Assembly: GCA_051867135.1 (NCBI GenBank) | Contig: JBJDYH010000223.1 | Coordinates: forward strand, 11,597 to 75,596 | Direction of reading: 5' to 3' | Length of the DNA stretch: 64,000 nt | Origin: Faecousia sp. | GTDB lineage: Bacteria > Bacillota > Clostridia > Oscillospirales > Oscillospiraceae | Part shown: piece by piece, positions 1 to 64,000 of the stretch | How positions within the stretch are numbered: position 1 is the stretch's first letter | Layout of the letters: each line of letters starts with the position of its first letter | The notes under the pieces: generated by a model | The model's input: only the letters and a program-made list of their open reading frames with translations | Database searches by the model: none | Told to the model about the DNA's origin: nothing | Translations under genes and position numbers: made by a program

Positions 1-2675
1 CTGACCGCTATATGGCGTTCATTTATCCCCAAATGACCACCGCTATGGATTACATTCCAGAAAACGCTGTTTTGGTGCTCTGCGACCACAGCGCGCTCCA
101 CCGTGCCGCCAGAAGCCGCACCGAGGAAATGGGCTTACAGCTTGACAGTATGCTGCAGGGCGGCCTTTTGGCCGGGGAGCTTTGCGACTATGTATGTCAA
201 TGGGAAGATTTCTGCGGCAATCTGGAAGGAAAATGCGCTGTATATATGGATGCCTTTGGCGGCGCTTCCTACCCTGCCGAAAATCTGCCGAAGCAGCTTC
301 TTCCTATTACCGGAAAGCAGCTTCCCGGCTATGGCGGCAATATGGAAACTGCCGCAAGCGACCTTTCCCACTACCAGAAAATGGAATTTGCAACGCTGGT
401 GCTCTGCGGCAGCCGCAGAAGAGCGGAGCTTTTGCAGGAAATGCTGCGAGGCAAAAACCTCTCTTCTTTTCTATGCATTCCCCTAACCAGTATGCCCAAG
501 GCCGGGCAGATTCTTCTGGCAGAAGGAAGCCTTCCCTTCGGTATGGAGTATCCTACCGCCAAGCTGGCTGTGCTGACCGAAGGGCAGCTTTTGGCCCGGA
601 GCATCCCCAAGAAAAAGCAGAAGAAAACAGCAACCAACCGCCAAAAGCTGAACTCCTTTACAGACCTTACCCCCGGAGATTTGGTCGTCCACGAAAACTA
701 CGGCATTGGCCGCTTTGTCGCCATGGAGCAGATTCGGGTGGACGGGGCCATTAAGGACTATGTAAAAATTGCCTACCAAGGCTCCGATACCCTCTTTGTT
801 CCCGCTACGCAGCTCGACATGGTGAGCAAGTACATCGGCAGCGGCGGCGAAGACGGCAATGTGCGCCTGAACAAAATCGGCAGCGACGCATGGCAGAAAA
901 CCAAGGCCAAAGCAAAAAAAGCCGCCAAGGATATGGCAGGAGAGCTGATTCAGCTATATGCTGCCAGAAAGCGGCAGGAGGGCTACGCCTTTGCCGCGGA
1001 TGCCCCTTGGCAGCGGGAGTTTGAGGACAATTTCCCCTACCCGGAAACCGATGACCAGCTTCGCTGTATTGAGGAGATCAAGGGAGATATGGAGTCCCCT
1101 ACCCCCATGGATCGTTTGCTTTGCGGCGATGTGGGCTTTGGCAAGACAGAAGTAGCCCTGCGGGCGGTAATGAAATGCGTTATGGACGGCAAGCAGGCGG
1201 CAATTCTTGTGCCTACTACGGTGCTGGCTCAGCAGCATTACCAAACCGCCGTTGCCCGATTCCGTGGCTTTCCGGTGAACATCGATGTGCTTTCCCGCTT
1301 CCGTACCGCCGCGGAACAAAAGCGTACCGTTGCGAATTTACGCAGCGGCACCTGCGATGTGATCATCGGCACCCACAAGCTGCTGCAAAAATCCATTGAA
1401 TTTAAAGACCTTGGGCTGCTGATTGTAGACGAAGAGCAGCGCTTTGGCGTTAGTCACAAGGAGCGGCTAAAGGAACTCTCCAAAGGTGTGGATGTGCTTA
1501 CCCTGTCTGCTACGCCTATCCCCCGCACATTAAACATGGCCCTGTCCGGTATTCGGGATATGTCCACCTTGGAAGAGCCTCCGGCTGACCGCTATCCGGT
1601 ACAGACCTTTGTGATGGAGCATAACAATGCCATCATCGACGATGCTATCCGCAGAGAGGTGGAGCGAGGCGGTCAGGTATACTATCTGCACAATCGGGTA
1701 GAAACCATCGACCAATGCGCTTCGGCTATGAAACGGCGCATTCCCGGCCTGCAGGTAGCGGTAGCCCACGGCAAAATGGGAGAAGACGCGCTGGGGGATG
1801 TGATGCAGGCCATGGCTGACGGAGAAATTCAGGTTTTGGTATGTACCACGATTATCGAGACAGGTCTGGACATTCCCAACGCCAACACCCTGATTATCGA
1901 AAACGCCGACCGTTTTGGTCTGAGCCAGCTCCATCAGCTTCGGGGCCGGGTCGGCCGTTCTACCCGCCATGCCTACGCCTATTTCACCTATCGGCCGGAC
2001 AAGGCTCTTACGGAAATTGCGGAAAAGCGGCTAAATGCCATTCGGGACTTTGCGGAGTTTGGCTCCGGCTTCAAAATTGCCATGCGGGATTTGGAAATTC
2101 GCGGCGCGGGCAATCTTTTGGGCGCTGAGCAGTCCGGTCACATGATGAGCGTAGGCTACGATATGTACCTGAAGCTGCTGGACGAAGCCGTCCTGGAAGA
2201 AAAGGGCGAAAAGCCCAAGGAAGCAGACTGCACCGCCGACCTGAATGTTACCGCCAATGTGGATAAGGATTTTGTCGCCCGGGGGGAGGAACGGATGGAT
2301 CTTTACCGCCGCATGGCCGCCATTCGCACCCAAGAGGATGCGGACGATCTGCTGGACGAAATTGTCGACCGCTACGGCGAGCCGCCCAAGGGCGTGCTGA
2401 ACCTTATCGACATTGCCCTGCTTCGTGCCAATGCCAGAACCCTCGGCATTACGGACATCAAGCAGAAGGCATCCGATGTGCTCTTTACCCTGTCGGATAT
2501 CCACTTTGAAGCCTTCAGCGCCCTGTGCGCCGAAAAAGACTACAAAAACCGGGTTCAGCTAATCGCCAGCACCAAGGTGCCTACCATACGGCTGAAGCTG
2601 GCTTCCGGGGTAGACAGTCTGCGCCAATGCAAGGCATTTATCAAGCGGTACCAAACGCTTTCTCAGGTACAATAG
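1..2675 (+). CDS. mfd: Transcription-repair coupling factor (5' truncated by window edge)
   Basis: CarD-like RID (PGDLVVHENYGIGRF), SF2 motifs GDVGFGKT, DEEQRFG, SATPIPRT, QLRGRVGR, C-terminal TRCF domain; frame is open to position 1. Confidence 0.97.
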   Translation, partial: DRYMAFIYPQMTTAMDYIPENAVLVLCDHSALHRAARSRTEEMGLQLDSMLQGGLLAGELCDYVCQWEDFCGNLEGKCAVYMDAFGGASYPAENLPKQLLPITGKQLPGYGGNMETAASDLSHYQKMEFATLVLCGSRRRAELLQEMLRGKNLSSFLCIPLTSMPKAGQILLAEGSLPFGMEYPTAKLAVLTEGQLLARSIPKKKQKKTATNRQKLNSFTDLTPGDLVVHENYGIGRFVAMEQIRVDGAIKDYVKIAYQGSDTLFVPATQLDMVSKYIGSGGEDGNVRLNKIGSDAWQKTKAKAKKAAKDMAGELIQLYAARKRQEGYAFAADAPWQREFEDNFPYPETDDQLRCIEEIKGDMESPTPMDRLLCGDVGFGKTEVALRAVMKCVMDGKQAAILVPTTVLAQQHYQTAVARFRGFPVNIDVLSRFRTAAEQKRTVANLRSGTCDVIIGTHKLLQKSIEFKDLGLLIVDEEQRFGVSHKERLKELSKGVDVLTLSATPIPRTLNMALSGIRDMSTLEEPPADRYPVQTFVMEHNNAIIDDAIRREVERGGQVYYLHNRVETIDQCASAMKRRIPGLQVAVAHGKMGEDALGDVMQAMADGEIQVLVCTTIIETGLDIPNANTLIIENADRFGLSQLHQLRGRVGRSTRHAYAYFTYRPDKALTEIAEKRLNAIRDFAEFGSGFKIAMRDLEIRGAGNLLGAEQSGHMMSVGYDMYLKLLDEAVLEEKGEKPKEADCTADLNVTANVDKDFVARGEERMDLYRRMAAIRTQEDADDLLDEIVDRYGEPPKGVLNLIDIALLRANARTLGITDIKQKASDVLFTLSDIHFEAFSALCAEKDYKNRVQLIASTKVPTIRLKLASGVDSLRQCKAFIKRYQTLSQVQ

Positions 2676-2749
2676 TTTACAGTTTTGTAATGTAAGAAAT
2701 AGCCTTCTGTGGTAAAATAAGCATATCCTGAAAAAAGGAGGTTGCCAAT

Positions 2750-4498
2750 ATGGCTCAAAAAAAGCCCAATAAAAACGGCCTTAGCCGGGACGAACTGGAA
2801 ATGGATGAAGCCTATTATGGCCTGACCGGCAGAAAGCCCAAGGCAAAAAAAAGCCGCAACAACATGGTATATTTGGCTATAGGTCTGGCGGTTGTGCTGG
2901 TAGCAGCCATAGGGTTGGCCTTAGGCCTTGCCCTCAAATCGGACGGTGATGTTCTGGGGCCTGTACGCATTGGCTCCATTGATTTAGAAGGGTTAACCAC
3001 CAAACAAGCCCGCGCTCAACTAAAGGAGCTGGCCCAAGTATATGAAGACACGCCCATGACCGTTATGGTAATGGATCAGGTTATCACCATTTATCCCGAC
3101 AATCATATGTCTGGGCTGGATGTGGACGCGATTGTTCGGGACGCGAAAAAGGTATCCGCCAAAGATGGCGTAACCAATCTGGATATTGTAGCCTATCTCG
3201 GTATTGATGAAATATCCATTCGCCAAACCCTGCTTCCCTTAGAGCAAGCCTATGGCGTGACACCCAGCAAGACCCAGTGGTCCGTAACAGGCCAAGACCC
3301 CGACCCCAACGACCCGCTGGATGCGGGAAGTAAAAAGCTGGTAGTTACTATGGGCGTTCCGGATTACGGACTGGATATGGATAAGCTCTATCAACTGATT
3401 CTGCAGGGGTATCGCCATGAGAATTTCTATGTATCCATGGAGTGCTCCGTGGTAGAGCCGGAAATCCCTGATTTGGAAGATATTTACTCGCTGGTTTGTA
3501 CCGACAGCGCCGATGCCATTGTGGATGAAAAAACCTTTGAAATCACCCCTGAGGTATACGGCTATGGCTTCGACCTTCCCGCTGCTCTGGCTGCCCTGCA
3601 AGGCTGCCCCTATGGCGAGACTATGGAGTTTCCTTTCCTTCCCAAGATTCCGGAGCTAACTCAAGAAATGGTTGAACAAGAGCTTTACGGCGATATTCTG
3701 GGGGAATACAAAACACCCCATACCCCGGAAAGCAACCGAAATGTGAATCTTCGCCTGGCCTGCGAGGCCATCAACGGAACCATCGTTCTCCCCGGAGAGA
3801 CTTTTTCTTTCAACAAGGCTCTGGGTGAACGCACCGAGGAGAGGGGCTATAAGCCCGCTGCCAGCTATGTCAACGGGTTGACTGTGGATACCGTAGGCGG
3901 TGGCATTTGTCAGGTATCCTCAACGCTGTACTATGTATGCCTGCTTTCCGATATGGACATCGTTGTTCGGGCACCCCACGGCTATGTGTCCAGCTATATC
4001 CCCATGGGTATGGACGCATCCGTAAGCTGGGGCTCTCAGGACTATAAGTTCAAAAACAGCAATGCTACCCCCATCCGTATTGAAGCTTGGATGGAGGGCG
4101 GTTATGTGAATGTTCGCATTTGGGGTCAGGAAACCCGGGACTATTATGTGGAGCTTTATTATGAAGAGCTATCTTCCGAACCCTACGATGTTGTTTACAA
4201 GGAATATCCCCCGGATAATAAAGATGGTTATGAGCACGGCGATGTAATCATTACGCCCTACACCGGCTATACCGTAAAAACCTATAAAAAACTTATCAAC
4301 AGAGAAACCGGAAAGACCATCAAAACCGTATTTATTACGGATACCAAATACAGCAAGCGGGATAAGGTGATTTGCCTGATTGTAGACCCCACTCAGACAA
4401 CGCCTCCCGAAACCACGCCTCCGGAGACTTCCCCCGCTGAAACCACGCCTCCGGAAACTACTCCTGCTGAAACGGTTACTACAGCAGCTACTACCTAA
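2750..4498 (+). CDS. VanW family membrane-anchored protein with C-terminal Thr/Pro repeats
   Basis: N-terminal TM, RNVNLRLACEAINGTIVLPGETFSFN and GGGICQVSSTLY VanW motifs; SD GGAGG. Confidence 0.88.
   Translation: MAQKKPNKNGLSRDELEMDEAYYGLTGRKPKAKKSRNNMVYLAIGLAVVLVAAIGLALGLALKSDGDVLGPVRIGSIDLEGLTTKQARAQLKELAQVYEDTPMTVMVMDQVITIYPDNHMSGLDVDAIVRDAKKVSAKDGVTNLDIVAYLGIDEISIRQTLLPLEQAYGVTPSKTQWSVTGQDPDPNDPLDAGSKKLVVTMGVPDYGLDMDKLYQLILQGYRHENFYVSMECSVVEPEIPDLEDIYSLVCTDSADAIVDEKTFEITPEVYGYGFDLPAALAALQGCPYGETMEFPFLPKIPELTQEMVEQELYGDILGEYKTPHTPESNRNVNLRLACEAINGTIVLPGETFSFNKALGERTEERGYKPAASYVNGLTVDTVGGGICQVSSTLYYVCLLSDMDIVVRAPHGYVSSYIPMGMDASVSWGSQDYKFKNSNATPIRIEAWMEGGYVNVRIWGQETRDYYVELYYEELSSEPYDVVYKEYPPDNKDGYEHGDVIITPYTGYTVKTYKKLINRETGKTIKTVFITDTKYSKRDKVICLIVDPTQTTPPETTPPETSPAETTPPETTPAETVTTAATT
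4396..4475 (+). repeat. 15-bp tandem coding repeat (TTPPE/TSPAE x5)
   Basis: Seen in DNA and translation. Confidence 0.85.
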
Positions 4499-4499
4499 A

Positions 4500-4538
4500 A
4501 ATAGCGGTGCAGTTCCCAGTAAACTGCACCGCTAATTT
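4500..4538. terminator. Bidirectional intrinsic terminator
   Basis: tagcggtgcagtt / aactgcaccgcta between convergent genes. Confidence 0.8.
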
Positions 4539-5823
4539 ATTTGCATCCGGGCATTTCTTCAACCCGCAGCGCCGCCTTGTGGGCGATTGGCTTCCACTCT
4601 ACTTTGGTAAACAGCGCAACAATGCAGGAGATTTTTCCTATGGTATCAAAGGCAGGGAAAGTCAGGCAAAACCAGAGCTTTCTCCAAAGGGGCAGCTTCT
4701 CCATTCGCTTTCGCTCCATAAAAAGGACATATCCGGCAGTAATCGCTCTGAGGCCGTAGGTTTTCAGGCTAGCCAGCAGCCCCAAGACCGTTAGATTCCA
4801 AATTGCCTGCCCGGAAGCAGCCCCAAACCCTGCTGCAAGGATAATGGATATTCGCAGCAGATAGATAACTACTTTTTTGATAAGAAGCATCATGCTTCTG
4901 GGGTATACAATGGTCAGCATATCGGCGCTTAATATGCGCCTATATAGCCCTTTCCCCCGAAAAATCCGCGCTAAGAGCTTTCCGCCGGTTTGCTTTGTCA
5001 CCAGCAGATTGCCTTTGGCCCAACGAAGTCTTTGGCGCAGAGCCGTATGAATATCCTCAGGCTGCTCATCGTAAAATTCCGCCTGATGCTGGTAAGATAT
5101 GCGGTAGCCCTTTGCCACAGCATCGGCGCAAAAGGCTCTGTCCTCGGTAAGGCAGGTATAATTCCAGCCGTCCTGAATCAGCTCTGAGGCGAAAAGGTAA
5201 CCCGTTCCCTGCACACGGCAGGCCATGTGCAGAAGGCTTCTTCCCCGGTGCTCCATGCGGCAAGTGCGCAGCCAATGGATGCCATAGGAGGCTGATATCC
5301 AGTTTGCGGAGAAATTCTTGATGTTACGGTAGGAAGTAACAATCTTTTCCCCGGCATCAAAGGCTTCATTCATGCGCCGTATGTAATCCTTTTTCAAGAG
5401 GTTGTCCGCATCGAAAATAAAATAGCCTTCATAATGGTCAATTCCAAAATCTCTGCGAATACGCTCCACCAAGAACTGCAAAGCATAGCCTTTGCTGCGG
5501 TGCAAGGAATCTTTTCTTTCATAGCAGATGGCTCCCGCTTTGGTAGTAACGGCGGCTGTTCCATCGGTACAATTATCCGCCACCACAAAGACATCCACCA
5601 GTTCTTTTGGGTAATCCTGAGCTTGAATACTCGCAATCAGGTTGCCAATGACTGCCTCTTCATTTCTCGCCGCAATCAATATGGCGTATTTGTGAAAGCA
5701 TTTTGCTTCCTGAAACTTTCGGGTAGTAAAAAAACCAAGCAGAGCATATACCAATCGGTTCAAATAAAAAACACTAATCACGGCGGAAACAGCCGAAATA
5801 ATCCGTATTGCCCAAATTGCCAC
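4537..5823 (-). CDS. Glycosyltransferase family 2 (processive, membrane-bound)
   Basis: ARNEE, ADNCTD, FDAD, LTED and QRLRW motifs; GTG start at 5823 with AGGAGG SD. Confidence 0.9.
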   Translation of the reverse strand: MAIWAIRIISAVSAVISVFYLNRLVYALLGFFTTRKFQEAKCFHKYAILIAARNEEAVIGNLIASIQAQDYPKELVDVFVVADNCTDGTAAVTTKAGAICYERKDSLHRSKGYALQFLVERIRRDFGIDHYEGYFIFDADNLLKKDYIRRMNEAFDAGEKIVTSYRNIKNFSANWISASYGIHWLRTCRMEHRGRSLLHMACRVQGTGYLFASELIQDGWNYTCLTEDRAFCADAVAKGYRISYQHQAEFYDEQPEDIHTALRQRLRWAKGNLLVTKQTGGKLLARIFRGKGLYRRILSADMLTIVYPRSMMLLIKKVVIYLLRISIILAAGFGAASGQAIWNLTVLGLLASLKTYGLRAITAGYVLFMERKRMEKLPLWRKLWFCLTFPAFDTIGKISCIVALFTKVEWKPIAHKAALRVEEMPGCK

Positions 5824-5960
5824 GGAAAATCCTCCTAAAAATCGAATTTTTTTCCTGATTATATCCCCCTTCCATTGCAAAAACAATCGAAGAAAGCCAA
5901 TATTAAGCAGCCATTCATCAAACATTAATAAAGCACCGCATTTGGGCGGTGCTCGTAGGT

Positions 5961-6383
5961 TTATAAAGCAGTTACATCCAAATGGTAAATAATCAGGCCG
6001 GAGGCGGTGTTTTCAATATCAATGGCGTAGACAAGGTCGAGAGTACCACCTTTTTCGTCCAGACTGTAGTCAACTTGGGAGGCGTAGACGGTAATCTGCA
6101 AAGCACCGAACTCCATTTGATACAGGCTGTGGTGGTACTGCCCTACCTCAAAATGCATCTGCGACTGCAACGCGCCATTGCGGGAAAGCGTAACCTTACC
6201 GGGCTGAATGAAAAAGGAAGTAGTTACCCCTTTTAGGCCGGTCAGCTCGCTTTCCTCATAGCTGATGTGCCAGCCATCCCCATCCCGCTCGATAGTACCC
6301 TCGGTAGTTAGCTCAATGATTTCCGGGTCCTGATCCAGATAGGTCTGCCGTCCGGTAAGCTTCAGCATAACAGGGGTCTTCAT
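5961..6383 (-). CDS. DUF1934 family protein
   Basis: ISYEESELTGLKG..TT motif, 140 aa beta-rich protein. Confidence 0.8.
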   Translation of the reverse strand: MKTPVMLKLTGRQTYLDQDPEIIELTTEGTIERDGDGWHISYEESELTGLKGVTTSFFIQPGKVTLSRNGALQSQMHFEVGQYHHSLYQMEFGALQITVYASQVDYSLDEKGGTLDLVYAIDIENTASGLIIYHLDVTAL

Positions 6384-7450
6384 CTGCCGGCCTCCTGCGC
6401 AAGGTCCAAAAGCTGGTCGATCAGTTGGGTATAGGGAATGCCGCTGGCGGCAAAAAGCTTGGGATACATGGAGATAGAGGTAAATCCGGGGAGCGTATTG
6501 ATTTCGTTAAATACAATGCGCTCCCCCTCATAGGTAACAAAAAAGTCTACCCGGCTCAAACCGCAGCAACCGATGGCCTTATACACCTTGATGGCAGCCT
6601 CTCTCACCTGCTCCTCAGTTTCCTCGGAAATCCGGGCGGGAATATAGGCTACGGAAGTATCGGTAAGGTACTTGGCATCGTAATCATAGAACTCTGCGCC
6701 GGAATCAATTTCGCCGCAGATGGATGCCACAGGATTGTCGTTGCCCATAACGGCAACCTCTACCTCACGGCCGTGGATAAACTCCTCAACAAGGATTTTA
6801 TCATCATATCGGGCGGCCTCGTTCAAAGCGGCGCAAAGGGCATTGCGGTCAGCCGCCTTGGATACGCCCACGGAAGAACCGGTACCGGCAGGTTTTACAA
6901 ACATGGGATAGCTGAATTTTCCTTCCAGCTTATCCACCACATGATCTATATGGCTGCTCAACTCATCAGCTCTGACCAAAAGCCAATCTGCCTGGGGAAT
7001 GGAGGCGTTATCGGCTACCAGCTTGGTAAGGGTCTTATCCATAGCCACAGCAGAAGCTGCAACATGAGGCCCTACATAGGGAATCCCCGCCAGCTTCAAA
7101 AGGCCCTGCATAGCGCCGTCTTCTCCGTTTTCACCATGGAGCACCGGGAAGCAAACATCAATTTTGACCGTCAGCATACCTTCGGCGGTAAACAGCAGAA
7201 GACCCTGCCCCTTTACGGGAGAAATCAAAGCATCGCAATTATCTTCGCAGCTCTGCCACGTATCCGCCGGAAGCATAGAATAGTCATTGGAGCCGAAATA
7301 AATCCACTTGCCCTCCCGGGTAATGCCTACGGGATATACTTGATTGTGCTCTTTATCGATCTGGTTCAGCACACTTTCCGCGCTGCGCAGAGAAACCGCA
7401 TGTTCAGGGCTGACACCGCCAAAGAGAATACACACATTGCGTTTATTCAT
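6380..7450 (-). CDS. ddl: D-alanine--D-alanine ligase
   Basis: FGGVSPEHAVSL, LHGENGEDG, GSSVG, FYDYDAKY, NEINTLPGFT. Confidence 0.97.
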   Translation of the reverse strand: MNKRNVCILFGGVSPEHAVSLRSAESVLNQIDKEHNQVYPVGITREGKWIYFGSNDYSMLPADTWQSCEDNCDALISPVKGQGLLLFTAEGMLTVKIDVCFPVLHGENGEDGAMQGLLKLAGIPYVGPHVAASAVAMDKTLTKLVADNASIPQADWLLVRADELSSHIDHVVDKLEGKFSYPMFVKPAGTGSSVGVSKAADRNALCAALNEAARYDDKILVEEFIHGREVEVAVMGNDNPVASICGEIDSGAEFYDYDAKYLTDTSVAYIPARISEETEEQVREAAIKVYKAIGCCGLSRVDFFVTYEGERIVFNEINTLPGFTSISMYPKLFAASGIPYTQLIDQLLDLAQEAGR

Positions 7451-7566
7451 AACAATCGCCTCACTTATTCGGGAATTATTATATGCGAAAAATTTTACAA
7501 ATTACCTCTGGAATTTTGCAAGAGTTGTGCTATAATAGCGTAACCAACTTGGAAAGGGGAAAGACT

Positions 7567-7977
7567 ATGGAGCTTCATCTCAGCCGAAAAGAATTCCGGC
7601 GGCTGCTGGATCTGGTGTATATGGGCAACTGGGTGCTCAATTCCACCCGGGGCGAAGACCGCTTCGCCGACTATGACGCAGTAGAATCCAAGCTGTTTGG
7701 CCTTTGCCTTCAGGAAGGAATGCAGGAGCTTACAGCGATTCACGACGGCATCCCCATCCCCTCTCAGGCTTATATGGAGGGCGGCATCCACGAAGCGATT
7801 AACGCCTATGAGGATACGGTATTCTACGAAATCCTGGCCGAGGAGTTGTCCCGCAGAGATATGGACTACCCGGAGATTACCGAGGAAAACTACGACGAAA
7901 TTCTATGCCGAATGGACGGCTATATGCAGGAGTTTCACCACAGCGGCGTGGATCATTTAATACTGGATAAGGAATAA
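7567..7977 (+). CDS. Conserved-looking acidic hypothetical protein
   Basis: ATG at 7567 with GAAAGGGGA SD; TTGCAA..TATAAT promoter upstream; terminator downstream. Confidence 0.7.
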   Translation: MELHLSRKEFRRLLDLVYMGNWVLNSTRGEDRFADYDAVESKLFGLCLQEGMQELTAIHDGIPIPSQAYMEGGIHEAINAYEDTVFYEILAEELSRRDMDYPEITEENYDEILCRMDGYMQEFHHSGVDHLILDKE

Positions 7978-7984
7978 CTTTTTG

Positions 7985-8012
7985 AAAAATCGGGGTGAAA
8001 ACCCCGATTTTT
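7985..8012. terminator. Bidirectional terminator
   Basis: aaaaatcggggt-gaaa-accccgattttt. Confidence 0.8.
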
Positions 8013-9370
8013 TATTTCAACAGGGCTTCGCCGGCACGGTAGATATCTCCTGCGCCGACAGTAAGGATCACATCGCCGGGCTTGGCAATGCCGCGAAGGC
8101 TTGCAGTAACCTCAGGCAGCGAAGCGCAGTAGATAGCGCCGGGAATATGCTTCACAAGGTCTTTGGAAGAAATGCCAATGGTATTGCGCTCCCGGGCCGC
8201 ATAAATCTCAGCAAGCACTACTAAATCGGGCTTACGAAGCTGGCAAACAAAATCCTCAAACAAGGCTTTGGTACGAGTATAGGTATGGGGCTGAAAAGCA
8301 ACCACGATTCGGTCATATCCCATAGATTGTACCGCTTCAATAGTAGCTGCAAGCTCATCGGGATGATGGGCATAGTCGTCATAGACAACAGCGCCGTTAT
8401 AAGTCCCCTTATACTCCAAACGGCGCCGCGCGCCATGGAAAGTAGCCAGACCGTTCTGTACAGCTTCTCCGGGAATGCCCAGCATCCAAGCAACGCCGGA
8501 GGCAGCCAAAGCATTCATTGCGTTATGCTTTCCCAGCACAGAAAGCTCCAGATGACAATAAAGCTTGCCGTCACAAATTACATCAAAGCTTTGCCACTGG
8601 TGGCTGATATTTTCTGCTCTTACCCGGTTGTTCCCATTCAGGCCAAAGCTGATATAATCCATACCCTCAAGAGCCTGACAGGTATGTTCGTCATCGCCGT
8701 TGGCAAGAACGCCCCCGGTAGAAAGCTGAGCAAAAGCACGGAAGGATTTCTGCACATCCGCCAAATCCTTAAAATAGTCCAGATGGTCGGCTTCCACATT
8801 GAGGATAACTGCCAGAGTGGGAAAGAAATTCAGGAAGCTGTCACAGTATTCGCAGCTTTCCAGCAAGATGGTATCCCCATCGCCAACCCGATGGCCTGCG
8901 TGGAGCAGGGGCAAATCGCCGCCGATCATAACGGTCGGGTCCCAGTCAGCCTCCATAAGAATATGGGTAACCATGGAGGTAGTTGTGGTTTTGCCGTGGG
9001 TGCCGGAAATGCAAATGGCATTTTTATAGGCCTGCATAATCACGCCCCATGCCTGTGCCCGCTCAAAGATGGGCAGGCCCTCCATTCTGGCAGCCGCAAT
9101 CTCCGGATTATCGTTGTGAGCAGCGGCCGTACGGATAATGCAATCCGCACCTTGTATATTCTCAGGGCGGTGCCCAATAGACACATGAATGCCCTTTGCG
9201 ATTAGTTCGTCGGTAGAGACAGAACTATTCATATCAGAGCCGGTAACCAGCAATCCCATGCCCTTCAGCACAAGGCCCAGCGGACGCATGGAAACGCCGC
9301 CGATGCCCACAAGATGAACATGTTTACCGGGCTGTAAGTATTCTTTTAATTCTTGGCTAGAATGATCCAT
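8012..9370 (-). CDS. murC: UDP-N-acetylmuramate--L-alanine ligase
   Basis: GIGGVSM, GTHGKTTTT, DHLDYF, DDYAHHP, FQPHTYTRT. Confidence 0.97.
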   Translation of the reverse strand: MDHSSQELKEYLQPGKHVHLVGIGGVSMRPLGLVLKGMGLLVTGSDMNSSVSTDELIAKGIHVSIGHRPENIQGADCIIRTAAAHNDNPEIAAARMEGLPIFERAQAWGVIMQAYKNAICISGTHGKTTTTSMVTHILMEADWDPTVMIGGDLPLLHAGHRVGDGDTILLESCEYCDSFLNFFPTLAVILNVEADHLDYFKDLADVQKSFRAFAQLSTGGVLANGDDEHTCQALEGMDYISFGLNGNNRVRAENISHQWQSFDVICDGKLYCHLELSVLGKHNAMNALAASGVAWMLGIPGEAVQNGLATFHGARRRLEYKGTYNGAVVYDDYAHHPDELAATIEAVQSMGYDRIVVAFQPHTYTRTKALFEDFVCQLRKPDLVVLAEIYAARERNTIGISSKDLVKHIPGAIYCASLPEVTASLRGIAKPGDVILTVGAGDIYRAGEALLK

Positions 9371-9814
9371 TCGATATAGCTCCTAATAACCATATAGGTT
9401 TCAATTTCAATAACCTGTGTATTATAACCGATTTTAGCCCTGTTTACAACCAGCAAAATATCCAAAAAAGTATCATAATAGGCTAAAAATCGACATTATT
9501 CTTGTTCAGCATCTCCATGCAAGCGTCTTCCCCTCCTTTCATCAACACAAAATATAAGTTGCGGATTACGCCGGAAACAGCCTCTTGCGCGGAATGCATT
9601 ACTTCAGTTTCCCCGAAAGTATCATGATATAAATGTTATCCGAATGAAAGCAAGCAATGAATAAATCTTGTATATTTATTCGTTTTATATTTTCCTAAAA
9701 ACTATTGTTTTCCTTCCGCGTTTCCATAGTCCTCCTGAAATATTCAATTATTCATAGTTTAATATGTATTTTTGTTGTTATTTTCCAGATTTAATTAAAA
9801 TATTTCCCAACGGT

Positions 9815-9858
9815 TGTATTGATATACAATTGACATTGAATAATATGCATGATATAAT
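9815..9858 (+). promoter_or_regulatory. Consensus sigma-A promoter with adjacent ARG-box-like palindrome
   Basis: TTGACA(9830)-17 nt-TATAAT(9853); TGTAT-TGAT-ATACA at 9815-9828. Confidence 0.75.
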
Positions 9859-9911
9859 GCCTCCATCAAATCCGCTCCCCCTTCTGGGAGCACAAAAAAG
9901 GAGTAATATTT

Positions 9912-10694
9912 ATGAAAAAATTTATGGCATTGCTCATGGCTCTGGTTATGATTCTGGGCCTGATGGCTGGCTGTTCCAAGAGCGACAGCAGCAATGGCGG
10001 TATGACCATCAACGAAGGCAAGCTGGTCATGTCCACCAATGCTCAGTTCCCTCCCTACGAGTACACCGATGATAACGGCAGCTTCTTAGGTATTGATGTT
10101 GAAGTCGCACAGGCCATTGCCGACAAGCTGGGCCTTGAGCTGGTAATTGACGATATGGGCTTTACCGCTGCTCTGGAAGCCGCTCAGAACGGCAAGAGCG
10201 ATATGGTTATGGCCGGCGTTACCGTTACGGAAACCCGCAAGGCCGTTATGGACTTCTCCATTAGCTACGCTACCGGAATTCAGGTAATTATCGTTAAGGA
10301 GGATTCCTCCATCGCTTCTGTGGATGATTTGGACGGTAAGCTGATTGGTACTCAGCTTGGTACTACCGGCTACCTGTACTGCTCTGATACCCCCGAAAAC
10401 GGCGGTTATGGCGAAGATGCTGTGATTGGCTATGACAACGGTATTACCGCTGTTCAGGCTCTGATGAACGGTCAGGTTGACTGCGTGGTTATCGACAAGG
10501 CGCCCGCTGAGGCTTTTGTTGCCTCCAACCCCGGCCTGAAGATTCTGGAAACCGAGTTTACCGTAGAAGATTACGCCATCGGCTTTGCTAAGGGCAATAC
10601 CGAGCTGAAGGAAGCTGTTGACGGCGCTCTGCAGGAGCTCATCGCTGACGGCACCATCCAGAAGATCGTAGATAAGTACATCCCCGCAGAGTAA
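9912..10694 (+). CDS. Polar amino acid ABC transporter substrate-binding lipoprotein
   Basis: Lipobox LMAGC, TNAQFPPYEY, GIDVEVAQAIA (SBP_bac_3). Confidence 0.93.
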   Translation: MKKFMALLMALVMILGLMAGCSKSDSSNGGMTINEGKLVMSTNAQFPPYEYTDDNGSFLGIDVEVAQAIADKLGLELVIDDMGFTAALEAAQNGKSDMVMAGVTVTETRKAVMDFSISYATGIQVIIVKEDSSIASVDDLDGKLIGTQLGTTGYLYCSDTPENGGYGEDAVIGYDNGITAVQALMNGQVDCVVIDKAPAEAFVASNPGLKILETEFTVEDYAIGFAKGNTELKEAVDGALQELIADGTIQKIVDKYIPAE

Positions 10695-10702
10695 AATCTG
10701 CG

Positions 10703-10869
10703 TAAGGAAGGTCTGATGAAATCGGCAAGAGCTGGGGGCAGAAGATTTTGGCTCAGCCGAAAGTTCTAAAAATGGAGGAATACTTTGTGTATTTCCCATT
10801 TTTAGAACTGAACGGATGTGGCAAAAGATTCGCCCTCCAGCCGCAGACGATTTAATCAGAGCTTCCTCA
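10703..10869 (+). mobile_element. 167-bp MITE-like repeat, copy 1
   Basis: ~22-bp terminal inverted repeats taaggaag(g/c)tctgat(g/t)aaatcg; internal hairpin; near-identical inverted copy at 38767-38933. Confidence 0.85.
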
Positions 10870-10928
10870 GGAAAAAGGACGGCTTATGCCGCCCTTTTTC
10901 CGCGTTTATTTCAGAAAGGAGCAAAGCT

Positions 10929-11693
10929 GTGGAAGAATTCTTACGGCTGAAGGAAATTCTCCTGAACGGCGGTACGCTGAGCTTTTGGGAGGATTTCTAT
11001 TATAAATTCTACCAAGCGTTTATCTACGCTGACCGGTGGAAGCAATATCTAAGCGGTGTTTTAACAACCCTTGAGGTTACCGCTCTGGCTCTGATCATCG
11101 GTGTGTTTTTGGGCGTTCTGGTTGCCGTTGTGCGTACCGCTCACGATCAGCAGAGAGCCGGCCGCCACAACCCCTTCTTGGGCATTTTTAATTTTATTTG
11201 TAAAATCTATACCACCGTTATCCGCGGAACGCCCATGCTGGTTCAGCTTTTGATTATGGGCTTTGTCATCTTCAGCTCCAGCCGGGAATTTAATTTCATC
11301 GGTACTCTGACGCTGGGTATTAACTCCGGTGCCTATGTTGCCGAAATTATTCGCGGCGGTCTTATGTCTCTGGACCCCGGTCAGGCAGAAGCCGGCCGCT
11401 CTTTGGGGCTTGGCTATGTGGATACCATGCGTTTTATTGTGATTCCCCAAGCCTTCAAAGCCATCCTTCCCTCTTTGGGCAACGAATTTATTACCCTATT
11501 GAAAGATACAGCTTTGATTTACACCATCGGTGGTAAGGAGCTGGTGTATGCGGCTCAGCATGTAGCTACCCGTACCTATGAGCAGATGTTCCCGCTGGTT
11601 GGTACTGCCGTTATTTATCTGATTCTGGTCCTGATTTTCACATGGCTTCAGGGTATTCTGGAAAGGAGGCTGCAGCAAAGTGATCGACGTTAA
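10929..11693 (+). CDS. Polar amino acid ABC transporter permease
   Basis: [32 protein letters not shown]; GTG start after AGAAAGGAG (the upstream ORF extension is MITE sequence). Confidence 0.93.
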
Positions 11694-12402
11694 AAATCTC
11701 TCCAAATCCTTTGGAAAGCATCTTGTGTTGGACAATATCAGCGAGCATATCGCGCCCGGCGAAAAGGTTGTAATTATCGGCCCCTCCGGCTCCGGCAAGT
11801 CCACTTTTTTGCGCTGCCTGAATTTGATGGAAACCCCATCTGCCGGAACTATCTCCTTTGACGGTACTGTGATTACCAACCCCAAGGTGGATATTGACCT
11901 GATTCGTCGCCAGATGGGCATGGTATTCCAGCACTTCAACCTCTTCCCGAACATGACTGTTCGCAAGAACATTACCCTTGCCCCTGTTCGTACCGGCCTT
12001 ATGAATAAGAATGAGGCGAACGAGCTGGCTATGCAGCTTCTTCGCCGTGTTGGGCTTGAGGACAAAGCCGACAGCTATCCCAATCAGCTTTCCGGCGGTC
12101 AGAAGCAGCGCATTGCCATTGTTCGGGCGTTGGCTATGAACCCCAAGGTGCTGCTGTTTGACGAGCCTACCTCCGCCCTGGATCCTGAAATGGTTGGAGA
12201 AGTGCTGGCTGTTATGAAGGAGCTGGCGAATGACGGCATGACCATGGTTGTGGTTACCCACGAAATGGGCTTTGCCAGAGAAGTTGGCAGCCGGGTGCTG
12301 TTTATGGATGAAGGAAAAATCATGGAGCAGGGTACGCCTCAGGAGATTTTCTCTCAGCCCAAGAATCCCCGTTTGCAGGACTTCCTGTCTAAAGTTCTAT
12401 AA
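11680..12402 (+). CDS. Polar amino acid ABC transporter ATP-binding protein (GlnQ/ArtR-like)
   Basis: [29 protein letters not shown]. Confidence 0.95.
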
Positions 12403-12417
12403 TGGCAAAACCTCCGG

Positions 12418-13116
12418 TCATGCGCCGGAGGTTTCAATTTTTACGATACGGCTTAGACCGCTGACATAATACCCCGGCTCCGTAAAATAGGTCTCTCCCG
12501 GAGCGATGCGATAGATTTGTATTTCGTATGCGATGCCCCCGATGAACATAGCCTTGTCCGGGTCATAAGTTTTGAAGTATATTGTAAGCTTGGTTAAGGG
12601 AATGGGGCCGGGGTTGGTAACCAGCAGGATTTTCCCCTGAGTTTCCCGAATGGTTACGAGGCCGGGGATGTCCTTTTGCGCTACGGTTGCACTCCCCCTG
12701 CAAGCTGTAATTTCGGACGGCTGATATTGGCCGCGATTGCTCTCCAAAACCATAATCTTTTCTCCCGCAGGCAGATAGGAAAGGTGAAAGCACAGCTTTC
12801 TATCCCCTTGCCAAAGCTCCACTTGGGCATCTTCAAGCATATCCGCTCCGTCGTTACGAAGAATAATTGCGGCAATATCCGCTACTGTCTCTACGGAGCC
12901 GTCTTCCAGATATTGTCCCGCATAGCTTGTCAGCTCAAGGGCTACCAAATCCGTTCCCGGTACGGCAAAGGGAAATTGTAAGGCTGTTTCCTCGGTTATT
13001 TTCGGTGTGCTCTGAGCAGACAGAGCCGCTGCACCCTCCCCATACCAATAGAAAGCCGCACCGCCACCTACCAAAAACAGCACCGCCAATGCCACCAATA
13101 TCCCCCGCCTTACCAT
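12418..13116 (-). CDS. Hypothetical exported/membrane-anchored protein
   Basis: Signal/TM at N-terminus (MVRRGILVALAV); SD AAAGGA upstream. Confidence 0.65.
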   Translation of the reverse strand: MVRRGILVALAVLFLVGGGAAFYWYGEGAAALSAQSTPKITEETALQFPFAVPGTDLVALELTSYAGQYLEDGSVETVADIAAIILRNDGADMLEDAQVELWQGDRKLCFHLSYLPAGEKIMVLESNRGQYQPSEITACRGSATVAQKDIPGLVTIRETQGKILLVTNPGPIPLTKLTIYFKTYDPDKAMFIGGIAYEIQIYRIAPGETYFTEPGYYVSGLSRIVKIETSGA

Positions 13117-13462
13117 AACTGCCCATCCTTTCATCCTTGGTGTAGGGGCATTATATCTGCAAATGAAGCGGCAAAACAAGGGAAAGCGGCGGGCGCAAAC
13201 CGGCTTTCTTCTCCCATAAAAGGGACTAAGACTTGCCTTTCAAAGATAAACAGGGCCGCATATCCAATTTCCTGCACAAAAATCTGTCACCTTCTCAGGC
13301 AAAGCCGGAGCAGCAAAGGGTATCCTCCGCTGCCCCCAATAAGCCAGGCCGCCCATAGCAGCCACAAACCATGCTATGATTCGCCCACAAAAAAGTTGCC
13401 GGATTTTTTGCTTTTCTTTCCTCTCTTTTTATGATAATATAGGGGAAACAGGAGGTAACGCT

Positions 13463-14083
13463 ATGGAAAGCAAGGTAAGCGCTATTATTGAAACACTAAA
13501 AAACAAATACCCAGACCCAATGTGCGCCCTGCACTATCAAACGGACTGGCAGCTCATGATTGCCGTTCGGCTTTCTGCCCAATGTACCGATGCCCGGGTG
13601 AACATGGTTACCCCTGCCCTCTTCGCTGCCTATCCTACGCTGGAGGCTATGGCTTGCGCGGATATTTCTGATGTGGAGGATTATGTGCGCACCTGCGGAT
13701 TCTATAAGCATAAGGCAAGGGATATCGTTTTGGCCTGCCAGATGCTTTTGAACCGCTTCGGCGGGAAAGTGCCGGGCACAATGGAAGAGCTGTTGTCCCT
13801 GCCCGGCGTTGGCAGAAAGACGGCAAATCTCCTGCTGGGTGACCTTTACCAAGTTCCCGGCAGCGTAGTCTGCGATACCCACTGTATCCGTATCTGCGGC
13901 CGTCTGGGTCTGTCCCAAGGGAAAGAGCCTGAAAAGGTTGAGCAGCAGCTCAGAAAAATTCTCCCCCCGGAGGAAAGCTCGGATTTTTGCCACCGTATCG
14001 TCCTCTTTGGCAGAGAAGTCTGTACCGCCCGCAATCCCAAATGCGGGGACTGTCCCCTTTCCCCTTGGTGTACTTCGGTATAA
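13463..14083 (+). CDS. nth: Endonuclease III
   Basis: LSAQCTDARVN, HhH LPGVGRKTAN, C-terminal CTARNPKCGDCPLSPWC [4Fe-4S] motif; SD AGGAGG. Confidence 0.95.
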   Translation: MESKVSAIIETLKNKYPDPMCALHYQTDWQLMIAVRLSAQCTDARVNMVTPALFAAYPTLEAMACADISDVEDYVRTCGFYKHKARDIVLACQMLLNRFGGKVPGTMEELLSLPGVGRKTANLLLGDLYQVPGSVVCDTHCIRICGRLGLSQGKEPEKVEQQLRKILPPEESSDFCHRIVLFGREVCTARNPKCGDCPLSPWCTSV

Positions 14084-14126
14084 TATTTCCCCCTTGTCCG
14101 CATAGGCTGGACAAGGGGGTGTTTTT

Positions 14127-15623
14127 ATGGCCAAGCGGCTTCCAATATTTTACAGCGCATTGCTGCTGACAGGCGTAAATTTGCTGCTGCGGTTTGTATC
14201 CACCTCTTTTCAGGTACACATTTCCGCAAAAATCGGCCCGGAGGGCGTGGGGCTGCTGCAGCTTGTTATGAGTGTAGGCAGTCTGGCCCTTACCGCAGGC
14301 ATGGCCGGTATCCGAACCACTACCATGTACCTTACAGCGGAGGAACTGGGAAAAGGCCGTCCGGGCAATGTCAAATGGGTAATGCGGGGCTGCTTTTTAT
14401 ACAGCATTTTATGCAGCGGAGCGATCGCCGGCGCGCTGTATATCTTTGCCCCCTTCGTTGCCGAGCATTGGATTGGCAATTCTCAAGTTACCGAAGCGGT
14501 TCGGCTGTTCTCTCTTACTTTGCCATTGGTATGTATCTGCGGGTGCCTGACAGGCTATTTTACCGCGGCCAACCGCATCGGGGTGCTTGCCATTGTTGAA
14601 ATTGGAGAGCAGCTTTGCTATATGGCCTTTACCCTGCTGGCGTTGAACCTTTGGGGTACTACGGCAGAGGCGGCCTGTGCCTGTGTGGTGATGGGCAGCG
14701 GGGTCAGCGCTCTGTTTACGATTTTCTCCCTTGCAATATTGCGACATAAAGAGCATCTCCCCTCCGGGCCGAGGATTCCGGTACGCAGCAGATTGCTATC
14801 CTGCGCTGTGCCTTTGGCGGCAGCAGACAATGTCAAAAGCGGCATTTCCACGCTGGAAAATCTTATGGTTCCAAAGAGGCTTTCCATGTATGCGGGAGAG
14901 GTTTCCCCCCTTGGCTCCTTCGGGCGGGTATGCGGCATGGTATTCCCGATTCTGATGTTCCCTGCCTCCATTCTCTTTGCCCTTTCGGAGCTGCTGATTC
15001 CGGAGCTTGCCCGATGCGCCGCCGGGGAGAACGAAAAGCGCATTCATTATCTTGCTGAAAAGAGCCTGCGGATTGCCATGCTCTACGGTTTTCTTTGCAG
15101 CGGTATTCTCTATTTGCTGGCAAAACCTCTTTTCCAAGGAATATATCACGACGAAACTGCCGGAATGTATCTGCGCTGGTATGCCTGTCTGGCCCCCATG
15201 CTCTACTGTGATGCCATTACCGACGCCATGAGCAAAGGCTTGGGAAAGCAGCGCAACAATGTGCGATACAATATTTTTACTTCCGCAATGGATGTCGCTC
15301 TGCTATACATCCTGCTCCCCAAAATGGGGATGACAGGATACTTCATCAGCTTTTTGGTCACCCATGCCATCAACTTCCTGTTAAGTCTGAATTTGCTGGC
15401 AAGAACCGTGGGATTCTCTATCCCCTTTTATTCCCCTGCTTGTACCGGCATTGCAACTATTTTGGCGGTTATGGGTAGTCAGGTTGCCCGGGGATGGCCT
15501 GCCCAGCTATTGGGTTTTCTGGGGCTGGCAGGAGGTCTGTATCTGCTTTTCGGCGTGGTATCGAGGAAAGATATCCAATGGATTTTTTCTCTTGTGCGCA
15601 AAAATAAAAGCCCGGCCGCATGA
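14127..15623 (+). CDS. SpoVB/MurJ-like polysaccharide flippase (MOP superfamily)
   Basis: IGPEGVGLLQL N-terminal motif, many TM helices. Confidence 0.75.
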   Translation: MAKRLPIFYSALLLTGVNLLLRFVSTSFQVHISAKIGPEGVGLLQLVMSVGSLALTAGMAGIRTTTMYLTAEELGKGRPGNVKWVMRGCFLYSILCSGAIAGALYIFAPFVAEHWIGNSQVTEAVRLFSLTLPLVCICGCLTGYFTAANRIGVLAIVEIGEQLCYMAFTLLALNLWGTTAEAACACVVMGSGVSALFTIFSLAILRHKEHLPSGPRIPVRSRLLSCAVPLAAADNVKSGISTLENLMVPKRLSMYAGEVSPLGSFGRVCGMVFPILMFPASILFALSELLIPELARCAAGENEKRIHYLAEKSLRIAMLYGFLCSGILYLLAKPLFQGIYHDETAGMYLRWYACLAPMLYCDAITDAMSKGLGKQRNNVRYNIFTSAMDVALLYILLPKMGMTGYFISFLVTHAINFLLSLNLLARTVGFSIPFYSPACTGIATILAVMGSQVARGWPAQLLGFLGLAGGLYLLFGVVSRKDIQWIFSLVRKNKSPAA

Positions 15624-15631
15624 CCGGGCTT

Positions 15632-15888
15632 CAGGCTGTCGAGGAACCTATATTCTAATCGTAGGGCGGGGGCTTGCTCCCGCCGAAATCCAATTCATCT
15701 TATACGGTACAATAGTGCAAACGCACATATTGCTGGTGCTAAAAGAACCCTTTGCCGAAAAACCATCAATATTCAACAATGCCGAACCATATCGGTGCAT
15801 TATTTGTCGGAGAAAACGGCGGGAGCAAGCCCCCGCCCTACAATGCATGACCTAACCATGCATAGATTATTACTTTTTCGACAGACTG
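15632..15888. mobile_element. 257-bp MITE with CAG(A/G)CTGTCGA termini and internal REP doublet, flanked by a 24-bp direct repeat
   Basis: TIRs 15632-15642/15878-15888; perfect 25-bp GTAG-type IR 15661-15685/15817-15841; DR aagcccggccgcatgaccgggctt at 15608 and 15889. Confidence 0.85.
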
Positions 15889-15921
15889 AAGCCCGGCCGC
15901 ATGACCGGGCTTTGAATGAAA

Positions 15922-17364
15922 TCAGAGAGCTTTCAGAACCTCCAGCAGGAAGCGCCATGTCCGCTCAGTAGAGGCAATGCTGAGGCGCTCACGGCTGGTG
16001 TGAATATCGTGCATCTGCGGGCCGATGGATACGCAGTCCAGCCCCGGCAGCTTGTCGCTGAGGATGCCGCATTCCAAACCGGCGTGGATAGCCACCACCT
16101 GAGGCTCCTGATGGAACATATCCTTGTAAACGGATACCATAGTATCCCGGAGGGCACTTTCCTTGCGATACTCCCAAGCGGGATAATCGCCCATTTCGCT
16201 GTAGTCAGCGCCAAACTCCCGGGCAATGGCTTTCAGGCGGGCAAGCAAATCCCGCTTTTCATGATTCACGCTGGAACGAACGGAGAAAGTAAGGCGCAAA
16301 TCCTCCCCCATGTGGGCAACGCCCAAATTCAGGCTGGTCTGCACAAGGCCCTCAATATCCTCGCTCCATGCCTGCACACCGTTGGGAACCTCACACAAAA
16401 GCTTCGTGACCTTTGCGCTGTCCTCGGTGCTGAGCGCATTTCCTCCAAGGGCATCCACATCATCGCCATAGATAACGGCCTCCGGCTCTTGAAAGTTCCG
16501 GCGCACCTCACTTTGAAGCTGGGCGCAGACATCGTTAATGCGCTCAATATGGCTTCCCATTGCCACCAGCGTGACCTGACAGGCTCTGGGAATGGCATTG
16601 TCCTTAGAGCCGCCGGAAAGGCCGGTAATGCACACCGGCATCAGCTCCTGAATACGGGCCAAAAGATGGCCCATAATCTTGTTGGCGTTGGCACGGTTTT
16701 GGTGGATTTCCACGCCGGAATGCCCGCCTTGCAGGCCGTCCACAACCAGCTTGACGCAGGGGCCGTATACCGCTCTGCGAGTCAGAGGAAGGCGAATGGT
16801 GCCACGGGCACCTCCGGCGCAGGATACGGTAAAGATGCCCTCATCCTCGCTGTCGATGTTGATAAGCGTGCGGCCATGCAGCATGGAAAGGTCAATCCCG
16901 GTAGCGCCCTCCATGCCGGTTTCCTCGTCAACGGTAATGACTACTTCCAAGGCAGGGTGAGCAATACTTTCATCATCCAAAATTGCAAGGGCATAAGCAA
17001 GCGCAATGCCGTCATCGCCGCCCAAGGTTGTCCCTTTTGCGAACACATACTCCCCATCATGAGTTACATCCAGGCCGTCTACTGCCATGTCCAACGGGCA
17101 GGACTCATCCTTTTCGCAAACCATATCCATGTGGCCCTGAAGAATTACTCCGGGCTTGTCTTCATAACCGGGGGTAGCCGGGGCAAAGATAATCACATTG
17201 TTCAGTTCATCCTGAATATACTGAAGGCCATGCTCCCGGGCGAAGGATACCAGATAGTCGCTGATAAGCTTGGTATTTCCCGAACCATGGGGAATGGAGC
17301 AAAGCTTCTCAAAATAGGCAAATACTTTTTCCGGCTGCAAACCGGCAAGCTTCTGGGCAATCAC
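15922..17364 (-). CDS. pepD: Aminoacyl-histidine dipeptidase (M20C)
   Basis: LQGHMDMVCEK, TLGGDDG, DEETGM, GGHSG, HAGLECG. Confidence 0.93.
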   Translation of the reverse strand: MIAQKLAGLQPEKVFAYFEKLCSIPHGSGNTKLISDYLVSFAREHGLQYIQDELNNVIIFAPATPGYEDKPGVILQGHMDMVCEKDESCPLDMAVDGLDVTHDGEYVFAKGTTLGGDDGIALAYALAILDDESIAHPALEVVITVDEETGMEGATGIDLSMLHGRTLINIDSEDEGIFTVSCAGGARGTIRLPLTRRAVYGPCVKLVVDGLQGGHSGVEIHQNRANANKIMGHLLARIQELMPVCITGLSGGSKDNAIPRACQVTLVAMGSHIERINDVCAQLQSEVRRNFQEPEAVIYGDDVDALGGNALSTEDSAKVTKLLCEVPNGVQAWSEDIEGLVQTSLNLGVAHMGEDLRLTFSVRSSVNHEKRDLLARLKAIAREFGADYSEMGDYPAWEYRKESALRDTMVSVYKDMFHQEPQVVAIHAGLECGILSDKLPGLDCVSIGPQMHDIHTSRERLSIASTERTWRFLLEVLKAL

Positions 17365-17422
17365 AAAAAAATCTCCCTTCAATGTTTTCTATAGTTTACC
17401 ACAAGTGACCAATCATGTCTAT

Positions 17423-17458
17423 AAAAAAGGCTGCAGAAAAACTTCTGCAGCCTTTTAT
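17423..17458 (-). terminator. secG terminator
   Basis: aaggctgcagaa / ttctgcagcctt with A/T tracts. Confidence 0.8.
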
Positions 17459-17461
17459 TGA

Positions 17462-17698
17462 TTAAACAATGTTCAGAGCCAGCGTAAGCAGGATCCAAGC
17501 CAGAGCCACCCACTTGGTAGCAGAGGACAGCATCTTGTCAAGGCTTGCCTTTTTGTTCTTGGACAGATAAGTCTCGGAATTGCCGGCAATAGCACCGGAC
17601 AGGCCAGCCTCCTTACCGGACTGGAGAAGGACAACCACAATCAAAGCGATGCTGGCGATAACCTCCAGAACGAGCAGAACAGTCTTCAAAGTCTCCAT
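17462..17698 (-). CDS. secG: Preprotein translocase subunit SecG
   Basis: VLLQSGKEAGLSGAIAG, two TM helices. Confidence 0.95.
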   Translation of the reverse strand: METLKTVLLVLEVIASIALIVVVLLQSGKEAGLSGAIAGNSETYLSKNKKASLDKMLSSATKWVALAWILLTLALNIV

Positions 17699-17963
17699 CA
17701 GTTAAACCTCCCTTCTCGTTTCGCCGGGAATACCAACGAACAGAGAATCTAGCTGCATAAATATCAGCGTAATTTCAATAGCCCGAATATAATACCACAG
17801 ATATTTAGAAAAAGCAAGTAGAAATCTATACTTTTTTACGGAAATGTAAGCTCCTGCATAACTGCGGATCTCCAATGTATCCTTCTTCAAAAGGATACAT
17901 TGATATCCTATCACTTTTTCAAATTATTTCGCACGGAAATCCGCAAAAACACGCCGGTCTTCT

Positions 17964-18233
17964 TTACGCATCGTCCAAAAGGCCTCTTTTCCGCAGCATT
18001 TGCAGAAAGTCCTTCACATCGGAGCGCAGACGGGATTCCTCTACCTCGTATTCCGACAGCAGGCGGCTGACAAGCTCCTCCTCGCCGGATACCTCCGGCA
18101 GCAGCTCCCAAATACGAGCCGACACTTCATTGAGGCCCACAAGGCCCCGCATCCACCCGGCTGTCTCCCCGGTGGGAATCAGCACATATTCATCCATAAT
18201 CTGGCGCAGAATGAACTGCTCTTTCAGCTGCAT
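17964..18233 (-). CDS. PqqD family RiPP recognition element
   Basis: FILRQIMDEYVLIP, LNEVSARIWELL, EYEV..DVKDFL..L..GLL. Confidence 0.92.
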   Translation of the reverse strand: MQLKEQFILRQIMDEYVLIPTGETAGWMRGLVGLNEVSARIWELLPEVSGEEELVSRLLSEYEVEESRLRSDVKDFLQMLRKRGLLDDA

Positions 18234-18260
18234 GGTTATTTCTCCTTTCGGTTGGCAGGG

Positions 18261-19427
18261 TCACAGTTCACAGTCCGGCATGGGCAGATTTGGGACGGCT
18301 TCCTGGGCCTCTCCCGTTTCCAGCGGCAAAAGCCGGGCGTAATCCTGATATAACCGGGCCGCAGCAGCGTTCATTCTGCAAAGATACTGGGGATAGCCGC
18401 CATACTCGCCGCACTCGGTATAAACCATGGCAGCACAGCAATGGCACAGTCGGAAGTTGGGGCAGTTGGTGCATACCGGGCTGTAGCGCAGGGTGTTGGT
18501 CATTTCCACCACCTGCCGCCATGCTTCCGACAAGGCAGCGTCTTTCAGGGAGAACCATTGGACAGAGTGAATTCCGCAGCAGCCCAGGCGTCCCTGCCAG
18601 TCCAGCCAGAAGGAACTGCGTCCGGCCCGGCAGGTCATCTCATGGGGATTTCCGGCAGCCTGAGCCGCCAGCATCTCCTCCGTTGGCGGCACAAAGTGGC
18701 TGAAAGCACGGGCCTGCGCCCGGAAAAAAGCCGGATTGTTTTGCAGATAGTCCGCACGCACACGAGCCTGCGCCGCCTGCTCCGGGGTCAACCGATCGTT
18801 CTGCCCCACCGTACCGCTGCGCCGAAGGGGTGGGAACATATATGTGGCCACCTGAATGGGTGAACCCACCGATTTGGCATAGGCCATTATTTCATCCAAA
18901 TCCTGTATATTATAAGGCGTAATGCTGGCGTTGAATTTTACCGGCACATTGTACCGCTTCAAATAGCCCACCGCCCGGCGCACATTATCAAACGCACCGC
19001 CGTCCCCGCAAAGAGCTTTGTATGTTTCGTCGCAGGCGCCGTACAGGGTGATATTCAGCCGGGTGGGACAATGCCTTGACAGCCACCGGGCCATAGACTC
19101 ATCAACGAGGGTAGCGTTGGTATTGATACTGACCTGCAGCCCCATCTGCTGCATGCCCGTGAGAATTTGTGGCAAATCTTCCCGCAGAAAGGGTTCGCCG
19201 CCGGTTAGAAGGGGGTATAAAAGTCCTGCGTCTGCGGCCTGTCTTGCCCAGTCCAACCATTGCCCTGCAGGAATCAGCCCTCCCACCTGACGGACTTCCT
19301 CCGCCGTCTTGCGAACATAGCACATTTTACATTGCAGATTGCAGGTGGGCAACAGCTCAAAAGCGCCAATCAGAGGTACCCGCCGGGCGGCTGCCTTTTG
19401 CCAAAGTCTCTGGCGGATGTTATCCAT
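18261..19427 (-). CDS. Radical SAM/SPASM-domain peptide maturase
   Basis: CNLQCKMCY, LTGGEP, SPASM cysteines CRAG..GCC..CTNC..C..CC..C. Confidence 0.92.
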   Translation of the reverse strand: MDNIRQRLWQKAAARRVPLIGAFELLPTCNLQCKMCYVRKTAEEVRQVGGLIPAGQWLDWARQAADAGLLYPLLTGGEPFLREDLPQILTGMQQMGLQVSINTNATLVDESMARWLSRHCPTRLNITLYGACDETYKALCGDGGAFDNVRRAVGYLKRYNVPVKFNASITPYNIQDLDEIMAYAKSVGSPIQVATYMFPPLRRSGTVGQNDRLTPEQAAQARVRADYLQNNPAFFRAQARAFSHFVPPTEEMLAAQAAGNPHEMTCRAGRSSFWLDWQGRLGCCGIHSVQWFSLKDAALSEAWRQVVEMTNTLRYSPVCTNCPNFRLCHCCAAMVYTECGEYGGYPQYLCRMNAAAARLYQDYARLLPLETGEAQEAVPNLPMPDCEL

Positions 19428-20298
19428 GGGGAATCACTCCTTCCTCCCGAAGCTGCCGCTCAAGCGCAGCCACGGCTCGCTCGTCCGGGCATGTATCCAG
19501 CAGGAAAACCGGCACCTCTTCCAGCAGCTCAATAAGCTGTTCCGCCGCCTTGGTGCGGGCATCAGCGTCCCACACATCCATCACCAGATTCTCCATGAGA
19601 AGGGGCAGCGCCTTTCCCGGACGCAGGCGAACAGCGGCAGGGATATCCCCGTTGCGGCGGGGCAGCGCTATGCAGCCCAGCGGCAGCGACCCGCCGCTGC
19701 GCACAGGCTGGGAACCGTCAAAGGGATAGCCGTAGGTCTGCCAGCGGCCCTCCACCCGGCGCAGCAGCGTACGGTCATTGCAGATCACCTCAGCGCCGAT
19801 ATACTGATGCCATAGATTTGCCTGGGTGGTTTTGCCAGTACCGCTGGCGGCGGAAAACACAATCCCCATCCCCTGCCATGCCACCTGAGAGGCGTGGAGG
19901 CACAGAACCCCAAAATGCAGCAGCAGCGCCCGCATGGGAAGCATCCGAAGCACATTGGGGATCGTATCCTGGGAAACCGGGCAGGTTACGGTATTCACGG
20001 TGCAGTATATCCGGCTAAAGTCCGGCTGCCACCAGGCGCTGGTCAGCGCCCCCCGGTCACCGCCTTTCAGCTCGCAGAAAGCGGTATCCCCCTCGCGGTA
20101 ATACACCAACAGCATATCCTGACCCACCGGGTCTGTATGGGGGCGTCGGGCAGCGGCCCAGTCCCAGCTAATGTGCGCCGTTACCTGGGCCGGGGTCTCG
20201 TCCGGAAGGCGGAAATTATCAAATGCCGCCGGGCACTCCAGCGGGCGCTGGGACAGGATGCGCAGCACCACGGCGCCCAAAGATAATGTGTAAACCAT
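19420..20298 (-). CDS. HPr-kinase-like P-loop protein (ScmC/lasso-kinase-like)
   Basis: LHASQV, SAASGTGKTTQ, NDR, YGYPFDGS motifs. Confidence 0.8.
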   Translation of the reverse strand: MVYTLSLGAVVLRILSQRPLECPAAFDNFRLPDETPAQVTAHISWDWAAARRPHTDPVGQDMLLVYYREGDTAFCELKGGDRGALTSAWWQPDFSRIYCTVNTVTCPVSQDTIPNVLRMLPMRALLLHFGVLCLHASQVAWQGMGIVFSAASGTGKTTQANLWHQYIGAEVICNDRTLLRRVEGRWQTYGYPFDGSQPVRSGGSLPLGCIALPRRNGDIPAAVRLRPGKALPLLMENLVMDVWDADARTKAAEQLIELLEEVPVFLLDTCPDERAVAALERQLREEGVIPHG

Positions 20299-20316
20299 AG
20301 GTTGCCTCCTAAATAA

Positions 20317-20351
20317 GAAGGGCTGCTGCCCGTTATGGCAGCAGCCCCTTC
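20317..20351 (-). terminator. Hairpin between precursor peptide and maturase genes
   Basis: gggctgctgcc-cgttat-ggcagcagccc. Confidence 0.75.
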
Positions 20352-20372
20352 ACGGTAGTGCTGATAAAAGGT

Positions 20373-20624
20373 TCAGGAAGTGAAAAAATCACCGCTGGCA
20401 GAGGTATAACAATCGCAATTATCCCAAAAATCCACATTGCTACGCGTCCGCATTCTGCTCGTGGAAATTCCCTCTATCTCCATATAGTCATCACACGCTT
20501 CATGATCCAGATCCTCGGGGCCTGTTGTAACTACAATGTTACAATTCTGCGCGATATCCGCATTGAGTTCATAAATCTGTAAGTCCAGCAGGGGTGTTTC
20601 ATATTTCTTTTTCAATTCAGACAC
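20373..20624 (-). CDS. Putative RiPP precursor peptide
   Basis: KKKYETPLL (YxxPxL RRE-binding leader), four Cys, directly upstream of kinase-rSAM-PqqD; start GTG 20624 or TTG 20615. Confidence 0.8.
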   Translation of the reverse strand: MSELKKKYETPLLDLQIYELNADIAQNCNIVVTTGPEDLDHEACDDYMEIEGISTSRMRTRSNVDFWDNCDCYTSASGDFFTS

Positions 20625-23600
20625 TTCCCCCTTCCACCGCAGCCGACTCCGCTACTTCTTCGTCAGAAGATGCCGGGGCCTGCTGAGCCTGCTCTGATTC
20701 CCCGTCCGGCAGCTCCGGCTCCGGGGAGCCGGACTGGGTGGCTTCCGTGTCTTCGCCGCCGTCAGCGGAAACAGCCCCAGTATCAACGGTTATATCCGTG
20801 GCTTCAACGGATACATCCCCGCCGTCAACGGTAATCTCACCATCATCGCCGGTATCGCCATCCACCGTGATATCGCTTTCACTACCGATAATGGCAAATT
20901 CCGTATGTCCGGTGACCTTGATATTGGTTACGGAAATCAGACTGCTGGTGGCCTCAATTTGGAAAGTAGCCATCTGGACGGTAACGGAGTTGCCTTCCCC
21001 GTCCAGCTCCTCCCGGTATGTAATATCGGCATAGGAGGCGATATCATAGTAGCAGTCGGTAGTGTTGACGATGCTCAGCGTCGTGCCGTTGATGCTTACG
21101 CTGCCGCTGCCCACAGGCGCCTTGATGCCAAGATACACATAGCGCTTGCTGGCATCCCAATTATCCAGAGTGAAGGTGACGCTCTGGCCGTTATTCAGGT
21201 AGACCTCTTCCTTGGGGCCGAAGCTGATGTAATCAGCCGCGGAAATCATTTCCCCGTTACTGTCGGTAAAGAGGACAAAGCCGCTGCCGTCCTTCCAGTC
21301 AATCCCGTTCTCGGTTTCTACGGTATCATCCGCAATCAGCTTATCCCGCAGAGTGACCACCGCGCAGTGGGCTTCCCTATCCTGAGCGTAGGCGTTCTGG
21401 GCACCGGAATAGTTGTTATTTTCGCTGGAAATGGGCGAGTAAACCCGGATACCGTCCAGCCAGAACTCCGGGCCGCGACTCCATGTGCCGTCGCTCCTTT
21501 TAAGCGCTTTTACCACGGTTACATCCACACGGTAATGTCCGTAATTGGTGGGATCGCCTTGCTCTGTTGTAAAGGAAAACAGCGGGATATTATACCATGG
21601 CCCAAATCCGGTTCCATCGGTGGGTCTGTAGATGGTATTGCGTCTAACATTTTCAACGATTTCTTCTGTGTCCAGATTTGTTACCGTTACAATCATGTAG
21701 GCGCTGGTATCCGACATGCGGCCATAGAAGGTGGTGCCGGTTCCGTAGAACTCATAGCTGAAGCTTGCCGCGCCGTTTGTGGTGTTCACATACATACTGG
21801 TGCCGTAGCTGTCGCCGGTATTGTATAGATACGCCGCATCGGAGCCATAGGGGCTGTCGTGGTCATTGCCGATGATGCCAGGCTCCTGGGTATCTGTCTG
21901 GGGCGTGCCAACCCTCTCCCACGCACCGGTGTAGGTTACAAAGGGTTTCTCCTCCGTGCCGAAATTCTCCTCATAGTACATAGAGGTAGCCGGGATGATA
22001 TTCAAAACGCCGGAGCTGGTCACTTCCTGTACTTCCGTACCCGCAGGGTCATACACCTTTACTGTGTAGCTCAGAATCTCGATGTTATCCATGGCTTTGG
22101 TGGGGGTATAAATAAGCTTTGTACCGTCCTCGCTGATTCTCGCCTCGCCAAAGCGGCATTCACTTTCGCCCGTGATGTCTGTGGCAGGGCCTACAGAAAT
22201 AATCTGCACCGTTGCCTGATCGCTGGCTATGACCAAGTCGTTTTGCAGCACATCGATCTCCACCGGCAGGCCGAAGTCAATAACGATGTTATCTCTAACC
22301 GCCGTAACGGAGGGAATTTCCTGATGGGTCAGGGTATTCTGACATACAAACCGCAAAGTGGCATTGCCGATGCTGGTCATCTCCAGAAACGCGATGGAGC
22401 TGGGAGCGTCCTCGGGGTATGCCGTGGAGGACAGATCCGCTTCCTCGGTATGGATTTCAGAATTGGTGTTGGTGCTGACACTCCATTGGGGGTTTTCCCA
22501 TTGACGAACATTATTGACCCAGATGTCGTCATAGTCCTCCACCACCAAATAGCCTGTCTCGCCGTCAAACACGATGTCATCAGAAAAACGGGCGGTGTGG
22601 TTATTTTTCAGCACGAAATGCCCGTCGTCGGTGGTGGTACCGGTGCCTACGGCAGAGCCTCGGGCATCCAGCACAGTATAGTCCATACCGGCAGCCGGGA
22701 TATACAGGTACTGGGGCTGGGTGTTATCCTGCGCGTAATCCGGATTCACTTCATACCGGTACAGCTTCATGCCAAACTCGGTGTTGTTGATCGTTGTCAT
22801 CAGATCGTCCGAGAGCGTTTCTCCAGCGCTGCATTGCTCGCTGACCTGCTTCGTTATCTCAAGCTGGTTATCCGTGGGGACATTGAAGTGCAGCTCCAGA
22901 TTGGAGGAGCCTGCGCCCCGCTCCAGGTAGTAAATGGTCAGCTCGTGGTACTTGTTGGCGGAGAAGGAGGCGCGGGTCTGATTGAGCAAGCCCTCACCCT
23001 CATCATCGTTAAAAATCTTTCCGCTGAGGGCCGCGCCATTGACATCAGCGGCAGCCGCCGCATCAGTCCGCTGATCGACCTTATCGATAATCCAGGTGTT
23101 GTCCGCAAAGTTTAGCCTGCCGGTCATGGCATTACGGATACCACCCATGTCCAGCACCAGCGTGCCATCCAGAAATACCCACACATCATCGTCCCCGGAA
23201 AATTCAAACAGCAGCGGATCGGAATTATCGTTATCCGCTTCCATCCGTCCGTTTTCCGTTATGATAATCGGGAAAACTGCCCGCATACCGAAGTAGAAAT
23301 TGGGATTGGTGGCGCTGTCTCCATCGTTAAACGGGAAGAAGCCGGTGGTCATTCCATCCGCGCCAACTGCCGGGACAGACTGCGCATCTCCATCTACCAG
23401 ATTGGTGTTGCTTTTTCCCTCGCCGCCAGAAAAATAAGCGCCGCGGGCTGTCAGCGTAATGCCTGTCCCCTCGTCTGTTTTGTCGAAAGTACTAAAGGTG
23501 TAGTAGCCGGTATCCGGGTGGTAATACAGCGGAAAACCCACATTGGTATACACGCTTTTATTGCTGGTATCCAAGGTGAACAGCCCCGGCTCCATGTATG

Positions 23601-24813
23601 CAAACTGGATCATCTTGTTGCTGTCCAGTTGGTTTTCAACCAGACCGCTGTATGTTCGGTTGCCGTTATTGCCTCCCTTTCCGGTCCAGTTGTTATGCCC
23701 GGCATAGGTTAAAGAGCCTGTGGTGCCGGTTCCGTACCCCACTTCCTCTGTTGCTTTATACAGATAGAAAGCGCAGCCGGCATCATCCGAATAGACACCA
23801 AAGATGGTGCTGCTGCCTCCGCCCCACTGGTTGAGGTAGCCACCGTTGCCATTGCCAATAATCAGCGCGTCCGAATACGCGCTGAGGCTGCTTTGCCGCA
23901 GCAGCACCGAGGTCTGTGTAGAATTGAAGCTTTCTCCGGATTGACTGTTGGTAACGCCTGCCTGAATACCCAAGTAATTGCCGTCGGCGCTTTGCACATA
24001 GTAATAGCCGTCCGTATCAGCGGCTGTAATCGTCCAGACGGCAGCGCCATTGGCGGTGCATTTATTGTCTCCCGCCGCAGCAGCGGCAATACCGGTAATG
24101 CTGCTGCTTTCGGAATTTCCCACAAGCGCCAAATTGCTCCGAACATTCACAAGGATGTAGGTTGCGCCAGCCTCCAGCACCGAAGCATCCAGATATCCGT
24201 TTGCGTCAAAGGAGAGCGCCACTTTTTCGTAGACCGGTGTTGCCTGGCTTTTGTCCGTATAGGTAAAGATGTCACTATCCAGCCCACCGCCGAAATAAAT
24301 GCCATTCCATCCGGTCAAACCGCTGATCCCTGCTTCGATGGCAAGGGCAGCATCCACCTCAAGCTGATGCGTTGCATTGTTGATGACCGACTGGTCATAG
24401 TCATACAGCGTTACCGGGAAATAGCGCAGCACAGGCTCAGCGTTAGGATAGACAGCGCCGTCATCCGTTCCGGTATCGTCATCAGTCAGTACATCTGCAC
24501 CAGATTCGTCGGTTGCCGGTTCGTCTGCCCCAGACTCGTCGGCCGCCGTTATTTCTCTTGCTTCCAGCTCGCTGGAGGCCGGTTCCTGAGTATCGGTTTC
24601 TTCTGTCGCAAGTGCGCCGGACTCAGGGGTTACCGCCGGACTGTCATTTGTCTCCTGCAAGGTTGTCTCCGTCTCCAAAGGCGTGGTTACGCTAGTATAC
24701 AGCTGGGAATCCGATATATCATCTGAAGAGGCCAGGTTGGCGGCAGCAGCCGTGCTAGCAATTATAGCCGCCGCAGTTGTCAGCGACAGGGCCTTCTGAA
24801 GCCATACTTTCAT
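20617..24813 (-). CDS. Large secreted protein with fibro-slime/PA14 domain and Ig-like repeats
   Basis: Signal peptide; FEFSGDDDVWVFLDGTLVLDMGGI and YYLERGAGSSN fibro-slime motifs; IDVLQND cadherin-like strand; acidic tail. Confidence 0.85.
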   Translation of the reverse strand: MKVWLQKALSLTTAAAIIASTAAAANLASSDDISDSQLYTSVTTPLETETTLQETNDSPAVTPESGALATEETDTQEPASSELEAREITAADESGADEPATDESGADVLTDDDTGTDDGAVYPNAEPVLRYFPVTLYDYDQSVINNATHQLEVDAALAIEAGISGLTGWNGIYFGGGLDSDIFTYTDKSQATPVYEKVALSFDANGYLDASVLEAGATYILVNVRSNLALVGNSESSSITGIAAAAAGDNKCTANGAAVWTITAADTDGYYYVQSADGNYLGIQAGVTNSQSGESFNSTQTSVLLRQSSLSAYSDALIIGNGNGGYLNQWGGGSSTIFGVYSDDAGCAFYLYKATEEVGYGTGTTGSLTYAGHNNWTGKGGNNGNRTYSGLVENQLDSNKMIQFAYMEPGLFTLDTSNKSVYTNVGFPLYYHPDTGYYTFSTFDKTDEGTGITLTARGAYFSGGEGKSNTNLVDGDAQSVPAVGADGMTTGFFPFNDGDSATNPNFYFGMRAVFPIIITENGRMEADNDNSDPLLFEFSGDDDVWVFLDGTLVLDMGGIRNAMTGRLNFADNTWIIDKVDQRTDAAAAADVNGAALSGKIFNDDEGEGLLNQTRASFSANKYHELTIYYLERGAGSSNLELHFNVPTDNQLEITKQVSEQCSAGETLSDDLMTTINNTEFGMKLYRYEVNPDYAQDNTQPQYLYIPAAGMDYTVLDARGSAVGTGTTTDDGHFVLKNNHTARFSDDIVFDGETGYLVVEDYDDIWVNNVRQWENPQWSVSTNTNSEIHTEEADLSSTAYPEDAPSSIAFLEMTSIGNATLRFVCQNTLTHQEIPSVTAVRDNIVIDFGLPVEIDVLQNDLVIASDQATVQIISVGPATDITGESECRFGEARISEDGTKLIYTPTKAMDNIEILSYTVKVYDPAGTEVQEVTSSGVLNIIPATSMYYEENFGTEEKPFVTYTGAWERVGTPQTDTQEPGIIGNDHDSPYGSDAAYLYNTGDSYGTSMYVNTTNGAASFSYEFYGTGTTFYGRMSDTSAYMIVTVTNLDTEEIVENVRRNTIYRPTDGTGFGPWYNIPLFSFTTEQGDPTNYGHYRVDVTVVKALKRSDGTWSRGPEFWLDGIRVYSPISSENNNYSGAQNAYAQDREAHCAVVTLRDKLIADDTVETENGIDWKDGSGFVLFTDSNGEMISAADYISFGPKEEVYLNNGQSVTFTLDNWDASKRYVYLGIKAPVGSGSVSINGTTLSIVNTTDCYYDIASYADITYREELDGEGNSVTVQMATFQIEATSSLISVTNIKVTGHTEFAIIGSESDITVDGDTGDDGEITVDGGDVSVEATDITVDTGAVSADGGEDTEATQSGSPEPELPDGESEQAQQAPASSDEEVAESAAVEGGSV

Positions 24814-25174
24814 CTCTCATCCTCCACTCTTCTATATTTATAATGAAATAACATTATAAAATTGCAAAGTATTACAATATCGTTATTTATTTGCTTAAAA
24901 TAACACCATTCTATTTGTTATGCAACACAAGAATCCTTTTTTTTACATATTTTTTACTTCTTTTTTCGTGCCTGATGGAGCTCTGTTTGCACATATAGCT
25001 TTCCTGATACAGCATAGCACACAGGGCGTGACAAACCAGTTACAAATCCAACTTTTCTGCAAAATATTTACATATTGACCAATATTCGTAGATTTTCGAC
25101 CCGGATTGTGCTATAATAATCACCCATTCAGTTTTCAAATCCGCTGCCGACATATACAGAAAGCAGGTGTCGCC

Positions 25175-26986
25175 ATGACCGATTCTCATAAAGAGGTTCC
25201 TACAAAAGCAGCCTCCCGTTTTAACAAAGTTTCCATAATGATATACGCCGCTGCGGGAGTGGCATTAATTGTATTGCTATTATCCCTATCCATAATGGAG
25301 AACCTCTTAGTGCAGGACAGTCAGGGAAACAAAAGCTTTACCGTGGTGAATGACTATGTCTGCCGGGAGCTTGACCGGGACGACACTCCCATAGGTGTAA
25401 TCAAAGAATACACCATCCCCATAAGCCCGACCCTGAACCACGACACCCATCTGGCCTTTTACACCGTTCACCAATATGTGGATGTTTATATAGACGCAGA
25501 GCTGGTTTACAGCCTGCACCCCTCCGAGGCACGCAAAATCACCAAGACCGTGGGCAGCAACTGGACTTTGATACCCCTTTGCAGCAGCAACGCCGGAAAA
25601 GAAGTCCGCATTGAGATCACCCCTGTGTATGAGCGTTTCCGGGACAGAGAAGTGGAATTTCTGATTGGCTCCCCGCTTGGCATTTATGTGAATCTTCTGT
25701 ACAAAGACCTTCCCGAGATTGCTTTGAGTTTCATAACCATTTTAGTGGGCATTGTTTTTCTCTTTCTGGCCGGCAGTAATCTGCTTAGAAAACGCAACGG
25801 CACGAATCTGGCAGCCATCAGCCTCTACTCCATCATGCTGGGACTTTGGCGGCTGACCGATTCCAGATTTGTGGCTCTACTATTTCCCGGCAAGCCTGTG
25901 CTTTTGTTTTATATCTCTTTAGGTATGATGATGCTGGGCTTTGTGCCGTTCATTATGGCCCTGGAGGATCATTTTAACAAAAACAGCCGCTGGGTTTTAC
26001 GCCTGTGCTGCACCGCAACCGCTTTGATATCCCTTGTGCAATTACTGCTGCAAATCTTCGGGATTTTGGATCTGCACGAAAACGTGTTTGCCATTTCTAC
26101 CATAATCGCCGTTGACGCCATCATTCTCATTGTCAGTTCGGTATACGACCAGCTCAAATATAAGCGAAACCGGGAAATCAATTTTGGCAGAAAACTCGCC
26201 CTTCTTCTGGTGGCGGGTATTCTGGCAGACGCGGTCACCTATTATGTCAAAGGCAATTCCTCCGGCCTGCTGTTCTCCCTGCTGGCCATGCTGATTTACA
26301 TTTTGCATTCCGGCATTGCCATTCTCTTCGGATATGTGGAGCGGGAAATGCAGCTTGCGGAAAAGGACAGGCTGCTGGCAGAAAGTAAGCAGCAGCTAAC
26401 CGAGAGCCGTATTGCTACCATGATCAGCCAAATTCAGCCTCACTTTATTTACAACACTCTGGGCACCATTGAACAGCTCTGCCGGGAAGAGCCGGAAAAG
26501 GCATCTGAGGTAGTACATAGCTTTTCCCTGTACCTACGGGGCAACTTCACCGAGTTGGATAATCCCGCACCCATTCGTCTGTCCAAGGAGATGGAGCATG
26601 TGCGGCACTATACGGATATTGAGAAAGTCCGGTTCCCGGATATGACAATCCAATTCGACCTGCGCTCCAGCGATTTCCTTCTGCCTGCCCTGTCAGTTCA
26701 GCCGCTGGTGGAAAACGCCATTAAGCATGGCCTAATGGGGCTGGAAAGCGGCGGCACGGTCACAGTCAGCACCTATGAAACCAGCACCGACTACTGTGTA
26801 AGTGTGGTAGACGACGGAGTGGGCTTCGATCCCGCCGTGCTGCAAAATACGGACAAACACATCGGTATCCGCAATATTCGCGGGCGTCTGGAAGCCACCT
26901 GCGGCGGAACGCTGACCGTGGACAGTACCCCCGGCAAGGGTACCACCGCCCTGATTCAAATACCAAAAGAGGAAGAAACAACATGA
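25175..26986 (+). CDS. LytS/YesM-type membrane histidine kinase
   Basis: Multiple TMs, SQIQPHFIYNTL, QPLVENAIKHG, DDGVGF, GTTALI. Confidence 0.92.
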   Translation: MTDSHKEVPTKAASRFNKVSIMIYAAAGVALIVLLLSLSIMENLLVQDSQGNKSFTVVNDYVCRELDRDDTPIGVIKEYTIPISPTLNHDTHLAFYTVHQYVDVYIDAELVYSLHPSEARKITKTVGSNWTLIPLCSSNAGKEVRIEITPVYERFRDREVEFLIGSPLGIYVNLLYKDLPEIALSFITILVGIVFLFLAGSNLLRKRNGTNLAAISLYSIMLGLWRLTDSRFVALLFPGKPVLLFYISLGMMMLGFVPFIMALEDHFNKNSRWVLRLCCTATALISLVQLLLQIFGILDLHENVFAISTIIAVDAIILIVSSVYDQLKYKRNREINFGRKLALLLVAGILADAVTYYVKGNSSGLLFSLLAMLIYILHSGIAILFGYVEREMQLAEKDRLLAESKQQLTESRIATMISQIQPHFIYNTLGTIEQLCREEPEKASEVVHSFSLYLRGNFTELDNPAPIRLSKEMEHVRHYTDIEKVRFPDMTIQFDLRSSDFLLPALSVQPLVENAIKHGLMGLESGGTVTVSTYETSTDYCVSVVDDGVGFDPAVLQNTDKHIGIRNIRGRLEATCGGTLTVDSTPGKGTTALIQIPKEEETT

Positions 26987-27756
26987 TTGCAATTACCGTA
27001 GATGATGAACGCCCCATGCTCACAGCCCTGACCGCAGCAGTATCCGCCTCTCCTGACATTGCCGCGGTAACGGAGTTTCGTAGCTGCACCTCCGCTCTGG
27101 AATGGGTGGCTGCAAATCCTCTTGACATTGCCTTTTTGGATATCAGTATGCGTGGCATGGGTGGTCTGGTGCTGGCCGAGAATATCATCCAGCTCCGCCC
27201 GGACTGCAAAATCATTTTCTGCACAGGCTTTTCCAAATACGCGCTGGACGCCATCCAGCTCCATGTTTCCGGCTATCTGATGAAGCCTATCACCGCCGAA
27301 GCGGTACAGAAAGAAATCGACCATATCAAAGGGGAGAAAGCAAAGGAAAAACTGCTGACTGTTAAATGCTTCGGCAATTTTGAAGCCCTGTTCCAGGGGG
27401 AAATGCTGCACTTCAAGCGTTCCCGGTCAAAGGAACTGCTGGCGGTGCTGGTTGACCGCAACGGTGCCGGCATAACCGGCAAGCAAATCTGCGCCGTCAT
27501 GTGGCCGGACAGTACCTCCGACAATAAAAATATGAACTATCTGCACCAGCTTTTCAGCGATTTGCGCAACGCTTTACAATTAGCCGGTGCTGAATCCCTG
27601 CTCCTGCAAAGCGGATACAGCTATTACCTGGACACCCGGCGGATCGACTGTGACTATTACCGCTTCCTGCAAACCGGCAAGCCGGAATTTCACGGCGAAT
27701 ACATGACGCAGTATAGTTGGGCGGAGAACACCTGCGCTTTGCTATGGCGCAAATAA
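26983..27756 (+). CDS. Response regulator with winged-helix (SARP-like) output
   Basis: VDDE, FLDISM, KP receiver motifs; VKCFGNFE..SKELLAVL output domain. Confidence 0.9.
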   Translation: MIAITVDDERPMLTALTAAVSASPDIAAVTEFRSCTSALEWVAANPLDIAFLDISMRGMGGLVLAENIIQLRPDCKIIFCTGFSKYALDAIQLHVSGYLMKPITAEAVQKEIDHIKGEKAKEKLLTVKCFGNFEALFQGEMLHFKRSRSKELLAVLVDRNGAGITGKQICAVMWPDSTSDNKNMNYLHQLFSDLRNALQLAGAESLLLQSGYSYYLDTRRIDCDYYRFLQTGKPEFHGEYMTQYSWAENTCALLWRK

Positions 27757-27813
27757 ATAGCAAAAAGCACAGCTGTAAAAGATTATTTCACACTTGGATG
27801 GAGGAAACATGAG

Positions 27814-29532
27814 ATGTCAGACTTGAAACGGTATCTGCGGCCCTACTATGGCTATATTGCATTGACTATGATTATCAAGCTGGCAGGCGCGGTGATGGAA
27901 CTGCTGATCCCAAACCTGATGGAAATCATTCTGGATGAAAAGGTTCCGGCGGGAGACAAACGCAGCATTTTCCTCTTCGGTGGGCTGATGCTGCTGTGCG
28001 CTTTTGCCTGTCTTGGTTTCAATATCTGGGCAAACCGGATGAGCGCCGTCAGCTCCGGAAAAATCACCCGGGCCATTCGCCATGACCTGTTCCAGAAGCT
28101 GGAGGGTCTTTCTGCCCGGCAGCTTGACGAACTGACGGTATCCTCCGCCGAATCCCGGCTCACCAGCGATACCTATAACATCAACCAGATGCTAGCCAGG
28201 ATTCAGCGCATGGGCATCCGGGCTCCAATTCTGCTCATCGGCGGCGTGGCCATGATGCTGGGCATGGACGCGCCTCTGGCCCTTGTGCTGATCTGCCTGC
28301 TGCCCATTATCGCGGTGGTGGTGTATTTCGTCACAAAAACCAGCGTACCGCTGTATACCCGGCAGCAGACGGTGCTGGACAAGGTGGTTCGGACGGTGCA
28401 GGAGAATATCACCGGCATCCGGGTCATCAAGGCCCTGAGCAAGACCGAGTATGAAAAAGGAAGGTTTCGTTCCGTCAACGAGGAGTTGACCGCCGTTGAC
28501 CAGAAAGCCGGTGTCATTACCGCAATCACCAACCCCAGCGCGACGCTGACGCTGAATCTGGGGCTTACTCTGGTGGTAGTCATCGGCGCTTTCCGGGTCA
28601 ACAGCGGAGCCTGCAAAAGCGGCGTCATCGTGGCCTTTCTGCAATACTTCACCATGATCCTCAACGCCATGTTGGGTATCACCAAGATATTTGTCATGTG
28701 GTCCAAGGGCACAGCCAGCGCCCGGCGGGTGGCTCAGGTGCTGGAGACCCCGGAGGATCTGACGGTATTGCCCGCCCAGACCCCGGAGGACGATGCGCCC
28801 CATATTGAGTTCCGGGATGTGACCTTCTCCTACACCGGCGTGGGCACCAATCTTGAGCATCTCTCTTTCAAGCTGGAACACGGCCAGACTTTGGGCATTT
28901 TAGGCCCCACAGGCTCCGGAAAATCCACCATCGTGAACCTTCTGCTCCGGCTGTATGATCCGGATCAGGGGCAGATTCTTCTGGACGGCAGGGATATTCG
29001 GACGATTCCCCGGGAGGAACTACGGCAGAAATTCGGTGTTGTGTTCCAGAACGATTTTCTTATGGAGGGAACCATTGCCGGAAATCTGCGGTTTTTCCGG
29101 GATATTCCCGACAAAGCCATCCAAAAGGCAGCGGAAGACGCGCAAGCATCCTTCATTTCGGAAAAGGAAGGGGGCATGGAGGCCCGGGTCATGGTTCGGG
29201 GCAATAATCTCTCCGGCGGTCAGAAGCAGCGGCTGCTCATCGGCCGGGCTCTGGCATCCAACCCTGAAATTCTGGTGCTGGACGATGCCTCCTCAGCTCT
29301 GGACTACCGCACCGATGCCAACCTGCGCCGGGCTCTGCGGCAGAACTACCGGGATACCACCACGGTGGTGGTGGCCCAGCGGATCAGCTCTCTGCGCCAC
29401 GCTGACCTGATTCTGGTGCTCTCCGACGGTGCCGTCATCGGCGCAGGCAGCCACGAACAGCTTATGAAAAGCTGCGAGGAATACCGCCAGATTGCCCAAA
29501 TCCAGATGGGCAGCGGAAAGGAGGGAGCCTGA
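27814..29532 (+). CDS. Heterodimeric ABC exporter subunit (TMD+NBD)
   Basis: [17 protein letters not shown], degenerate LDDASSALD. Confidence 0.93.
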   Translation: MSDLKRYLRPYYGYIALTMIIKLAGAVMELLIPNLMEIILDEKVPAGDKRSIFLFGGLMLLCAFACLGFNIWANRMSAVSSGKITRAIRHDLFQKLEGLSARQLDELTVSSAESRLTSDTYNINQMLARIQRMGIRAPILLIGGVAMMLGMDAPLALVLICLLPIIAVVVYFVTKTSVPLYTRQQTVLDKVVRTVQENITGIRVIKALSKTEYEKGRFRSVNEELTAVDQKAGVITAITNPSATLTLNLGLTLVVVIGAFRVNSGACKSGVIVAFLQYFTMILNAMLGITKIFVMWSKGTASARRVAQVLETPEDLTVLPAQTPEDDAPHIEFRDVTFSYTGVGTNLEHLSFKLEHGQTLGILGPTGSGKSTIVNLLLRLYDPDQGQILLDGRDIRTIPREELRQKFGVVFQNDFLMEGTIAGNLRFFRDIPDKAIQKAAEDAQASFISEKEGGMEARVMVRGNNLSGGQKQRLLIGRALASNPEILVLDDASSALDYRTDANLRRALRQNYRDTTTVVVAQRISSLRHADLILVLSDGAVIGAGSHEQLMKSCEEYRQIAQIQMGSGKEGA

Positions 29533-31361
29533 TGGCGAATCCCAACCTGATTGGCGGCGGCCGCTACACCCGCTCCGAAGCCAGCGGCGACAAGCGCCAT
29601 TTTTCCAACACCCCCCTGAACAAGGGAAAGATTCTTCTCCGGCTGTGGCGGTATCTGGGCCGGAACCGGGTGCTGCTGGCGCTGGCGCTGGTGCTGTCCG
29701 TCACCAGCAGCCTGCTGTCGCTGTACGGCCCCAAGCTCTCCGGCCGGGCCATCAACGCCATTGATGTGGGGACAGGGCAGGTGGATTTTGACACGGTGTT
29801 CCGCTGCGCCGCCCTGATGGCAATATTCTATGTCTGCTCTGCCATCCTGACCTATCTTCTGAACGTGGTGATGATTCGCCTCTCCCGCCGGGTGTCCAAG
29901 CAGATGCGCCACGATGTATTTGAGAATCTGACTGCCCTTCCCGTGGGCTTTTTCGACCGGTATCAGACCGGCGATATCATCAGCACCATTACCTACGATG
30001 TGGACACGGTGAACCAGTCCCTGTCCTCGGACTTGTTGCAGCTTTTGCAGAGTGCCGTAACGGTGACGGTGTCCTTCATCATGATGCTGACCATTGCCCC
30101 GGCGCTGGTGCTGATCTTCGTGGTGACCATTCCGGTGACGGTGCTGTTTACCAAGTGGCTGACAGGCCGCGTGCGGCCCCTGTTCCGGCGACGCAGCGCA
30201 AAGCTTGGGCAGCTGAACGGCTTTGTGGAAGAAATGCTCTCCGGCCAGAAAACCGTCCGGGCATACGGCCGGGAAAAAGCGGTGCTGGATTGCTTTGACG
30301 AAAAGAACGGTGCGGCGGTGGATGCCTACACCGTGGCGGAAGCCTATGGCACCGTCACGGGCCCCTCCGTCAACTGCATCAACAACGTTTCTTTGGCTCT
30401 CGTATGCGTGTTTGGCTCCCTGCTGTTTTTGCGGGGAAGCATCGGCCTGGGAGACCTCTCCAGCTTCGTCCAGTATTCCCGGAAATTCTCCGGGCCCATC
30501 AACGAGGCTGCCAACATCATTTCCGAACTGCAGAGCGCCTTCGCTGCAGCGGAGCGGGTGTTTGGCCTGATCGACGCGGAGCCCGAAGCCCCGGACGCGC
30601 CGGATGCACGCGTGCTGGAAGCCGTTCAAGGGGATGTGGAGCTGCGGGATGTGGACTTTTCCTATGTTCCCGGCACGCCCATCATCCAGAACCTGAATCT
30701 GCACGCGGAGCCCGGCAGCCTGACGGCCATCGTAGGCCCCACCGGCGCTGGCAAGACCACCATCATCAACCTTCTCATGCGCTTTTACGATGTGGACAGC
30801 GGAGCCGTGTTTGTGGACGGACAGGACATCCGGAGGATTACCCGCTCTTCCCTGCGCCGATCCTATACCATGGTGCTACAGGACACTTGGCTGTTCCACG
30901 GCACGATTTTTGATAACATCGCCTACGGCAAGCCCGGAGCTACCATGGAGGACGTGGTTAAGGCCGCGAAAGCCGCCCACATCCATTCCTACATTTCCCG
31001 CTTGCCCCAGGGCTATGACACCGTGCTCTCCGACAATGGCACCTCCATCTCCAAGGGACAGAAACAGCTACTTACCATCGCCCGTGCCATGCTTTTGGAC
31101 GCCCATATGCTGATTCTGGACGAGGCCACCTCCAATGTGGACACCCGTACCGAGCTGCAGATTCAGGCGGCCATGCGGCAGCTAATGAAGGGAAAAACCT
31201 GCTTTGTCATTGCCCACCGGCTGTCCACCATCCAGGCGGCAGACCACATTCTGGTGCTTGACCAAGGCAAAGTGGTGGAGCAGGGCAATCACGAGAGCCT
31301 CATGGCCCAAAACGGCTTCTATCGGCGGCTTTACGAATCCCAGTTCGATTCGGCAGGCTAA
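29532..31361 (+). CDS. Heterodimeric ABC exporter subunit (TMD+NBD)
   Basis: GPTGAGKTT, ISKGQKQ, LDEATSNVD, IAHRLST. Confidence 0.93.
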   Translation: MANPNLIGGGRYTRSEASGDKRHFSNTPLNKGKILLRLWRYLGRNRVLLALALVLSVTSSLLSLYGPKLSGRAINAIDVGTGQVDFDTVFRCAALMAIFYVCSAILTYLLNVVMIRLSRRVSKQMRHDVFENLTALPVGFFDRYQTGDIISTITYDVDTVNQSLSSDLLQLLQSAVTVTVSFIMMLTIAPALVLIFVVTIPVTVLFTKWLTGRVRPLFRRRSAKLGQLNGFVEEMLSGQKTVRAYGREKAVLDCFDEKNGAAVDAYTVAEAYGTVTGPSVNCINNVSLALVCVFGSLLFLRGSIGLGDLSSFVQYSRKFSGPINEAANIISELQSAFAAAERVFGLIDAEPEAPDAPDARVLEAVQGDVELRDVDFSYVPGTPIIQNLNLHAEPGSLTAIVGPTGAGKTTIINLLMRFYDVDSGAVFVDGQDIRRITRSSLRRSYTMVLQDTWLFHGTIFDNIAYGKPGATMEDVVKAAKAAHIHSYISRLPQGYDTVLSDNGTSISKGQKQLLTIARAMLLDAHMLILDEATSNVDTRTELQIQAAMRQLMKGKTCFVIAHRLSTIQAADHILVLDQGKVVEQGNHESLMAQNGFYRRLYESQFDSAG

Positions 31362-31635
31362 GAAACGCCGAGCTTGGCGGAATGTTGCGGCAAATCCACA
31401 GCGTAATACCCGGCATAAAAACGGAACGCCCTGCCGAGCATCGGCATCTACGATAATAATTGCCCACTTTCTTTCTGTCAGTTCCCATCATTCCATATTC
31501 ATAAGAAACGCCCAGTACAACCCGAATCCGGGATGTACTGGGCGTTCTCATTACGAACTTTACTGTCCTTGAAATACTCCTGTTGCGCCTTGGATAACTC
31601 CCGGCCTTGGGTATCCAAAGCTTCTCGGGATGTCT

Positions 31636-31872
31636 TTACTGTTCGCTCTCCTGTTCTTCTTCCTGTTTCCGCCGAGAAGATATTTGCAAGCACACTTCGT
31701 AAAGCTGGGCTGGTGTTGCGTCCAGATGGGACTCCATGAACTCTCCCATTTCCAGCATATCCTCGGGAAGCTCCAATTCCGCTACCATTGACAGAACTTG
31801 CAGTTTGCTGCATCCGTATTCTTTCAACAAATGTATGAGCATCTTCTGCTCTTCCGTTAATGACACGCTCAT
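31636..31872 (-). CDS. Nested small acidic protein (+1 frame inside the polyvalent fragment)
   Basis: SD GGAGGAG 7 nt before ATG 31872; aligns with 32182-32379 product. Confidence 0.7.
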   Translation of the reverse strand: MSVSLTEEQKMLIHLLKEYGCSKLQVLSMVAELELPEDMLEMGEFMESHLDATPAQLYEVCLQISSRRKQEEEQESEQ

Positions 31873-32181
31873 TTTCATACTCCTCCATTGCCATCTTCGT
31901 AAAAAGATGTTCGTTATTTGCTTTTCTGCCTATAGATACATACAGCAAAGTGTTATCATCTGTGATGCATATACCAAATAAGATATTTCCTTTGCTTTTT
32001 TCAGAGAAAACATTACTGTTAGAAGTTAATTGTGTGCCTCTGTTGTTATTGATTAGGTATTCTACCCTTGATTTTTCTTGCTTAGTTAAATTGGGAACCC
32101 AATGGCCATTTCTGCTGTAATTTACCTCTCCATCCACCAGCGGCTCCCTGCCTTGAGAATCCAAAGCTTCTCGTGAGAAAT

Positions 32182-32379
32182 CTACTTTTGGCTTATTTCC
32201 GCTACTTTTTTCAGAATTTTCGGAGTTTTTGCCATCTCGTTTTCCGCCATCCATTCCATCAGAGCGCACTGCTGTTCCTCGGTTTCCATTGCGGATACTA
32301 TCCCAACTATAGCGTCCTTTTCCACGCCGAAAATGCGAAGTCCAACTATTAAATGCTTTTGAATGTTCGTAAGTTCCAC
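32182..32379 (-). CDS. Nested small protein (+1 frame), paralog of 31636-31872
   Basis: SD GGAGG 9 nt before GTG; shared LTxxQKxLIxxLxxxGxxK..E..ExM..A..IS pattern. Confidence 0.7.
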   Translation of the reverse strand: MELTNIQKHLIVGLRIFGVEKDAIVGIVSAMETEEQQCALMEWMAENEMAKTPKILKKVAEISQK

Positions 32380-32630
32380 TTTCTAAGGCCTCCGTAAAAT
32401 TATCGATCGCAACCCGGTTCTTTTTGGTGATGCTAACTTTTACAAGGATTGTATAGTCCATAAAAGACTGATTGCTGTAAATATAGAAATAACCTCTAGT
32501 ATAGGCATACCATTGAGCAGGAAGGTCATTGTGAAACTGCCGCAACCTTTGGAAACAATTGTTATCCATCGTTTCTAGTTCAATGCTCCTACCGCCCGGC
32601 AGATATTTCAGAAAGTGTGCATCTTGGGGG

Positions 32631-32735
32631 TTGATTTCTCAGAATATATCTGCTAAACTGTATTTAGGAGCTGATATCAGGGAGGGGGCTTGATCGTTTT
32701 CAGGCGCACTCCCCACGACATCGGCTTCTATTTTG
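32631..32735 (+). ncRNA. Putative antisense small hairpin RNA with sigma-A promoter
   Basis: TTGATT(32631)-17-TAAACT(32654) with extended TG; stems 32665-32678/32717-32730 and 32680-32693/32700-32713; T tract. Confidence 0.6.
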
Positions 32736-32820
32736 TCATCGCAACAGCCAAAAATAACCTTCCTCCAACATCCAATGTCATTAAGTTGGTGACATTGGTA
32801 TTACTGCCGCTGCATTTTTT

Positions 32821-33079
32821 ACCTAAATTCCACAAAAATTATCATATACACGGTGGTTTTCAAAAACTTTTTTCGCAAATTATGTACATTAATTCCGATA
32901 AATCCCACGTTTTCTGAATAATTTATAAAATATTGCCAGAAAAATTTTTGTGAATAATTAACATATACCCAAAAGAAAAAAGCGACTCGAAAAGTTTAAT
33001 ATTTGAACAATTTTTGTGTAAAATAGTAAACAACTTCTTAAAAAAGTTTTGTATATGATAATTCTTGAGAAATTTAGGT
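32821..33079. repeat. 30-bp inverted repeat pair (27/30 identical) around an AT-rich spacer
   Basis: 32821-32850 versus 33050-33079 (tgtatatgataattyttgwgraatttaggt). Confidence 0.75.
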
Positions 33080-33217
33080 TTTTATCAAAAAGTTCGGAAA
33101 ATAGCAAATCGCGTGACCCTCCTTACACCCTAACCGCGCCCTAACCGCCGCAAAACCCCACAAAATCCCACATAGCTAAACATTTGTGTAAAATCAAAGC
33201 TGCCAGAAAAATAAAAA

Positions 33218-33250
33218 AATACCTGAAATCGTAGGATTTCAGGTACTTTT
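33218..33250 (-). terminator. tRNA-Pro terminator
   Basis: tacctgaaatc-gtag-gatttcaggta plus A tract. Confidence 0.8.
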
Positions 33251-33326
33251 GGTCCGAGTGACTGGATTCGAACCAGCGGCCTCTTGAACCCCATTCAAGC
33301 GCGATACCAAACTTCGCCACACCCGG
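33250..33326 (-). tRNA. tRNA-Pro(GGG)
   Basis: 77-nt cloverleaf: CCGGGTG/CACTCGG acceptor, CTTGA-ATGGGGT-TCAAG anticodon arm, GGTTCGAATCC, encoded CCA. Confidence 0.96.
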
Positions 33327-33412
33327 ATATTGCCTGCGTTTTTCAGCTGCCTGAATATACTAGCATACCTTGACGAAAAATGCAAGCATTATTTTTACTT
33401 TTTTGAAAAATT

Positions 33413-33631
33413 TTATTCGCCGGGATCCAGCTTGATAACCTTGCCAATATTCCACAGAGCAGCTACCCGTTTTTCGGCTTCCAGCTTCTCTTTTTCATTG
33501 CTGTACTCAACATATACAGTATGGGCGCCGCAATCGCAGCACTCTACCTGTACATTCCAGCCGCCCTCATGGGTAATCATACCCACGCCCCGGCAGGCGG
33601 GGCACTCTTCCAGCTCGATCATGTTCTCCAT
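33413..33631 (-). CDS. Small zinc-ribbon protein, Lar (restriction alleviation)-like
   Basis: LEECPACRG, VECCDCGA, terminal A..WN motif; SD GGAGA. Confidence 0.7.
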   Translation of the reverse strand: MENMIELEECPACRGVGMITHEGGWNVQVECCDCGAHTVYVEYSNEKEKLEAEKRVAALWNIGKVIKLDPGE

Positions 33632-33644
33632 CGTAAATATCTCC

Positions 33645-34304
33645 TTATCTAAAAATGGTTTCCGAGGTGTCGTACACCTCTTCCCGGCAATACTTCACAT
33701 ACTCCGGGGCAAATTCCGGCATATAGGTCTCAATGGCCGCCACAAGCTGCGCAGGATTCAAGGCAGGGTTTTGGCAGCAAATAGTGGCATGAATGCGCAG
33801 AATGTTTCCATCTGCTTCTTCCAGTTCCAAGTTCTTAATCATTGGAATGATGTCCTGATCTGCTACGCCGTTTTTGCTATGCTTTTGCACAATTAAGGTT
33901 TCCCGGACAAAAAGCGCTTCCAGAGACGATTTTGCCTCGGCAGGGACTTTTTCTTGATAATGCAAATCAACATAGCAGCGCAGCAAAGCGATTTCCTTTT
34001 GCTTTCTGCCTCCTTCGTAGACCTGAAGCACCCGAACACCATCAATCAGCGCGGTATTCAGGCGGCTGACAATCTCTTCGCAGGTAACCCCCTCGTCCTC
34101 GATTTCAAAATCCAGCAGCTCGCAGCGGCTGGCTACGCCTACGGACAATGGCAAGGCTATGGACACGGAAGGCCGGGGATTAAAGCCTTGGGTATGCTTC
34201 AAATGCAGCCCGGCTCGCTTAAATGCCCGCTGAAACAGGCGCATCAAATCCAGATGGGAAATCCATACGGCGTTCCCCTTCTTTTCAAACAGCGCTCTAA
34301 GCAT
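33645..34304 (-). CDS. TIGR03936 radical SAM-associated protein (DUF2344)
   Basis: WISHLDLMRLFQRAFKRA, TQGFNPRP, LSVG..S..E. Confidence 0.9.
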   Translation of the reverse strand: MLRALFEKKGNAVWISHLDLMRLFQRAFKRAGLHLKHTQGFNPRPSVSIALPLSVGVASRCELLDFEIEDEGVTCEEIVSRLNTALIDGVRVLQVYEGGRKQKEIALLRCYVDLHYQEKVPAEAKSSLEALFVRETLIVQKHSKNGVADQDIIPMIKNLELEEADGNILRIHATICCQNPALNPAQLVAAIETYMPEFAPEYVKYCREEVYDTSETIFR

Positions 34305-36132
34305 CGCAGCCCACCTCCTTAAGCAAGCAGTTGGCGCCGCACCCGGCGCAGCCCTGGCGGCAGTCGGGAGTAACGATACCCTCCATGGCCTTATGGCGCT
34401 CTCTCAGCAGGAATTTCTTAGTAACACCTACATCAATATGATCCCAAGGCAGCAACTCCTCTTCCCCATATCCTCGGGTAGTGTAGAAGTTTATGTCCAC
34501 GCCGCAATGTTCAAAGGCTTCCATCCATGCCATGTTGTTAAAGTGCTCGTCCCAGCCGTCAAGCCGGGCTCCCCGCCGGAACGCTTCCGCAATCACAGCA
34601 CCTACCCTGCGGTCACCCCGGGCGAATACGGCTTCCAGACGGCTGAGGGCGGGGTCATGGTAGTCATACTCAATGCTCTTGGAATAGAAATGGCTTTTCA
34701 GCAGCTTACACCGACGCAGGTATTCCTCCGGGGTAATCTGCTTTTCCCATTGGAAAGGTGTATGGGGTTTCGGGACAAAGAAAGCGGTAGCCACATGGAC
34801 GCGAAGCCCCCGTTTCTTATTGGAAGCGTGCTCTTTCCAGACTTGGATGACTTTATACACCAATTCCGCAATACCGAGAACATCTTCATCGGTTTCCGTA
34901 GGCAGGCCCAGCATAAAGTACAGCTTTACATGATTCCAGCCGCCGGAAAAAGCATTGGCGCAGGTGGTAAGGATTTCTTCTTCCGTAAGGTTCTTGTTGA
35001 TAACATCTCTCAGCCGCTGAGTACCCGCTTCCGGGGCAAAGGTCAGGCCGGTCTTGCGAACAGTCTGCAATTTTTCCATCAGCTCCCGGGAGAAATTATC
35101 TGCCCGCAGGGAAGGCACCGAGAGGCTTACCCGGTGGTCGGCGCAGTAAGGAATCAGCTCGTCCGTCAGTTCCTTCAAGCCACGGTAATCCGAGGTAGAA
35201 AGGCTGGACAGGGTAATTTCGTTGATGCCGGAATATTCCAGCGTCTCCACCGCCTGACGGTAGAGCGTCTCTGGACTTTTCTTCCGCACGGGGCGGCAGG
35301 AAAAGCCTGCCTGACAGAAGCGGCAGCCCCGGATACAGCCCCGGAATACTTCCAGATTGGCCCGGTCATGGACAATCTCCGTGGAGGGGACAATCATTTT
35401 AGTAGGATAGTAGGCCTTGTCCAAGTCTTCCACAATGCGCTTGGTAACTTTGGCTGGAACACCTTCTTTGGCCCTCAGCTCTTTCAAGGTGCCGTTTTCG
35501 TTGTACACAGGGGTATAGAAAGAGGGCACGTACACGCCGGGAATTTTGGCAACCTCCTGCAAAAACCGGGCTTTCGTCCAACTTTCCCGCTTGGCCTTGT
35601 CATAAAGCGATACAATTTCGGGGGTAATATCCTCGCCCTCGCCCAGAGAGAAAAAGTCGATAAACTCCGCCAAAGGCTCCGGGTTAAAGGCGCAAACGCC
35701 GCCGGCAAATACAATATTTTTAAGGTCTGTTCTCTCGCAGCTGCGCAGAGGCAAACCGGAAAGACGGAGCATATTCAAAATATTGGTATAGCTCATCTCA
35801 TACCCGATGGAAAAAGCGATCATGTCAAAGTCAATCACCGGGTCTTGACTTTCCAGCGCCCAGAGGGGAATGCCATTGTCCAGCATGGCCTTTTCCATGT
35901 CAGACCAAGGGGCAAACACCCGCTCGCACCACACGCCCTCCATCTCGTTCATAACGCCGTAGAGGATGCGCATGCCTACATTGGACATACCAATCTCATA
36001 GGTATCCGGGAAGCAAAAAGCAACTCTTACCCGCACATCCCCGAGATTCTTTTTGATTTCATTAAACTCCCCGCCGGTATACCGGGCAGGCTTCTGCACC
36101 GCAGGCAGGATTTTTTGCAGCAATTCGGTCAT
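34297..36132 (-). CDS. TIGR03960 family B12-binding radical SAM protein
   Basis: KPARYTGGE, FPDTYEIGMSN, RGCIRGCRFCQAG, TFAPEAGT, LPWDHI. Confidence 0.92.
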   Translation of the reverse strand: MTELLQKILPAVQKPARYTGGEFNEIKKNLGDVRVRVAFCFPDTYEIGMSNVGMRILYGVMNEMEGVWCERVFAPWSDMEKAMLDNGIPLWALESQDPVIDFDMIAFSIGYEMSYTNILNMLRLSGLPLRSCERTDLKNIVFAGGVCAFNPEPLAEFIDFFSLGEGEDITPEIVSLYDKAKRESWTKARFLQEVAKIPGVYVPSFYTPVYNENGTLKELRAKEGVPAKVTKRIVEDLDKAYYPTKMIVPSTEIVHDRANLEVFRGCIRGCRFCQAGFSCRPVRKKSPETLYRQAVETLEYSGINEITLSSLSTSDYRGLKELTDELIPYCADHRVSLSVPSLRADNFSRELMEKLQTVRKTGLTFAPEAGTQRLRDVINKNLTEEEILTTCANAFSGGWNHVKLYFMLGLPTETDEDVLGIAELVYKVIQVWKEHASNKKRGLRVHVATAFFVPKPHTPFQWEKQITPEEYLRRCKLLKSHFYSKSIEYDYHDPALSRLEAVFARGDRRVGAVIAEAFRRGARLDGWDEHFNNMAWMEAFEHCGVDINFYTTRGYGEEELLPWDHIDVGVTKKFLLRERHKAMEGIVTPDCRQGCAGCGANCLLKEVGCDA

Positions 36133-36159
36133 GCTTGTACCTCGTTTCTGTAATCTCAT

Positions 36160-36735
36160 CTATTGTACAGCGGGGCGTGCATCTTTGCAAGGATTTTTTA
36201 AGAAATCCGACTTTATTAGCAATGCAAAAGCCACCAATAAAGGAAGAATGCCGAGATGTTTCAAAAACGAAGCCCAAAGGCAGGCCAAAACCACAGTGAA
36301 AAAGAAAAACCTTTGCAGCCATAAAAAGATTCGTTCCCCCCGGTAGGGAAACACGAGAACCAGCAAATTCTCTACTGCCCTGCCCCCGTCTAAGGGATAC
36401 AATGGAAGTAAGTTCCATGCGCTGTGAACCAAAGCGCATAGGGCAAGCCTTGGCATCTTTATGGACAGCAAGAATAAAAGAAGCCCTCCGGCAGGGCCTG
36501 CCAGAGCGCAAATAAGGTGCTTACCGGGAGTTAAGGGGGATGTGTGCATTTTTATGCCACCGGCGGTCATATACAGGGAATAAACCTGACCCCCGCAAAG
36601 GCGCACCGCCAAATAATGGCAAAGCTCATGAACCGCGATACTAACTGCAGCGGCAGCCATCCACCGAAGAGGAAGCGCCAATGCAAGAAAGCCCAATAGC
36701 AGCCACAAGCTTTTCCCTGTCCGTATCTTACCCAT
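36160..36735 (-). CDS. M50 site-2 protease (SpoIVFB-like)
   Basis: HELCH, ALAGP, NLLPLYPLDGGR. Confidence 0.85.
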   Translation of the reverse strand: MGKIRTGKSLWLLLGFLALALPLRWMAAAAVSIAVHELCHYLAVRLCGGQVYSLYMTAGGIKMHTSPLTPGKHLICALAGPAGGLLLFLLSIKMPRLALCALVHSAWNLLPLYPLDGGRAVENLLVLVFPYRGERIFLWLQRFFFFTVVLACLWASFLKHLGILPLLVAFALLIKSDFLKNPCKDARPAVQ

Positions 36736-37012
36736 CCAGAGAAGAAAATACCTGCACGCAAAAGCTATGCAGCGCTTTCCCAATAGGCTCCCCATCACCA
36801 ATCTGCTCGGCAAGAATCTCCAGCGCTTCTACTGCGTCTGCCCCGAAGCCGGGAAAGATTAGCTGCATCAGCCCAAGACGCACTTGGGGTACAAAGGCCG
36901 CAGCGAGCAGAAAAGAAACCGCTGCGGCGGTAATTATCCAGCCCATGGGCACTCTTTTCTTTCTCAAATCCTGCTTGATAGGGACACTATCATAGCGAAT
37001 GCAATAGCTCAT
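36728..37012 (-). CDS. Small membrane protein upstream of the M50 protease
   Basis: ATG 37012 with GGGGGAG SD, one TM, stop overlaps next start. Confidence 0.65.
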   Translation of the reverse strand: MSYCIRYDSVPIKQDLRKKRVPMGWIITAAAVSFLLAAAFVPQVRLGLMQLIFPGFGADAVEALEILAEQIGDGEPIGKALHSFCVQVFSSLDG

Positions 37013-37094
37013 ATTTCCGCTCCCCCCTACTGCTATCAGTATACACCCGGGAAGTGAAAAAATACCGGCATTCCTAATGGAATGCCGGTAGAAG

Positions 37095-37850
37095 TTATCT
37101 GGTTCTGGGACGGCGGGATGCCTTCTGCCGCTGCATAGAAAGGAACACACCGGCACCAACAGCCCCAGCAATACAAAGAATGTACAGATAGAAGCCAACA
37201 CTGGGGGTTAGCTTAATCAGGCTGCGCAGCTCGCTGGGAATACCGGACTTGGTGGCCAGAGAAGTAAAAAACCACGCCAAGAAAGCGCCAAGCACCGCTG
37301 CGGCAGAAATGCCCATGTAGTTGTTTTCACGCCGCCATGCAAAATATGCCACAAGGGCAGGCGCTGCAATCAGCACAAGATACATCGCCAAGGCGCAAAA
37401 ATACCAAAAGTTCAGCTTGCCAAGGTCTCCCAAACAGGAGAAGAAAGCATGGAACAAAGAAGTGCTGTCGGAGGCCAGAGGCGTAGAAACCTTAAACCAA
37501 GGCAAAAGCAGGCAAATAAAAGCCAGAGCAGCAGCGCCAATGGGGGCCAGCTCCACACCCTGCGGATTACGCTTTTTGCGTCTGCGAATATGGCTCTGTG
37601 TACCATGCCCGGCTTGGGAGGTACGGGCAGGCCGGGAATTAGGGGTAGGCTGTTCATAAACAGGCTGTTGGCTGTAAGCGGGCTGCTCATAAGAAGGTTT
37701 GTTCTCGAAAGAAGGTTGCTGCACAGGGGCCTGAACTTCCACGGATTTCTCCTCATAATCGTCCAGAGACACGCCCGTTAATACCGCGCCGCAAGAGACA
37801 CAGAAAACATCCTCTTCGTTATTTTCAGCGCCACATTTCGTACAAAGCAT
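37095..37850 (-). CDS. Zinc-ribbon domain membrane protein
   Basis: CTKCG..FCVSCG, Pro/Gln linker, four TMs with LPW and GFYLY. Confidence 0.8.
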   Translation of the reverse strand: MLCTKCGAENNEEDVFCVSCGAVLTGVSLDDYEEKSVEVQAPVQQPSFENKPSYEQPAYSQQPVYEQPTPNSRPARTSQAGHGTQSHIRRRKKRNPQGVELAPIGAAALAFICLLLPWFKVSTPLASDSTSLFHAFFSCLGDLGKLNFWYFCALAMYLVLIAAPALVAYFAWRRENNYMGISAAAVLGAFLAWFFTSLATKSGIPSELRSLIKLTPSVGFYLYILCIAGAVGAGVFLSMQRQKASRRPRTR

Positions 37851-37946
37851 AATTCATCTCTCCATCTCTATGTGGCAAATTGCCACAGAACGCTTTGGGA
37901 CAAATGCCCCATGCTGGCGCGCCATCATGGGGCACGGTGTCAAAAA

Positions 37947-38588
37947 TTATTTCTTCTCGTTCAGGAAGCAAACAACGGCGTATGCTGCCATGCAAATAAT
38001 GTACAGATAGAATCCAAAGCCCATCTTGGCATACTTGGAAAGCCCGGACATTGCAGCGTCTGCGCAGGCATCCCAAACGAACAGCGTAATAAGGGCCAGA
38101 ACCGCACCGCCAATCGCAGCAAACTTGCCGTAAGCTACCTTCTTTGCGGCAGCGAACAGGCAGAAGCCAACAACAGCAATGCAGACAAGGCTAAGCAGAG
38201 AAAGAAGCACATAGCTGAAGCCGGCGTCCCAAGAGTCAAAATCAAATGCAGCCGTAAAAATAGACACAGAATCGGATTGGCCGAAAATAGACACTACATA
38301 CCAAGGCAGGAAAAGGCAGATCACAGCGATGCCGGCGGCAACAATAGGAATCATCGCCATAATATTGGACTTGGGCATGCCGGAATTGCCGGAATGATTG
38401 GGGGTGTATCCAGCCCTGGGAGTATAGCCCGCATTGGGGGTATAGCCTGTGTTGGGAGTGTATCCCGTGTTAGGGGTATAACCGTTAGTGGGAGCTGCAG
38501 GCGCAGCGGCTTGCCCCATAGGAGAACCACAGCTGCGGCAGAACTTTGCGCCGTCGTCATTTTTCGCACCACATTTACTACAGAACAT
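37947..38588 (-). CDS. Zinc-ribbon domain membrane protein with GYTPN repeats
   Basis: CSKCG..FCRSCG, five 18-bp GYTP(N/R) repeats, four TMs with LPW and GFYLY. Confidence 0.8.
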   Translation of the reverse strand: MFCSKCGAKNDDGAKFCRSCGSPMGQAAAPAAPTNGYTPNTGYTPNTGYTPNAGYTPRAGYTPNHSGNSGMPKSNIMAMIPIVAAGIAVICLFLPWYVVSIFGQSDSVSIFTAAFDFDSWDAGFSYVLLSLLSLVCIAVVGFCLFAAAKKVAYGKFAAIGGAVLALITLFVWDACADAAMSGLSKYAKMGFGFYLYIICMAAYAVVCFLNEKK

Positions 38589-38766
38589 AATTGTGTTTTC
38601 CTTTCCTTTTTCATGATTGCTGGGTTTTGATTATTTTACCATATCGATTTGGATATTGCAATGAGGAAAAAGGAAATTATGGCGAAAAAATGAACAATTT
38701 TTGAATATATGGGAAACCGGAAAGCAAAACGCACAGTTTTGTTTCCCGGAAAACTCAGTGTGTCCT

Positions 38767-38933
38767 TAAGGAAGCTCTGAATAAATCGCCTGCGGCTGGA
38801 GGGCGAATCTTTTGCCACATCCGTGCAGTTCTAAAAATGGGAAATACACAAAGTATTCCGCCATTTTTAGAACTTTCGGCTGAGCCAAAATCTTCTGCCC
38901 CCAGCTCTTGCCGATTTAATCAGAGCTTCCTTA
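38767..38933 (-). mobile_element. 167-bp MITE-like repeat, copy 2
   Basis: Reverse complement of 10703-10869 with few substitutions. Confidence 0.85.
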
Positions 38934-38934
38934 G

Positions 38935-41900
38935 TTATTCTACGGATTTCAGCGCCTCTGCCATATTGATTTTTTCAAGACGGAAGTACAAAATCAAATC
39001 CACCAAGCAAGCGCAGAACATAGTAAGTACAATAGAGATAATAAAGCTGGGAGTACCGATTCTGGCTTGCAGCCAGACAACATCCACCTTGATCTGTGAG
39101 ATCACAAAAATCAGCAGCAGCTTGCCTCCCAGCAGGCCAAGCCCTGCGCCTACGGCTGACAGGAGAAGATTTTCCTTAAATACATAGGCAGCCGTCTCCC
39201 CGGCTCGGAAGCCCAAAACCTTAATGGTAGCAATCTCCCGAATGCGCTCGGTAATGTTGATATTGGTAAGGTTATACAGTACAATGACCGCCAAGGCCGC
39301 AGCGCAAACCACAACCGTCACCACAACAAGATCCAGCGCTTCCAGCATAGTGCCTACTTGCTCGGCAAGGTCCTGACAAACGGTTACATGGATAACTCCA
39401 TCCGCTTGGGAAGCCTTTGCGCTAACAATATGGGCATCCTGGTACTCATCCACATTCAGGCAAGCAACCTGCAAGGGTGCCTCTTCGCCCAACTGGTTGA
39501 AATAGGTATCCCGGGATATTACCACATAATTATACACATAGTTTTCATAAATGCCGCTGACGGTAACATGGATTTGCTGCATTTCGGAATTGTTCAGGGT
39601 GATGCTGTCACCCACAGACAAACCCATCATTTCCGCAATGCCCACGGAAACCAAAGCCTCATCTTTCCCCGGCATAGGCAAAGGCTTTCCATCATAATGG
39701 AAGTCCATAAAGCCGCTCAAGCCATCATCGGCACAAATCAAGGTAATTCCTCTGGTGGTGCCTCCGTCAGAAATTTCTCCGGTGCTTTGGTGATAGAAGT
39801 AAATCTCCTGAGCATAATCCCCCATGTCTTCATAGAAACCCTCTATCTGCTGCTGCGAACAGCCTTGGGAGAAGCGGATATCCATATCATAAAGGGTGAT
39901 TTCCTCAAATTGATAGTCCACAATATTCACAATGGAGTCCCGCAAGCCAAAGCCGGTAAGCAGCAGCGCTGTACAGCCGCCGATGCCTACCATCATCATA
40001 AGCAGACGCTGCTTATAGCGAACCACATTGCGAAGCGTAACTTTATTCAAAAAGCTTAAGCGGTTCCAGAAGGGCAAATACTCCAAAAAGATTTTCTTGC
40101 CGGAGGTCGGGGCTTTGGGGCGAATCAGCTCCGCCGGAACATTGGTAAGCATTCTGCGGCAGCAATACCAAGTTACCAGCAGGTTGACCGCGGTGTAAGT
40201 CAGCACAACGCCGCCGCACAAATACCAATCAATATGCAGCTCAACCTGAGATGTGATATTGAGGAGGATGCCATAGGCCTTCCACAATACGATTGGGAAA
40301 ATGATGCTGCCCAAAACCACACCCAAGCCGCAGCCGATGATCGCCGCCGAGCCGGAATATCTGAGGTATTTGCTGATGATCTCCCCATTGGAGTACCCTA
40401 ACGCTTTCAAAGTGCCGATTTCGGTGCGTTCTTCCTCCACCATGCGGGTCATGGTGGTAATACACACCAGAGCGGCAATCAGCAGGAAGAATGCCGGAAA
40501 AACGGTAGAAACACCTTTGACGATATCAGAGTTGTTGTCAAGGGCCAGATAGCCTGTATTGGTATTACGATCCATCAGGTATAGGCTAGGCTCGCCCATG
40601 GATGCAATGGTTTCGGCAGCCTCGTCAAGCTGCCGTTTGGCATCTGCAAGCTCCGCTTCGGCATCGGCAAGCTCTTGCAATGCTGTTTCTTTGCCGGAAT
40701 TGTAGGTTTCCCAGCCCTCCGTCAATGCCTTTTCCCCTTCTTCCAGAGCATCCATGCCCTCCTGAAGCTGGGTACGCTTCTCGGCCAGCTCCTTCTCCCC
40801 TTGGGCAAGCTGGGCTTTTCCGTCGGTTATCTGTGCCTTTGCCTTGCTAAATTCTTCCTGGGCCAGAGCTTTTTGCTCCTCAAGCTGGGCAAAGCCATCG
40901 TTTATTTGCTTTAATGCATCCTCCAGCAGCGCCTTATTATCCAGCAGCTCCTGACGCTGTGCCAGCAATTCGCTGCGCTGCTGACGAAGCTGCTCCAACT
41001 GCTGAGAATATTCGTCATACTGCTGCTGCAGCTCCATTTGCTGCTGAATGCGGCTGCGCTGCTCCTGCTCCAGCTTTTCCAACTGGGTGCGAAGCTCGTT
41101 AATAACAGATTCCTGCACCCCCAAATCCTCAGCTGCATCCAAGGCTTCCCGGGCCGCAGAAATGGCGCTTTCTCCCGCGGCATTTAATCTGGCCAGCACA
41201 TCAATACTGATTTTTATCTGGGAAAGGCCTCTTTCCAGTTGAGAAATGCCGCTGTCAAGCTGAGAAAGGCCATCATCGATTTGCAAAAGGCCATCGTTTA
41301 CCAGCGCAAGATTTTCACTAACGGTTTTATAGTTTACCAAAAGCTCTTTTTCGGCAGCTTCAAACTGTTCATTTGCCGCCTTTTCCTGAGCTTTCAGCTC
41401 CTTTTCGCCGTTTGCAAGCTCTTGCTTTTTCTGCTGAAGCAAAGCTTCGGCCTCAGCAAGCTGGGCCTGCCCCTCTTCCAGCAAAGCTCTGTTGTCTTCT
41501 AACTCCTGCTGGGCTTCCAGCAGCTCTTTCTCGCCCTCAGTAAGCTCCTGCAATACCGTCTCTTTGGCATCCAGATATTCCCGGTATCCCCGGTCGTATT
41601 CTTCCGTACCCTCTTGATATTGGGTTTGAATGTCCTCCTTTACCTGCTCATAGCGCTGTTGGGCCAAAGGAAGCAGGATAGGTTCCAAAGAATCGGCTAC
41701 GGTATCCACAGCATCATCGTATTCTTCCGTATATACCTTCCGAGGGCCGTCTATGGTAATTGCAATCTCTGTATAGTAATCCACCTGAAAGCTATCCTTG
41801 GGCAGGTAGATAAACCCGGACACAGAGCCGCTTCCAAGGCTTGTGCTTCCCCGGGACATATCCATGTATAAAGGGCTGCTGACATAGCCCACTACTGTTA

Positions 41901-42408
41901 GCGTATGCTGGGCAAAGCTGTCCAAAGTTGTCTGGTCATTCTCGGAAGATATGGTAATGGTGCTGCCCAGCACACGATTATCCACATGGAAGCCGTCTAC
42001 CAAACATTCTCCGGGATTTTCCGGCATACGGCCGCCTTGCAAACGCACTTTGTCCACCTTGTCCGGCAGGGCGTAAAACTTGTACACATTGTCAGCGTCT
42101 TGGCTCGCTTCCGGGCGCGCCAAAGCATCCAGAGAAATGACACCCTCGGCGTTTTTTACTCCGGACAGCTCTTTGACCTCGGCAAGCTGGGCATCCGTCC
42201 AGCCGTATGTATTCAGCAGCCGCAGGTCAAACATATTCTGCTGATCCATGTACTTCTGGCCCGTAGCGATCATATCGCTCTTGGTGGTACGCAGACCCAC
42301 AAACATTCCCGAGCCTAACGCAATAATTGCCACAATGGCAATATACCGGGTGAGGGACTTTCGGATGGAACGCAGAAGGTTTTTCCCCATTACAGTTTTC
42401 ATTACCAT
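38935..42408 (-). CDS. FtsX/MacB-type ABC transporter permease with long coiled coil
   Basis: Two FtsX domains (RMVEEERTEIGTLKALG; ERIREIATIKVLG). Confidence 0.9.
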   Translation of the reverse strand: MVMKTVMGKNLLRSIRKSLTRYIAIVAIIALGSGMFVGLRTTKSDMIATGQKYMDQQNMFDLRLLNTYGWTDAQLAEVKELSGVKNAEGVISLDALARPEASQDADNVYKFYALPDKVDKVRLQGGRMPENPGECLVDGFHVDNRVLGSTITISSENDQTTLDSFAQHTLTVVGYVSSPLYMDMSRGSTSLGSGSVSGFIYLPKDSFQVDYYTEIAITIDGPRKVYTEEYDDAVDTVADSLEPILLPLAQQRYEQVKEDIQTQYQEGTEEYDRGYREYLDAKETVLQELTEGEKELLEAQQELEDNRALLEEGQAQLAEAEALLQQKKQELANGEKELKAQEKAANEQFEAAEKELLVNYKTVSENLALVNDGLLQIDDGLSQLDSGISQLERGLSQIKISIDVLARLNAAGESAISAAREALDAAEDLGVQESVINELRTQLEKLEQEQRSRIQQQMELQQQYDEYSQQLEQLRQQRSELLAQRQELLDNKALLEDALKQINDGFAQLEEQKALAQEEFSKAKAQITDGKAQLAQGEKELAEKRTQLQEGMDALEEGEKALTEGWETYNSGKETALQELADAEAELADAKRQLDEAAETIASMGEPSLYLMDRNTNTGYLALDNNSDIVKGVSTVFPAFFLLIAALVCITTMTRMVEEERTEIGTLKALGYSNGEIISKYLRYSGSAAIIGCGLGVVLGSIIFPIVLWKAYGILLNITSQVELHIDWYLCGGVVLTYTAVNLLVTWYCCRRMLTNVPAELIRPKAPTSGKKIFLEYLPFWNRLSFLNKVTLRNVVRYKQRLLMMMVGIGGCTALLLTGFGLRDSIVNIVDYQFEEITLYDMDIRFSQGCSQQQIEGFYEDMGDYAQEIYFYHQSTGEISDGGTTRGITLICADDGLSGFMDFHYDGKPLPMPGKDEALVSVGIAEMMGLSVGDSITLNNSEMQQIHVTVSGIYENYVYNYVVISRDTYFNQLGEEAPLQVACLNVDEYQDAHIVSAKASQADGVIHVTVCQDLAEQVGTMLEALDLVVVTVVVCAAALAVIVLYNLTNINITERIREIATIKVLGFRAGETAAYVFKENLLLSAVGAGLGLLGGKLLLIFVISQIKVDVVWLQARIGTPSFIISIVLTMFCACLVDLILYFRLEKINMAEALKSVE

Positions 42409-43103
42409 TCAATCTCCGAAATATTTTGCGGATTTTCGTTTAAGGTTACGGAAGCCACCGTTCCGTTCTTTACTCGGATGACTCGGTCTGCCATGGCAGT
42501 CAGGGCGCTGTTGTGGGTAATGATAATTACCGTCATGCCGGTCTGCCGGCCGGTATCCTGCAAAAGCTTTAGGATGGCCTTGCCAGTTTGGTAATCCAAA
42601 GCGCCGGTAGGCTCGTCACACAAAAGCAGCTTTGGGTTTTTCGCCAGAGCACGGGCAATGGCTACCCGCTGCTGTTCGCCGCCGGATAGCTGGCTGGGGA
42701 AATTCTTCATTCTGTCTTCCAGACCTACTTTTTTCAAAACCTCAGCCGCATCCAGAGGATTTTTGCTGATTTGGTTTGCCAGCTCCACATTTTCCAGAGC
42801 AGTCAGATTGCCTACCAGATTGTAAAACTGGAACACAAAGCCTACTTCCTGACGGCGGTACTCCGTAAGCTGTTTCTTGTTCATGGCAGACACTTCACGG
42901 CCATCCAGCGTTACGGTTCCGGTAGTCAAGGTGTCCATGCCCCCGAGAATATTCAAAAGGGTGGTCTTACCGGCGCCGGAAGGGCCAACGATTACCACCA
43001 GCTCTCCCTTTTCTACGGAAAAAGTGGCATCGTGGAGGGCTTGAATTTTCACTTCACCCATTTCATAGGTCTTGCCCACATTTTCAAATTCAATAAACGA
43101 CAT
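42402..43103 (-). CDS. ABC transporter ATP-binding protein (LolD-like)
   Basis: [35 protein letters not shown]. Confidence 0.93.
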
Positions 43104-43253
43104 AAATACACACGCCTCCCGATTAATCGAGACCATTTTAGCATAGTACGCGCTGAAATGTAAAAACTTTTTGTAAACAGCAAAAATCCCCTCAGTAAAT
43201 GCCGAATTGACTTTCCGGCAATATACTAAGGGGATTATATGAATAGCAAAAAT

Positions 43254-43892
43254 TTACAGACCCAAATCTTCGCCCACAAGGATAAACTTGATGCGCCCGG
43301 TAGGACGGCCATGGCGGGTAATGACGATATGGTTGCAAATGCAGGCTTCACTCTTGCAATCGGCGCAGGTGCCGGTAACGGCGCAGGGGGTATCCCCCAG
43401 AAAACGCTGCTCATTCATGGGTGCGGCAACGGTGCGTGCCCGGCGGACAGCATCCTCCAGCGTATCGCAGACCTTATTCATACCGGCAATTACCACAACT
43501 TCCTTGGCGCCGTAAATCACGGCAGCAACCCGGTTGCCCAAGCCGTCGATGTTGACCATCTCGCCGGTAAGAGCCAGCGCATTGGCACCGGAAATAAATA
43601 CATCCGCCGTAATGGCCTTGCGGGTACAATCTTCAAACTCCGCCTTGGTAGGCGCAGTATCCCGGTCAATCGCTGCATAATTGCCCTTTCTAACCGCATC
43701 CAACAAGCCGATTTGGGCAGCGGACATAGCACCGCCCCAACCTACGGTTGCTCCTTGGGGAATGCGGGCCAAGGCTTGCTCCAGCGCTTCTTCCCGGGTG
43801 GCGCAGTAAACGGCATCAAAATGCCGGGATTTGAGATTTTTTACCAAAATCTCCCCTCGTTTTGCGTAATACAGCTCCTTGGGTTTTGCCAT
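43254..43892 (-). CDS. LUD-domain (lactate utilization/YkgG-like) protein
   Basis: SGANAL..GEMVNIDGLGNRVA, AGMNKV, C-terminal Cys cluster. Confidence 0.85.
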   Translation of the reverse strand: MAKPKELYYAKRGEILVKNLKSRHFDAVYCATREEALEQALARIPQGATVGWGGAMSAAQIGLLDAVRKGNYAAIDRDTAPTKAEFEDCTRKAITADVFISGANALALTGEMVNIDGLGNRVAAVIYGAKEVVVIAGMNKVCDTLEDAVRRARTVAAPMNEQRFLGDTPCAVTGTCADCKSEACICNHIVITRHGRPTGRIKFILVGEDLGL

Positions 43893-43916
43893 GACGAATC
43901 TCTCCTTATTAAAAAA

Positions 43917-45107
43917 TCAGCGGAAGCGGCGCTTGGGGACGGGGGCGGGTTTTACCTCTTCTTCCGCCAAGCTGCCGTCCTCTCCCAGCACCATAGCAGG
44001 GATGGTATAGCCGGAGAACTTCGCAATTTCGTCCAGCTTGGCCTTCTCCGGGAAATTGCCGATAATAGACCACGCCACGCCCTTTTTCCGCGCTCTGCCG
44101 GTACGCCCGATCCGGTGGACATAGTATTCATTTTCTTCGGGAATATCATAATTGATAACGCACTCCACATCGTCCACATCGATACCCCGGGAAGCGACAT
44201 CCGTAGCCACCAGCACGGCAAGCTTGCCGTCCCGATAGCGCTGCATGGTCTTTTCCCGCTGGGACTGGCGAATATCGCCATGGATGCAGTCGCAATCCAC
44301 CCCGGCACGCACCAGTTCATCGCTAAGACGCTGGCACATGTGCTTGGTATTGCAGAAGATAATCACCCGCTCGTAGCCTTGGGTACGAATCAGGCGCAGG
44401 GTAGTCTCTGCCTTTTGGAGCGGCGTAACAGTCAGGCTATACTGGGAAATATCAGGGCGATCTTCCTTTTTGGGCTCTACGGTAATCTCCACCTCGTCTC
44501 GCTGGTACATCCAGGAAACCGTCATAACCTCCTGAGAGATGGTAGCGGAGAAAAGGCCCAGATTCTTGCGGTTTTTCACCTTTTCAATAATTCGGGTAAC
44601 ATCCTTGAAAAAGCCCATATCCAGCATTCTGTCCGCTTCGTCCAGCACAACGGTCTGGATTTTGTCCAAGCGGATGGTCTTGCGGTTGTAATGGTCCATC
44701 AAGCGGCCGGGGGTTGCCACAACGATTTGGGGCTTTCTTTCCAACTGCTTAATCTGCCCGCCGATACCGGCTCCGCCGTAAAGCACCGCCACACGGATGC
44801 CCTGATAATATGTAAGCAGGCCACGCAGCTCATCCCCGATTTGGATTGCCAGTTCCCGGGTGGGTGCCAAAATCAGGCCCTGCACACTTTCGTCCTTTGC
44901 ATCGATGTGCTCAATCATGGGAATGCCAAAGGCAAAGGTTTTGCCCGTGCCGGTAGGCGCTTTGGCAATTACATCCTTCCACTCCAGAAAGGCGGGAATG
45001 GCAAGCTGCTGAATGGTAGTAGGATAGCCGTAGCCCTTTTTCTCCAGAGCCTTCAGCATGGCTTCACTCAGCCCAAGGTCCTGAAAAGATAACACTTTTT
45101 CTTCCAT
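43917..45107 (-). CDS. DEAD-box RNA helicase
   Basis: Q motif, PTGTGKT, PTRELA, TPGR, DEAD, SAT, HRIGRTGR. Confidence 0.96.
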   Translation of the reverse strand: MEEKVLSFQDLGLSEAMLKALEKKGYGYPTTIQQLAIPAFLEWKDVIAKAPTGTGKTFAFGIPMIEHIDAKDESVQGLILAPTRELAIQIGDELRGLLTYYQGIRVAVLYGGAGIGGQIKQLERKPQIVVATPGRLMDHYNRKTIRLDKIQTVVLDEADRMLDMGFFKDVTRIIEKVKNRKNLGLFSATISQEVMTVSWMYQRDEVEITVEPKKEDRPDISQYSLTVTPLQKAETTLRLIRTQGYERVIIFCNTKHMCQRLSDELVRAGVDCDCIHGDIRQSQREKTMQRYRDGKLAVLVATDVASRGIDVDDVECVINYDIPEENEYYVHRIGRTGRARKKGVAWSIIGNFPEKAKLDEIAKFSGYTIPAMVLGEDGSLAEEEVKPAPVPKRRFR

Positions 45108-45311
45108 AAATAAATCCTTTTTCTCTTTATTTTAGAATAATAGATGGAATCATTATATCAATATTTTGCGAAATATGCAACCACCACGCCCTCTTTCACA
45201 GAAAATTCAAAACCCAAAAAACCAGTTATTGTGGACAAGCGGAAGAAAATGTGCTATATTATAGGCTAGAATAATATAGACATCTCCCAATATAGGAGGG
45301 TACTAAAAAAT

Positions 45312-45980
45312 ATGGGCAAGCTAATTGTGATTGAAGGAACCGACGGCTCCGGGAAATCTACCCAGTTTCGTCTGATTACTCAGCGGCTGGAAAAGGAGCA
45401 GGTGGACTTTCGTAAAATCGTCTTCCCCCGGTATGACCAGCCCAGCTCCGCGCTGATTAAAATGTATCTTGGCGGCGAATTTGGCAATAAGCCTTCCGAT
45501 GTAAACGGCTACGCCGCTTCCGCCTTTTATGCGGTAGACAGGTTTGCTTCCTACAAGCAGGATTGGGGCAAGTATTACGAAGACGGCGGTTTGATTCTTT
45601 CCGATCGCTATACTACCTCCAATGCCGTACACCAGTCCGTAAAGAAGCCGGAGAATGAGCGTGGTGAGTTTCTGCGCTGGCTGTATGAATTTGAATATGA
45701 CAAGCTGGGTCTCCCCCGCCCGGATTTGACCATCTATCTGGATGTGCCTACCGACTTTACCGAGAAGCTTCTGCGCCACCGGGAAGCCGACACCAATACG
45801 CAGGCGGATATTCACGAAAAGGATATTAAGTATCTTGCCGCCTGTCGTCAGGCGGGGAAGGCTGCCGCTTCCTTTTACAACTGGACAGTCATCCAATGCG
45901 TCCGGGATGGCGCAATGCGCTCCATTGAGGACATTCACGAAGAAATCTACCAAAAGGTAAAAGCCTGCTTGGAGGGTTAA
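45312..45980 (+). CDS. tmk: Thymidylate kinase
   Basis: IEGTDGSGKSTQ, FPRY, DRYTTS, PDLTIYLD. Confidence 0.88.
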   Translation: MGKLIVIEGTDGSGKSTQFRLITQRLEKEQVDFRKIVFPRYDQPSSALIKMYLGGEFGNKPSDVNGYAASAFYAVDRFASYKQDWGKYYEDGGLILSDRYTTSNAVHQSVKKPENERGEFLRWLYEFEYDKLGLPRPDLTIYLDVPTDFTEKLLRHREADTNTQADIHEKDIKYLAACRQAGKAAASFYNWTVIQCVRDGAMRSIEDIHEEIYQKVKACLEG

Positions 45981-45983
45981 GCT

Positions 45984-46526
45984 ATGGTATATGTATTGCT
46001 GGGAAATGGCTTTGAAGAAGTAGAGGCCATTACCGCTATTGACTATTTACGCCGGGCTAAAATCGGAGTTGCCACCGTTGGCATTGGCGGCAAGGAAATC
46101 GTCGGCGGCCACGGAATCCCCGTGAAAGCAGATATTGAGATTGGCGAAATGGATTTGACGGATTTGGACATGATCGTCCTCCCCGGCGGTCTGGGTGGAG
46201 TTTCCGCCATCAAGGGCTGTGACGAAGCCTTGCAGGCCATCCGTTTTGCATGGGAAAATGATAAGTTTGTGGCGGCTATCTGCGCTGCCCCCACCATTCT
46301 TGGAGAAATGGGTCTGCTGGCAGGCAAAAACGCTACCTGCTACCCCGGCTGTGAAGATAAGCTTGCCGGAGCCATATGCAAAGAGGAAGCTGCTGTAGCA
46401 GACGGCAAGCTGATTACCGGCGCTTCTGCCGGCTGCGCCGAAAAATTCGCCAACTGCCTGGTTGAAGCGCTGAAAGGCAAAGAAGCTGCTTCGGCGGTGC
46501 GCCGACAGATCGTCATTCGCCCCTGA
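45984..46526 (+). CDS. DJ-1/ThiJ/PfpI family protein
   Basis: GFEEVEA, LPGG, AAICAAP, ATCYPG. Confidence 0.92.
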   Translation: MVYVLLGNGFEEVEAITAIDYLRRAKIGVATVGIGGKEIVGGHGIPVKADIEIGEMDLTDLDMIVLPGGLGGVSAIKGCDEALQAIRFAWENDKFVAAICAAPTILGEMGLLAGKNATCYPGCEDKLAGAICKEEAAVADGKLITGASAGCAEKFANCLVEALKGKEAASAVRRQIVIRP

Positions 46527-46540
46527 GAGGAGGAATTTCT

Positions 46541-48124
46541 ATGGAACGAAACAACAATCCCCAATCCAACGAGCAGGATGACCTGCTGCAGGATTTTTTA
46601 GCAATTCAGGAGTCTGTTGAGGCTCTGAATGTGCCGGAAGCCCCCGCTGACAGTCCCATTTCTGCCGAAGATATGGAGCTGGAACGCATTATTGAAGAAA
46701 CAAAGGCAGAAAACTGGTCTGCCCCCCTGCAGGAAGCCCCGGAGGCAATTCCTGCAAATGCGGAGTTTTTTCCCGGTGAAGGAAACGGCGATGCGCAAAA
46801 CACCCAATTCTATGCCCCAGAGGAGTTTGACTACACCCGGGAGCTTCCTCATACGGATTTTGCGCCCATGACGCAGGCTTCTGCCCCCCAGCCTAAGGAG
46901 GAGCCCAAAGCTGAGGAGCTGCCCCAGAGCGAGTCACCGAAAAAGGCTCCCAAAAAACGCCGCCCCGAGAGGAAGAAGGGTTACGGCCTGTTCGGTCTGC
47001 CCCATATTATTTCTACCCTTGTATGGCTGGCCATCATTGTAGCCATTGGTGTTACTCTGGGCCGCTTGATTTGGGTTGGCGCGTCGGATATGCTGGCCTT
47101 TAACAAGCCCTATGTATCCGCAGTCATCACCATTACCGAAGACGAAAGTCTGGATGAAATTATTGAGGATTTGGAAGAAGCCGGTCTGATTCGCTACCCG
47201 GTTCTCTTTAAGGCCTTCGCCAATGTTAAGGGTGGCCGCGGCGAGTTCAGCAACGGCACCTTTACCTTCACCAATGACAGATTGTATGACTACAACGCCA
47301 TTATGAACAATGTGAACCCCAACTCCTCCGGACGGGAGGTTGTAAAGGGTGTTGTCATCCCCGAAGGCTATACCTGTGCCCAGATTTTTGCCTTGCTGGA
47401 AGAAAAGGGCGTATGTACTGTAACGGAATTGGAAGAATACTGCGCCAACGGCCAAATCAAAGACTACTGGTTCTTGGAAGGCGTAGAACGGGGAAATAAA
47501 TACTGTCTGGAAGGCTACCTCTTCCCCAACACCTACGAATTTTACAAGAATGACTCCGCGGCTCATGTTATCGGCAAAATGCTGTCCTCCTTTGATGATA
47601 ACTATACCGATATCATGATCGATAAGCTGGAGCCTCTGAATCAGCGCTTGGCTGCTACCCTTGCCAGCCGAGGGTACAGTCAGGAATATATCGACGAGCA
47701 CAAAATTACCGTCCGTGAGGTCGTAATCATTGCCTCCATGATTGAGCGTGAATCCACCGACGGCCCTGAGCGCTTCAAGATTTCCGGCGTTATCTACAAC
47801 CGTCTGACCAACCCCAAGGAATTCCCCAAGCTCCAGATTGATGCTACCATCCTCTATGCTCTGGGTGGCAATTTGGACGAAAACGGCAATGTAAAGCCTC
47901 TAACCAAGGACGATTTGGCTTTGGACAGCCCCTATAACACCTATCTGTACGACGGTCTGATTCCCGGCCCCATCTCCAACCCCGGCTCCGCCAGCCTCAA
48001 TGCCGCTCTGGATCCCAACGATGAAGGCTACTACTTCTATGTATATGATCCCTCTGCCGGTGAGCACATCTTCTCCAAAACTCTGGCCGAGCATGAAAAG
48101 GCTGTAGCCTCTGTGAGGGACTGA
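46541..48124 (+). CDS. mltG: Endolytic transglycosylase MltG
   Basis: IPEGY, LEGYLFPNTY, ASMIERE, LQIDAT, SPYNTY..GL.PGPISNPG. Confidence 0.93.
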   Translation: MERNNNPQSNEQDDLLQDFLAIQESVEALNVPEAPADSPISAEDMELERIIEETKAENWSAPLQEAPEAIPANAEFFPGEGNGDAQNTQFYAPEEFDYTRELPHTDFAPMTQASAPQPKEEPKAEELPQSESPKKAPKKRRPERKKGYGLFGLPHIISTLVWLAIIVAIGVTLGRLIWVGASDMLAFNKPYVSAVITITEDESLDEIIEDLEEAGLIRYPVLFKAFANVKGGRGEFSNGTFTFTNDRLYDYNAIMNNVNPNSSGREVVKGVVIPEGYTCAQIFALLEEKGVCTVTELEEYCANGQIKDYWFLEGVERGNKYCLEGYLFPNTYEFYKNDSAAHVIGKMLSSFDDNYTDIMIDKLEPLNQRLAATLASRGYSQEYIDEHKITVREVVIIASMIERESTDGPERFKISGVIYNRLTNPKEFPKLQIDATILYALGGNLDENGNVKPLTKDDLALDSPYNTYLYDGLIPGPISNPGSASLNAALDPNDEGYYFYVYDPSAGEHIFSKTLAEHEKAVASVRD

Positions 48125-49344
48125 TGATGGCAAAGCTGGAACTTCTCAGCCCCGCCGGAGATATGGAACGGCTGCGGATGGCTGTGCTATATGGTGCAGA
48201 CAGCGTGTATCTTGCAGGCACCGCGTTCGGTATGCGGGCCTTTGCCGGGAACTTCTCGGCGCAAGAGCTTCCCAAGGCTGTGGAATTTGCCCACAGCCAC
48301 GGCGTAAAAGTCCATGTTACCGTAAACACCATGCCCCGAAACGACGAAGTAAAGAATCTTCCCGCTTATTTGGAGCAGCTTCAGGAGGCTGGAGTAGATG
48401 CCCTGATATTGGCGGATTTGGGCGCGTTTACCTTAGCGAAGAAATACGCGCCAAAGCTCTCCCGCCATATCTCCACCCAGCAATCTATCGCGAACTACGA
48501 ATGTGCTTGCGCGTGGCATGATTTGGGTGCAGACCGGGTTGTGCTGGCAAGGGAACTTAGTTTACCGGAGATTGCCGAAATCCGGGCAAAAACCCCAAAA
48601 AGTCTGGAAATTGAGACATTTGGCCACGGCGCTATGTGCGTAAGCTACTCAGGGCGGTGCCTGCTCAGCAATTATATGACCGGGCGGGACTCCAACCGGG
48701 GCGCTTGCGCCCAGCCCTGCCGCTATCAGTACGCTCTCATGGAAGAAAAACGCCCCGGGGAATATTTCCCGGTATATGAAGACGAAAAGGGCACCTATAT
48801 CTTAAACTCCAAGGATATGTGTACCATCGGGCATATCAAAGATTTGATGGATGTGGGAATCGACTGCATTAAAATTGAAGGCCGGGCAAAATCTGCCTAC
48901 TATGCCGCAATCGTTACCGGGGCCTATCGCCATGTCATTGACGATGTTCAGGCCGGAAAAGAGCCTGACCCAATATGGATGGATGAAGTAAACCATGTAT
49001 CCCATCGGGTGTATTCCACAGGCTTTTACTACGGCCAGCCCGGACAATACACAGAGCACTCCCGCTATATTCGGGATTGGCAGATATGCGCCATTATAGA
49101 AAGCTGCGATGAAAACGGCCTTGCTCTTTGCAGCCTTCGCAACAAGTTTACGCGAGGCGATGCTTTGGAGCTTGTGGGGCCGAACAGCAAGCCCATCTCG
49201 CTGACGGCTGAAGCCATGTACGACATAGACTTAAGCCCCTTGGAAGAGCCAAGAACCCCTCAGATGAAGTTTTACATGCAGCTTCCCAAGCAGGTGCCAG
49301 AGCTTAGCATTCTGCGCAGAAGTGTAGACCTTTCTCCCAAATAA
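48124..49344 (+). CDS. U32 family peptidase (TrhP-like tRNA hydroxylation)
   Basis: ELLSPAG, HGAMCVSYSGRC, NRGACAQPCR, KIEGR. Confidence 0.9.
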   Translation: MMAKLELLSPAGDMERLRMAVLYGADSVYLAGTAFGMRAFAGNFSAQELPKAVEFAHSHGVKVHVTVNTMPRNDEVKNLPAYLEQLQEAGVDALILADLGAFTLAKKYAPKLSRHISTQQSIANYECACAWHDLGADRVVLARELSLPEIAEIRAKTPKSLEIETFGHGAMCVSYSGRCLLSNYMTGRDSNRGACAQPCRYQYALMEEKRPGEYFPVYEDEKGTYILNSKDMCTIGHIKDLMDVGIDCIKIEGRAKSAYYAAIVTGAYRHVIDDVQAGKEPDPIWMDEVNHVSHRVYSTGFYYGQPGQYTEHSRYIRDWQICAIIESCDENGLALCSLRNKFTRGDALELVGPNSKPISLTAEAMYDIDLSPLEEPRTPQMKFYMQLPKQVPELSILRRSVDLSPK

Positions 49345-49375
49345 GCCTGAACCCCATCGGAATCCGATGGGGTTT

Positions 49376-49632
49376 CAGAGTGTCGAGAAAGTGTTTACTT
49401 TGCTTATCCGGGGTTTCCCGATGTAGGGCGGAGGCTCGCTCCCGCCGTTTTCTCCACCAAAAACCGTATGGATATAGTTTAGTATGCTTGCATATAAATC
49501 GATTTTTGGTGAAGGGTGTTATTCCTCCAGCAGTAGTAAGTGCTCCCATGTTTTTTACTGTATTGGGCGTATTGGATTTCGGCGGGAGCAGCTATACGCC
49601 CTACGATTAAAAACAGGTTCTTCGACAGACTG
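49376..49632. mobile_element. 257-bp MITE with REP doublet (diverged, inverted relative of 15632-15888)
   Basis: TIRs cagagtgtcga / tcgacagactg; REPs at 49423-49447 and 49580-49604; abuts terminator hairpin 49349-49375. Confidence 0.8.
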
Positions 49633-49780
49633 AAAGACGGCTAAACAAAATGAATCTCTATCATCCCGCGCTTCCAAAAACGCATCTTGACAATGGGTGC
49701 GTATTTGTAGTAATATACACATATAATCTTCCGACAGACGAGTAGGAAGTTATGAAAAATCTATACAAGAGGTGTCGATT

Positions 49781-50455
49781 ATGGAATTACAAACCGCTAC
49801 CATCATTGGCGCAGTCAGTGCGCTGGTCATCGCAATCGTTCTGTATCTTTTCCTCCTCCCCAAGAGCAAGGATGGCCGTCTCGGCAATCGTTTTGTTCAG
49901 GCTGCACACAATTTCTTCAACTGCAAGTATATGCTGATTGAAGTAATTGCAAAGTTCCTCTATGTTTTTGCTACCTTCTATTACTTTATCCGAGGTTTCT
50001 TCACCATGTTCTGCAAGGAAACAGTAATTGTTGACTACTTCGACATTAAAGAGCAGCACATGATTTGGGCCGGCATCAAGCTGATGATTCTGGGCCCCAT
50101 CATTGCCCGCTTTGTCTACGAGCTGGTCATGCTGCTTGTTACGCTGGTTAAGAAGAGCAATTCCATCGATGCTAAGCTGAAGGATCAGAATCCCGATGCC
50201 AAGAAAGAGGACATCTTCGATTTGAAGCGTGAGACCATTCTGCCCCCCGCTCCCATTCGTGCCACGGCCGTGATTGTTGGCTATGACCCCAACACCGGCG
50301 CTCCCATCTATGCCGCTGCTCCTGTAGCTCCTGTAGCTCCCGTAGCTCCCGCCGCTCCTGTAGCCCCCGCTGCACCCGCTGCCGGCGCTCCTGTGATTAT
50401 CGGCTACGATCCCAATACCGGCGCTCCCATCTACGGCAATCAGAACAACCAGTAA
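49781..50455 (+). CDS. Membrane protein with duplicated GYDPNTGAPIY motif and Ala/Pro linker
   Basis: Three TMs, SD GAGGTG, host-like codon usage, terminator at 50475-50505. Confidence 0.75.
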   Translation: MELQTATIIGAVSALVIAIVLYLFLLPKSKDGRLGNRFVQAAHNFFNCKYMLIEVIAKFLYVFATFYYFIRGFFTMFCKETVIVDYFDIKEQHMIWAGIKLMILGPIIARFVYELVMLLVTLVKKSNSIDAKLKDQNPDAKKEDIFDLKRETILPPAPIRATAVIVGYDPNTGAPIYAAAPVAPVAPVAPAAPVAPAAPAAGAPVIIGYDPNTGAPIYGNQNNQ

Positions 50456-50486
50456 TTTCCTACATAGAAACGCTCCCCCGGCTTGT

Positions 50487-52046
50487 TTAACACAAGCCGG
50501 GGGTTTCGTGTTGATTACGATTTCCATTGATCCAATCCACCACAGGCTGCGCTTTGGACATTACATCCTCCCATGTGAGCTCTTTTCCGGTAGCTACATA
50601 CTCATAGAAATCATTAAGAATCCCGGAGAGTTCCTTGACATCACCTTTGGCATCGGCATTTTTTATCAGCTCCCTGGCAGCAGCTTCTACGCTGCTCTTG
50701 GTAAACTTAGTGCCTCCGGTAACTTGACTTTGCAGCTTCAAAAGCTGCTTGAGGTACTGGTTGTCCTCCTGAAGTTTGGCATTGCTCTTTTCCAGAGCCT
50801 TGTTGGCTTTCTCAAGAAGCTTTTCCTGCTCAGACATCTGCTTGCTGACAAACTCCCGGCTAAAGCGAATGTCATGGTTCGTAGTTGGGTTGGTATTGTC
50901 CACATTTTTCGCTTTTGTATGGCTATTTACCAATGCTACCCACGCAGTTTTTACAATATCATAATTGCGGAACATGGTTCGTAAGCCATTTTCGTATGCG
51001 CCAGAATGAATTTGGCCAGCAATACGAGCAAGAATCTCCTCTGCGTACAGCACAGATGCGTCACTATTACTGTGTTTAGAAACCTGATATGCAGATGCCA
51101 CGGATAATGCAGTTAAAATATATCGTTCAGAATAGTCAATTAGTTGGTCACGAAGAATGGAAACAAATTCCTCTCGCCCAGCTGCTTCACCCCAAATATG
51201 GAACGCCTCATGGCCCGCAACCTCCATAGCATTACCCGCAAATCTTGCCTGAATACCAACGATACATTCATTCCCGTCAATTAATGATATGGAATTATCC
51301 TTAATGCGATAGGTGTAACCATCGTCGTTATATTCCATTTTTTGAAAGGCAAAGGAATCTATCCCTAGTTTCTGGAGTTCTCTTTGGGTTCCTTCAGCAT
51401 AGGCAGTGATATTATACGAGTTTGCTTCTTCGTAAGCATACGCAATCTGCCCGATTTTTCCGCTTGTTTGTGCGCTTCCATGCACTCTCGTAAGAAAACT
51501 TTGTCTATCTTCAGATTTTCCTTTTTGTCCATTTCGAAAAACCTCCTGCTTTTTCTCCTTACTTGCTTTTATATTCATTTCAGGCGGTGCTCTGCCTTGA
51601 TTCTGCGCCTTTTCCTCCTGGGCAATGCGCCGGATTTCCTGCATAAACCCTTCCATATCCGCCCGGTCTTCCGGCGCAAAGGCGTTCATGTCTGCCTGGC
51701 TGTCGCATACGATTTCCGTAAACACTTCCATCGCCAGCGCATCGGTGCCGGTTTCAGCGTCATATCCCATGTCGAACGCTTCGGAATACATGGTGATAAT
51801 ATTCTTTACCGCTTCCTCTGTGCCGCAAAGCTCAACCAGCCGGTCATATACCTTGCGAACATCCACCTTATCGTTCAGGTTTTCGCTTTCATGGCCAAAT
51901 TCCCGGTGCGCCATCTCGTGACGCAGTAACTGCTGCGCCGTGAACTCAGGGTGGTCCGCACGGATAAAAACTTTATCGCCGCAAATTGCCGCCCTCACTT
52001 CACCAACGCCTTTAATTCTCAGGTTTCCGCCGGTAAAGCATACCAC
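50487..52046 (-). pseudogene. Fragment of phage polyvalent protein with two HExxH metallopeptidase-like modules
   Basis: HEMAH (51906-51920), HEAFH (51198-51212), NVDNTNPTTNHDIRFSRE linker; no clear start; runs into host terminator. Confidence 0.7.
51365..51532 (-). CDS. Nested 55-aa ORF (+1 frame), MDKKENLKIDKVFLRECMEAHKQAEKSGRLRMLTKKQTRIISLPMLKEPKENSRN
   Basis: AGGAGG SD 9 nt upstream of ATG; hand-translated, absent from the ORF track. Confidence 0.55.
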   Translation of the reverse strand: MDKKENLKIDKVFLRECMEAHKQAEKSGRLRMLTKKQTRIISLPMLKEPKENSRN

Positions 52047-52100
52047 TTCCAGCCCATTTCTTGTACCTTCTGCTATGGCCTGATTATCGTTGATGTTTTA

Positions 52101-52129
52101 ATTATACTGCCCAGCGTTTTCCAAAGCAA
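52101..52129 (-). promoter_or_regulatory. Sigma-A promoter driving the polyvalent fragment
   Basis: TTGCTT-17 nt-TATAAT. Confidence 0.6.
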
Positions 52130-52238
52130 GAGCTTTTCTACCCAAATTAATCGCCAATTTTTTGACAATATCCGGAAGTCCCTTATCGAAAGCTCTGGCA
52201 TCCATCTTTTAATAGGTGAATTGACATATTACAATTAA

Positions 52239-52328
52239 GCATACCAACAACCCACCAAAACTGTCGTGAACCTGAGGTTGTGTAAAATGCGCCTGCTGCT
52301 CATCTGTCAGTTAATTCCCCTAGCTATC
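52239..52328 (-). pseudogene. Decayed start of ART-PolyVal-type module
   Basis: Translates DS*GN*LTDEQQAHFTQPQVHDSFGGLLVC, matching DTQGRELSKAQQEYFKDSKVRNEN at 31.6 kb. Confidence 0.55.
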
Positions 52329-52499
52329 TTTGCATATATTGCTATCGTCAGACGAAAACCTATCCTAATAGGCACTTTGGCTGGGGCGACTTCCCCACAA
52401 AGTCAGTACATAGTTTCTGGCGCTGGTTTGAAATGAACCTTGATTTACCCGCCCATAATAGCTATAATGGTAAACAGAAAAGGATAAGGAGGAATCTGT

Positions 52500-52805
52500 A
52501 TGTCCGCTTTCTACGACCGGCTCAAAACAAAGATGCCAACCGACAATGAGACCAAAACAAGCTTAATTGGTTGGGCTTTTGAGATTATCTTTCTTCTGTT
52601 TGCCCACTTATTTATTCTTTTTTCGTTTGGAGCATTTGTCCCTATTATGCTGGCCCTTGCTTGTCTGAAAACAACTTGGTTAACGATCCTTTTGGCGGTT
52701 GTATGTGTAGGTATTTGCATTGTTTTATCCGCCGCCATCGTCATGGATATTTGTAAAATCATCTATTTGGTAAAAGAGATACGCCATATGGATAAGGGCA
52801 GATAG
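52500..52805 (+). CDS. Small two-TM membrane protein with its own promoter
   Basis: TTGATT-17-TATAAT promoter, AAGGAGG SD, hydrophobic hairpin. Confidence 0.7.
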   Translation: MSAFYDRLKTKMPTDNETKTSLIGWAFEIIFLLFAHLFILFSFGAFVPIMLALACLKTTWLTILLAVVCVGICIVLSAAIVMDICKIIYLVKEIRHMDKGR

Positions 52806-52924
52806 AAGTCCGTGCATGGCAATCCTCACTCCAGTAATACTGCATCGTGCAAATGGTAATTATCACTTCTGAACCGGATACAATATCTGCAGCAGCGTAT
52901 ATGCATATTCCACCTTTCTGAAAC

Positions 52925-53038
52925 AACGGAAGAAGCAGAACCTACGTCCGGCGGGGGAGTAATTCAGAAGAATCCTCTTGCCGCGCCCATCGGCTCTGCT
53001 TCCAAAAACACATTATCATAGAAAAGCAAGGGTGTCAA
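52925..53038 (-). ncRNA. Putative small hairpin RNA with sigma-A promoter, antisense to a polyvalent-protein remnant
   Basis: TTGACA(53038-33)-17-TAATGT(53015-10) with extended TG; stem gaagcagagcc/ggttctgcttc; plus strand reads NTLS*KSKGVKIDGVSFGNIL. Confidence 0.55.
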
Positions 53039-53101
53039 GATTGATGGTGTTTCTTTTGGGAATATTTTAAGTATGGTGGATTTGATTAGAGGTAATGGCT
53101 C

Positions 53102-53265
53102 TAGACTGTCGATAAACTCGGCAATTTGGGATTGAAGGGGGCGATTGAGAACATCGCCCCGCAGAAAAAACTCCCGTTTTATTGATATATTTGGGCAAAT
53201 TCGTAATATTTTACAAAGGGCCGATGAGGGCATCGGCTCCTACGACCACCTTTTTCGACAGTCTG
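53102..53265. mobile_element. 164-bp MITE with (T/C)AGACTGTCGA termini and REP-like doublet
   Basis: TIRs 53102-53112/53255-53265; internal ggggcgat..atcgcccc and gggccgatg..catcggctcctac hairpins. Confidence 0.75.
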
Positions 53266-53280
53266 AAGCCACCCGAAGGG

Positions 53281-53464
53281 GTGGCGCGGAGAAGGAGGGA
53301 TTTGTTTAATCAAGGTAGCAACCAGTTTTTGAACTGGTTGCAGCAATATGCCACCGGCATATTGCGATTTATAATTTTCAAATCCCTCCTTCTCCGCCCA
53401 AAAAAAGAAGCCACCCATTTGGGTGGCTTCCTTTTTTTGGCGGAGAAGGAGGGATTTGAACCCC
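53281..53464. repeat. Three tRNA-Ser 3'-end copies including probable prophage att site (53438-53463, minus)
   Basis: TTCAAATCCCTCCTTCTCCGCC at 53377-53398 (+) and 53439-53460 (-); degenerate copy 53281-53304; arm-like repeats tcat(a/c)tcaaaa at 53511-53533. Confidence 0.75.
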
Positions 53465-53567
53465 ACATAAAAACGGCAAAAACGCTTTAGAAATCAGCAC
53501 TTTTAGAAATTCATATCAAAACTCATCTCAAAAGTGTATTCCATAGGAATTGTCCATCAAACGCAAG

Positions 53568-56500
53568 TCACCCATTTTTAGCATCCAGCACCTGCTGTCC
53601 AACCTGTTTACTGTATGGGTTATTCTTAGCGCTGGTAGAGCCGGTGGCAATCTGCCAAAGGACAGCTTTCTGTTCCATAGTCATACCGGACATACTATCA
53701 ATGGCTGTCTGTATCTCTTTGTTCGAGTAACTGCCATTGCCGTCAGCATCGTAGTCGGACTTAATCTCCTGTAGCTTGATATAGTTTCTGGGTGTTACCC
53801 CGAAATCATAAGCTAACTCCACTTTAGCATATTGCTTCTCATCCATAGCACCACGGAGCGCCGAAAGCTGTATTGCTTCATTCGTGGAAAAATCAACACA
53901 TGTCTGCCATTTCTGAATATCGGTTACCTTATCATTACCCGGCTCCGGTTCCAAATCCTCTAAAGCATCGACAAGATACAACGCCTCATCCTTGGAAAGG
54001 CCAGCCTCCGTATATTCCAGATAGTCGTCTAAATCGCCATTTGCCTGTACCATAGTCAAATACTCATCAACAGTCATACCTTCTTGCATGGCATCCAGCA
54101 GTTTGGCATATTCCGTAGGCTTCCCGGAAGAAGTCTCCATATCGGTACCCATGAGCTCGCCTACCAGCAGAAGCTTCTCGTTCTCGGTCAAATCCGCATC
54201 AAGAATCACTTTCCGTTTGGCAGCCTTTTCGCCCCTCTCTAGCAGCTCAGCAGCCCGGTAGCCATACACAACATCCAGAATCGTTCCGGCATCCACGCCC
54301 TCATCGTCCAGTATATCCATAACCTTTTCCAAAGTCTCGGATTCAAGAATACCATAAACAGCGATTGTTTTTCCCTCATCAGAAATATTGCTGCTCCTGA
54401 TTATGTCCAACTGCACATCCTTTTTTGCTTTGTCTTTGGTTTTCTCAGCGCTTCGCAGCGCATCAATAAGTTCATAGGCATCTCGGGCTTTCACGCCGGC
54501 ATCCAGCATATCTTTGTACATAGCAGTTTGCTTTGCACCAAGGCTATCAAAGCCGCTCTCAACCCACTGCACGGCCTCAGGTACAGAGTTCTTGCCCATA
54601 ACCGCAGTACGCAGCGCATTTCCCAACGCTTCGATAGGGCTTTCCTTGTAAATCGGATACTGCAAAATGTCCTGACCATTTTTATCAACGGTGTAACTCC
54701 CGCCCTCGGAAAACGCCTTCAGACCCTTCCATGTTTTTGAAATCTGACCGCCGCCGAATGGTGGAATCACATAGGCCAGTTTGTTCAGCTCATCCTGCAC
54801 CTTCTTCCACTTATACCGTCCATCCCAATCATCATTGGTCAGCACATCGACGAGTACACTTAAATCCGGGATGGCAGAAGAAACAGGGATTCGTCCTCCA
54901 TCGGTTTCGATGCCAAACAATGTCAGAGCCGCAGAAAACGGCAATTCGCCCAGACTGCTCTTCGCAATATTCTTAACGGCCTCCCCAGCACCTTTTTTGT
55001 TGGTTTCAAAGGATACATTTCCGCTTACTATACTGCTCAAACTCGGAATTTTGTAACCGGTTGTGTCTCCAACAAAATCGTTGATCAGGCTGATTGGGTC
55101 AAGCGCAGGCCGTCTTCCGAACAGAAGCTCGAACAAATCGTTGAAAAGATACGCCCGAACAAAGTACGAAAGAAACGACATTGCGATCTTAAAAGCAGCC
55201 TGTCCACGATAATGCCGGGGCATATCCTTGAACACTTCGCTGTACTGGTTATTTACCTCAAGCTGGAACTGGGTAAACATCTTTATGATTGGATTTACTG
55301 AATGGAAAAGCGTAGGCATATCGCCCTTAGCTCGTCCTGCCATAACACCGGCGGCAAAAATATCCGCCTCATGCAAGGCTTCCGTCTCCGACATACCGCT
55401 TTGCAGGTTCTTGTAGTAAGCAGCACGAAGAAGCGTGTCCGAAGAGAAGTTATCCACGATATTCATAAGAATACCCGCGAGCTCAGAGGCCTTCTGAATC
55501 TTAGTCTTTACCAGAACATCACTACCCCGTCTGCTGGTCAGGAAATCCGACTTCCCCACAATGCCATCATCCGCATTCCGCAAAGTATCCCACATAGCCC
55601 GCAGCATATTCCTGTCGCCGACACGGCCGGCAGCCTGAACAAGGGGAATAAAATTCGTCATGGCAGAGCTCACATTGCCTACTACCATATTTGCGCCAAC
55701 CCGGCTGTTCAAGTTTTTTGCAAGACGGTAAAACCGATTTCTGCCAAAAAGTGCCTCAACTCCACGGTCAAGTCTGCTTTTTTTGTTAGCCAAAAGATTG
55801 GTGTACTCATCCAGCTCATTCACGAAGTTGCTCAGCGAATACTTGCCTTTCTCCAATGTTGACTTAATTAAGTCTTCCTTTTCCGTATCGCTCAAATCTT
55901 CTCTTGTGCGGATATTATCAACCTGCTTTTGGATACCTTCCTCGCTGGTTCGATAGCGTATTTGGGTGGCCAGCGCACGCAGGTTTTGGATATTCTCGGT
56001 ATGGAAGATTACATCAGACACGCCCTCAATGTACCGGTCAAAGCCCTCTACAGCGTCATACACGGTATTAAACCCCAAACGCTCCTGAGCATTGCCAAAC
56101 CAGGTAGTACCCGGCTTGAATGTATGGGTAAGGCCGTTTATGGTTGTGGGCAGCACATCTACCTGGGTATCAATACCAAGTACCTTACCGAAGTATGCCA
56201 TAATGCCATCGCCGCCGTCCGGCTGGAAATGGGGGAAGTATCCCTTACGGTAGCTTACCGGCTCATAGCCGAAGCGAACCCGAACTTCATTCATCATGGT
56301 AAACAACTCATCGTAAATCTGCCTGAACTGCTCCACGCTGCGCTGAATCTTGGCTTTATCCAAATTAGGATTACTTCCCCAAAGGTCAAGAATGACCGCC
56401 TGCCACTCCTCCAGCGTCTTACCATCCCGGGTCTTGATATAACCTTGTGTCTGCTTCAGTGATTCAATATTGTCCTGAGCCTCACCAAGAAGCTGAACAG

Positions 56501-59500
56501 CGTGGGCTTCGGAGACAACATTTCCTTTGGCAACTTTTCGGCTCAGATTCATATCTGCGACACGGTTGCGCATCTCCGTTTTGAATCGAGTACGCGCGGC
56601 TTCGGCTATCTGCACCGGCTCAAAGTAGGCGCTTAAAACCTGCTTGGCAATCACCTTATCGGGAACAATGTCATAGACATTCCTCGTCATGGTCTCGCGG
56701 CTGTACTGAATGCCCATGGCCTTATCTTTCCATTCGTTGGCAGTTTCCAGATAACTATCCGCTTTTTCAAACAGAGCTGCATGCACCTGCCGTTTATACT
56801 CAGTAATGGACTTCCGGGCCTCCTCATACTCCTTCTTGGCCTCGTAAACCTCCCGAATGCCTTCCACATTATCCTTGCTGGGGTCTAGCTGTTCCAGAGA
56901 CATTTCACCCCGCAGCAGCTTGCCAACAATTTCCTCGTCGGCCGCCGTAAGCAAATTTCTTCTCACGGCCCGTTCGGAATTCCGCCGGGCATTCTTCATT
57001 TTGTTTCCGGCTTCCAGAGCTTCCTCCACGGTGCGTACCTTGGGCATCTGAGCCTTTTTCTCGGCCTGTGCCGCTTTATCCTCGCCGAACCGGCGAACCT
57101 TCCACAGGTCATTCCTGAGCTCATCGATAACGCTGTCAAAGCTCTCCCGTGCTGCCTGCTTCATCGTTCCGGCTGCCACGCCATAGTATTCATCCAGGCT
57201 CTGCTTCTGTTTCACAATGGAGTTAGCAACTTCATACATCTTCACCAGTTGATCTGCCGGGTGGGTAATCTCCTCCGGGAACAGCTCCGGCGCCATGCCC
57301 CGCAGCTCATCGTAAAAAGTATCAACCGGAATACCGCCCTCATTGACGATCCTCAGCGTCCACCGGCTTCGCTTTTTGAAATCCAGAAAGTCCACAATAT
57401 CTCCCTGATCACGGGCATCCAGAGTGACCGCTGTAGTACGCAGCTTATCCTTGATATCCTTGTACTGGTCATAGAATTCCCGGTCTTCAATTTCTCCCTT
57501 GCGCCAAGCGTCTTCAAAAAGCTGGTCTGCTATCTCCTGAGATATCTTTCCGGTTTCCAAATACGCATCAGAAAGCTGTTGCACCGTACCCCTCAGAAAA
57601 TCTCTTGCCTCCGCGTAGGGAACGCCAAATGTGTTACGAAGCGCCTGAAAAGCCTTCCACTCCTTGCTTGTCAAAGTATCTCTTGCTTTCGCGGGAAGAT
57701 TTTCCCGAGCAATAGGCGTTACCTCCTCAGCTTCCAACGGCTCTGCCTTTGGCTCAGCCCTACCGCGCATTTCTTCTACCTCTCCGGCAATCTGCGCCTC
57801 GTCCGCATCTTGGTAGCTATCGTCAAACGAAAATGTTTCCTTTGCTAAATATGTATCATAAACCGATTTATCTCCGTATTCAAAGATATCCATGAAAGGA
57901 ACGCCCTCAGTCTTGACATTTGAGCCTTCATAAGATATACTACCTATGTAACCACCCTGAGTGCAGGTGATAGGCGCAGAGAGGCCTATCGCCGAAAGCA
58001 GACGGGTGGTTCTTTTTTTGTCCGCGTATAGTACATCGCTCGACTCAAGGAAAAACCTTCCGTTTTCATCGGCATTACGATTCCGGGTCTCAGTCTTTGT
58101 ATAAACACTATTAACTTTCTGCATATCGTTAATATAAAAACCTTTTTCCACAGGGTGCATATCAAAGACGACAAGAACAGGACGCCTATTTTCGGCTAAA
58201 ACAGAACCATACAGAATCAATCGAGAGTTTATACCCTTGCTGGTCAAAATTAATATGGGATCTTCAAGGATTTTTGGAATATCTGCCAAAATATCAATAG
58301 AAACTTCTGGATGATCGTGGAGTATTTTCTTTGCCTTTTCCGGGGTTAGGTATATATCACTTTCGATACCTCCAAGTGCTTGGATCACACTTCCTGTGCT
58401 TCCAAGAATGAATGTAGGGACATCAGTGCTTTGCCCAAATCTATTCCAACTGCGAATATCTTCAGCAAAAGCAATAGCCTCCCCTGAGTAAACGCCCGGC
58501 CTTTCAGTAGAAAACCTCTCCACCGGCGGCCCGGTGGGCTGCTCCGTACCGTTCTCCTGCATCTGCAATCGTCCGACACCGTTTTCGTCCATCCATCCTC
58601 TCACGCCCTCTGTGAACCTGTCAGCCCCAGCGCCAAAGGCATTGATGCCTGCGTATGCGTCCGCGAGAACTTCCTCCACACACCGTCTGAAGGTTTCCTC
58701 GTACTCATCGGCAGAGGCATTCTCTTGACAGCCATAAATCGCCCAAAGGTTATCCTTGTAGGTATCCAGTACCCGGCTAAACTCCTCCATGGAATGCTGC
58801 TCCATAATACTTTCCGCAAGGAAATCGACCATAGAGCGAAGCTCGTTTGATTTCCAGTGGAAAATCTCATGGTCACCGAGCTGCTCCACAGAAACTTTGT
58901 TGTCCGCCTGAAGAATAATCTTATCGGATTGGAAAACACCCCGAGCATAGCCAACGCGGCCGTCAGACCTGGCAACCTCGATGCCGCCTATTACATAAGT
59001 AACCGTGCATCCCGTTTCCTCATAAATCTGCTTGGCAGTAAGCTGCAATTCGGCGTCCCAATGGCTCTCAGGGATTACTAAGAGATTCTGCGCATCTGTG
59101 CCGTTCTGTAGACCCAGTTCCTTGCTGCTGACATTCTGGATTATGCCTTGTCGCCGTAAATCATTCGCAGCATTCTGTCTTTGAACGCTTGCCACTGTGC
59201 CTGAGTAGGCTGCGGGCCGTTTCCCTGCTGCGCGGCTTCCCAGGCTTCCAGCTTGCTCTGCGGTACCCGGGTCAGCATACCGTCCCTGCCCTCCATCAGA
59301 TACACCGTTTCCTGTGACGGTTCCGGGCTGGGTAACTGTAGGGGTCTGGGTTCGTTCGTTGCTGTTTGCATTTACTGTACCTCCGTTCTTATTTGTAAAG
59401 TTAAACTTATTGCCAATCCTACTTACCGCTTCGCCAGTAACTTCTTTGACGGTCTTGGACTGAACCTCTTTGGTCGCCCGAGCATAAGCCCGGCCCTCTG

Positions 59501-62057
59501 TCTCGGACTCCATCCGGTCGATTTCGTCCATAATTTGATTATATGTGTCAAAGTCAATTTCACCGGCAGCAAAAGCATGCTCCACCGCCCCCCGGTCTAT
59601 GCTCTCGCCTCTCGAAGTGTCAGGTTCGGACACATTTTCAATTCCCATCTGCCGGGCAATCTCAGCCTGGAAAGCCTCTTGGCCAGTTATCGACTTCTGC
59701 TGGGTATCATTCTGGGTTTGTGGTGAGGATTCCGTGGGAGTATCCTCCCTGCTTTCTTCGCTCTGGATGCGCTTTCCTTGTTCCTCGGCCGCGGCTGCAG
59801 CATATTCAGCACGAATAGCATCCTCATCGGCCTGAACAAGCTGAACAATCTCAGCACCGCTCAATTCTTTGCCACTATTTACCCTCTGCTGAAACTGCAC
59901 AGCCAGCAAATAGCTCAAGCTGTCATGGTCAGATTCCAAACCCTCCGCAATCAGCTCTTCCACGGAGCTTCCATATATTTGCTTAACCCTTTTGTTTTGC
60001 TGATGATTGGAATAGGCATTAACCGCAGAAGAAAACACACTCTCACCGCCGCCAAGCAATAAGCCAACGCTGGCACCCATGCCAAATTCCTCGGCCATCT
60101 CCTTCAGATTCGCAAGCTGCGTGTCTGGTGCATAGGCAACCTTCGCCACCAAATTGTTTACAAAGCCCTGTAAGACTTCCTCGCCGCCTTCTTCCGCAGC
60201 GGATACCAGCCACGCAAGCAGCTTATTGCCGTCGCCCATGAGCTCCTCAGGCAGGCCCTGAATACCGCTTGTACCGCTGAAACCCACCTCAATGCCGGAG
60301 TTGATTAACGATGTAATTGTGGCACACAAGGCAGCCGTCGTGTCGCTGGCACCCATGGACTTGGCCTGTTCGTAGTCGCCGCTATATGTTCTCCCATAGC
60401 TGAGCCAGAAGCTGGGATTCCTCGCCATGTTCTGAACCGTAATACCTGCCTTCGTCAAGAAATTGCCGCTCATATACGCAGCGTTTGTGGCAAGCCTGGA
60501 AGATGTGGCTCCAGCGGAGCTTCCCGCTGTCATGAACGCAAGCACCGCATCCGGAACAGCAGCAACCGTGCCCTCGATGATGCTGCCCGCAATATCGTAA
60601 GCCTTGCCGCCGCCCATTTTCTCCTTATAGAGGTTTCTGTTAAATGCCTGGGCATTATATGCATCGCTGTAATAGTCAGAAACAGATGAAACAGGATTAT
60701 TCTTCCACCCCAACGCCTGCAAGGGTTTTCCTACCAAATAGTCAAGAGTACCGGTAATGCTTTTGTTGAAAGAGCCTAACCCAGATATGGCAGAAGCTCC
60801 TAACCAATCCAAAAAATTGCCAGCAGAAAAGTTGCTGTCTCCTGTCATCAGCGAATACCACTCATCAGGGTCTACACCTGCCTTTTTCATTTCGGCCATA
60901 ACTGTATTCTTATAGCTATCACTTACCTTACCATTATTGGCTACAATATACTGCAGAGCTTCCAGAACGGTGCGATTCTCACCCGGCATGCTTACCTCGG
61001 AAAGAATCTGCATTTTCTCGTCCATAAGCTTGGAATTGTACAGGTTGGTATAGAAAAGATTCTCATCGCCGGTGCTGGAAACCATTTTAACCTGCGCTTC
61101 CCGCAAGGTCATGGCCTCCGGTGCATACGCTTTCAGCCATGCAAGTTCTTCCTCCGAAATATCCGGCGTTCCCTTGCTCGCAGACTCCCGCATTTCCTTG
61201 ACCTGCTTATACAACTTACCCCATTGAGAATTGACAGACTTTCGTTCTTCCAAAGCTTCAGGCGTGCCAATTTCCCAAAGTTCAGCAGCTCTCTCAGCCA
61301 ATTCGGTTTTTTGCCGCTCAAGTTCAGCGATTTCCGCGCTGGTATTCGCATCGATGCCCTCTATCAGACATTCCAGCTCCGTATAACTCTTACCGGCGTA
61401 CTTTTGACGATAAGCCATATCCTGCTGCCATGTTTTATAGCTGTCTTCCGAATCCCAGTTCCCATAGAAGTCTGCCAATTCTTTGATTGTGCCGGAATTG
61501 TCTTTGCTAATCTCGGCATACAGGTTTGTAAGCTGCTCGGAGAGCTCTGCATCGCTTCCGTAATCCGCATACAGCTCGCTTATCCTGCTCAGAATCTCCC
61601 TGCGCTGGTTGTCGTAGTCCGTTCGGAAACGCTCTATCTCGTCCTGACTGCGCCATCGATCACTGCCAAATTCCAAATTCCAGCTATTGTAATGATTGTA
61701 CAGTCTGTCCTGCAAATCGCGAATCTTGTATTCCGGGTTTTCCCTGACAAGCCCCTGCAAATCATCAAAAGAAGGCTTGAGGCCGGAAGACAAAGAAAAA
61801 TTAACATTGTCTTGGTACTTTTGGTAGCCAGTTTGTGCCTTGCTGCCGGATTGCGCGGCGTTTTCAAGTCTTGCCTGGGCCTGAAGATATTCAAAAGAAG
61901 GTTTGGTTGTCACAGACTCATCGTCTGGCTGAACGGTCGCAGGCTTATTGACGGGCCGGGCAGGCTGCCCATCCGCCTCGGCAGAATCATCATAATTAAC
62001 TGCCTCCGGCTTTTGGTAAGCCAGTTTTTTCAATTCTTCATAAGACGGCTTTCCCAT
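53568..62057 (-). CDS. Phage large polyvalent (DNA ejection-type) protein, 2829 aa
   Basis: EEGGEEVLQ-type helical region, HEIFH zincin module (58857-58871), MuF-C/PBECR-like module (KILHDHPE..IPKILEDPILILTS), LPD38-like C-terminal region (FTQFQ, PFGGGQISK); domain names from recall. Confidence 0.85.
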   Translation of the reverse strand: MGKPSYEELKKLAYQKPEAVNYDDSAEADGQPARPVNKPATVQPDDESVTTKPSFEYLQAQARLENAAQSGSKAQTGYQKYQDNVNFSLSSGLKPSFDDLQGLVRENPEYKIRDLQDRLYNHYNSWNLEFGSDRWRSQDEIERFRTDYDNQRREILSRISELYADYGSDAELSEQLTNLYAEISKDNSGTIKELADFYGNWDSEDSYKTWQQDMAYRQKYAGKSYTELECLIEGIDANTSAEIAELERQKTELAERAAELWEIGTPEALEERKSVNSQWGKLYKQVKEMRESASKGTPDISEEELAWLKAYAPEAMTLREAQVKMVSSTGDENLFYTNLYNSKLMDEKMQILSEVSMPGENRTVLEALQYIVANNGKVSDSYKNTVMAEMKKAGVDPDEWYSLMTGDSNFSAGNFLDWLGASAISGLGSFNKSITGTLDYLVGKPLQALGWKNNPVSSVSDYYSDAYNAQAFNRNLYKEKMGGGKAYDIAGSIIEGTVAAVPDAVLAFMTAGSSAGATSSRLATNAAYMSGNFLTKAGITVQNMARNPSFWLSYGRTYSGDYEQAKSMGASDTTAALCATITSLINSGIEVGFSGTSGIQGLPEELMGDGNKLLAWLVSAAEEGGEEVLQGFVNNLVAKVAYAPDTQLANLKEMAEEFGMGASVGLLLGGGESVFSSAVNAYSNHQQNKRVKQIYGSSVEELIAEGLESDHDSLSYLLAVQFQQRVNSGKELSGAEIVQLVQADEDAIRAEYAAAAAEEQGKRIQSEESREDTPTESSPQTQNDTQQKSITGQEAFQAEIARQMGIENVSEPDTSRGESIDRGAVEHAFAAGEIDFDTYNQIMDEIDRMESETEGRAYARATKEVQSKTVKEVTGEAVSRIGNKFNFTNKNGGTVNANSNERTQTPTVTQPGTVTGNGVSDGGQGRYADPGTAEQAGSLGSRAAGKRPAAYSGTVASVQRQNAANDLRRQGIIQNVSSKELGLQNGTDAQNLLVIPESHWDAELQLTAKQIYEETGCTVTYVIGGIEVARSDGRVGYARGVFQSDKIILQADNKVSVEQLGDHEIFHWKSNELRSMVDFLAESIMEQHSMEEFSRVLDTYKDNLWAIYGCQENASADEYEETFRRCVEEVLADAYAGINAFGAGADRFTEGVRGWMDENGVGRLQMQENGTEQPTGPPVERFSTERPGVYSGEAIAFAEDIRSWNRFGQSTDVPTFILGSTGSVIQALGGIESDIYLTPEKAKKILHDHPEVSIDILADIPKILEDPILILTSKGINSRLILYGSVLAENRRPVLVVFDMHPVEKGFYINDMQKVNSVYTKTETRNRNADENGRFFLESSDVLYADKKRTTRLLSAIGLSAPITCTQGGYIGSISYEGSNVKTEGVPFMDIFEYGDKSVYDTYLAKETFSFDDSYQDADEAQIAGEVEEMRGRAEPKAEPLEAEEVTPIARENLPAKARDTLTSKEWKAFQALRNTFGVPYAEARDFLRGTVQQLSDAYLETGKISQEIADQLFEDAWRKGEIEDREFYDQYKDIKDKLRTTAVTLDARDQGDIVDFLDFKKRSRWTLRIVNEGGIPVDTFYDELRGMAPELFPEEITHPADQLVKMYEVANSIVKQKQSLDEYYGVAAGTMKQAARESFDSVIDELRNDLWKVRRFGEDKAAQAEKKAQMPKVRTVEEALEAGNKMKNARRNSERAVRRNLLTAADEEIVGKLLRGEMSLEQLDPSKDNVEGIREVYEAKKEYEEARKSITEYKRQVHAALFEKADSYLETANEWKDKAMGIQYSRETMTRNVYDIVPDKVIAKQVLSAYFEPVQIAEAARTRFKTEMRNRVADMNLSRKVAKGNVVSEAHAVQLLGEAQDNIESLKQTQGYIKTRDGKTLEEWQAVILDLWGSNPNLDKAKIQRSVEQFRQIYDELFTMMNEVRVRFGYEPVSYRKGYFPHFQPDGGDGIMAYFGKVLGIDTQVDVLPTTINGLTHTFKPGTTWFGNAQERLGFNTVYDAVEGFDRYIEGVSDVIFHTENIQNLRALATQIRYRTSEEGIQKQVDNIRTREDLSDTEKEDLIKSTLEKGKYSLSNFVNELDEYTNLLANKKSRLDRGVEALFGRNRFYRLAKNLNSRVGANMVVGNVSSAMTNFIPLVQAAGRVGDRNMLRAMWDTLRNADDGIVGKSDFLTSRRGSDVLVKTKIQKASELAGILMNIVDNFSSDTLLRAAYYKNLQSGMSETEALHEADIFAAGVMAGRAKGDMPTLFHSVNPIIKMFTQFQLEVNNQYSEVFKDMPRHYRGQAAFKIAMSFLSYFVRAYLFNDLFELLFGRRPALDPISLINDFVGDTTGYKIPSLSSIVSGNVSFETNKKGAGEAVKNIAKSSLGELPFSAALTLFGIETDGGRIPVSSAIPDLSVLVDVLTNDDWDGRYKWKKVQDELNKLAYVIPPFGGGQISKTWKGLKAFSEGGSYTVDKNGQDILQYPIYKESPIEALGNALRTAVMGKNSVPEAVQWVESGFDSLGAKQTAMYKDMLDAGVKARDAYELIDALRSAEKTKDKAKKDVQLDIIRSSNISDEGKTIAVYGILESETLEKVMDILDDEGVDAGTILDVVYGYRAAELLERGEKAAKRKVILDADLTENEKLLLVGELMGTDMETSSGKPTEYAKLLDAMQEGMTVDEYLTMVQANGDLDDYLEYTEAGLSKDEALYLVDALEDLEPEPGNDKVTDIQKWQTCVDFSTNEAIQLSALRGAMDEKQYAKVELAYDFGVTPRNYIKLQEIKSDYDADGNGSYSNKEIQTAIDSMSGMTMEQKAVLWQIATGSTSAKNNPYSKQVGQQVLDAKNG
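57913..58020 (+). ncRNA. Putative antisense small hairpin RNA inside the polyvalent gene
   Basis: TTGACA(57913)-17-TATACT(57936); stems aaccaccc/gggtggtt and ggtgataggc/gcctatcgcc; T7 tract. Confidence 0.7.
59141..59371 (-). CDS. Nested 76-aa protein (+1 frame inside the polyvalent gene)
   Basis: GGAGGT SD 7 nt before ATG; globular-looking sequence while the host frame is a G/Q/T/A-rich linker. Confidence 0.65.
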   Translation of the reverse strand: MQTATNEPRPLQLPSPEPSQETVYLMEGRDGMLTRVPQSKLEAWEAAQQGNGPQPTQAQWQAFKDRMLRMIYGDKA

Positions 62058-62068
62058 ATCGCACCTCC

Positions 62069-63337
62069 TTAAAGGCCAAGTTTCCGGGTAATAGTAATTA
62101 CATCAGATTGTGTAACGATGCCGCTCTCATAAGCACGCTGCAACCGCTCATTGACAGTTGTCTTCCATGTATTAGTGTTTTGGCCAGCCGAGGCCATAGG
62201 AAGATTCCTCACAAAATTAAATCCTGTATCACTCAGCGTATATTGCCACGGTGTAGCATTGATAGCATCGCCCAGATTGCTATATCCCTTTGCAGTCAGC
62301 GCATTTTGAGTAGCCGGGTCAAGCGTCCCGCTCTGAGTCACACCAAGCCACTTCTGAAGCCCCTTGATTTGGTTGGCGCTATAGTTATTACTGCCGGAAC
62401 CGCTGTCGATTACAGGTTCATAGGTACTGCCATTGTTCCAGGGCTGCTCAACCATTGCCTCAGCCAGCGAGTTAAAGTTCGCATTCTTCAGGGCAGCACG
62501 GCTTTCCGGGCCAAACAAGCCGTCCGGGGTCACACCAAGCCAATTTTGCAAAGCCATAATATCCGCTTGGCTATAGCCCTCATTATCCCAGTTTTTAACC
62601 CCGCCGTATATCGATGCTGAGCCGCTGCCGGAACTGTTGCCTAAACCGCTGGAGAAACTCCCGCCGGAACCGGAGCTTTCGGGAATACCCAAAATCTCCG
62701 CAACTTCCGGTGTAGCATATCCCAGCGTATTATAAAGATTCAAAGCATTGGCAATTTTCTGTTGATCCCGCTCCGCCTGAAGCTGCTGCTGGGTGATATG
62801 CTGGCTGTAGGCGTCACTGTACAGCTCCGGGATAATATCCGCAAGTTTACCGGCATAGTAATCGCCTGCCTGCTGGGATGCCGTAATCGCCGCAGTGCTC
62901 GGCACGCCGCCGGTAAGTACGCTGGCTTTGGCCAAAGCGTTCTCGGCCGCACGGTCACCTTCACGAAGATACGCTTTCTTATAGGCCGCAAACCGGGGAT
63001 CAGTCTCCGGGTCATACTGAAAGCTTCCTTCAGAGGACTGCGGCATATTCCCGCTGTCCTCTTCGCCTCCCTGCGTCGGCAGCTGGCCAACATTTGAAGA
63101 CTGCGCCTGCTGCTGTCCGGCCACGGTAGAATAGGTCTTTCTAAGCTGGCTCTCAGCCTCCTGCGCCAACAGCTTTGCTTCCGGCGTGCTTGCCTTGCTT
63201 GCATCCTGTTTCAAGGTCAAAAGGCTCAAGCCAAACTCCGGGTATTTCTGCGTAGTTGCCAAATCCTCCTGGCTGAATTCCGGCAACATGCCAGACTTAT
63301 TTGCCGCGCTCAAGAAATCATCGTATGTATATGCCAT
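62069..63337 (-). CDS. Phage internal virion protein with two peptidoglycan-binding-like repeats
   Basis: FQYDPETDP..AY..AYLREG motif; IMALQNWLGVTPDGLFGPESRAAL and IKGLQKWLGVTQSGTLDPATQNAL. Confidence 0.75.
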   Translation of the reverse strand: MAYTYDDFLSAANKSGMLPEFSQEDLATTQKYPEFGLSLLTLKQDASKASTPEAKLLAQEAESQLRKTYSTVAGQQQAQSSNVGQLPTQGGEEDSGNMPQSSEGSFQYDPETDPRFAAYKKAYLREGDRAAENALAKASVLTGGVPSTAAITASQQAGDYYAGKLADIIPELYSDAYSQHITQQQLQAERDQQKIANALNLYNTLGYATPEVAEILGIPESSGSGGSFSSGLGNSSGSGSASIYGGVKNWDNEGYSQADIMALQNWLGVTPDGLFGPESRAALKNANFNSLAEAMVEQPWNNGSTYEPVIDSGSGSNNYSANQIKGLQKWLGVTQSGTLDPATQNALTAKGYSNLGDAINATPWQYTLSDTGFNFVRNLPMASAGQNTNTWKTTVNERLQRAYESGIVTQSDVITITRKLGL

Positions 63338-63338
63338 G

Positions 63339-64000
63339 TTAATTCCTCCCCATAGTAGATTTCAGTTCAGAACCGGAGTACCGTTCCCGAACAATAGAAT
63401 ATATTCTGCATTCGCCTGCGCCGGACAGCCGAAGCCGATAGTGGTCACACCGCCGAGGAACAATGGGCAGATAATAGCTGCGCTTTGCGCCGTCCCCTGT
63501 TATGCTGCCGGCGGGCCGCCATACGCCATCGCTGTCAAACTGCAGCTCCGCCGTCATGCTGGCGCCGTCCCCCAGCTCTACCCGAATTTGCAGTTTGCTG
63601 ACGCCCTTCTTGTTGGGGTCACCGTCGTAGAAATCACCGAATTCCGCAAACCACTCAAGGCAACCCTCGTTCGGATCCAAGGCATCCACCTCCCAGATAT
63701 GGCCGGTGCTTTCCAGATAATAGAGCTGTCCGTCCTGCTTGGCAAAGGCAAGAGCATGAGTGCTATCCTCCTTGTGCCACAGGTCAAACCGTGTATCAAA
63801 TACATACATTTCCCACACGCCGCCCCGACGCAGGCTAGCGTAGTACCGCAGACCGTCACTGCCGGCCACAGCAGCGTCGAACCTTTCGCTGCCAAGCTCC
63901 AGCCCTATGCATTGCGGTATGCCACCCGTATAAGCCACAACGCCGCTGCGGCTCATATAAAACAGCGTTTCTCCTGCAATGGCAAGACTCTTGCTGCACC
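63339..64000 (-). CDS. Phage tail nozzle/packaged-DNA stabilization protein (5' truncated)
   Basis: Beta-propeller-like, WHKED, PRRCDHYRLRLSGAGECRIYSI; frame open to window edge. Confidence 0.7.
   Translation of the reverse strand, partial: CSKSLAIAGETLFYMSRSGVVAYTGGIPQCIGLELGSERFDAAVAGSDGLRYYASLRRGGVWEMYVFDTRFDLWHKEDSTHALAFAKQDGQLYYLESTGHIWEVDALDPNEGCLEWFAEFGDFYDGDPNKKGVSKLQIRVELGDGASMTAELQFDSDGVWRPAGSITGDGAKRSYYLPIVPRRCDHYRLRLSGAGECRIYSIVRERYSGSELKSTMGRN

Follow-up and report, generated by a model that had tools for sequence, protein, structure and literature searches.

The remnant in the window and its surroundings

The window, a stretch of 64,000 nucleotides from a contig of Faecousia sp. 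(JBJDYH010000223.1), carries on its minus strand a long open frame in which two smaller genes are nested one base out of phase. The features of the locus are listed below by their positions in the window, in the reading direction of the minus strand.

33250..33326, minus strand: tRNA-Pro(GGG), upstream of the remnant
32639..32641, minus strand: in-frame TGA closing the remnant at its upstream end
31499..32638, minus strand: long open frame of 379 codons, left over from a giant phage polyvalent-protein gene, with two cassettes of module and nested gene
32381..32593, minus strand: module A, about 71 aa, in the host frame
32389..32393, minus strand: GGAGG Shine-Dalgarno-like (SD-like) site of nested gene 1, 9 nt ahead of its GTG
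32182..32379, minus strand: nested gene 1 in the +1 frame, 65 aa, GTG start, predicted four-helix protein (pLDDT 95)
32144..32176, minus strand: copy 1 of a 33-bp repeat, encoding SREALDSQGRE; start of an ART-PolyVal leader that is broken off, module B continuing
31874..32110, minus strand: predicted module B, about 79 aa, in the host frame, with a weak RelE/ParE/BECR-like fold
31882..31886, minus strand: GGAGG SD-like site of nested gene 2, 9 nt ahead of the ATG at 31872
31636..31872, minus strand: nested gene 2 in the +1 frame, 78 aa, ATG start, of the family of gene 1 (26% identity)
31598..31630, minus strand: copy 2 of the 33-bp repeat, encoding SREALDTQGRE, 29/33 identical to copy 1
31547..31615, minus strand: ART-PolyVal leader, ending before the domain proper (tblastn to relatives and Pfam on those hosts)
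31507..31546, no strand assigned: hairpin with 18-bp arms between the remnant and a convergent ABC-transporter gene, at which the host homology stops

Both +1 open reading frames of the original prediction are present inside the long frame, and GGAGG lies exactly 9 nt before each start; nested gene 2 has an additional in-frame ATG at 31878. The long frame itself had been described as a frame of 356 aa, which has to be corrected, as the 379 open codons are the truncated remnant of a polyvalent-protein gene several thousand codons long. No ATG, GTG or TTG occurs in the frame from the TGA to position 32569. The ATG at 32569 is the only one in the remnant and unlikely to be the true start of the frame, because it is positioned inside the first module and the closest GGAG ends 16 nt upstream. 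Given the upstream in-frame TGA, the single ATG within module A and the end in the ART-PolyVal leader at the hairpin, the window copy is a truncated chromosomal remnant in which both small genes are intact. The hairpin is likely a terminator. The remnant sits among host genes and is 61% identical over residues 15-161 to an 1820-codon frame in another genome (G150), module A being 73% identical to the module of that host. The long frame obtained no Pfam match, the leader being its sole ART-PolyVal part, and the frame upstream of the TGA (32642-32800) gave no useful match in the fetched loci; we take it to resemble the end of a polyvalent domain.

The prediction had also placed a 33-bp repeat 6 bp behind each nested stop. 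The two copies are real, but the gap is 5 bases at both. Their identity of 29 positions can be compared with a best value of 23 and a mean of 21 when the codons of this region were shuffled 60 times. What the repeat encodes is the leader found ahead of ART-PolyVal domains, and within the genome it is confined to the window's contig. A conserved DNA junction repeat shared by the whole family, as had been envisaged, is therefore not borne out; in relatives, only a loose host motif of the [F/Y]S[L/R] type tends to follow the nested stop. Repeat copy 1 would fit a single local event at the border of the domain, either a recombination or a duplication.

An assembly chimera was ruled out by a single contig from another run that spans 31203-31728, from the end of the ABC gene into nested gene 2. 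Another contig covers 31543-31728 and 31901-32444 with a diverged stretch of the same length in between. The homolog P0003 is identical to nested protein 2 at 23 of 47 positions in the front part and at 29 of 31 behind, a pattern that suggests allele exchange. One contig of 159 nt from an RNA library covers 31689-31847 and provides a weak hint of expression. The sequencing runs contained at most 16% of the query words and were not used to derive a habitat.

The DNA past tRNA-Pro(GGG) varies within the genus (loci L107-L111), with a type I methylase-like gene in L107 and rplS-like genes in both L108 and L110, and in L103 and L104 other neighbours adjoin the ABC pair; together, these differences identify a variable insertion site. 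A 72-aa Lar-like zinc-finger gene (PF14354; 33413-33631, minus strand) is kept upstream of the tRNA across the genus. The interval from tRNA-Pro to the remnant contains an AT-rich stretch of 199 nt flanked by inverted repeat arms of 30 bp (90%; 32821-32850 and 33050-33079), and similar arms were found in contigs C158, C182, C250 and C379 of the genome. For this inverted repeat, a miniature mobile element is conceivable, as is a regulator site. Further away, an 18-bp tandem repeat (38397-38486) encodes GYTPN(T/A) in a zinc-ribbon-like membrane protein, a paralog of which is adjacent at 37095-37850.

The nested gene family and the frame that overlaps it

The two nested proteins had been reported to align to each other. 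Their similarity is significant by Smith-Waterman comparison (score 67; shuffles 26.6 +/- 4.7, none of 5000 reaching 67), though BLASTP of one against the other returned no alignment, and both fall into a single family alignment. The two proteins have 20 and 3 close homologs, respectively, and a family profile retrieved 385 clusters at 50% identity among 1.84 billion; it had matches in 16 of 400 further genomes from the order and in 21 of 399 from the class. AlphaFold2 predicts four helices (pLDDT 95). Searches with the small proteins in Pfam, PHROGs, PADLOC and PDB sequences yielded nothing convincing, the ESM Atlas contained only unnamed clusters (below 0.9), and a fold search returned generic helical bundles (best Z 7.7) with no match to a known antitoxin. 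The GenBank phage collection gave no match to host, partner or module queries, and IMG/VR gave none with single ORFs and one locus with the family alignment. These comparisons indicate that the small proteins form one four-helix family without prior annotation. Among the homologs P0049, P0094, P0140 and P0137, two tandem four-helix copies or a fusion into a multidomain protein of 379 aa were observed, P0137 being the one fused to other domains.

Removal of duplicate loci (L002-L012, L024, L041, L049, L071 and L079) left 64 distinct family hits, 62 of which have a start codon, the window's two genes counted in. The overlapping -1 (host) frame is without stops in 55 of these 62 genes, where 0.8 would be expected by synonymous recoding, and closed in the other seven; the third frame is stop-free in none. 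Among the open cases, 31 are located in frames of at least 600 codons within the fetched DNA and 19 are short remnants like the window copy. GGAGG was found ahead of 31 of the 62 starts, a count inflated by a choice of starts that favoured SD-bearing ones, compared with 12 of 1048 control +1 ATGs in the hosts, and its spacing to the start is 9 nt in 26 of the 31. An ATG is present at the family N-terminus in 56 of 62 cases. The family conserves the nesting and the frame as well as the start and its SD-like site.

Selection on the two frames was compared by codon position, and the outcome favours the nested frame. In 38 pairs of nested genes (45-98% nested identity), which were picked and aligned in the nested frame and are related rather than independent, the nested third position varied more than the second in every pair (means of 0.35, 0.27 and 0.51 for the three positions). 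Protein identity amounted to 52% for the nested and 35% for the host frame and was higher for the nested protein in 37 of the 38 pairs. This codon-position pattern and the higher nested identity mark the small gene as the more constrained frame. Both frames are kept open and selected in the family, as is expected of an embedded gene, and selection appears to act mainly on the nested one. The overlap is also visible in the host protein, as the composition of its G/R/S/N/D-rich "linker" correlates at r=0.94 with that of the -1 shadow which the nested proteins cast, the nested SD site reads as Glu codons and the nested ATG falls within an Asn-Gly pair in 21 of the 55 open cases. The low-complexity "linker" of the host is the compositional shadow of the nested gene.

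The reverse relation, in which a low-complexity linker is conserved and the +1 ORFs arise by chance as its shadows, could draw on the BLASTP result for the two ORFs and on shuffled host codons, which leave the +1 frame open 7.6% of the time. It conflicts with the codon-position pattern and the higher nested identity, the conserved start and SD site, the confident four-helix model and a stand-alone partner gene in the prophage L081 described below; this explanation is largely refuted already, and its probability is considered negligible. Only marginally more credible is a programmed +1 frameshift that would fuse module and nested ORF into one truncated protein, so that no separate small protein exists. 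SD-like sites just upstream can stimulate +1 shifts, as is the case for RF2, and such a site is present here. The ATG at the family N-terminus, the 9-nt spacing typical of initiation and the separate partner gene of L081 all point to a protein of its own, and inspection of the upstream stretches by eye revealed no conserved slippery site.

Upstream modules and a two-gene unit

A module of about 75 aa is situated upstream of each nested start, and these modules fall into five clusters and one singleton. Where both flanks were present (34 genes), similarity between nested genes goes along with that of the module upstream (rho 0.41), which 41 of 42 close pairs have in common, and not with that of the sequence downstream (rho 0.03), common to 5 of 42. 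The proposed unit of a short module and an overlapped partner gene is supported by this co-travel, and the comparison indicates that both move together as a cassette, with the caveat that adjacent genes co-travel through linkage alone. A profile of module B matched 8 of 300 genomes of the family and uncovered five new loci, all five with a partner; in four of them, the partner lies in an open host frame and in one behind a broken module. Overall, the partner follows directly downstream in 51 of 51 module hits, the adjacency that is characteristic of RelE/ParE type II toxin-antitoxin pairs, and one partner family pairs with at least five divergent module clusters.

The small proteins might instead act alone, for example in host defence or transcription, and stand beside a module because both are inherited as one DNA block. 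Modules are at least 70% covered in 7 of 19 remnants versus 34 of 36 long hosts, a comparison that is partly circular as remnants are defined by their short frames. The seven closed -1 frames and the fusion of some homologs to other domains (P0137) likewise agree with an independent role. This possibility is judged distinctly improbable in view of the strict adjacency in all 51 module hits, five of which were found without the partner, and orphan immunity would leave the same remnants.

The structural model of module B consists of a helix, four strands and a helix (pLDDT 88); the BECR core of PBECR nucleases comprises an N-terminal helix and 4-5 strands. In a fold search of 48,161 chains, its best ten rows were ParDE1, Cami1, PrpT, RelBE1, HigB2, RelE, HigBA, a CDI toxin, RelE and a CDI toxin, all ten of them toxin folds of the RelE/ParE/BECR class, and the titles of 23 of the best 50 rows denote toxin-antitoxin, CDI, colicin or Cami1 toxin entries. 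We take all toxin entries in this list to share the BECR fold. The best match, ParDE1, reached Z 5.0 (rmsd 2.3, 60 aligned), which is under the tool's level for more than a common arrangement, so that no single row is significant, and Foldseek detected nothing at E<=0.001. The model of module B points weakly to a RelE/ParE/BECR-like fold, every Z being 5.0 or below, and the module, which had been called "effector-like", looks weakly toxin-like.

Active sites of PBECR nucleases contain a His (or Arg) from the N-terminal helix along with a C-terminal Ser/Thr, as described in the parts consulted of PMC5512222. The modules lack such a site: neither of the module alignments A5 and A7 has an invariant or nearly invariant His, Arg or Lys, an invariant Thr occurs only in the former, and no module has a PBECR Pfam match. 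This leaves a ParE-type, non-catalytic toxin as the only kind that would fit; toxicity without RNase residues is possible for this fold, as ParE shows (PMC11980606, in part). Modules A and B are weakly similar by HHalign (probability 18%, E 0.0014), and the HHalign comparisons of mixed modules A6 with A7 and of A5 with a PBECR1 domain were not significant. Searches of the modules in Pfam and PHROG identified no family, those in PADLOC and PDB sequences nothing convincing, and a module A profile found one weak match, with stops, in 400 genomes across the phylum.

An un-nested form of the unit does exist. In L081, a gene of 114 aa carries an A-type module at its end and its stop falls at the SD-like site of the partner, which starts 11 nt later as a separate gene; TGGTATAAT lies upstream of the unit and a hairpin with a T-run downstream. 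By analogy, this arrangement corresponds to the layout of a toxin-immunity pair, in which the toxin gene usually comes first and a small immunity gene follows (PMC5576092, in the parts consulted). L081 is the only un-nested unit of module and partner seen, and one case does not fix the direction of change. The same prophage contains a 180-aa gene whose N-terminus is similar to that of the 114-aa protein and which carries a PBECR1 nuclease domain. The small prophage genes at 11549-12098 and 13936-14478 of L081 have a common "HPR..GxF" N-terminus and differing C-terminal domains (the type A module and PBECR1), and the pair looks like a small polymorphic effector set.

Giant host proteins and candidate toxin-immunity cassettes

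Intact hosts are phage polyvalent proteins of 2,500-3,650 aa with the Pfam domains ART-PolyVal, PBECR3, LPD3, MuF_C and LPD38. Unrelated conflict domains are combined in the 2576-aa protein of L015 (ART-PolyVal, PBECR3 and LPD3), as is typical of polyvalent proteins; in L083, genes for portal and internal virion proteins are located upstream of a host of about 3000 aa, and the 3,650-aa gene of L048 lies on an IMG/VR viral contig. Hosts contain up to four cassettes (L080), with three in L082 and two in L083. In L020 (9635-10118, minus strand), an ART-PolyVal start is fused, with nothing in between, to a type B module's second half, the nested partner being intact; this is a recombination junction inside the module.

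We consider it probable that these units are toxin-immunity cassettes, in which the four-helix proteins provide immunity against the predicted RelE/ParE-like module upstream and the cassettes are chained by read-through. Loss of the stop codon of a module, by its replacement with sense codons, would let the host frame run through the partner gene and produce a G/R/S/N-rich "linker" there, so that each cassette in a stack could keep its partner. While the phage grows, the small protein would be made from its own ribosome site and neutralise its module; we infer toxicity of the module, binding by the partner, translation of the nested gene and the direction of this change. The module would be delivered with the virion protein, the antidote being locked to its domain. 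The window copy would be a captured remnant and at most orphan immunity.

A rather unlikely alternative accepts the genes as real and assumes that the small protein binds a non-toxic module of the giant virion protein, serving as a chaperone, as a packaging adaptor or as a regulator, the window copy being a neutral remnant. The absence of a conserved catalytic residue in the modules and the weak fold match of module B agree with this assumption, and nesting and co-travel fit any obligate partner. The dominance of toxin folds in the list for module B, the toxin-partner layout of the two-gene unit in L081 and the service of one partner family to at least five divergent module clusters favour immunity, as immunity families often serve divergent toxins.

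The units would combine two known kinds, a toxin-immunity cassette and an embedded gene. In the lambda Rz/Rz1 spanin system, a phage gene likewise contains a functional partner gene in its +1 frame; this system is a single lysis pair, in contrast to the repeated and shuffled cassettes within a multidomain protein described here. With RelE/ParE type II pairs (PMC11980606, in part), the cassettes share the toxins that rank first for the module B model and the toxin-first two-gene layout of L081; they differ in the lack of sequence similarity, in the fold scores of module B (Z<=5.0) and in a partner that is a compact four-helix protein without a match to a known antitoxin. In MuF phage polymorphic toxins, a toxin domain carried by the phage is likewise followed by a small immunity ORF downstream, and delivery from the virion is presumed (Jamet et al. 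2017, PMC5576092, in part). Their toxin is C-terminal and their immunity gene separate, whereas modules here are internal, several per protein, and it is the frame of that protein that overlaps the partner. The MuF N-terminal Pfam domain was absent from the 12 proteins scanned and MuF_C was present in three hosts only, which differs from the MuF toxin architecture. The cassette hosts resemble the polyvalent proteins of PMC5512222 in their length of several thousand residues, their ART-PolyVal, PBECR3, LPD3, MuF_C and LPD38 domains and their position near virion genes. In contrast, the consulted parts of that paper name no nested partner genes, and neither the cassette modules nor the partners have a Pfam or PHROG match. 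The words "overlap", "linker" and "low-complexity" had 0 matches in its main text, and a full-text literature search, judged by title and abstract start, retrieved no description of nested genes in polyvalent proteins.

If the immunity reading is true, it would account for the ability of giant phage proteins to house several toxic domains internally and to shuffle them with the matching antidote retained, as well as for the origin of their G/R/S/N-rich linkers. It points to a family of small proteins, several hundred in number, and to at least five clusters of modules, which gene callers hide when the host frame is intact, and supplies a rule for finding new effector-inhibitor pairs, namely to search immediately behind a domain in the frame shifted by one base. 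Toxin-antidote overlaps that are natural and fully nested would also be a ready model for engineered gene entanglement.

More tentatively, with a probability somewhat short of even, phage polyvalent proteins could be whole toxin-immunity operons strung in one frame, with a hidden domain-by-domain immunity code, from which gut Clostridia capture pieces that act against toxins injected by phages, as orphan immunity arrays. Remnants captured by hosts have been described, as have cassette-like ORFs in the vicinity of a polyvalent gene, and the consulted parts of the same paper propose that hosts keep captured pieces for defence (Iyer et al. 2017, PMC5512222). As the loci were found by way of the partner, they do not show partner genes to be enriched in chromosomal remnants. 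Further chromosomal remnants without phage genes around them were observed in L084, L085, L087, L090 and L092, at the 3' ends either of ABC-transporter pairs or of another gene, which presumably encodes glutamine synthetase.

Follow-up and report, generated by a model that had tools for sequence, protein, structure and literature searches.

In the 64,000-nt stretch of Faecousia sp. DNA analysed here (the window), a promoter and a hairpin lie opposite a dead reading frame of phage origin, which raises the question of whether the RNA or the protein has been retained and, if the RNA, for what use. A sequence-only reading had proposed that the RNA, not the protein, is kept. We compared the unit with its relatives in phage genes and bacterial chromosomes, and this proposal was supported by compensatory changes in the hairpin, by the presence of a whole unit without the domain core, and by the same asymmetry in other genomes. 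For the window copy alone, selection and recent, neutral persistence look alike.

The unit at 32631 and its surroundings

The promoter and hairpin described by the sequence-only reading were both found opposite the dead frame, with TTGATT, a 17-nt spacer, a TG and TAAACT ahead of the fold (Table 1), and the minus-strand stop indeed fell within the promoter spacer. The predicted promoter is of the sigma70 type. It matched 8 of the 12 consensus bases and was overlooked by a plain promoter scan; it was established from its homologues, three of which have both hexamers (TTGATT and TAAACT) in intact genes; TAAACT was found in the intact loci L029, L030 and L063. The hairpin had a folding energy of -36.4 kcal/mol, equalled by none of 200 shuffled sequences, and owing to its G-U pairs it was 10 kcal/mol more stable than the complementary strand. 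The T tract had been described as intact; a T run was present, but it contained four T, one fewer than in the five closest intact relatives (L029, L030, L031, L032 and L063). The unit likely yields an RNA of ~70 nt. At the gathering score of Rfam, tRNA alone was matched in the whole window, and the hairpin unit was unmatched.

A combined scan for promoter, hairpin and T run gave exactly two matches in the 64-kb window, at 32631 and 57913, and a background of 33 matches, counting both strands, in the 3.5-Mb genome of the same organism. The earlier claim that these two units share a design while being unrelated in sequence held on both counts, since the architecture was the same and blastn found no similarity between them. 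The second unit lies inside an intact polyvalent gene of a resident prophage, beyond which large phage-type ORFs run on to the contig end; one of them probably encodes a terminase, as read from its motif. A blastn search of the window unit against its own assembled genome (71% complete) gave no other match. Other cassettes, as we call units consisting of a promoter, a hairpin and a T run, were seen in the same genome. On a contig carrying host genes, three of them surround a disrupted polyvalent fragment at a distance of 1.4 kb from a tRNA-Ile (C336:414-1750). A long polyvalent gene carries a different subtype with a second 3' hairpin (L103, C247:564-680), and a strong cassette-like match lies at a contig edge beside host genes (C195:175, minus strand).

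The dead frame opposite the unit derives from a phage LPD3 domain. Its 177 nt correspond to profile positions 174-219 of 219, and DNA homology to five intact genes was limited to this interval. The tail matched at 83% a polyvalent protein of 1258 aa (P0002), which carries LPD3 (PF18798) and ART-PolyVal domains. The base missing from the T run is a frameshift, beyond which the LPD3 reading resumes in another frame up to 32772; together with the TGA, it breaks the LPD3 frame twice. The RNA unit is whole, with ~35 nt of phage sequence on either side, and the domain core is missing. A host sRNA of unrelated origin was ruled out, since phage genes match the sequence flanking the hairpin on either side at 76-78% identity.

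The frame had also been taken to be continuous with the neighbouring polyvalent fragment. This was not borne out, as the sequence below 32596 is a different polyvalent piece joined on and not the natural continuation. The joined fragment of 1.05 kb has an open frame and is cassette-free; it had no match in Pfam, and its two unnamed domains had no usable match in the ESM Atlas. The whole insert lies 3' of tRNA-Pro, where relatives have different, unrelated genes, and by DNA it was shared by none of 24 genus genomes. An assembly artefact is unlikely, because contigs from two runs repeat the left junction, on the ABC-transporter side, and similar inserts occur in other genomes. Contigs from four DNA runs left 32632-32779 uncovered. 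A MITE-like element, dispersed in the genome, sits between the insert and the tRNA. An unnamed cassette-free polyvalent domain recurs beside orphan cassettes, at 32150-32569 in the window, at G000:C336:723-1334 and at L061:4836-5378; its window copy had no match in Pfam or the Atlas.

Table 1. Features of the window bearing on the two units (position 1 is the first letter of the window)
Feature	Position	Strand	Basis or remark
-35 hexamer TTGATT	32631..32636	+	TTGA invariant in 36/36 aligned homologues
Extended -10 (TG-c-TAAACT)	32651..32659	+	TG at 32651-32652, TAAACT at 32654-32659
In-frame TGA in promoter spacer	32639..32641	-	Sequence
66-nt hairpin: outer stem, conserved internal loop, inner stems	32665..32730	+	z -5.8; covariation
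Internal-loop motif CAG	32678..32680	+	Leu codons all CTG, 21/21; 21/26 intact rows
Internal-loop motif GAC	32717..32719	+	Val codons all GTC, 22/22; 22/26 intact rows
T run, 4 T, predicted transcript end	32731..32734	+	blastn against L029, L030, L031, L032, L063
LPD3 remnant of phage origin (final strand and tail, no core)	32596..32772	-	76-78% nucleotide identity, five intact loci
Second, joined polyvalent gene fragment	31543..32593	-	Two unnamed domains and start of ART-PolyVal linker
MITE-like element, 30-bp terminal inverted repeats	32821..33079	.	blastn matches on C379, C158, C250, C182
tRNA-Pro(GGG)	33250..33326	-	Insertions on its 3' side vary within the genus
Second unit, same design, right behind MuF-C domain	57913..58020	+	TTGACA-17-TATACT; z -4.9
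Intact 2829-aa polyvalent gene of resident prophage	53568..62057	-	Contains MuF_C at aa 1242-1350

The RNA family and the domains ahead of it

Pattern scans found loci in genomes (34), viruses (6) and metagenomes (14), and 36 copies were placed in a plain MAFFT alignment of 26 intact and 10 orphan rows. The consensus fold of this alignment had a covariation term of -3.0. Compensatory change among homologues, on which the sequence-only reading had staked its claim, was seen as two-sided changes in 12 of the 14 named pairs of the nested hairpin. In the 36 homologues 92% of cells were paired, compared to 42-54% in slid controls, and two-sided changes were found in 110 cells, compared to 42 ± 8 in a shuffle control that ignores kinship. 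The paired cells numbered 130/140 in the orphan rows and 331/360 in the intact rows, and the TAnnnT of the -10 was kept in 9/10 and 26/26 rows, respectively. Synonymous sites of the codons that overlap the promoter and internal loop were locked in the intact rows: the codon over the -35 hexamer was ATC or GTC alone (26/26), serine was always AGT (20/20) and isoleucine always ATA (19/19), in addition to the leucine and valine codons of Table 1. Because 12 of 14 pairs covary and the promoter bases lock synonymous codons, the units constitute a real RNA family.

The two locked loop bases may just pair with each other, but they do not swap as the stem pairs do. The RNA is nearly all paired, with a short and variable apical loop, and in the protein model the residues encoded opposite the hairpin (182-199) are disordered. 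In four intact genes (L033, L034, L047 and L057) the hairpin is duplicated exactly and in frame, and it is single in most.

Integron attC sites are imperfect hairpins with bulges. By analogy, the bulged hairpin might be a DNA-level signal such as a recombination or cassette-shuffling site, which would suit the highly mosaic polyvalent genes described in PMC5512222, or it might be a mere terminator of antisense transcription that damps late-gene expression. We regard this as highly improbable. The promoter is found at a fixed distance in every copy, the G-U pairs favour one strand as RNA, and fragment ends fall outside the hairpin. Furthermore, a terminator would need less than three tiers, 66 nt and an internal loop that stays fixed.

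Cassette positions were examined in 289 kb of sequence from 55 long ORFs, which include duplicated loci. All 54 cassettes found were antisense and none was sense; 29 of them (four being duplicates) were not of the searched type. A Pfam scan covered nineteen of these ORFs, with only the best stretch per family considered. In our own tally, a cassette lay within 75 aa behind 13/13 LPD3, MuF_C or PBECR3 domains outside the search query, and behind 0/9 ART, RadC, LPD14 or LPD23 domains. Two cassettes in intact phage genes (L030, aa 859; L043, aa 1551) had no domain directly ahead, and these appear to be RNAs that the phage itself has retained as orphans.

In intact genes the tail is preceded by LPD3, a domain that the sequence-only reading had left unnamed. 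PF18798 matched ahead of the tail in 24 of the 27 members (E <= 0.1, best 5e-08), with the first LPD3 member under the curated PF18798 cut-off. The model of the LPD3 core (pLDDT 93.6) consists of a helix followed by a four-stranded antiparallel sheet, the arrangement expected of BECR-fold RNases such as RelE, BrnT and colicin D. Its best three structure matches were all toxins, namely BrnT (Z 5.6), a CdiA toxin (Z 5.1) and a Salmonella toxin-antitoxin toxin (Z 5.0), with an rmsd of 3.6-4.1 over 75-93 aligned residues and Z scores under 8, below the decisive level of the tool. Foldseek gave no match to either protein model at E <= 0.001. Ser, His and Tyr residues are conserved in LPD3. The MuF-C and PBECR domains are predicted BECR RNases in PMC5512222, and we infer that LPD3 would be an active BECR-fold RNase.

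Cassettes in bacterial chromosomes

Ten of the 34 genome loci had a broken frame and lay among host genes, four of them within 650 nt of a tRNA. Because the first pattern scan needed the tail, we also searched the whole 219-position domain profile in two genome draws (399 and 401 genomes, two genomes being left unscored). The profile matched 19 other genomes, of which eight had a cassette without an intact core, ten had both, none had the core alone, and one gave a weak, unrelated match. Two of the eight core-less cases (L074/L158 and L076) were decaying prophage genes and not isolated inserts. Six independent deletions all spared the RNA end (sign test, p 0.016). A search with the RNA model found 8/30 genomes in another genus, seven of them without a long frame, one of which (L098) keeps a whole core. 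In the genus of the window it found 4/140 other genomes, with two orphans, two intact copies and none at the window site. The orphans were patchy in their distribution, with 2/140 other genomes of the window's genus and 7/30 of the other genus having one.

The orphan cassettes were trimmed and combined in several ways. In L077, L088, L095, L152 and L153, cassettes were cut to within ~15 codons on both sides. Arrays of different cassettes with broken frames, all on one strand, comprised five units in L062, four in L149, three each in L152, L061 and C336 of the window's own genome, and two each in L088 and L099. Several of these arrays of two to five different units lie between housekeeping genes or beside tRNAs, and no recombinase was found beside the arrays among the loci read. 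In L099 the cassettes stand head to tail without a coding flank, the T run of one abutting the -35 of the next. Nine of the 17 extra cassettes matched polyvalent linkers in a 63-ORF library (E <= 0.002), and the four extra cassettes of L062 came from four different linker types. Different minimal cassettes precede the same gene in two species of one genus (L095:1501-1618 and L099:1501-1710), which suggests a slot that gets refilled. Four cassettes within 860 nt lie behind a dUTPase-like gene in L149 (880-1830), and three of them share the promoter and an apical loop motif.

We then considered that the RNA may serve the phage, with the chromosomal copies, the window's included, being neutral remains left by prophages decaying at tRNA sites. 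Even when no RNA is searched for, isolated polyvalent fragments turn up often: 9/30 loci found through a control domain, ART-PolyVal, were of this kind (same draw; three of the 30, L126, L135 and L136, were left out, as they are not polyvalent genes). A metallopeptidase profile was dropped as a control because it was too diverse (22% mean identity). Four of the nine ART-PolyVal fragments were cassette-free by scan, although one of these, L134, has a cassette by eye. The cassette density was 0.56/kb in the nine fragments and 0.22/kb in 18 intact loci (p 0.033), a modest excess, and the share of short frames (7/11 for LPD3 vs 9/29 for ART) did not differ significantly (p 0.08). Several of the ART-PolyVal finds (L108, L116, L120, L123, L129 and L134) start or end at a cassette, with the nuclease-like domain cut away.

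Decay was also seen in the RNA itself. The -10 of the G412 orphan is mutated. Against its sister copy, ~7 differences were counted by eye over 113 nt, a level at or above that of the flanks, so the decay of this orphan extends to its RNA. This decay, the T lost from the window copy, the persistence of cassette-free fragments, the variable tRNA flank and the restriction of the insert to the window among 24 genus relatives all fit neutral debris. However, cassettes alone were found eight times and cores alone never, and cassettes were trimmed at both edges. The head-to-tail cassettes of L099 without coding flanks, the different cassettes before the same gene in L095 and L099, and the arrays mixing cassettes of different domain families also count against debris. 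We judge this explanation improbable, but it may hold for some copies, the window's included.

Possible roles of the RNA and comparison with known systems

The explanation we favour is that the cassette encodes an RNA antitoxin which binds its nuclease and which the host keeps as immunity; considering the sequence evidence, we find it evenly balanced whether this is correct. The cassette originates from the tail of a phage LPD3 domain; it would be transcribed by the housekeeping sigma factor, and its ~70-nt RNA would act on the protein, binding and neutralising the predicted LPD3 ribonuclease. Injection of polyvalent proteins with the phage DNA is proposed in PMC5512222, and the same would apply here. 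A toxin domain embedded midway in a polyprotein of 2000-3500 aa would leave no room for an immunity gene, so that in this model the antidote is written into the codons of the domain's own linker and travels with the domain. The injected nuclease would be harmful except where the phage DNA entering the cell persists and expresses the RNA. Hosts that produce the RNA beforehand would be spared, and a cassette without its domain would be a ready antidote.

A protein-binding antitoxin is favoured because there is one cassette per nuclease-like domain, the loop bases are fixed, the hairpin is duplicated as a whole, and the RNA, but never the core, is found alone. Several observations count against the antidote. 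The window keeps 1.05 kb of cassette-free, open-frame phage DNA, and its T run is shortened. In addition, the G412 copy is decaying, isolated fragments are common, orphans are patchy, and the fold scores are low.

As the main alternative, the RNA could base-pair with the polyvalent mRNA as a type I-like, 3'-overlapping antisense RNA, and orphans would then silence the virion gene of incoming phages that are close relatives. The RNA is cis-antisense by position, and in L098 a cassette lies over the 3' end of a stand-alone LPD3 ORF. There is also a precedent in the prophage antisense RNA STnc6030, which blocks its own phage when expressed in a naive host (PMC7067206). However, complementarity would be free to arise anywhere in the gene, yet the cassettes are placed behind three domain families only, one per domain. 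The loop bases are locked in sequence, and the nearly complete pairing of the RNA, with its short and variable apical loop, also counts against base pairing to an mRNA. Furthermore, the closest intact relatives are merely 76-78% identical to the window copy, and the unit has no other match in its own assembled genome. We therefore consider base pairing rather unlikely.

The antidote reading can be set beside known toxin-antitoxin types. Type III systems (ToxIN, CptIN, TenpIN) similarly combine an RNase toxin, here a predicted one, with a small structured RNA, and their tandem RNA copies may have a counterpart in the four intact genes with duplicated hairpins. Their RNA repeats precede the toxin gene on a shared strand and in a single operon, separated by a terminator, and are pseudoknotted (PMC12283969). 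The cassette RNA, in contrast, runs antisense within the ORF and follows the domain; it has a promoter of its own and a hairpin fold, and the domain belongs to a virion-type polyprotein. None of the 54 cassettes had the type III layout, all being antisense and behind the domain.

Type I toxins are mostly small peptides. Convergent antisense RNAs over the 3' part of a toxin-like frame, as in SR6/yonT of B. subtilis and STnc6030 of phage BTP1, resemble the cassette RNA, and such RNAs can confer immunity to the cognate phage. They differ from the cassette RNA, a covarying hairpin of 66 nt that is found in mid-gene, one for each nuclease-like domain, and STnc6030 measures ~786 nt (PMC7067206). The complementarity of RNA to toxin mRNA that marks type I is present by position in intact genes, and for the window RNA blastn found no target in its own assembly.

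The arrays resemble the AID/rAID orphan immunity arrays of gut Bacteroidales, which are chromosomal arrays of antidotes without toxins. Those antidotes (10.1101/471110, PMC12247911) are proteins against type VI secretion effectors, whereas here they would be RNAs from phage genes, and the arrays contained no protein-coding orphan immunity genes. The MuF polymorphic toxins and polyvalent proteins have the same domains (MuF-C/PBECR, LPD3, ART-PolyVal) and are proposed to be virion-delivered (PMC5576092 and PMC5512222). In contrast to the cassettes, immunity to MuF toxins is ascribed to small downstream ORFs (PMC5576092), and the word "antisense" is absent from the main texts of both papers. A full-text literature search, with supplements and most subscription papers outside its scope, returned no paper on these cassettes.

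More tentatively, with doubt slightly outweighing belief, the sequences suggest that gut Clostridia may gather phage-derived RNA antitoxins into chromosomal arsenals. An aptamer-like inhibitor would be encoded antisense in the linker of each nuclease domain of a virion polyprotein. Hosts would excise the cassettes and line them up at tRNA and other intergenic sites, gaining an acquired immunity, made of RNA alone, against the toxins that phages inject. If true, this would be a toxin-antitoxin layout outside types I and III, and the host arrays would be the RNA counterpart of orphan immunity clusters and a trace, outside CRISPR, of the phages met before. Up to 26% of polyvalent proteins contain PBECR domains (PMC5512222), and a gene-internal RNA antidote for each domain would, if true, explain how cells making PBECR proteins survive. 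The predicted minimal pair consists of one 124-aa domain and one 70-nt RNA. At L098:856-1632, a whole LPD3 ORF stands alone, overlapped at the 3' end by a cassette whose promoter spacer contains a frameshift; this locus is a candidate solo toxin-RNA pair.

What the first reader, a model, noticed from the sequence alone, without database searches (positions are those of the whole stretch)
53568..62057. Polyvalent virion protein gene with three information layers
Seen: one 8.5-kb ORF holds a zincin-like and a MuF-C/nuclease-like module. The first is preceded by a nested +1 gene and the second is followed by an antisense RNA unit. All four nested ORFs in the window are in the +1 frame with canonical SD spacing. 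Known: polyvalent proteins (Iyer/Aravind) are modular, probably injected effectors of phage-host conflict. Inference: each swappable effector module carries its own antidote inside the continuous reading frame, so it can be shuffled without breaking the virion protein. I do not recall this being described.
Basis: partly seen in the sequence, partly recalled or inferred. Interest (0 to 1): 0.9.

Follow-up and report, generated by a model that had tools for sequence, protein, structure and literature searches.

The report
Antidote genes hidden inside phage weapon
A giant prophage gene hides, inside its own reading frame, a conserved small-protein gene predicted to plug its protease and a conserved opposite-strand small-RNA gene beside its RNA-cutting domain; both likely act as built-in antidotes, and bacterial chromosomes keep copies of the RNA gene without the enzyme.

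Summary
The 2,829-aa prophage gene contains a 76-aa +1-frame gene ending where a zincin domain begins. The same nested gene precedes 41 of 41 evaluable related zincin clusters, and selection favours the +1 frame. A complex model docks it in the protease active site (0.73 vs best control 0.00; a prediction). After the MuF-C RNase-fold domain, the opposite strand carries a sigma-70 promoter, a ~65-nt hairpin and a U-tract. 22 of 29 MuF-C loci have such a promoter (1.8 expected), the stems covary, and many share a loop, AAUUGGA, fixed beyond protein need. LPD3 and PBECR3 domains have their own RNA types. New here: in phages the RNA sits inside intact genes (26 of 26 hits), but in bacterial genomes 12 of 16 hits are orphans lacking the nuclease, 7 with near-perfect promoters. 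This favours a trans-acting antidote that hosts can keep. Expression, toxicity and neutralisation are untested; plain antisense silencing remains a real rival. No Rfam or Pfam family and no paper found. This scan had noted other nested genes in polyvalent genes on other DNA; my look-ups found no note of this RNA layer.

The parts
53568..62057 (-). Polyvalent protein gene, 2,829 aa; last gene of a prophage morphogenesis operon; probably packaged and injected (inferred)
   Evidence: terminase-, portal- and capsid-like ORFs upstream on C223 read by eye; a neighbouring gene matches phrog_511 internal virion protein
59141..59371 (-). Nested +1-frame gene, 76 aa, new family; predicted zincin binder, likely inhibitor
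   Evidence: 83 homologous clusters; no Pfam or PHROG hit
59380..59384 (-). Shine-Dalgarno GGAGG, 8 nt before the nested ATG
58545..59123 (-). Zincin-like metallopeptidase domain (HEIFH at about 58857-58871; invariant H96, E97, H100, E162, D166)
   Evidence: model pLDDT 94.7; weak Foldseek likeness to zincins, best E 0.066
58008..58334 (-). MuF-C domain, BECR/RelE-type RNase fold, invariant N-terminal-helix His
   Evidence: VIA-align Z 7.7 BrnT (rmsd 2.5, 75 aligned), Z 6.7 CdiA-CT Kp342 (2.8, 90)
57913..57941 (+). Antisense sigma-70-type promoter TTGACA-17-TATACT; read in the protein as S-I-x5-N-V-K
57947..58020 (+). Predicted small RNA: interrupted hairpin 57950-58011 (apical loop GCAGAGAG) plus U-tract terminator; overlaps the last MuF-C codons
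   Evidence: no Rfam match
53436..53463 (.). att-like site: 28 nt identical to the 3' end of tRNA-Ser(GGA) on contig C295
52931..53002 (-). Orphan RNA unit of an LPD3-associated type, outside the att site; promoter 11/12 but with a 15-nt spacer
   Evidence: 82% identity over 72 nt, E 5e-14, to the in-gene unit of L156; z -3.41
50487..52046 (-). Chromosomal polyvalent-gene fragment with two zincin-like motifs and a nested +1 ORF (51365-51532, 55 aa; no homologue found in fetched loci)
31499..32569 (-). Chromosomal polyvalent-gene fragment beside tRNA-Pro with two nested +1 ORFs (32182-32379, 31636-31872); relatives of both are also nested
32665..32730 (+). Candidate orphan RNA hairpin, weak promoter (8/12); no BLAST match to the 53 in-gene units, so its kinship rests on position and shape
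   Evidence: z -5.55

Best explanation
The giant phage gene carries two overprinted genes, a +1-frame small protein predicted to plug the zincin protease's active site and an opposite-strand hairpin RNA gene at the end of the RNase-fold domain, which likely act as trans-acting antidotes to those enzyme domains. Shown: both hidden genes are conserved, selected and fixed beside their cognate domains across many phages, and bacterial chromosomes hold the RNA gene without the nuclease. Inferred step 1: the small protein is made from its own ribosome-binding site on the late mRNA and works like a propeptide moved into another frame; being a separate chain it would stay behind or fall off at ejection, so the protease would become active only later. 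Inferred step 2: the RNA is made constitutively from its sigma-A-type promoter, in the lysogen and soon after DNA entry, and binds the cognate BECR nuclease as a non-cleaved substrate mimic. The common 7-nt loop has UUG at its centre, like the tRNA-Gln(UUG) anticodon arm. Inferred step 3: immunity genes cannot sit downstream of an internal domain of a continuous protein, so they were overprinted and travel with the domain. Inferred step 4: hosts keep the RNA from decayed prophages because it protects against injected nucleases.
For: Nested gene: +1 profile hit upstream of 41 of 41 evaluable zincin clusters, 0 in +2; 35 of 41 with strict SD-ATG, all 41 with a looser SD. Its stop sits 8 nt before the zincin model start in most. 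The host's wobble position is the most conserved in the overlap (1.04 bits vs 1.53 in the zincin); +1 identity 0.376 vs host 0.297. From the other side, 16 of 20 nested-family matches have the zincin right downstream. Complex: score 0.73, best of 3 controls 0.00; the mark was reached by 116 of 157 solved complexes and 2 of 215 mismatched pairs (counts hold only roughly here); runs agree in at least 85% of contacts, partner pLDDT at least 75; contacts include H96, E97, H100, E162 and strand 69-77. No like solved chain by sequence. RNA: 22 of 29 MuF-C loci have a 10/12-or-better antisense promoter vs 1.79 expected. In 42 polyvalent ORFs (367 kb): 21 sites of 11/12 or better vs 0.3, and 26 promoter+hairpin+U-tract units vs 0.45; 0 on the sense strand. 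41 of 53 promoters follow LPD3 (23), MuF_C (13) or PBECR3 (5). 19 of 21 pairs show two-sided changes, 79% paired vs 65% shuffled. In the loop motif Gln is CAA in 13 of 13 (5.1 expected) and Leu is TTG in 11 of 11 (1.8 expected). Trans action: viral hits 26 of 26 (17 distinct) lie in intact ORFs after a full MuF-C, while 12 of 16 hits in 151 bacterial genomes lack it, the old frame closing 10-62 codons before the loop; 7 of these 12 keep 11-12/12 promoters. Some in-gene units also lack a domain (L078). Several non-MuF-C RNA types end in GNRA or UUCG tetraloops (read by eye), which pair poorly loop-to-loop (established knowledge).
Against: No expression, toxicity or neutralisation data. The RNA is fully complementary to the mRNA, so antisense action comes free. 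Active-site docking fits a substrate or activator as well as an inhibitor. The loop differs from tRNA-Gln loops (CUUUGAC) at 4 of 7 positions, and the window's own clade has unrelated 8-10-nt loops. 3 of 12 orphans have no promoter and 2 a weak one; L178 and L185 sit right after same-strand genes and may simply be terminators. The phage/host contrast compares two different searches (exact pattern vs covariance model), and the model selects for conserved loops. The zincin profile was seeded from 8 loci that carry the nested gene; the overlap alignment was made in the +1 frame; the 15 RNAs counted for covariation were chosen for equal length from 29. Kin are not independent. G-U pairs favour the antisense strand only mildly (61 vs 39; 18 of 29 more stable). 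Three sense-strand 11/12 promoters vs 0.25 expected are unexplained.
Confidence: 0.55

Rival explanations
1. The RNA is a classical cis-antisense brake (type I-like): it pairs with the complementary mRNA hairpin by loop kissing and triggers RNase III cleavage, silencing leaky expression; host orphans silence incoming phage mRNA or are leftovers.
For: Perfect complementarity and a strong constitutive promoter. About 70 nt with internal loops, and a UUGG/CCAA loop pair like CopA/CopT and Inc/RepZ (recalled, not tested). The sense hairpin folds almost as well.
Against: One unit per gene would suffice, yet units are tied to each nuclease-type domain, up to four per gene. The loop stays fixed while stems diverge, which self-complementarity does not require. 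Tetraloop types exist. Orphans have no cognate mRNA.
Confidence: 0.27
2. The nested protein is a substrate, activator or assembly chaperone of the zincin, not an inhibitor; the membrane-anchored homologues would then be baits that sense the injected protease.
For: Predicted strand pairing in the cleft is how substrates bind (plus established knowledge). The domain also ends or sits inside membrane proteins. Iyer 2017 proposes autoprocessing roles for these peptidases.
Against: The partner also wraps the helical subdomain with 112-125 confident contacts, more like a tight inhibitor. No cleavage site was tested.
Confidence: 0.25
3. The RNA is itself the effector or a cofactor (guide, anti-defence RNA, packaging signal) that the BECR-fold domain binds or processes; hosts keep it for another benefit.
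For: Iyer 2017 predicts RNA-binding roles for inactive PBECR domains and notes that host tRNA cleavage would hurt the phage. A constitutive promoter would fire right after entry.
Against: The catalytic-type His is invariant in 12 of 12 aligned domains and the nearest folds are toxins. The RNA has almost no unpaired region to guide with.
Confidence: 0.13
4. All of it is chance or a side-effect of protein constraint.
For: Single +1 SD-ATG ORFs arise in 12.5% of shuffles; promoter-like sites are not enriched over 12 kb as a whole (16 vs 14.1).
Against: Synonymous shuffles keep the protein yet lose the signals; covariation; orphans keep the RNA with a broken frame.
Confidence: 0.02

Closest known systems
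Polyvalent proteins (Iyer et al. 2017, PMC5512222): MPTase, MuF-C/PBECR, LPD3 domains
   Same: Large multidomain phage protein with zincin and MuF-C, beside virion genes.
   Different: The main text has 0 occurrences of 'antisense', 'overlapping', 'promoter', 'small RNA'; no antidote or overprinted gene appears in the passages and two sections read. FTP supplements not seen.
MuF polymorphic toxins with immunity ORFs (Jamet et al. 2017, PMC5576092)
   Same: Phage-borne nuclease or peptidase effector with an adjacent small immunity candidate.
   Different: There the toxin is C-terminal and the small ORF follows the stop codon. Here domains are internal, the partner is overprinted, and the nuclease partner is an RNA.
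Type III toxin-antitoxin systems (ToxIN, CptIN, TenpIN; features recalled)
   Same: RNA proposed to neutralise an RNase by binding it.
   Different: No repeat array, opposite strand, single hairpin, BECR fold, domain of a 3,000-aa protein.
Type I / cis-antisense RNAs (RatA-txpA, CopA/CopT, Inc-RepZ; recalled)
   Same: Short convergent antisense RNA with own promoter and terminator and a 7-nt loop.
   Different: Lies mid-ORF, not at a ribosome-binding site or 3' UTR; neighbour is an enzyme domain; loop conserved across divergent stems; orphans exist.
Metallopeptidase propeptides and protein inhibitors (AprI, TIMP; recalled)
   Same: Small partner predicted to occupy the zinc cleft, encoded just 5' of the protease.
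   Different: Encoded in another frame of the same DNA; no sequence likeness to solved chains.
Unnamed candidate RNAs of Fremin and Bhatt 2021 (PMC8040213, Table S1: HMP2_1418, HMP2_5063)
   Same: Listed near PBECR, LPD3 or MuF_C domains; may be members or cousins.
   Different: Uninterpreted table rows, mostly other taxa; my loop motif had 0 occurrences in the files searched; files 7 and 8 were not searched.

Membership tests
Polyvalent proteins | Two or more conflict domains in one large polypeptide of a mobile element | tested here: met
Polyvalent proteins | Encoded with virion genes | tested here: met
Polyvalent proteins | Packaged and injected | not testable with these tools
   inferred only
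PBECR/MuF-C RNase | Profile match above cut-off; BECR fold; His in N-terminal helix | tested here: met
   43.3 bits vs 27.6; (Z under 8 is middling)
PBECR/MuF-C RNase | RNase activity | not testable with these tools
   none
Zincin MPTase | HEXXH plus downstream Glu | tested here: met
   invariant in 42 of 42
Zincin MPTase | Fold match to solved zincins | tested here: inconclusive
   best Foldseek E 0.066
Type III toxin-antitoxin | Tandem RNA repeats upstream of the toxin on the same strand | tested here: not met
   single hairpin, opposite strand, downstream; no Rfam match
Type III toxin-antitoxin | RNA binds and inhibits the toxin protein | not testable with these tools
   inferred
Type I toxin-antitoxin | Antisense RNA overlapping the toxin mRNA | tested here: met
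   (predicted transcript)
Type I toxin-antitoxin | Stand-alone small toxin gene controlled at its ends | tested here: not met
   internal domain of a 2,829-aa ORF
Polymorphic toxin-immunity pair | C-terminal toxin followed by a separate immunity gene | tested here: not met
   domains at aa ~980-1350 of 2,829; partners overprinted
Polymorphic toxin-immunity pair | Orphan immunity copies | tested here: met
   12 of 16 RNA hits orphan; protection itself untested

The most novel reading that the evidence does not exclude
Temperate gut phages inject a poison with their DNA: polyvalent-protein RNases that cut a host tRNA. The incoming genome immediately makes, from a host-type promoter hidden in the same gene, an anticodon-mimic RNA antidote. 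Cells that accept the phage are rescued; cells that destroy its DNA by restriction or CRISPR lose the antidote and are punished. Bacteria counter by keeping orphan antidote RNAs from dead prophages, a small-RNA immunity repertoire, and by tethering the protease-binding domain to membranes.
Probability: 0.22. Interest if true: 0.97.

Novelty: categorically new. Interest (0 to 1): 0.86.

Why it matters
Polyvalent proteins are widespread and nearly untested, and how a phage or lysogen survives their enzyme domains is an open question. This supplies named, cloneable partners for the commonest domain classes: one small protein for the zincin, one small RNA each for MuF-C, LPD3 and PBECR3. It suggests that LPD3, so far uncharacterised, is also an RNA-acting effector. 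It points to an unrecognised class of bacterial small RNAs that may be captured phage antidotes. It also explains recurrent protein motifs (G-L-Q-L-P; S-I-x5-N-V-K/N) as imprints of an RNA loop and a promoter. Standard annotation misses all of it.

Tried and rejected
Word-indexed search with the single nested protein found nothing; six-frame and HMMER searches did. ESM Atlas: no usable hit. Rfam: only tRNA in the window; over 20 loci one chance miRNA hit at E 0.33. No RNA holder listed in sequencing runs; read laying not used. RNAalifold on the 25-sequence MAFFT alignment gave only 3 apical pairs because the outer stems misalign; I then counted pairs on 15 equal-length sequences. Foldseek gave no match at E 0.001 or better for either domain; the wider structural search for the zincin was not obtained. 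'+1-only' as evidence: rejected. Translational coupling to an internal zincin start: no start codon seen at the window's nested stop (by eye). A hammerhead reading of the RNA: core motifs not matched. The nested ORF 51365-51532 had no homologue in the loci then fetched or the own genome; no wider search was run. Co-evolution of loop and nuclease was not shown: the AAUUGGA label needs 15 changes on a poorly resolved 73-row tree that includes a few near-duplicates and pattern-selected rows. Ten paper searches found no description; one returned only unrelated medicine. Subscription papers and bioRxiv supplements could not be seen.

Full report
Setting. The window is part of contig C223 of a 3.5-Mb draft genome. 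Named relatives of the zincin are mostly Oscillospiraceae, so the host is probably a gut clostridium (inference). The ORF 53568-62057(-) encodes 2,829 aa. It is the last gene of an operon with terminase-, portal- and capsid-like ORFs (read by eye) and an internal-virion-protein match, and is followed by 28 nt identical to the 3' end of tRNA-Ser(GGA). Pfam finds only MuF_C. A HEXXH zincin lies just before it.

Layer 2, the nested gene. 59141-59371(-) is in +1 with GGAGG 8 nt before ATG. Alone it is unremarkable (0.125 per synonymous shuffle). A six-frame search of 301 family genomes found relatives nested in +1 before a zincin in G183 and twice in G093, and one in-frame copy in a membrane protein; two weak hits were spurious. 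All 7 viral hits (6 distinct) were nested in +1 in ORFs of 2,233-3,419 aa. For a test from the other side I fetched 113 loci by the zincin, clustered them at 80% into 47, dropped 6 with too little upstream DNA, and found the nested family in +1 in 41 of 41 and in +2 in none; 35 of 41 have a strict SD-ATG. The profile was seeded from loci bearing the gene, so this describes one zincin clade. The nested stop is nearly fixed 8 nt before the zincin model start. In the overlap the host's third codon position is the most conserved, the reverse of the zincin itself. In 301 genomes searched with the nested profile there were 22 matches; of the 20 examined (own copy and a second repeat in G101 left out), 16 are followed by the zincin, one is a membrane fusion, two are remnants and one precedes another domain. 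phmmer gave 83 clusters, one clearly spurious (P0042), many short and many as tails of membrane proteins. ESMFold2 docks the protein on the zincin with score 0.73 against a best control of 0.00 (mark reached by 116 of 157 solved and 2 of 215 mismatched pairs, roughly applicable; runs agree in at least 85% of contacts; partner pLDDT at least 75). Its first strand pairs with strand 69-77, and it touches H96, E97, H100 and E162. This supports binding; it does not show it, nor tell inhibitor from substrate.

Layer 3, the antisense RNA. TTGACA-17-TATACT at 57913-57941(+) is followed by a hairpin (z -4.67) and a U-run. Of 39 MuF-C matches in 401 genomes, 30 came as loci; one ORF ends right after the domain, and of the other 29, 22 have a 10/12-or-better antisense promoter against 1.79 expected from synonymous shuffles. 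In 42 zincin-led polyvalent ORFs, chosen without regard to nucleases, antisense sites of 11/12 or better number 21 against 0.3, and promoter+hairpin+U units 26 against 0.45; sense units number 0, although 3 sense 11/12 sites (0.25 expected) are unexplained. Of 53 promoters, 41 follow LPD3, MuF_C or PBECR3 at E under 0.01 (one MuF_C counted twice); 12 follow no Pfam domain of this kind. On 15 equal-length RNAs, 19 of 21 pairs carry two-sided changes, above all 500 shuffles and all slid controls. The commonest loop, AAUUGGA in a GGC/GCC stem, reads G-L-Q-L-P in the protein, but with CAA in 13 of 13 and TTG in 11 of 11 cases, so it is fixed as RNA. It is spread over the MuF-C tree, while the window's clade has divergent 8-10-nt loops. 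The domain models as a BECR/RelE fold nearest BrnT and CDI tRNases (Z 7.7-6.1, middling) with an invariant His. A host tRNA-Gln(UUG) arm, GGC-CUUUGAC-GCC, resembles the loop in size, stem and central UUG but differs at four positions: a lead only.

Orphans. A covariance model found 16 matches in 151 genomes. Four lie in intact MuF-C ORFs, three of them training sequences. Twelve do not: the old frame closes 10-62 codons before the loop, at most the domain's tail survives, and neighbours are ordinary chromosomal genes or tRNAs. Seven keep 11-12/12 promoters, two weak ones, three none. One is in the window's own genome (C336). An exact-pattern scan of viral contigs gave 26 matches, all in intact ORFs after a full MuF-C. 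The two searches differ, so the contrast is indicative. The window itself holds an orphan LPD3-type unit at 52931-53002 and two polyvalent fragments with three more nested ORFs. Relatives of two of these are nested in +1 in five loci, stand-alone in one and broken in one.

Mechanism. Conservation, domain coupling and orphan retention are shown. Antidote function is inferred, from the predicted active-site docking, from a loop conserved for recognition by something other than its own complement, and from RNA genes kept without enzyme or target mRNA. I put the combined antidote model at 0.55. For the RNA, cis-antisense silencing is the main rival (0.27); for the protein, substrate or chaperone (0.25). 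These rivals concern different layers and do not sum with it.

Literature. Iyer 2017 (PMC5512222): passages and sections 8 and 19 read; defines the domains, nothing on hidden genes in what I saw. Jamet 2017 (PMC5576092): passages. BECR preprint 10.64898/2026.08.28.747851, Aca paper PMC13551039, PMC10910872 and Minerva preprint 10.64898/2026.09.22.753630: passages only, nothing relevant; the last states that it cannot model RNAs inside coding sequence. Fremin and Bhatt (PMC8040213): passages and a supplement search, two files unsearched; it lists uninterpreted RNAs near these domains. Type I/III features, CopA/Inc loops and peptidase inhibitors are recalled. Earlier scan notes, seen only after my analyses, report other nested genes in polyvalent genes and antisense cassettes at the starts of homing nucleases; they are unchecked and are not counted as support.

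Verdict. Real, widespread, and not found in print by my ten searches. It works like effector-immunity pairing, but fails the defining tests of type I, type III and polymorphic-toxin families. Interest 0.86.

Noticed in passing
window 31499-32569 and 50487-52046: Chromosomal fragments of polyvalent genes that keep an open host frame and nested +1 ORFs; possibly orphan-immunity islands.
   Followed up: partly
G000:C336:448-524 (L171): Orphan MuF-C-type RNA with 11/12 promoter and canonical loop, near a tRNA-like att fragment.
   Followed up: partly
L003 928-2670 (G101); P0003, P0005, P0011, P0060: Membrane proteins, some with zinc-ribbon or Ada-type motifs, carry the nested domain; in L003 the old polyvalent linker frame is still open across it, suggesting capture. 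Candidate exclusion or bait proteins.
   Followed up: partly
L078 host ORF aa ~1131-1169; L015; L016; L156: Tandem in-frame RNA units, some with no nuclease-type domain before them.
   Followed up: partly
L007 (G093): A 180-aa nested ORF fuses two nested families; another 50-aa nested ORF follows a second zincin.
   Followed up: no
window 53220-53260 and 53343-53430: REP-like palindrome and strong hairpins with an inverted partial tRNA-Ser copy beside the att site.
   Followed up: no
window 62069-63337: 422-aa virion-region gene with peptidoglycan-binding domains just upstream of the large gene.
   Followed up: no
42 surveyed host ORFs: Three sense-strand 11/12 promoters against 0.25 expected; could drive nested genes in lysogens.
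   Followed up: no
window 20617-24813 and 38935-42408: Large host genes: a 1,398-aa protein with weak ricin-B/DUF4097 hits and an FtsX permease.
   Followed up: no

Follow-up and report, generated by a model that had tools for sequence, protein, structure and literature searches.

An antisense hairpin-RNA gene overprinted on the tail of a predicted phage RNase domain: conservation from gut phages to E. coli phages and a possible role as RNA antidote

The antisense cassette and its host gene

The window (the whole stretch of DNA that was analysed, 64,000 nucleotides) contains a giant reading frame in which PF18819 (MuF_C) is the sole Pfam match (43.3 bits versus a cut-off of 27.6, E 4e-11) and in which Pfam found no Phage_Mu_F domain. 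Because the contig has, on the same strand and further upstream, terminase, portal, tail fibre, holin and internal virion protein genes, we regard the locus as a prophage virion module. A first-pass annotation made from the letters of the window had placed a near-consensus promoter, a nested hairpin and a run of seven T residues on the opposite strand, directly after a MuF-C/nuclease-like domain. All three were found where it put them (Table 1); the promoter occupies 57913-57941 with a spacer of 17 nt and the nested hairpin 57950-58011. Adjacency to the domain also stood, but the location after the domain did not hold strictly, because the Pfam match ends within the T tract; the 3' end of the RNA therefore abuts the domain. 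The start of the RNA was placed by analogy with the E. coli Sakai homolog, whose mapped start is the seventh base past the -10 hexamer.

Table 1 Features of the window locus and positions of satellite arrays of the same RNA family
Feature	Position	Strand	Remarks
-35 hexamer TTGACA	57913..57918	+	Antisense sigma70-type promoter; overprinted on Asn1380-Val1381-Lys1382
-10 hexamer TATACT	57936..57941	+	Overprinted on Ser1373-Ile1374 (AGT ATA)
Predicted small RNA, ~72 nt	57948..58019	+	+1 = G57948, from the mapped Sakai homolog start
Inner stem of 10 bp, apical loop of 8 nt (57976-57983)	57966..57993	+	RNA fold
U7 tract of predicted intrinsic terminator	58013..58019	+	Opposite strand: Lys1347-Lys1348 and first base of Arg1349
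MuF-C/PBECR predicted RNase domain	58008..58490	-	Pfam PF18819 at residues 1242-1350
Polyvalent protein gene, 2829 residues	53568..62057	-	End of prophage virion module
Satellite-like island arrays	L290:8040-8430; L291:8040-8375; L293:9040-9320		Further arrays in L292, L421 and L340

The predicted RNA folds with -34.9 kcal/mol (z -4.91), none of 200 shuffles being equally stable; the hairpin was absent from the output of a simple terminator scan of the window. The promoter by itself is unremarkable. A loose scan of the window gave 8 sites versus 7.0 expected, and promoters of 11/12 or better occur 4.2 times per 64 kb in the genome, two of them inside the window. Since promoters of such quality are this frequent, the case rests on homologs, and conservation of the predicted elements in those homologs is what removes chance as an explanation.

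MuF-C domains are classed among the PBECR RNases, which have a histidine, expected in the N-terminal helix, plus serine or threonine, expected in the C-terminal strand (Iyer et al. 2017, PMC5512222). That work suggests that PBECR-type polyvalent proteins are packaged and injected, proposes that their PBECR domains cut mRNA or CRISPR RNA and so aid infection rather than kill, and describes Mu gp30 as catalytically inactive. The nuclease-like character given to the domain in the first-pass annotation agrees with retention of the PBECR histidine in 77 and of the serine in 76 of 78 MuF-C homologs; His1249 and Ser1317 would form the catalytic pair of the window protein. In an AlphaFold model of the domain (pLDDT 77) the histidine lies at a helix end and the serine in a strand. 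The best fold matches to this model, in a comparison that covers roughly residues 1-150, were BrnT (Z 5.1, rmsd 2.7, 75 residues aligned), CdiA-CT, RelE and colicin D, all with low Z scores, and Foldseek gave no match at E 0.001. An Atlas feature search with the domain returned MuF_C and PBECR2 clusters. We infer that the MuF-C domain is probably a toxic RNase.

Three other features lie near the locus. A 519-residue part of a second polyvalent-type gene (window 50487-52046, minus strand) belongs to the same PHROG, 22978, seems to be truncated, and has no detected cassette. At window 52440-52805 (plus strand, opposite the phage genes) a 10/12 promoter precedes a 101-residue hydrophobic reading frame that has no family match and is a candidate lysogen-expressed accessory gene. 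Window 53280-53470 is a long and almost perfect inverted repeat. It contains, in triplicate, a stretch that we take to resemble a tRNA end; ARAGORN found no tRNA there. The repeat, which was the source of spurious miRNA matches, probably consists of attachment-site remnants.

Selection on the promoter, terminator and fold

Homologs were present in 16 of 300 genomes of the family, and further ones were found in viral, genome and metagenome contigs; a single-protein search of viral contigs gave no match. In all, 253 loci gave 263 domain hits, of which 190 were unique, 158 intact and 78 mutually less than 75% identical. These 78 domains are the basis of the following counts.

Codons of the domain core vary freely (Ile52 is ATT in 34, ATA in 21 and ATC in 21 homologs). 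The codons under the -10 hexamer are locked to ATA for isoleucine (73/74) and AGT for serine (56/60), and those under the -35 hexamer to GTC for valine (74/74) and AAT for asparagine (26/26). The same holds for the terminator, with AAA at two lysines (62/63 and 57/61), AGA for arginine (61/65) and ACC for threonine (61/62), and for further tail positions: proline CCG (32/32), phenylalanine TTC (37/37) and glutamine CAA (40/41). Codon locking is confined to the predicted promoter, RNA and terminator. The first-pass annotation had proposed looking for AGTATA and TGTCAA at the DNA level in homologs; the codons that spell them are locked rather than freely lost. At least 10 of 12 promoter positions match in 71 of the 78 homologs, the spacer is 17 nt in every one, and the mean promoter score is 10.5 as against 7.7 in synonymous shuffles.

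Selection also extends to the fold. All 78 RNAs have a fold z below zero relative to the mean of their own synonymous shuffles (median z -2.5), and the antisense strand outfolds the sense strand in 62 of them. A structure of 22 pairs was named by hand from the window fold and the alignment; in the covariation alignment of 75 of the 78 RNAs (the three with long inserts were left out) it is 76% paired versus 29-52% in slid controls, over which the manner of choice favours it, and 0 of 500 shuffles reach its score. The covarying stems that the annotation had also proposed looking for are present, with two-sided changes at 20 of the 22 named pairs (75 RNAs, kinship ignored). RNAalifold gave the outer 9 pairs alone, since the position of the inner stem shifts from one subfamily to another. 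These data show that the predicted RNA gene is under selection at the level of both DNA and structure.

The loops often end in UGGAA, UGUAA or UGCAA (44/78), endings from which the apical loop of the window copy differs. Mimicry of a tRNA anticodon was unsupported, since the triplet occupies the 3' edge of its loop of 7-8 nt and is absent from the window copy, and a small-peptide reading was rejected as a start-stop frame of eight or more codons occurs in only 5 of 78. In six loci (L005, L118, L154, L156, L170 and L249) a new RNA segment has been inserted in the tail and a decayed older 3' arm left behind. Rfam gave no match over 57913-58020 (E up to 1) or at seven homolog loci (E up to 0.5).

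Cassettes behind other domains, outside phage genes and in E. coli

A scan with a strict promoter-hairpin-U rule of 129 dereplicated MuF-C reading frames (411 kb) found 144 antisense cassettes and no sense cassette, with 1-3 in each of three synonymous shuffles. MuF-C tails accounted for 108 of the antisense cassettes and other places for 36. Segments upstream of 26 of these 36 were scanned and comprised 14 with a match to LPD3 (6 above the cut-off), two to PBECR3, one to ART-PolyVal, two to divergent MuF_C and seven without a match. The SI...VN/VK tail is also found behind domains unrelated to MuF-C, and this, together with the locked codons and covarying stems, bears out the earlier suggestion that the tail is a by-product of an RNA gene. 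By inspection, similar domains have similar RNAs and different domain families have different RNAs, with up to nine different cassettes within one reading frame (L142). A single RNA could silence a single mRNA, and one distinct RNA per domain therefore argues for domain-specific action. Single reading frames with 3-9 antisense cassettes (L142, L055:760-3321, L156 and L073) include some repeated tails that have no domain.

A model of LPD3 (L168:3365-3790, alignment A4; pLDDT 83) matched CdiA tRNases and other BECR toxins best, the top match having a low Z of 5.9 (rmsd 3.4, 93 residues aligned), and Foldseek gave no match to it at E 0.001; the model suggests that LPD3 may be another RNase family. 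Mu gp30 and the Sp18 homolog, an inactive-domain control of two proteins, stop at the domain and have neither tail nor RNA. The RNA model also found no match at the MuF_C locus L420.

The RNA is also found where the domain is not. Several reading frames have extra tails stacked in frame. Where the frame is broken or short (19 cassettes), a promoter of at least 9/12 is retained in 15; this score is reached by 3.5% of 600 random windows of slightly different size. The genome of the window has an orphan of its own (G000:C336:442-530, L255) with an 11/12 promoter and a decayed frame, which belongs to a different subfamily. In a closed chromosome (G261) three orphan cassettes (L423:8194-10640) adjoin a C5 methylase and a TdeIII-type endonuclease, that is, a type II restriction-modification system. 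Restriction-modification genes lie beside only two examined arrays and most single orphans stand among housekeeping genes; these neighbourhoods gave no support for a general association between orphans and defence islands.

In E. coli a stand-alone block was covered to at least 80% at one place in 79 of 5426 genomes. The four loci opened are satellite-like islands with an antirepressor or regulator, primase, SSB, ProQ and PerC, and an integrase was seen in three of them. Their arrays consist of 3-5 variant hairpins behind a single promoter with no reading frame, and the hairpins match phage tails (183 records). Relative to the nearest sampled phage copy 42-60 of 65-71 columns match, and compensatory changes keep the pairing. 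Hairpins 1 and 2 are about 80-92% identical to phage copies and some others about 60-70% with compensated stems; closer phage relatives may be unsampled. The last hairpin matched no phage reading frame in viral contigs, its sole match being another array, and between copies 1 and 2 lie two more that may go with other domains. The PICMI paper (PMC10803314) mentions large non-coding regions, and the parts of it covered here describe no such RNAs. Taken together, these loci show that predicted cassettes are kept in satellites, in hosts and in in-frame stacks where the domain is missing. Neither the stand-alone arrays of satellites and hosts nor the design of one RNA per domain had been anticipated in the first-pass annotation.

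An RNA model built from Firmicutes copies detects E. coli phage PhiR5_2 at 51.8 bits, and 436 of 5426 E. coli genomes and 186 phage records, 933W L0134 among them, contain related stretches. Conservation of the predicted hairpin-RNA gene thus reaches from gut phages to those of E. coli. In Sakai the copy is part of ECs1242 (prophage Sp5). Published dRNA-seq of Sakai gives an antisense start at 1301472 (minus strand) with an enrichment of 24 (Sy et al., PMC7547250 Dataset S1), and the sequence upstream of this start is the predicted promoter. The expression in lysogens that the first-pass annotation had envisaged is therefore seen for this homolog. The coordinates of EcOnc36, listed solely as an Hfq peak, in five datasets (Tree et al. 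2014, PMC4104026), identify it as the member of the family in E. coli. Antisense reads exceeded sense reads in ECs1242 in all five samples of that study, the table of which gives no Northern result for EcOnc36, and a review (PMC7873438) gives its target as unknown. EcOnc37 was rejected as a second member, as it lies at ECs_4993 and not at the MuF gene. ECs1242 (L414) has a second antisense start at version 1 position 1300538 (minus strand), with an enrichment of 9.4.

Possible function of the RNA

Type III antitoxins are pseudoknot repeat arrays co-transcribed with the toxin from the same strand. In the accounts covered here, the type III systems (ToxIN, CptIN and TenpIN, and AbiF with its RNA) resemble the cassettes in combining a predicted RNase with a structured non-coding RNA and in having multi-copy RNA arrays, which in the cassette family occur in satellites. 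The cassette RNA differs in lying antisense inside the reading frame of the predicted toxin with its own promoter and a single long hairpin, and it accompanies a predicted BECR-type domain that is part of a virion protein. The window toxin candidate is not ToxN, CptN, TenpN or AbiF, since Pfam gives MuF_C only, and the RNA is outside the known type III families and outside Rfam. Type I antisense RNAs overlap a small toxin gene at its translation start or at one of its ends. The cassette RNA shares with these and other cis-antisense RNAs a position opposite and complementary to its target, but lies about 4.1 kb into an 8.5-kb reading frame.

Among phage proteins, the window protein resembles the PBECR/MuF-C polyvalent proteins of PMC5512222 in PF18819 membership, in the retained histidine and serine and in virion-module context. 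The text of that paper contains neither 'antisense' nor 'noncoding', and the portions covered here name no antidote or immunity partner for the toxin-like domains of polyvalent proteins; the word 'antisense' is likewise absent from the covered part of a 2026 BECR preprint. The MuF polymorphic toxins (Jamet et al. 2017, PMC5576092) also have toxin domains on head proteins and proposed phage delivery, but their immunity is described as conferred by proteins, whereas the cassettes would confer it by means of an overprinted RNA. In Salmonella, STnc6030 of prophage BTP1 (Owen et al. 2020, PMC7067206) is likewise expressed in the lysogen and antisense to a DNA-injection gene, but is a single RNA of 786 nt for which the sections covered describe no per-domain hairpin design. 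We found no description of a system such as the cassettes in the literature, subscription papers and bioRxiv supplements being outside the scope of the search.

The reading that we prefer, and consider slightly more probable than all others together, is that the RNA is a type III-like antitoxin that binds and blocks the co-injected predicted RNase domain. The first-pass annotation had left type III-like binding and antisense control side by side; indirect evidence favours binding. The giant prophage protein would be packaged and injected together with the phage DNA, and its domains would be toxic RNases. The host-type promoter would fire on DNA entry and in the lysogen, and each folded RNA would bind its own cognate domain. 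The result would be a dead-man switch, in which a cell tolerates injection only if the DNA that comes with the toxin escapes destruction and is transcribed. Cells that degrade this DNA, or that are given a genome-less particle, would receive toxin without antidote, lysogens would be immune, and satellites riding helper particles, as well as hosts, would profit from a stolen RNA. Overprinting would hold toxin and antidote together during domain shuffling. An RNA antitoxin fits because there is one distinct, structure-selected RNA per RNase-like domain and none at the inactive domain, and because the elements that collect the variants would be carried in helper particles from which the helper genome is missing. 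The wider picture is plausible, though we give it somewhat less than an even chance: temperate phages from those of gut Clostridia to those of E. coli would inject a cocktail of RNase toxins, each with an overprinted RNA antidote, such that DNA-destroying cells are killed and satellite-hijacked particles are poisoned, and satellites and hosts would counter with arrays of stolen antidotes.

If true, this would account for the tolerance that phages and lysogens show towards polyvalent virion proteins with toxin-like domains. It would reveal a class of RNA genes that annotation overlooks, since they lie in frame inside reading frames, explain the recurring SI...VN linker motif and the non-coding block of the E. 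coli satellite-like islands, and give EcOnc36 a candidate function. Satellite and host arrays would be an RNA-based counterpart of orphan immunity arrays, and the study of RNA-protein inhibition would gain many independent pairs of small RNA and nuclease.

Two observations speak against an antitoxin: perfect complementarity to its own mRNA is built into the RNA, and EcOnc36 crosslinks to Hfq, which is typical of base-pairing RNAs. Both would be expected of antisense silencing, in which the RNA pairs with the late mRNA and leads to its decay, thereby curbing leaky toxin in the lysogen or superinfecting relatives; satellite and host copies would then interfere with phage late genes. The great excess of antisense over sense reads in ECs1242 (PMC4104026), the 80-92% identity of satellite hairpins 1-2 to phage copies and the precedent of STnc6030, a prophage antisense RNA that excludes superinfecting phage when overexpressed, by a proposed pairing mechanism (PMC7067206), point the same way. 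However, the RNA is nearly all self-paired with its structure under selection, one reading frame may hold as many as nine different cassettes, and the satellite copies of only 60-70% identity have compensated stems. Moreover, loop letters are common to distant phages whose stems differ, which would make for poor pairing specificity. We consider silencing unlikely, though the most serious of the alternatives.

If the RNA does bind the domain, the RNase could instead be a non-lethal helper that cuts defence RNAs or mRNA during infection and is switched off afterwards, with the RNA copies of lysogens, satellites or hosts giving exclusion or defence; this differs from the antitoxin only in toxicity. 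Such targets are proposed in section 19 of PMC5512222, and orphans are kept in host chromosomes, two beside restriction-modification systems. The escape mutants of STnc6030, single amino-acid changes in the injection protein (PMC7067206), could reflect protein binding. Such mutants are odd for a 786-nt duplex, and STnc6030 may also bind protein. A helper is improbable, as the phage would encode, behind a strong host-type promoter, an RNA that inhibits one of its own required functions, and the nearest folds are growth-arresting toxins.

The Hfq peak of EcOnc36 and its target, given as unknown (PMC4104026, PMC7873438), would also suit a trans-acting Hfq-type small RNA that regulates host mRNAs and is merely housed in a big gene. 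This is very improbable given a position fixed behind each domain, with no conserved single-stranded seed, and a 15-nt loop motif that alone retrieves an upstream MuF-C domain in 55 of 87 unique viral contexts. Least probable of all is an attC-like DNA palindrome for domain shuffling with incidental transcription: cassette-like repeats of domain plus imperfect palindrome and in-frame tail duplications would suit it, but selection on the promoter and the U-tract acts on one strand alone, the Sakai homolog has a mapped start site, and the ends differ among families.

What the first reader, a model, noticed from the sequence alone, without database searches (positions are those of the whole stretch)
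59141..59384. Nested 76-aa gene in the linker before the HEIFH module
Seen: GGAGGT-7 nt-ATG. The product has a beta-hairpin/helix pattern (VYLMEGRDGMLTRVPQSKLEAW..WQAFKDRMLRMIYG), whereas the main frame is a disordered linker. Inference: a real overlapped protein that regulates the metallopeptidase.
Basis: partly seen in the sequence, partly recalled or inferred. Interest (0 to 1): 0.75.

Follow-up and report, generated by a model that had tools for sequence, protein, structure and literature searches.

The report
Hidden protease-blocking gene inside phage gene
A 76-codon gene is written one base out of frame inside a giant prophage protein gene, just before its zinc-peptidase domain, and is kept at that spot in related phages; its product is predicted to bind the peptidase's active-site groove and likely stops the giant protein from cutting itself up too early.

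Summary
The nested ORF is a real gene: minus strand 59371-59141, GGAGGT 7 nt upstream, +1 frame of a 2829-aa polyvalent-type prophage protein. Loci fetched by the peptidase alone keep it: 79 of 80 viral loci (one is cut off) and 29 of 32 evaluable genome loci. Selection acts on the nested frame: variants silent in it are 2.8 times denser than variants silent in the main frame.

A predicted complex scores 0.73 (best control 0.08) and lays the small protein's first strand along the peptidase edge strand, touching the zinc ligands. That strand (Y-L-M-E) resembles an R-[YF]-S-[VI]-[DE] motif enriched at domain junctions behind the peptidase (17 against 0.3 in shuffles). Best reading: a cognate pseudo-substrate inhibitor that likely prevents premature self-processing (0.55).

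The same domain is also fused to mostly membrane proteins. Five such copies lie in repressor-recombinase clusters, possibly as superinfection exclusion. Against pure inhibition: two HExxH-less peptidase copies keep a divergent nested ORF, and some decayed loci keep it without the peptidase. Binding and proteolysis are untested; I found no description in print.

The parts
59379..59384 (-). Shine-Dalgarno GGAGGT of the nested gene, 7 nt before the ATG
   Evidence: duplex energy -10.9 kcal/mol; the best start of each of 26 representatives is <= -8.1, against 6.8% of 1730 other out-of-frame ATGs <= -7
59141..59371 (-). Nested 76-aa gene (P0001) in the +1 frame: beta-hairpin plus two helices; predicted peptidase partner
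59261..59308 (-). Conserved hairpin, residues 22-37 (Y24, L25, M26, E27, G31, V36, P37); strand 22-27 predicted to pair with the peptidase edge strand
53568..62057 (-). Host gene: 2829-aa polyvalent-type prophage protein, downstream of terminase-, portal- and internal-virion-like genes
   Evidence: terminase and portal recognised by eye from the translations
58584..59207 (-). Zincin-like metallopeptidase (MPTase) domain, aa ~951-1158; its first helix overlaps the end of the nested gene
58857..58871 (-). HEIFH zinc motif (aa 1063-1067); third ligand E1129 at 58673-58671
   Evidence: H, E, H and E1129 invariant in 43 rows
58503..58517 (-). R-F-S-T-E (aa 1181-1185), junction motif after the peptidase; inferred self-cleavage site
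58008..58334 (-). MuF_C domain (aa 1242-1350), the cargo domain following the peptidase here
   Evidence: Pfam PF18819, E 4e-11

Best explanation
The 76-codon frame is a real second gene inside the giant prophage gene, and its product is predicted to bind the neighbouring zinc-peptidase domain in the active-site groove, where it likely acts as a pseudo-substrate inhibitor that stops the giant protein from cutting itself apart too early. Shown: the gene, its ribosome site, its fixed place before the peptidase, and selection on its frame. Predicted: strand 22-27 pairs antiparallel with peptidase residues 1036-1043 and the protein touches H1063, H1067 and E1129. Inferred: the peptidase cleaves the giant protein at R-[YF]-S-[VI]-[DE] junctions to release cargo domains; the small protein's Y-L-M-E strand mimics that site; it is made from the same late mRNA, so the producing cell packages the protein intact and is spared its cargo, and the peptidase is freed where the partner is absent (virion or newly infected cell). 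Inferred, weaker: membrane-anchored copies in lysogeny clusters use the same domain to trap or silence the peptidase of an incoming related phage.
For: Position: 79 of 80 viral loci found by a main-frame peptidase motif carry the +1 ORF ending 76-97 codons before HExxH, the other being cut by its contig end. 29 of 32 evaluable genome loci found with the peptidase profile carry it. 141 of 154 domain hits from DNA-pattern scans are nested before the peptidase. Selection: mean BLOSUM 1.82 nested against 0.91 main; stops 0/1365 in +1 against 63/1365 in the third frame; variant rate 0.239 against 0.087 per site, p 8e-8. Pairing: a 3964-aa gene with three peptidase-like domains has a nested ORF before each. 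Complex: score 0.73, best of 3 controls 0.08; the mark was reached by 116 of 157 solved complexes and 2 of 215 mismatched pairs; runs agree in at least 63% of contacts, partner pLDDT at least 63. Neither chain has a clear solved relative by sequence, so recall of a like complex is unlikely. Junction motif 17 observed against 0.3 shuffled behind the peptidase. Top covarying inter-protein pair: nested R35 with the residue before HExxH (2.45 against next 1.48); nested residue is R in 23 of 29 when that residue is D/E and in 4 of 20 when it is R/K. Autoproteolysis by these domains is proposed in PMC5512222 (passages).
Against: No experiment shows binding, proteolysis or expression. Two peptidase copies lacking HExxH (L314 third domain; L316) still have a divergent nested ORF, where there is no activity to inhibit. 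Six decayed loci keep the small gene with no peptidase match nearby (L134, L309-L312, L315). The R35 covariation does not survive a tree-aware test (3 independent pairs on well-supported branches, median p 1), D113 is not among the listed contacts, and interface enrichment among top couplings fades (12 of the top 25 against 7 expected; 30 of the top 100 against 28). The motif mimicry is by eye: S-to-L and R-to-V/R/S differ. The complex calibration holds only roughly (own alignments, zinc riding along). A model in the cleft does not tell an inhibitor from a chaperone or substrate.
Confidence: 0.55

Rival explanations
1. The small protein binds the peptidase domain but works mainly as a trans-acting propeptide or chaperone: it helps the domain fold or escorts the giant protein to packaging, and blocking of activity is secondary.
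For: It sits where an N-terminal propeptide would, one frame off; it stays beside two HExxH-less domains; it has no compact fold alone (pTM 0.41); the predicted interface is large, 127-147 contacts.
Against: The peptidase domain folds confidently alone (pLDDT 90). Fusions to membrane proteins in repressor-recombinase clusters are hard to explain by a folding role.
Confidence: 0.2
2. It is a real gene whose target is not the peptidase (a host protein, an ImmA/IrrE-type antirepressor protease, or a downstream cargo domain), and it sits here because linkers tolerate overprinting.
For: It survives without the peptidase in six remnant loci. An M78 peptidase lies next to the fused copy in 2 of 5 lysogeny clusters. 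Earlier AI notes report unrelated nested genes in many such linkers (leads only).
Against: Fixed spacing to the peptidase while the downstream cargo varies; one copy per peptidase domain; complex score 0.73 against 0.08. Remnants were found by searching with the small gene, which biases towards them.
Confidence: 0.12
3. It binds the peptidase as an activator or substrate adaptor that triggers processing during virion maturation.
For: The prediction shows binding only; PMC5512222 notes that some polyvalent proteins are processed before packaging (passages).
Against: The predicted contacts cover the edge strand and the zinc ligands, which a substrate would need (zincin substrate mode recalled).
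Confidence: 0.08
4. The +1 frame is not a separate gene: either a by-product of the main frame, or joined to the peptidase by a -1 ribosomal frameshift.
For: The TAA arises from the main-frame V/I-S codons in most relatives (TAA in 57 of 70); no expression data exist.
Against: Selection favours the nested frame; strong ribosome sites in 26 of 26 representatives; the domain exists outside any overlap, as a fusion; no slippery heptamer in the last 10 codons of 70 representatives.
Confidence: 0.03

Closest known systems
Phage-type polyvalent proteins with zincin-like MPTase (Iyer et al. 2017, PMC5512222; passages read)
   Same: Giant virion-module gene with an HExxH...E peptidase hub followed by variable cargo (MuF_C here); the peptidase is proposed to process the protein into units.
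   Different: In the main text 'overlap' and 'RFS' occur 0 times and 'nested' only for a hairpin fold: I saw no nested partner gene, peptidase regulator or junction motif there. Supplements were not read.
Embedded out-of-frame genes such as lambda Rz1 inside Rz (recalled, no call)
   Same: A small gene wholly inside a larger one in the +1 frame, with its own ribosome site, whose product is the partner of the host gene's product.
   Different: The partner here is predicted to block an enzyme domain of a 2829-aa protein; it is repeated per domain and also redeployed as a fused domain elsewhere in the genome.
Metallopeptidase propeptides and cognate protein inhibitors that bind the edge strand like a substrate (recalled, no call)
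   Same: Predicted antiparallel strand in the active-site cleft, contacting the zinc ligands.
   Different: Encoded in another frame rather than as an N-terminal propeptide or adjacent gene; no fold match for the small protein; inhibition untested.
Phage P22 SieA superinfection exclusion (PMC10883804; abstract read)
   Same: For the fused forms only: a prophage membrane protein that would act on the injected (ejection) proteins of related phages.
   Different: No sequence link was tested or seen; SieA acts on the DNA conduit, whereas here the inferred target is a peptidase domain and the binding module is a copy of the phage's own nested gene.

Membership tests
Genuine embedded (overlapping) gene | Own start and ribosome-binding site, conserved in relatives | tested here: met
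   26 of 26 representatives <= -8.1 kcal/mol (best candidate start chosen per ORF)
Genuine embedded (overlapping) gene | Frame stays open and is under purifying selection apart from the main frame | tested here: met
Genuine embedded (overlapping) gene | Translation shown | not testable with these tools
   needs proteomics or ribosome profiling
Phage-type polyvalent protein (host gene) | Large multidomain protein in a phage virion module | tested here: met
   2829 aa; upstream PHROG 511 internal virion protein and terminase/portal-like ORFs
Phage-type polyvalent protein (host gene) | Zincin MPTase with HExxH and a downstream Glu, plus typical cargo domains | tested here: met
   invariant H1063, E1064, H1067, E1129; MuF_C; only weak fold matches to zincins (lethal factor prob 0.84, E 0.07; PprI Z 5.4, rmsd 3.7, 88 aligned)
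Phage-type polyvalent protein (host gene) | Packaged and injected; self-processing | not testable with these tools
   a like 2811-aa protein was found in phi24B virions (10.64898/2026.04.10.717836, passages); not tested for this phage
Cognate metallopeptidase inhibitor | Binds the active-site cleft of the linked peptidase | tested here: inconclusive
   prediction passes (0.73 against 0.08) but is not a measurement; covariation not significant on the tree
Cognate metallopeptidase inhibitor | Blocks proteolysis | not testable with these tools
   needs an enzyme assay
Cognate metallopeptidase inhibitor | Found only with active peptidases | tested here: not met
   divergent nested ORFs precede two HExxH-less domains; six remnants lack the peptidase
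Known protein family or fold for the 76-aa product | Profile or structure match | tested here: inconclusive
   no Pfam or PHROG hit, no usable Atlas hit, best Foldseek E 1.8, best VIA Z 2.3
SieA-like superinfection exclusion (fused forms) | Membrane protein in a prophage region expressed in the lysogen | tested here: inconclusive
   29 of 35 longer homologs have a hydrophobic segment; 5 of 9 distinct non-nested loci lie in repressor-recombinase clusters; expression not tested
SieA-like superinfection exclusion (fused forms) | Blocks infection by related phages | not testable with these tools
   needs plating assays

The most novel reading that the evidence does not exclude
Giant injected polyvalent proteins of gut Clostridia phages carry a self-processing code: a zinc peptidase cuts at R-[YF]-S-[VI]-[DE] junctions, and each peptidase domain is guarded by its own pseudo-substrate inhibitor written in the +1 frame just upstream. 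Prophages have copied this hidden gene onto membrane anchors in their lysogeny clusters, where it disarms the injected protein of superinfecting relatives: a form of superinfection exclusion aimed at cargo processing rather than at DNA entry.
Probability: 0.3. Interest if true: 0.9.

Novelty: new variant of a known kind. Interest (0 to 1): 0.74.

Why it matters
The MPTase is the commonest hub domain of polyvalent proteins, and its self-processing role is a proposal without a known site or control (PMC5512222, passages). This finding supplies a candidate cleavage motif and a candidate regulator, so the proposal becomes directly testable with two short proteins and a peptide. It also points to an unannotated gene family hidden out of frame across many gut prophages, and offers a function for a set of uncharacterised membrane genes in lysogeny clusters.

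Tried and rejected
Word-indexed protein search with P0001 alone found nothing, and the viral-contig scan with P0001 confirmed none of 3 candidates; the index-free search did. No match for the peptidase or a small-protein relative among 50,697 GenBank phage records. No fold match for the small protein; profile searches of solved structures gave only weak, unrelated hits. No sequencing run was listed for the region. An own promoter for the nested gene: the only minus-strand site upstream is 9/12 at 59557, and the region has 4 sites against 2.6 expected, so none is claimed. A -1 frameshift into the peptidase: no slippery heptamer in 70 representatives. Tree-aware test of the R35 covariation: not significant. 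No fused copy was found in the window's own genome, which is 70.7% complete. In one search seven 666-base loci (L266-L271, L273) were classed as non-nested because of a length threshold; I ignored them. The second candidate nested ORF at 51532 could not be tested, because its host domain found no viral relatives. Literature searches listed no paper describing this gene, judged from listings and abstract starts; subscription journals and supplements were not covered. Look-ups of earlier scan findings by place and sequence were empty.

Full report
OBSERVATION. It lies one base out of frame (+1) inside the 2829-codon ORF 62057..53568. That protein has HEIFH at aa 1063-1067, a Pfam MuF_C domain at 1242-1350 and a PHROG match to a 3513-column unknown family. 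Upstream on the contig lie an internal-virion-protein gene (PHROG 511) and ORFs that read like portal and terminase (by eye). This fits a phage-type polyvalent protein in a prophage, probably defective since only about 1.5 kb separate the terminase-like ORF from the contig end.

A FAMILY EXISTS. An index-free search gave 83 hits at E<=1e-3. One is an unrelated repeat protein, 35 are of 100 aa or more, and the rest are small proteins of 37-94 aa. G31 and V36 are invariant and P37 and W44 nearly so in 46 small members. A profile search added 79 hits, mostly called on contigs of 0.5-1.5 kb, as expected of a nested gene that gene finders call only when the giant ORF is cut.

IT IS NESTED AT A FIXED PLACE. 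Of 80 viral loci fetched with a main-frame peptidase motif that lies more than 150 codons downstream, 79 carry a +1 ORF of the family ending 76-97 codons before HExxH; the last is cut by its contig start. Many are near-duplicates (26 representatives below 85% peptidase identity, counting the window and L003), the weakest score only 12-19 bits, and the query alignment came from loci first found through the small protein. A broader test used the peptidase profile on whole genomes. Of 41 loci, 9 have no open main frame upstream; 29 of the other 32 (own locus included) have the nested ORF, and the 3 without are partial or weak peptidase matches (the scoring profile included proteins from some of these genomes). 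DNA-pattern scans of three collections gave 159 loci and 154 domain hits: 141 nested before the peptidase (71 distinct), 2 beside it but not spanned, 11 not nested (9 distinct); 6 loci were chance matches. Named records are mostly Oscillospiraceae and other Clostridia.

SELECTION IS ON THE NESTED FRAME. In 26 representatives, mean pairwise BLOSUM over the overlap is 1.82 in the nested frame and 0.91 in the main frame (1.59 and 0.98 when aligned on the main frame); the peptidase itself scores 1.72. Stops number 0 of 1365 codons in +1 and 63 in the third frame. Main-frame third positions are 0.55-0.58 identical in the overlap against 0.38 in the peptidase. Among 12 clusters of close relatives, variants that change the main protein but not the nested one occur at 0.239 per site, the reverse at 0.087 (binomial p 8e-8, no transition bias modelled). 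Variants by main codon position are 92/40/45 in the overlap and 89/77/282 in the peptidase; two variants made nested stops, possibly edge effects of the ungapped comparison. The best start of all 26 has a Shine-Dalgarno duplex of -8.1 kcal/mol or better, against 6.8% of other out-of-frame ATGs at -7.

STRUCTURE. Alone, the product is a hairpin plus two helices with low pTM and no fold match. The peptidase domain models well (pLDDT 90) with weak zincin matches; its first helix is coded under the end of the nested gene, so the main frame is not all linker. The predicted complex with zinc scored 0.73 (runs 0.73, 0.66, 0.77), best control 0.08; the mark was reached by 116 of 157 solved and 2 of 215 mismatched pairs, counts that hold only roughly here; runs agree in at least 63% of contacts and partner pLDDT is at least 63. 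The surest contacts are nested 22-27 against aa 1036-1043 (GYARGVFQ) in antiparallel register, and the interface includes H1063, H1067 and E1129. In zincins this strand is the one that pairs with the substrate (recalled).

A CANDIDATE CLEAVAGE CODE. Behind the peptidase, [RK][YF]S[VILT][DE] occurs 17 times against 0.3 in shuffles, and [RK][YF]S 44 times against 9.6, while reversed controls are not enriched. By eye the motif falls at domain junctions; one 3964-aa protein has nine copies under a looser pattern, and the window has RFSTE at aa 1181. The nested strand reads x-Y-L-M-E (Y or F in 81, E in 87 of 103 cores), matching the aromatic, hydrophobic and acidic positions of R-Y-S-V-D. That the motif is a cleavage site and the strand its mimic is inference. 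Covariation on 154 pairs (about 75 effective) puts nested R35 with the residue before HExxH first, with charge complementarity in the raw table, but a tree-aware test is not significant.

ONE PER PEPTIDASE, AND EXCEPTIONS. The 3964-aa gene of G198 has three peptidase-like domains and a nested ORF before each. The third lacks HExxH and its ORF is divergent, with no strong start found; L316 is a second such case. Six decayed chromosomal remnants keep the small gene without a peptidase match, and L317 has two nested genes in tandem. The first two observations weigh against pure inhibition.

FUSED COPIES. Of 35 longer homologs, 29 have a hydrophobic segment; in 28 scored, basic residues favour the domain side in 18, tie in 5 and oppose in 5, a modest hint that the domain is cytoplasmic. 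Partners include Ada zinc, zinc-ribbon, HhH and Mrr domains. Of 9 distinct non-nested loci, 5 lie in clusters of an HTH repressor and a serine recombinase, 2 of them with an M78 peptidase. Three such contigs also carry the nested form, and a fourth genome has it on another contig. The fused domain's best match among 103 nested cores is its own genome's copy in two cases (45/55 and 41/53 identical) and ranks 46 and 67 in the other two. One fused protein carries two domain subtypes in tandem. This suggests repeated copying of the nested gene onto membrane anchors, likely expressed in the lysogen. A role like P22 SieA, which acts on ejection proteins (PMC10883804, abstract), is an inference.

MECHANISM AND ODDS. 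Real gene about 0.97; binds the peptidase about 0.75-0.8; acts mainly as an inhibitor of premature self-processing 0.55; chaperone or trans-propeptide 0.2; other target 0.12; activator 0.08; not a separate gene 0.03.

KNOWN OR NEW. Polyvalent proteins and their peptidase are described (PMC5512222, passages only) and embedded partner genes are known (Rz/Rz1, recalled). Seven literature searches listed nothing on this gene, on a peptidase regulator or on the junction motif; supplements and subscription journals were not seen. Earlier AI notes of this scan report nested genes in other giant phage genes, one of them upstream of a peptidase; I did not check them and could not tell whether they are this family. 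Verdict: new variant of a known kind, interest 0.74.

Noticed in passing
window 51532-51365 (-): A second candidate nested +1 ORF (55 aa, GGAGGT-7 nt-ATG, duplex -11.5 kcal/mol) inside the 519-aa polyvalent remnant 52046..50487, ending about 51 codons before its second HExxH (HEAFH). It does not match the family studied here; a viral search with the host domain found no relatives.
   Followed up: partly
window 57913-58025 (+): An 11/12 sigma70-type promoter (TTGACA-17-TATACT) followed by a stable hairpin and T-run (-34.9 kcal/mol, z -4.7), antisense to the end of the MuF_C domain; a candidate antisense RNA against the cargo domain. No Rfam match.
   Followed up: partly
window 53283-53460: Three copies of a ~21-base repeat (two direct, one inverted) that look like a tRNA 3' end and may be attachment-site remnants at the prophage border; ARAGORN finds no tRNA here.
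   Followed up: no
window 50487-52046 (-): Truncated remnant of a second polyvalent gene; its first peptidase domain (HEMAH) has lost its upstream part and no nested gene is found before it.
   Followed up: partly
L314 (G198:C2), giant gene codons ~1652-1714: Another +1 nested ORF with a strong ribosome site (62 aa, -11.5 kcal/mol) in a different linker; by eye it has a similar hairpin-helix pattern but it did not score with the profile.
   Followed up: no
L058, about 40-70 bases upstream of the nested start: A perfect TTGACA-17-TATAAT promoter on the opposite strand, read by eye; L079 shows a similar one. Antisense promoters may recur at cargo-domain ends in these genes.
   Followed up: no
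L134, L309-L312, L315: Decayed prophage remnants among host genes keep an intact small gene after the peptidase is gone; could be retention for protection or search bias.
   Followed up: partly
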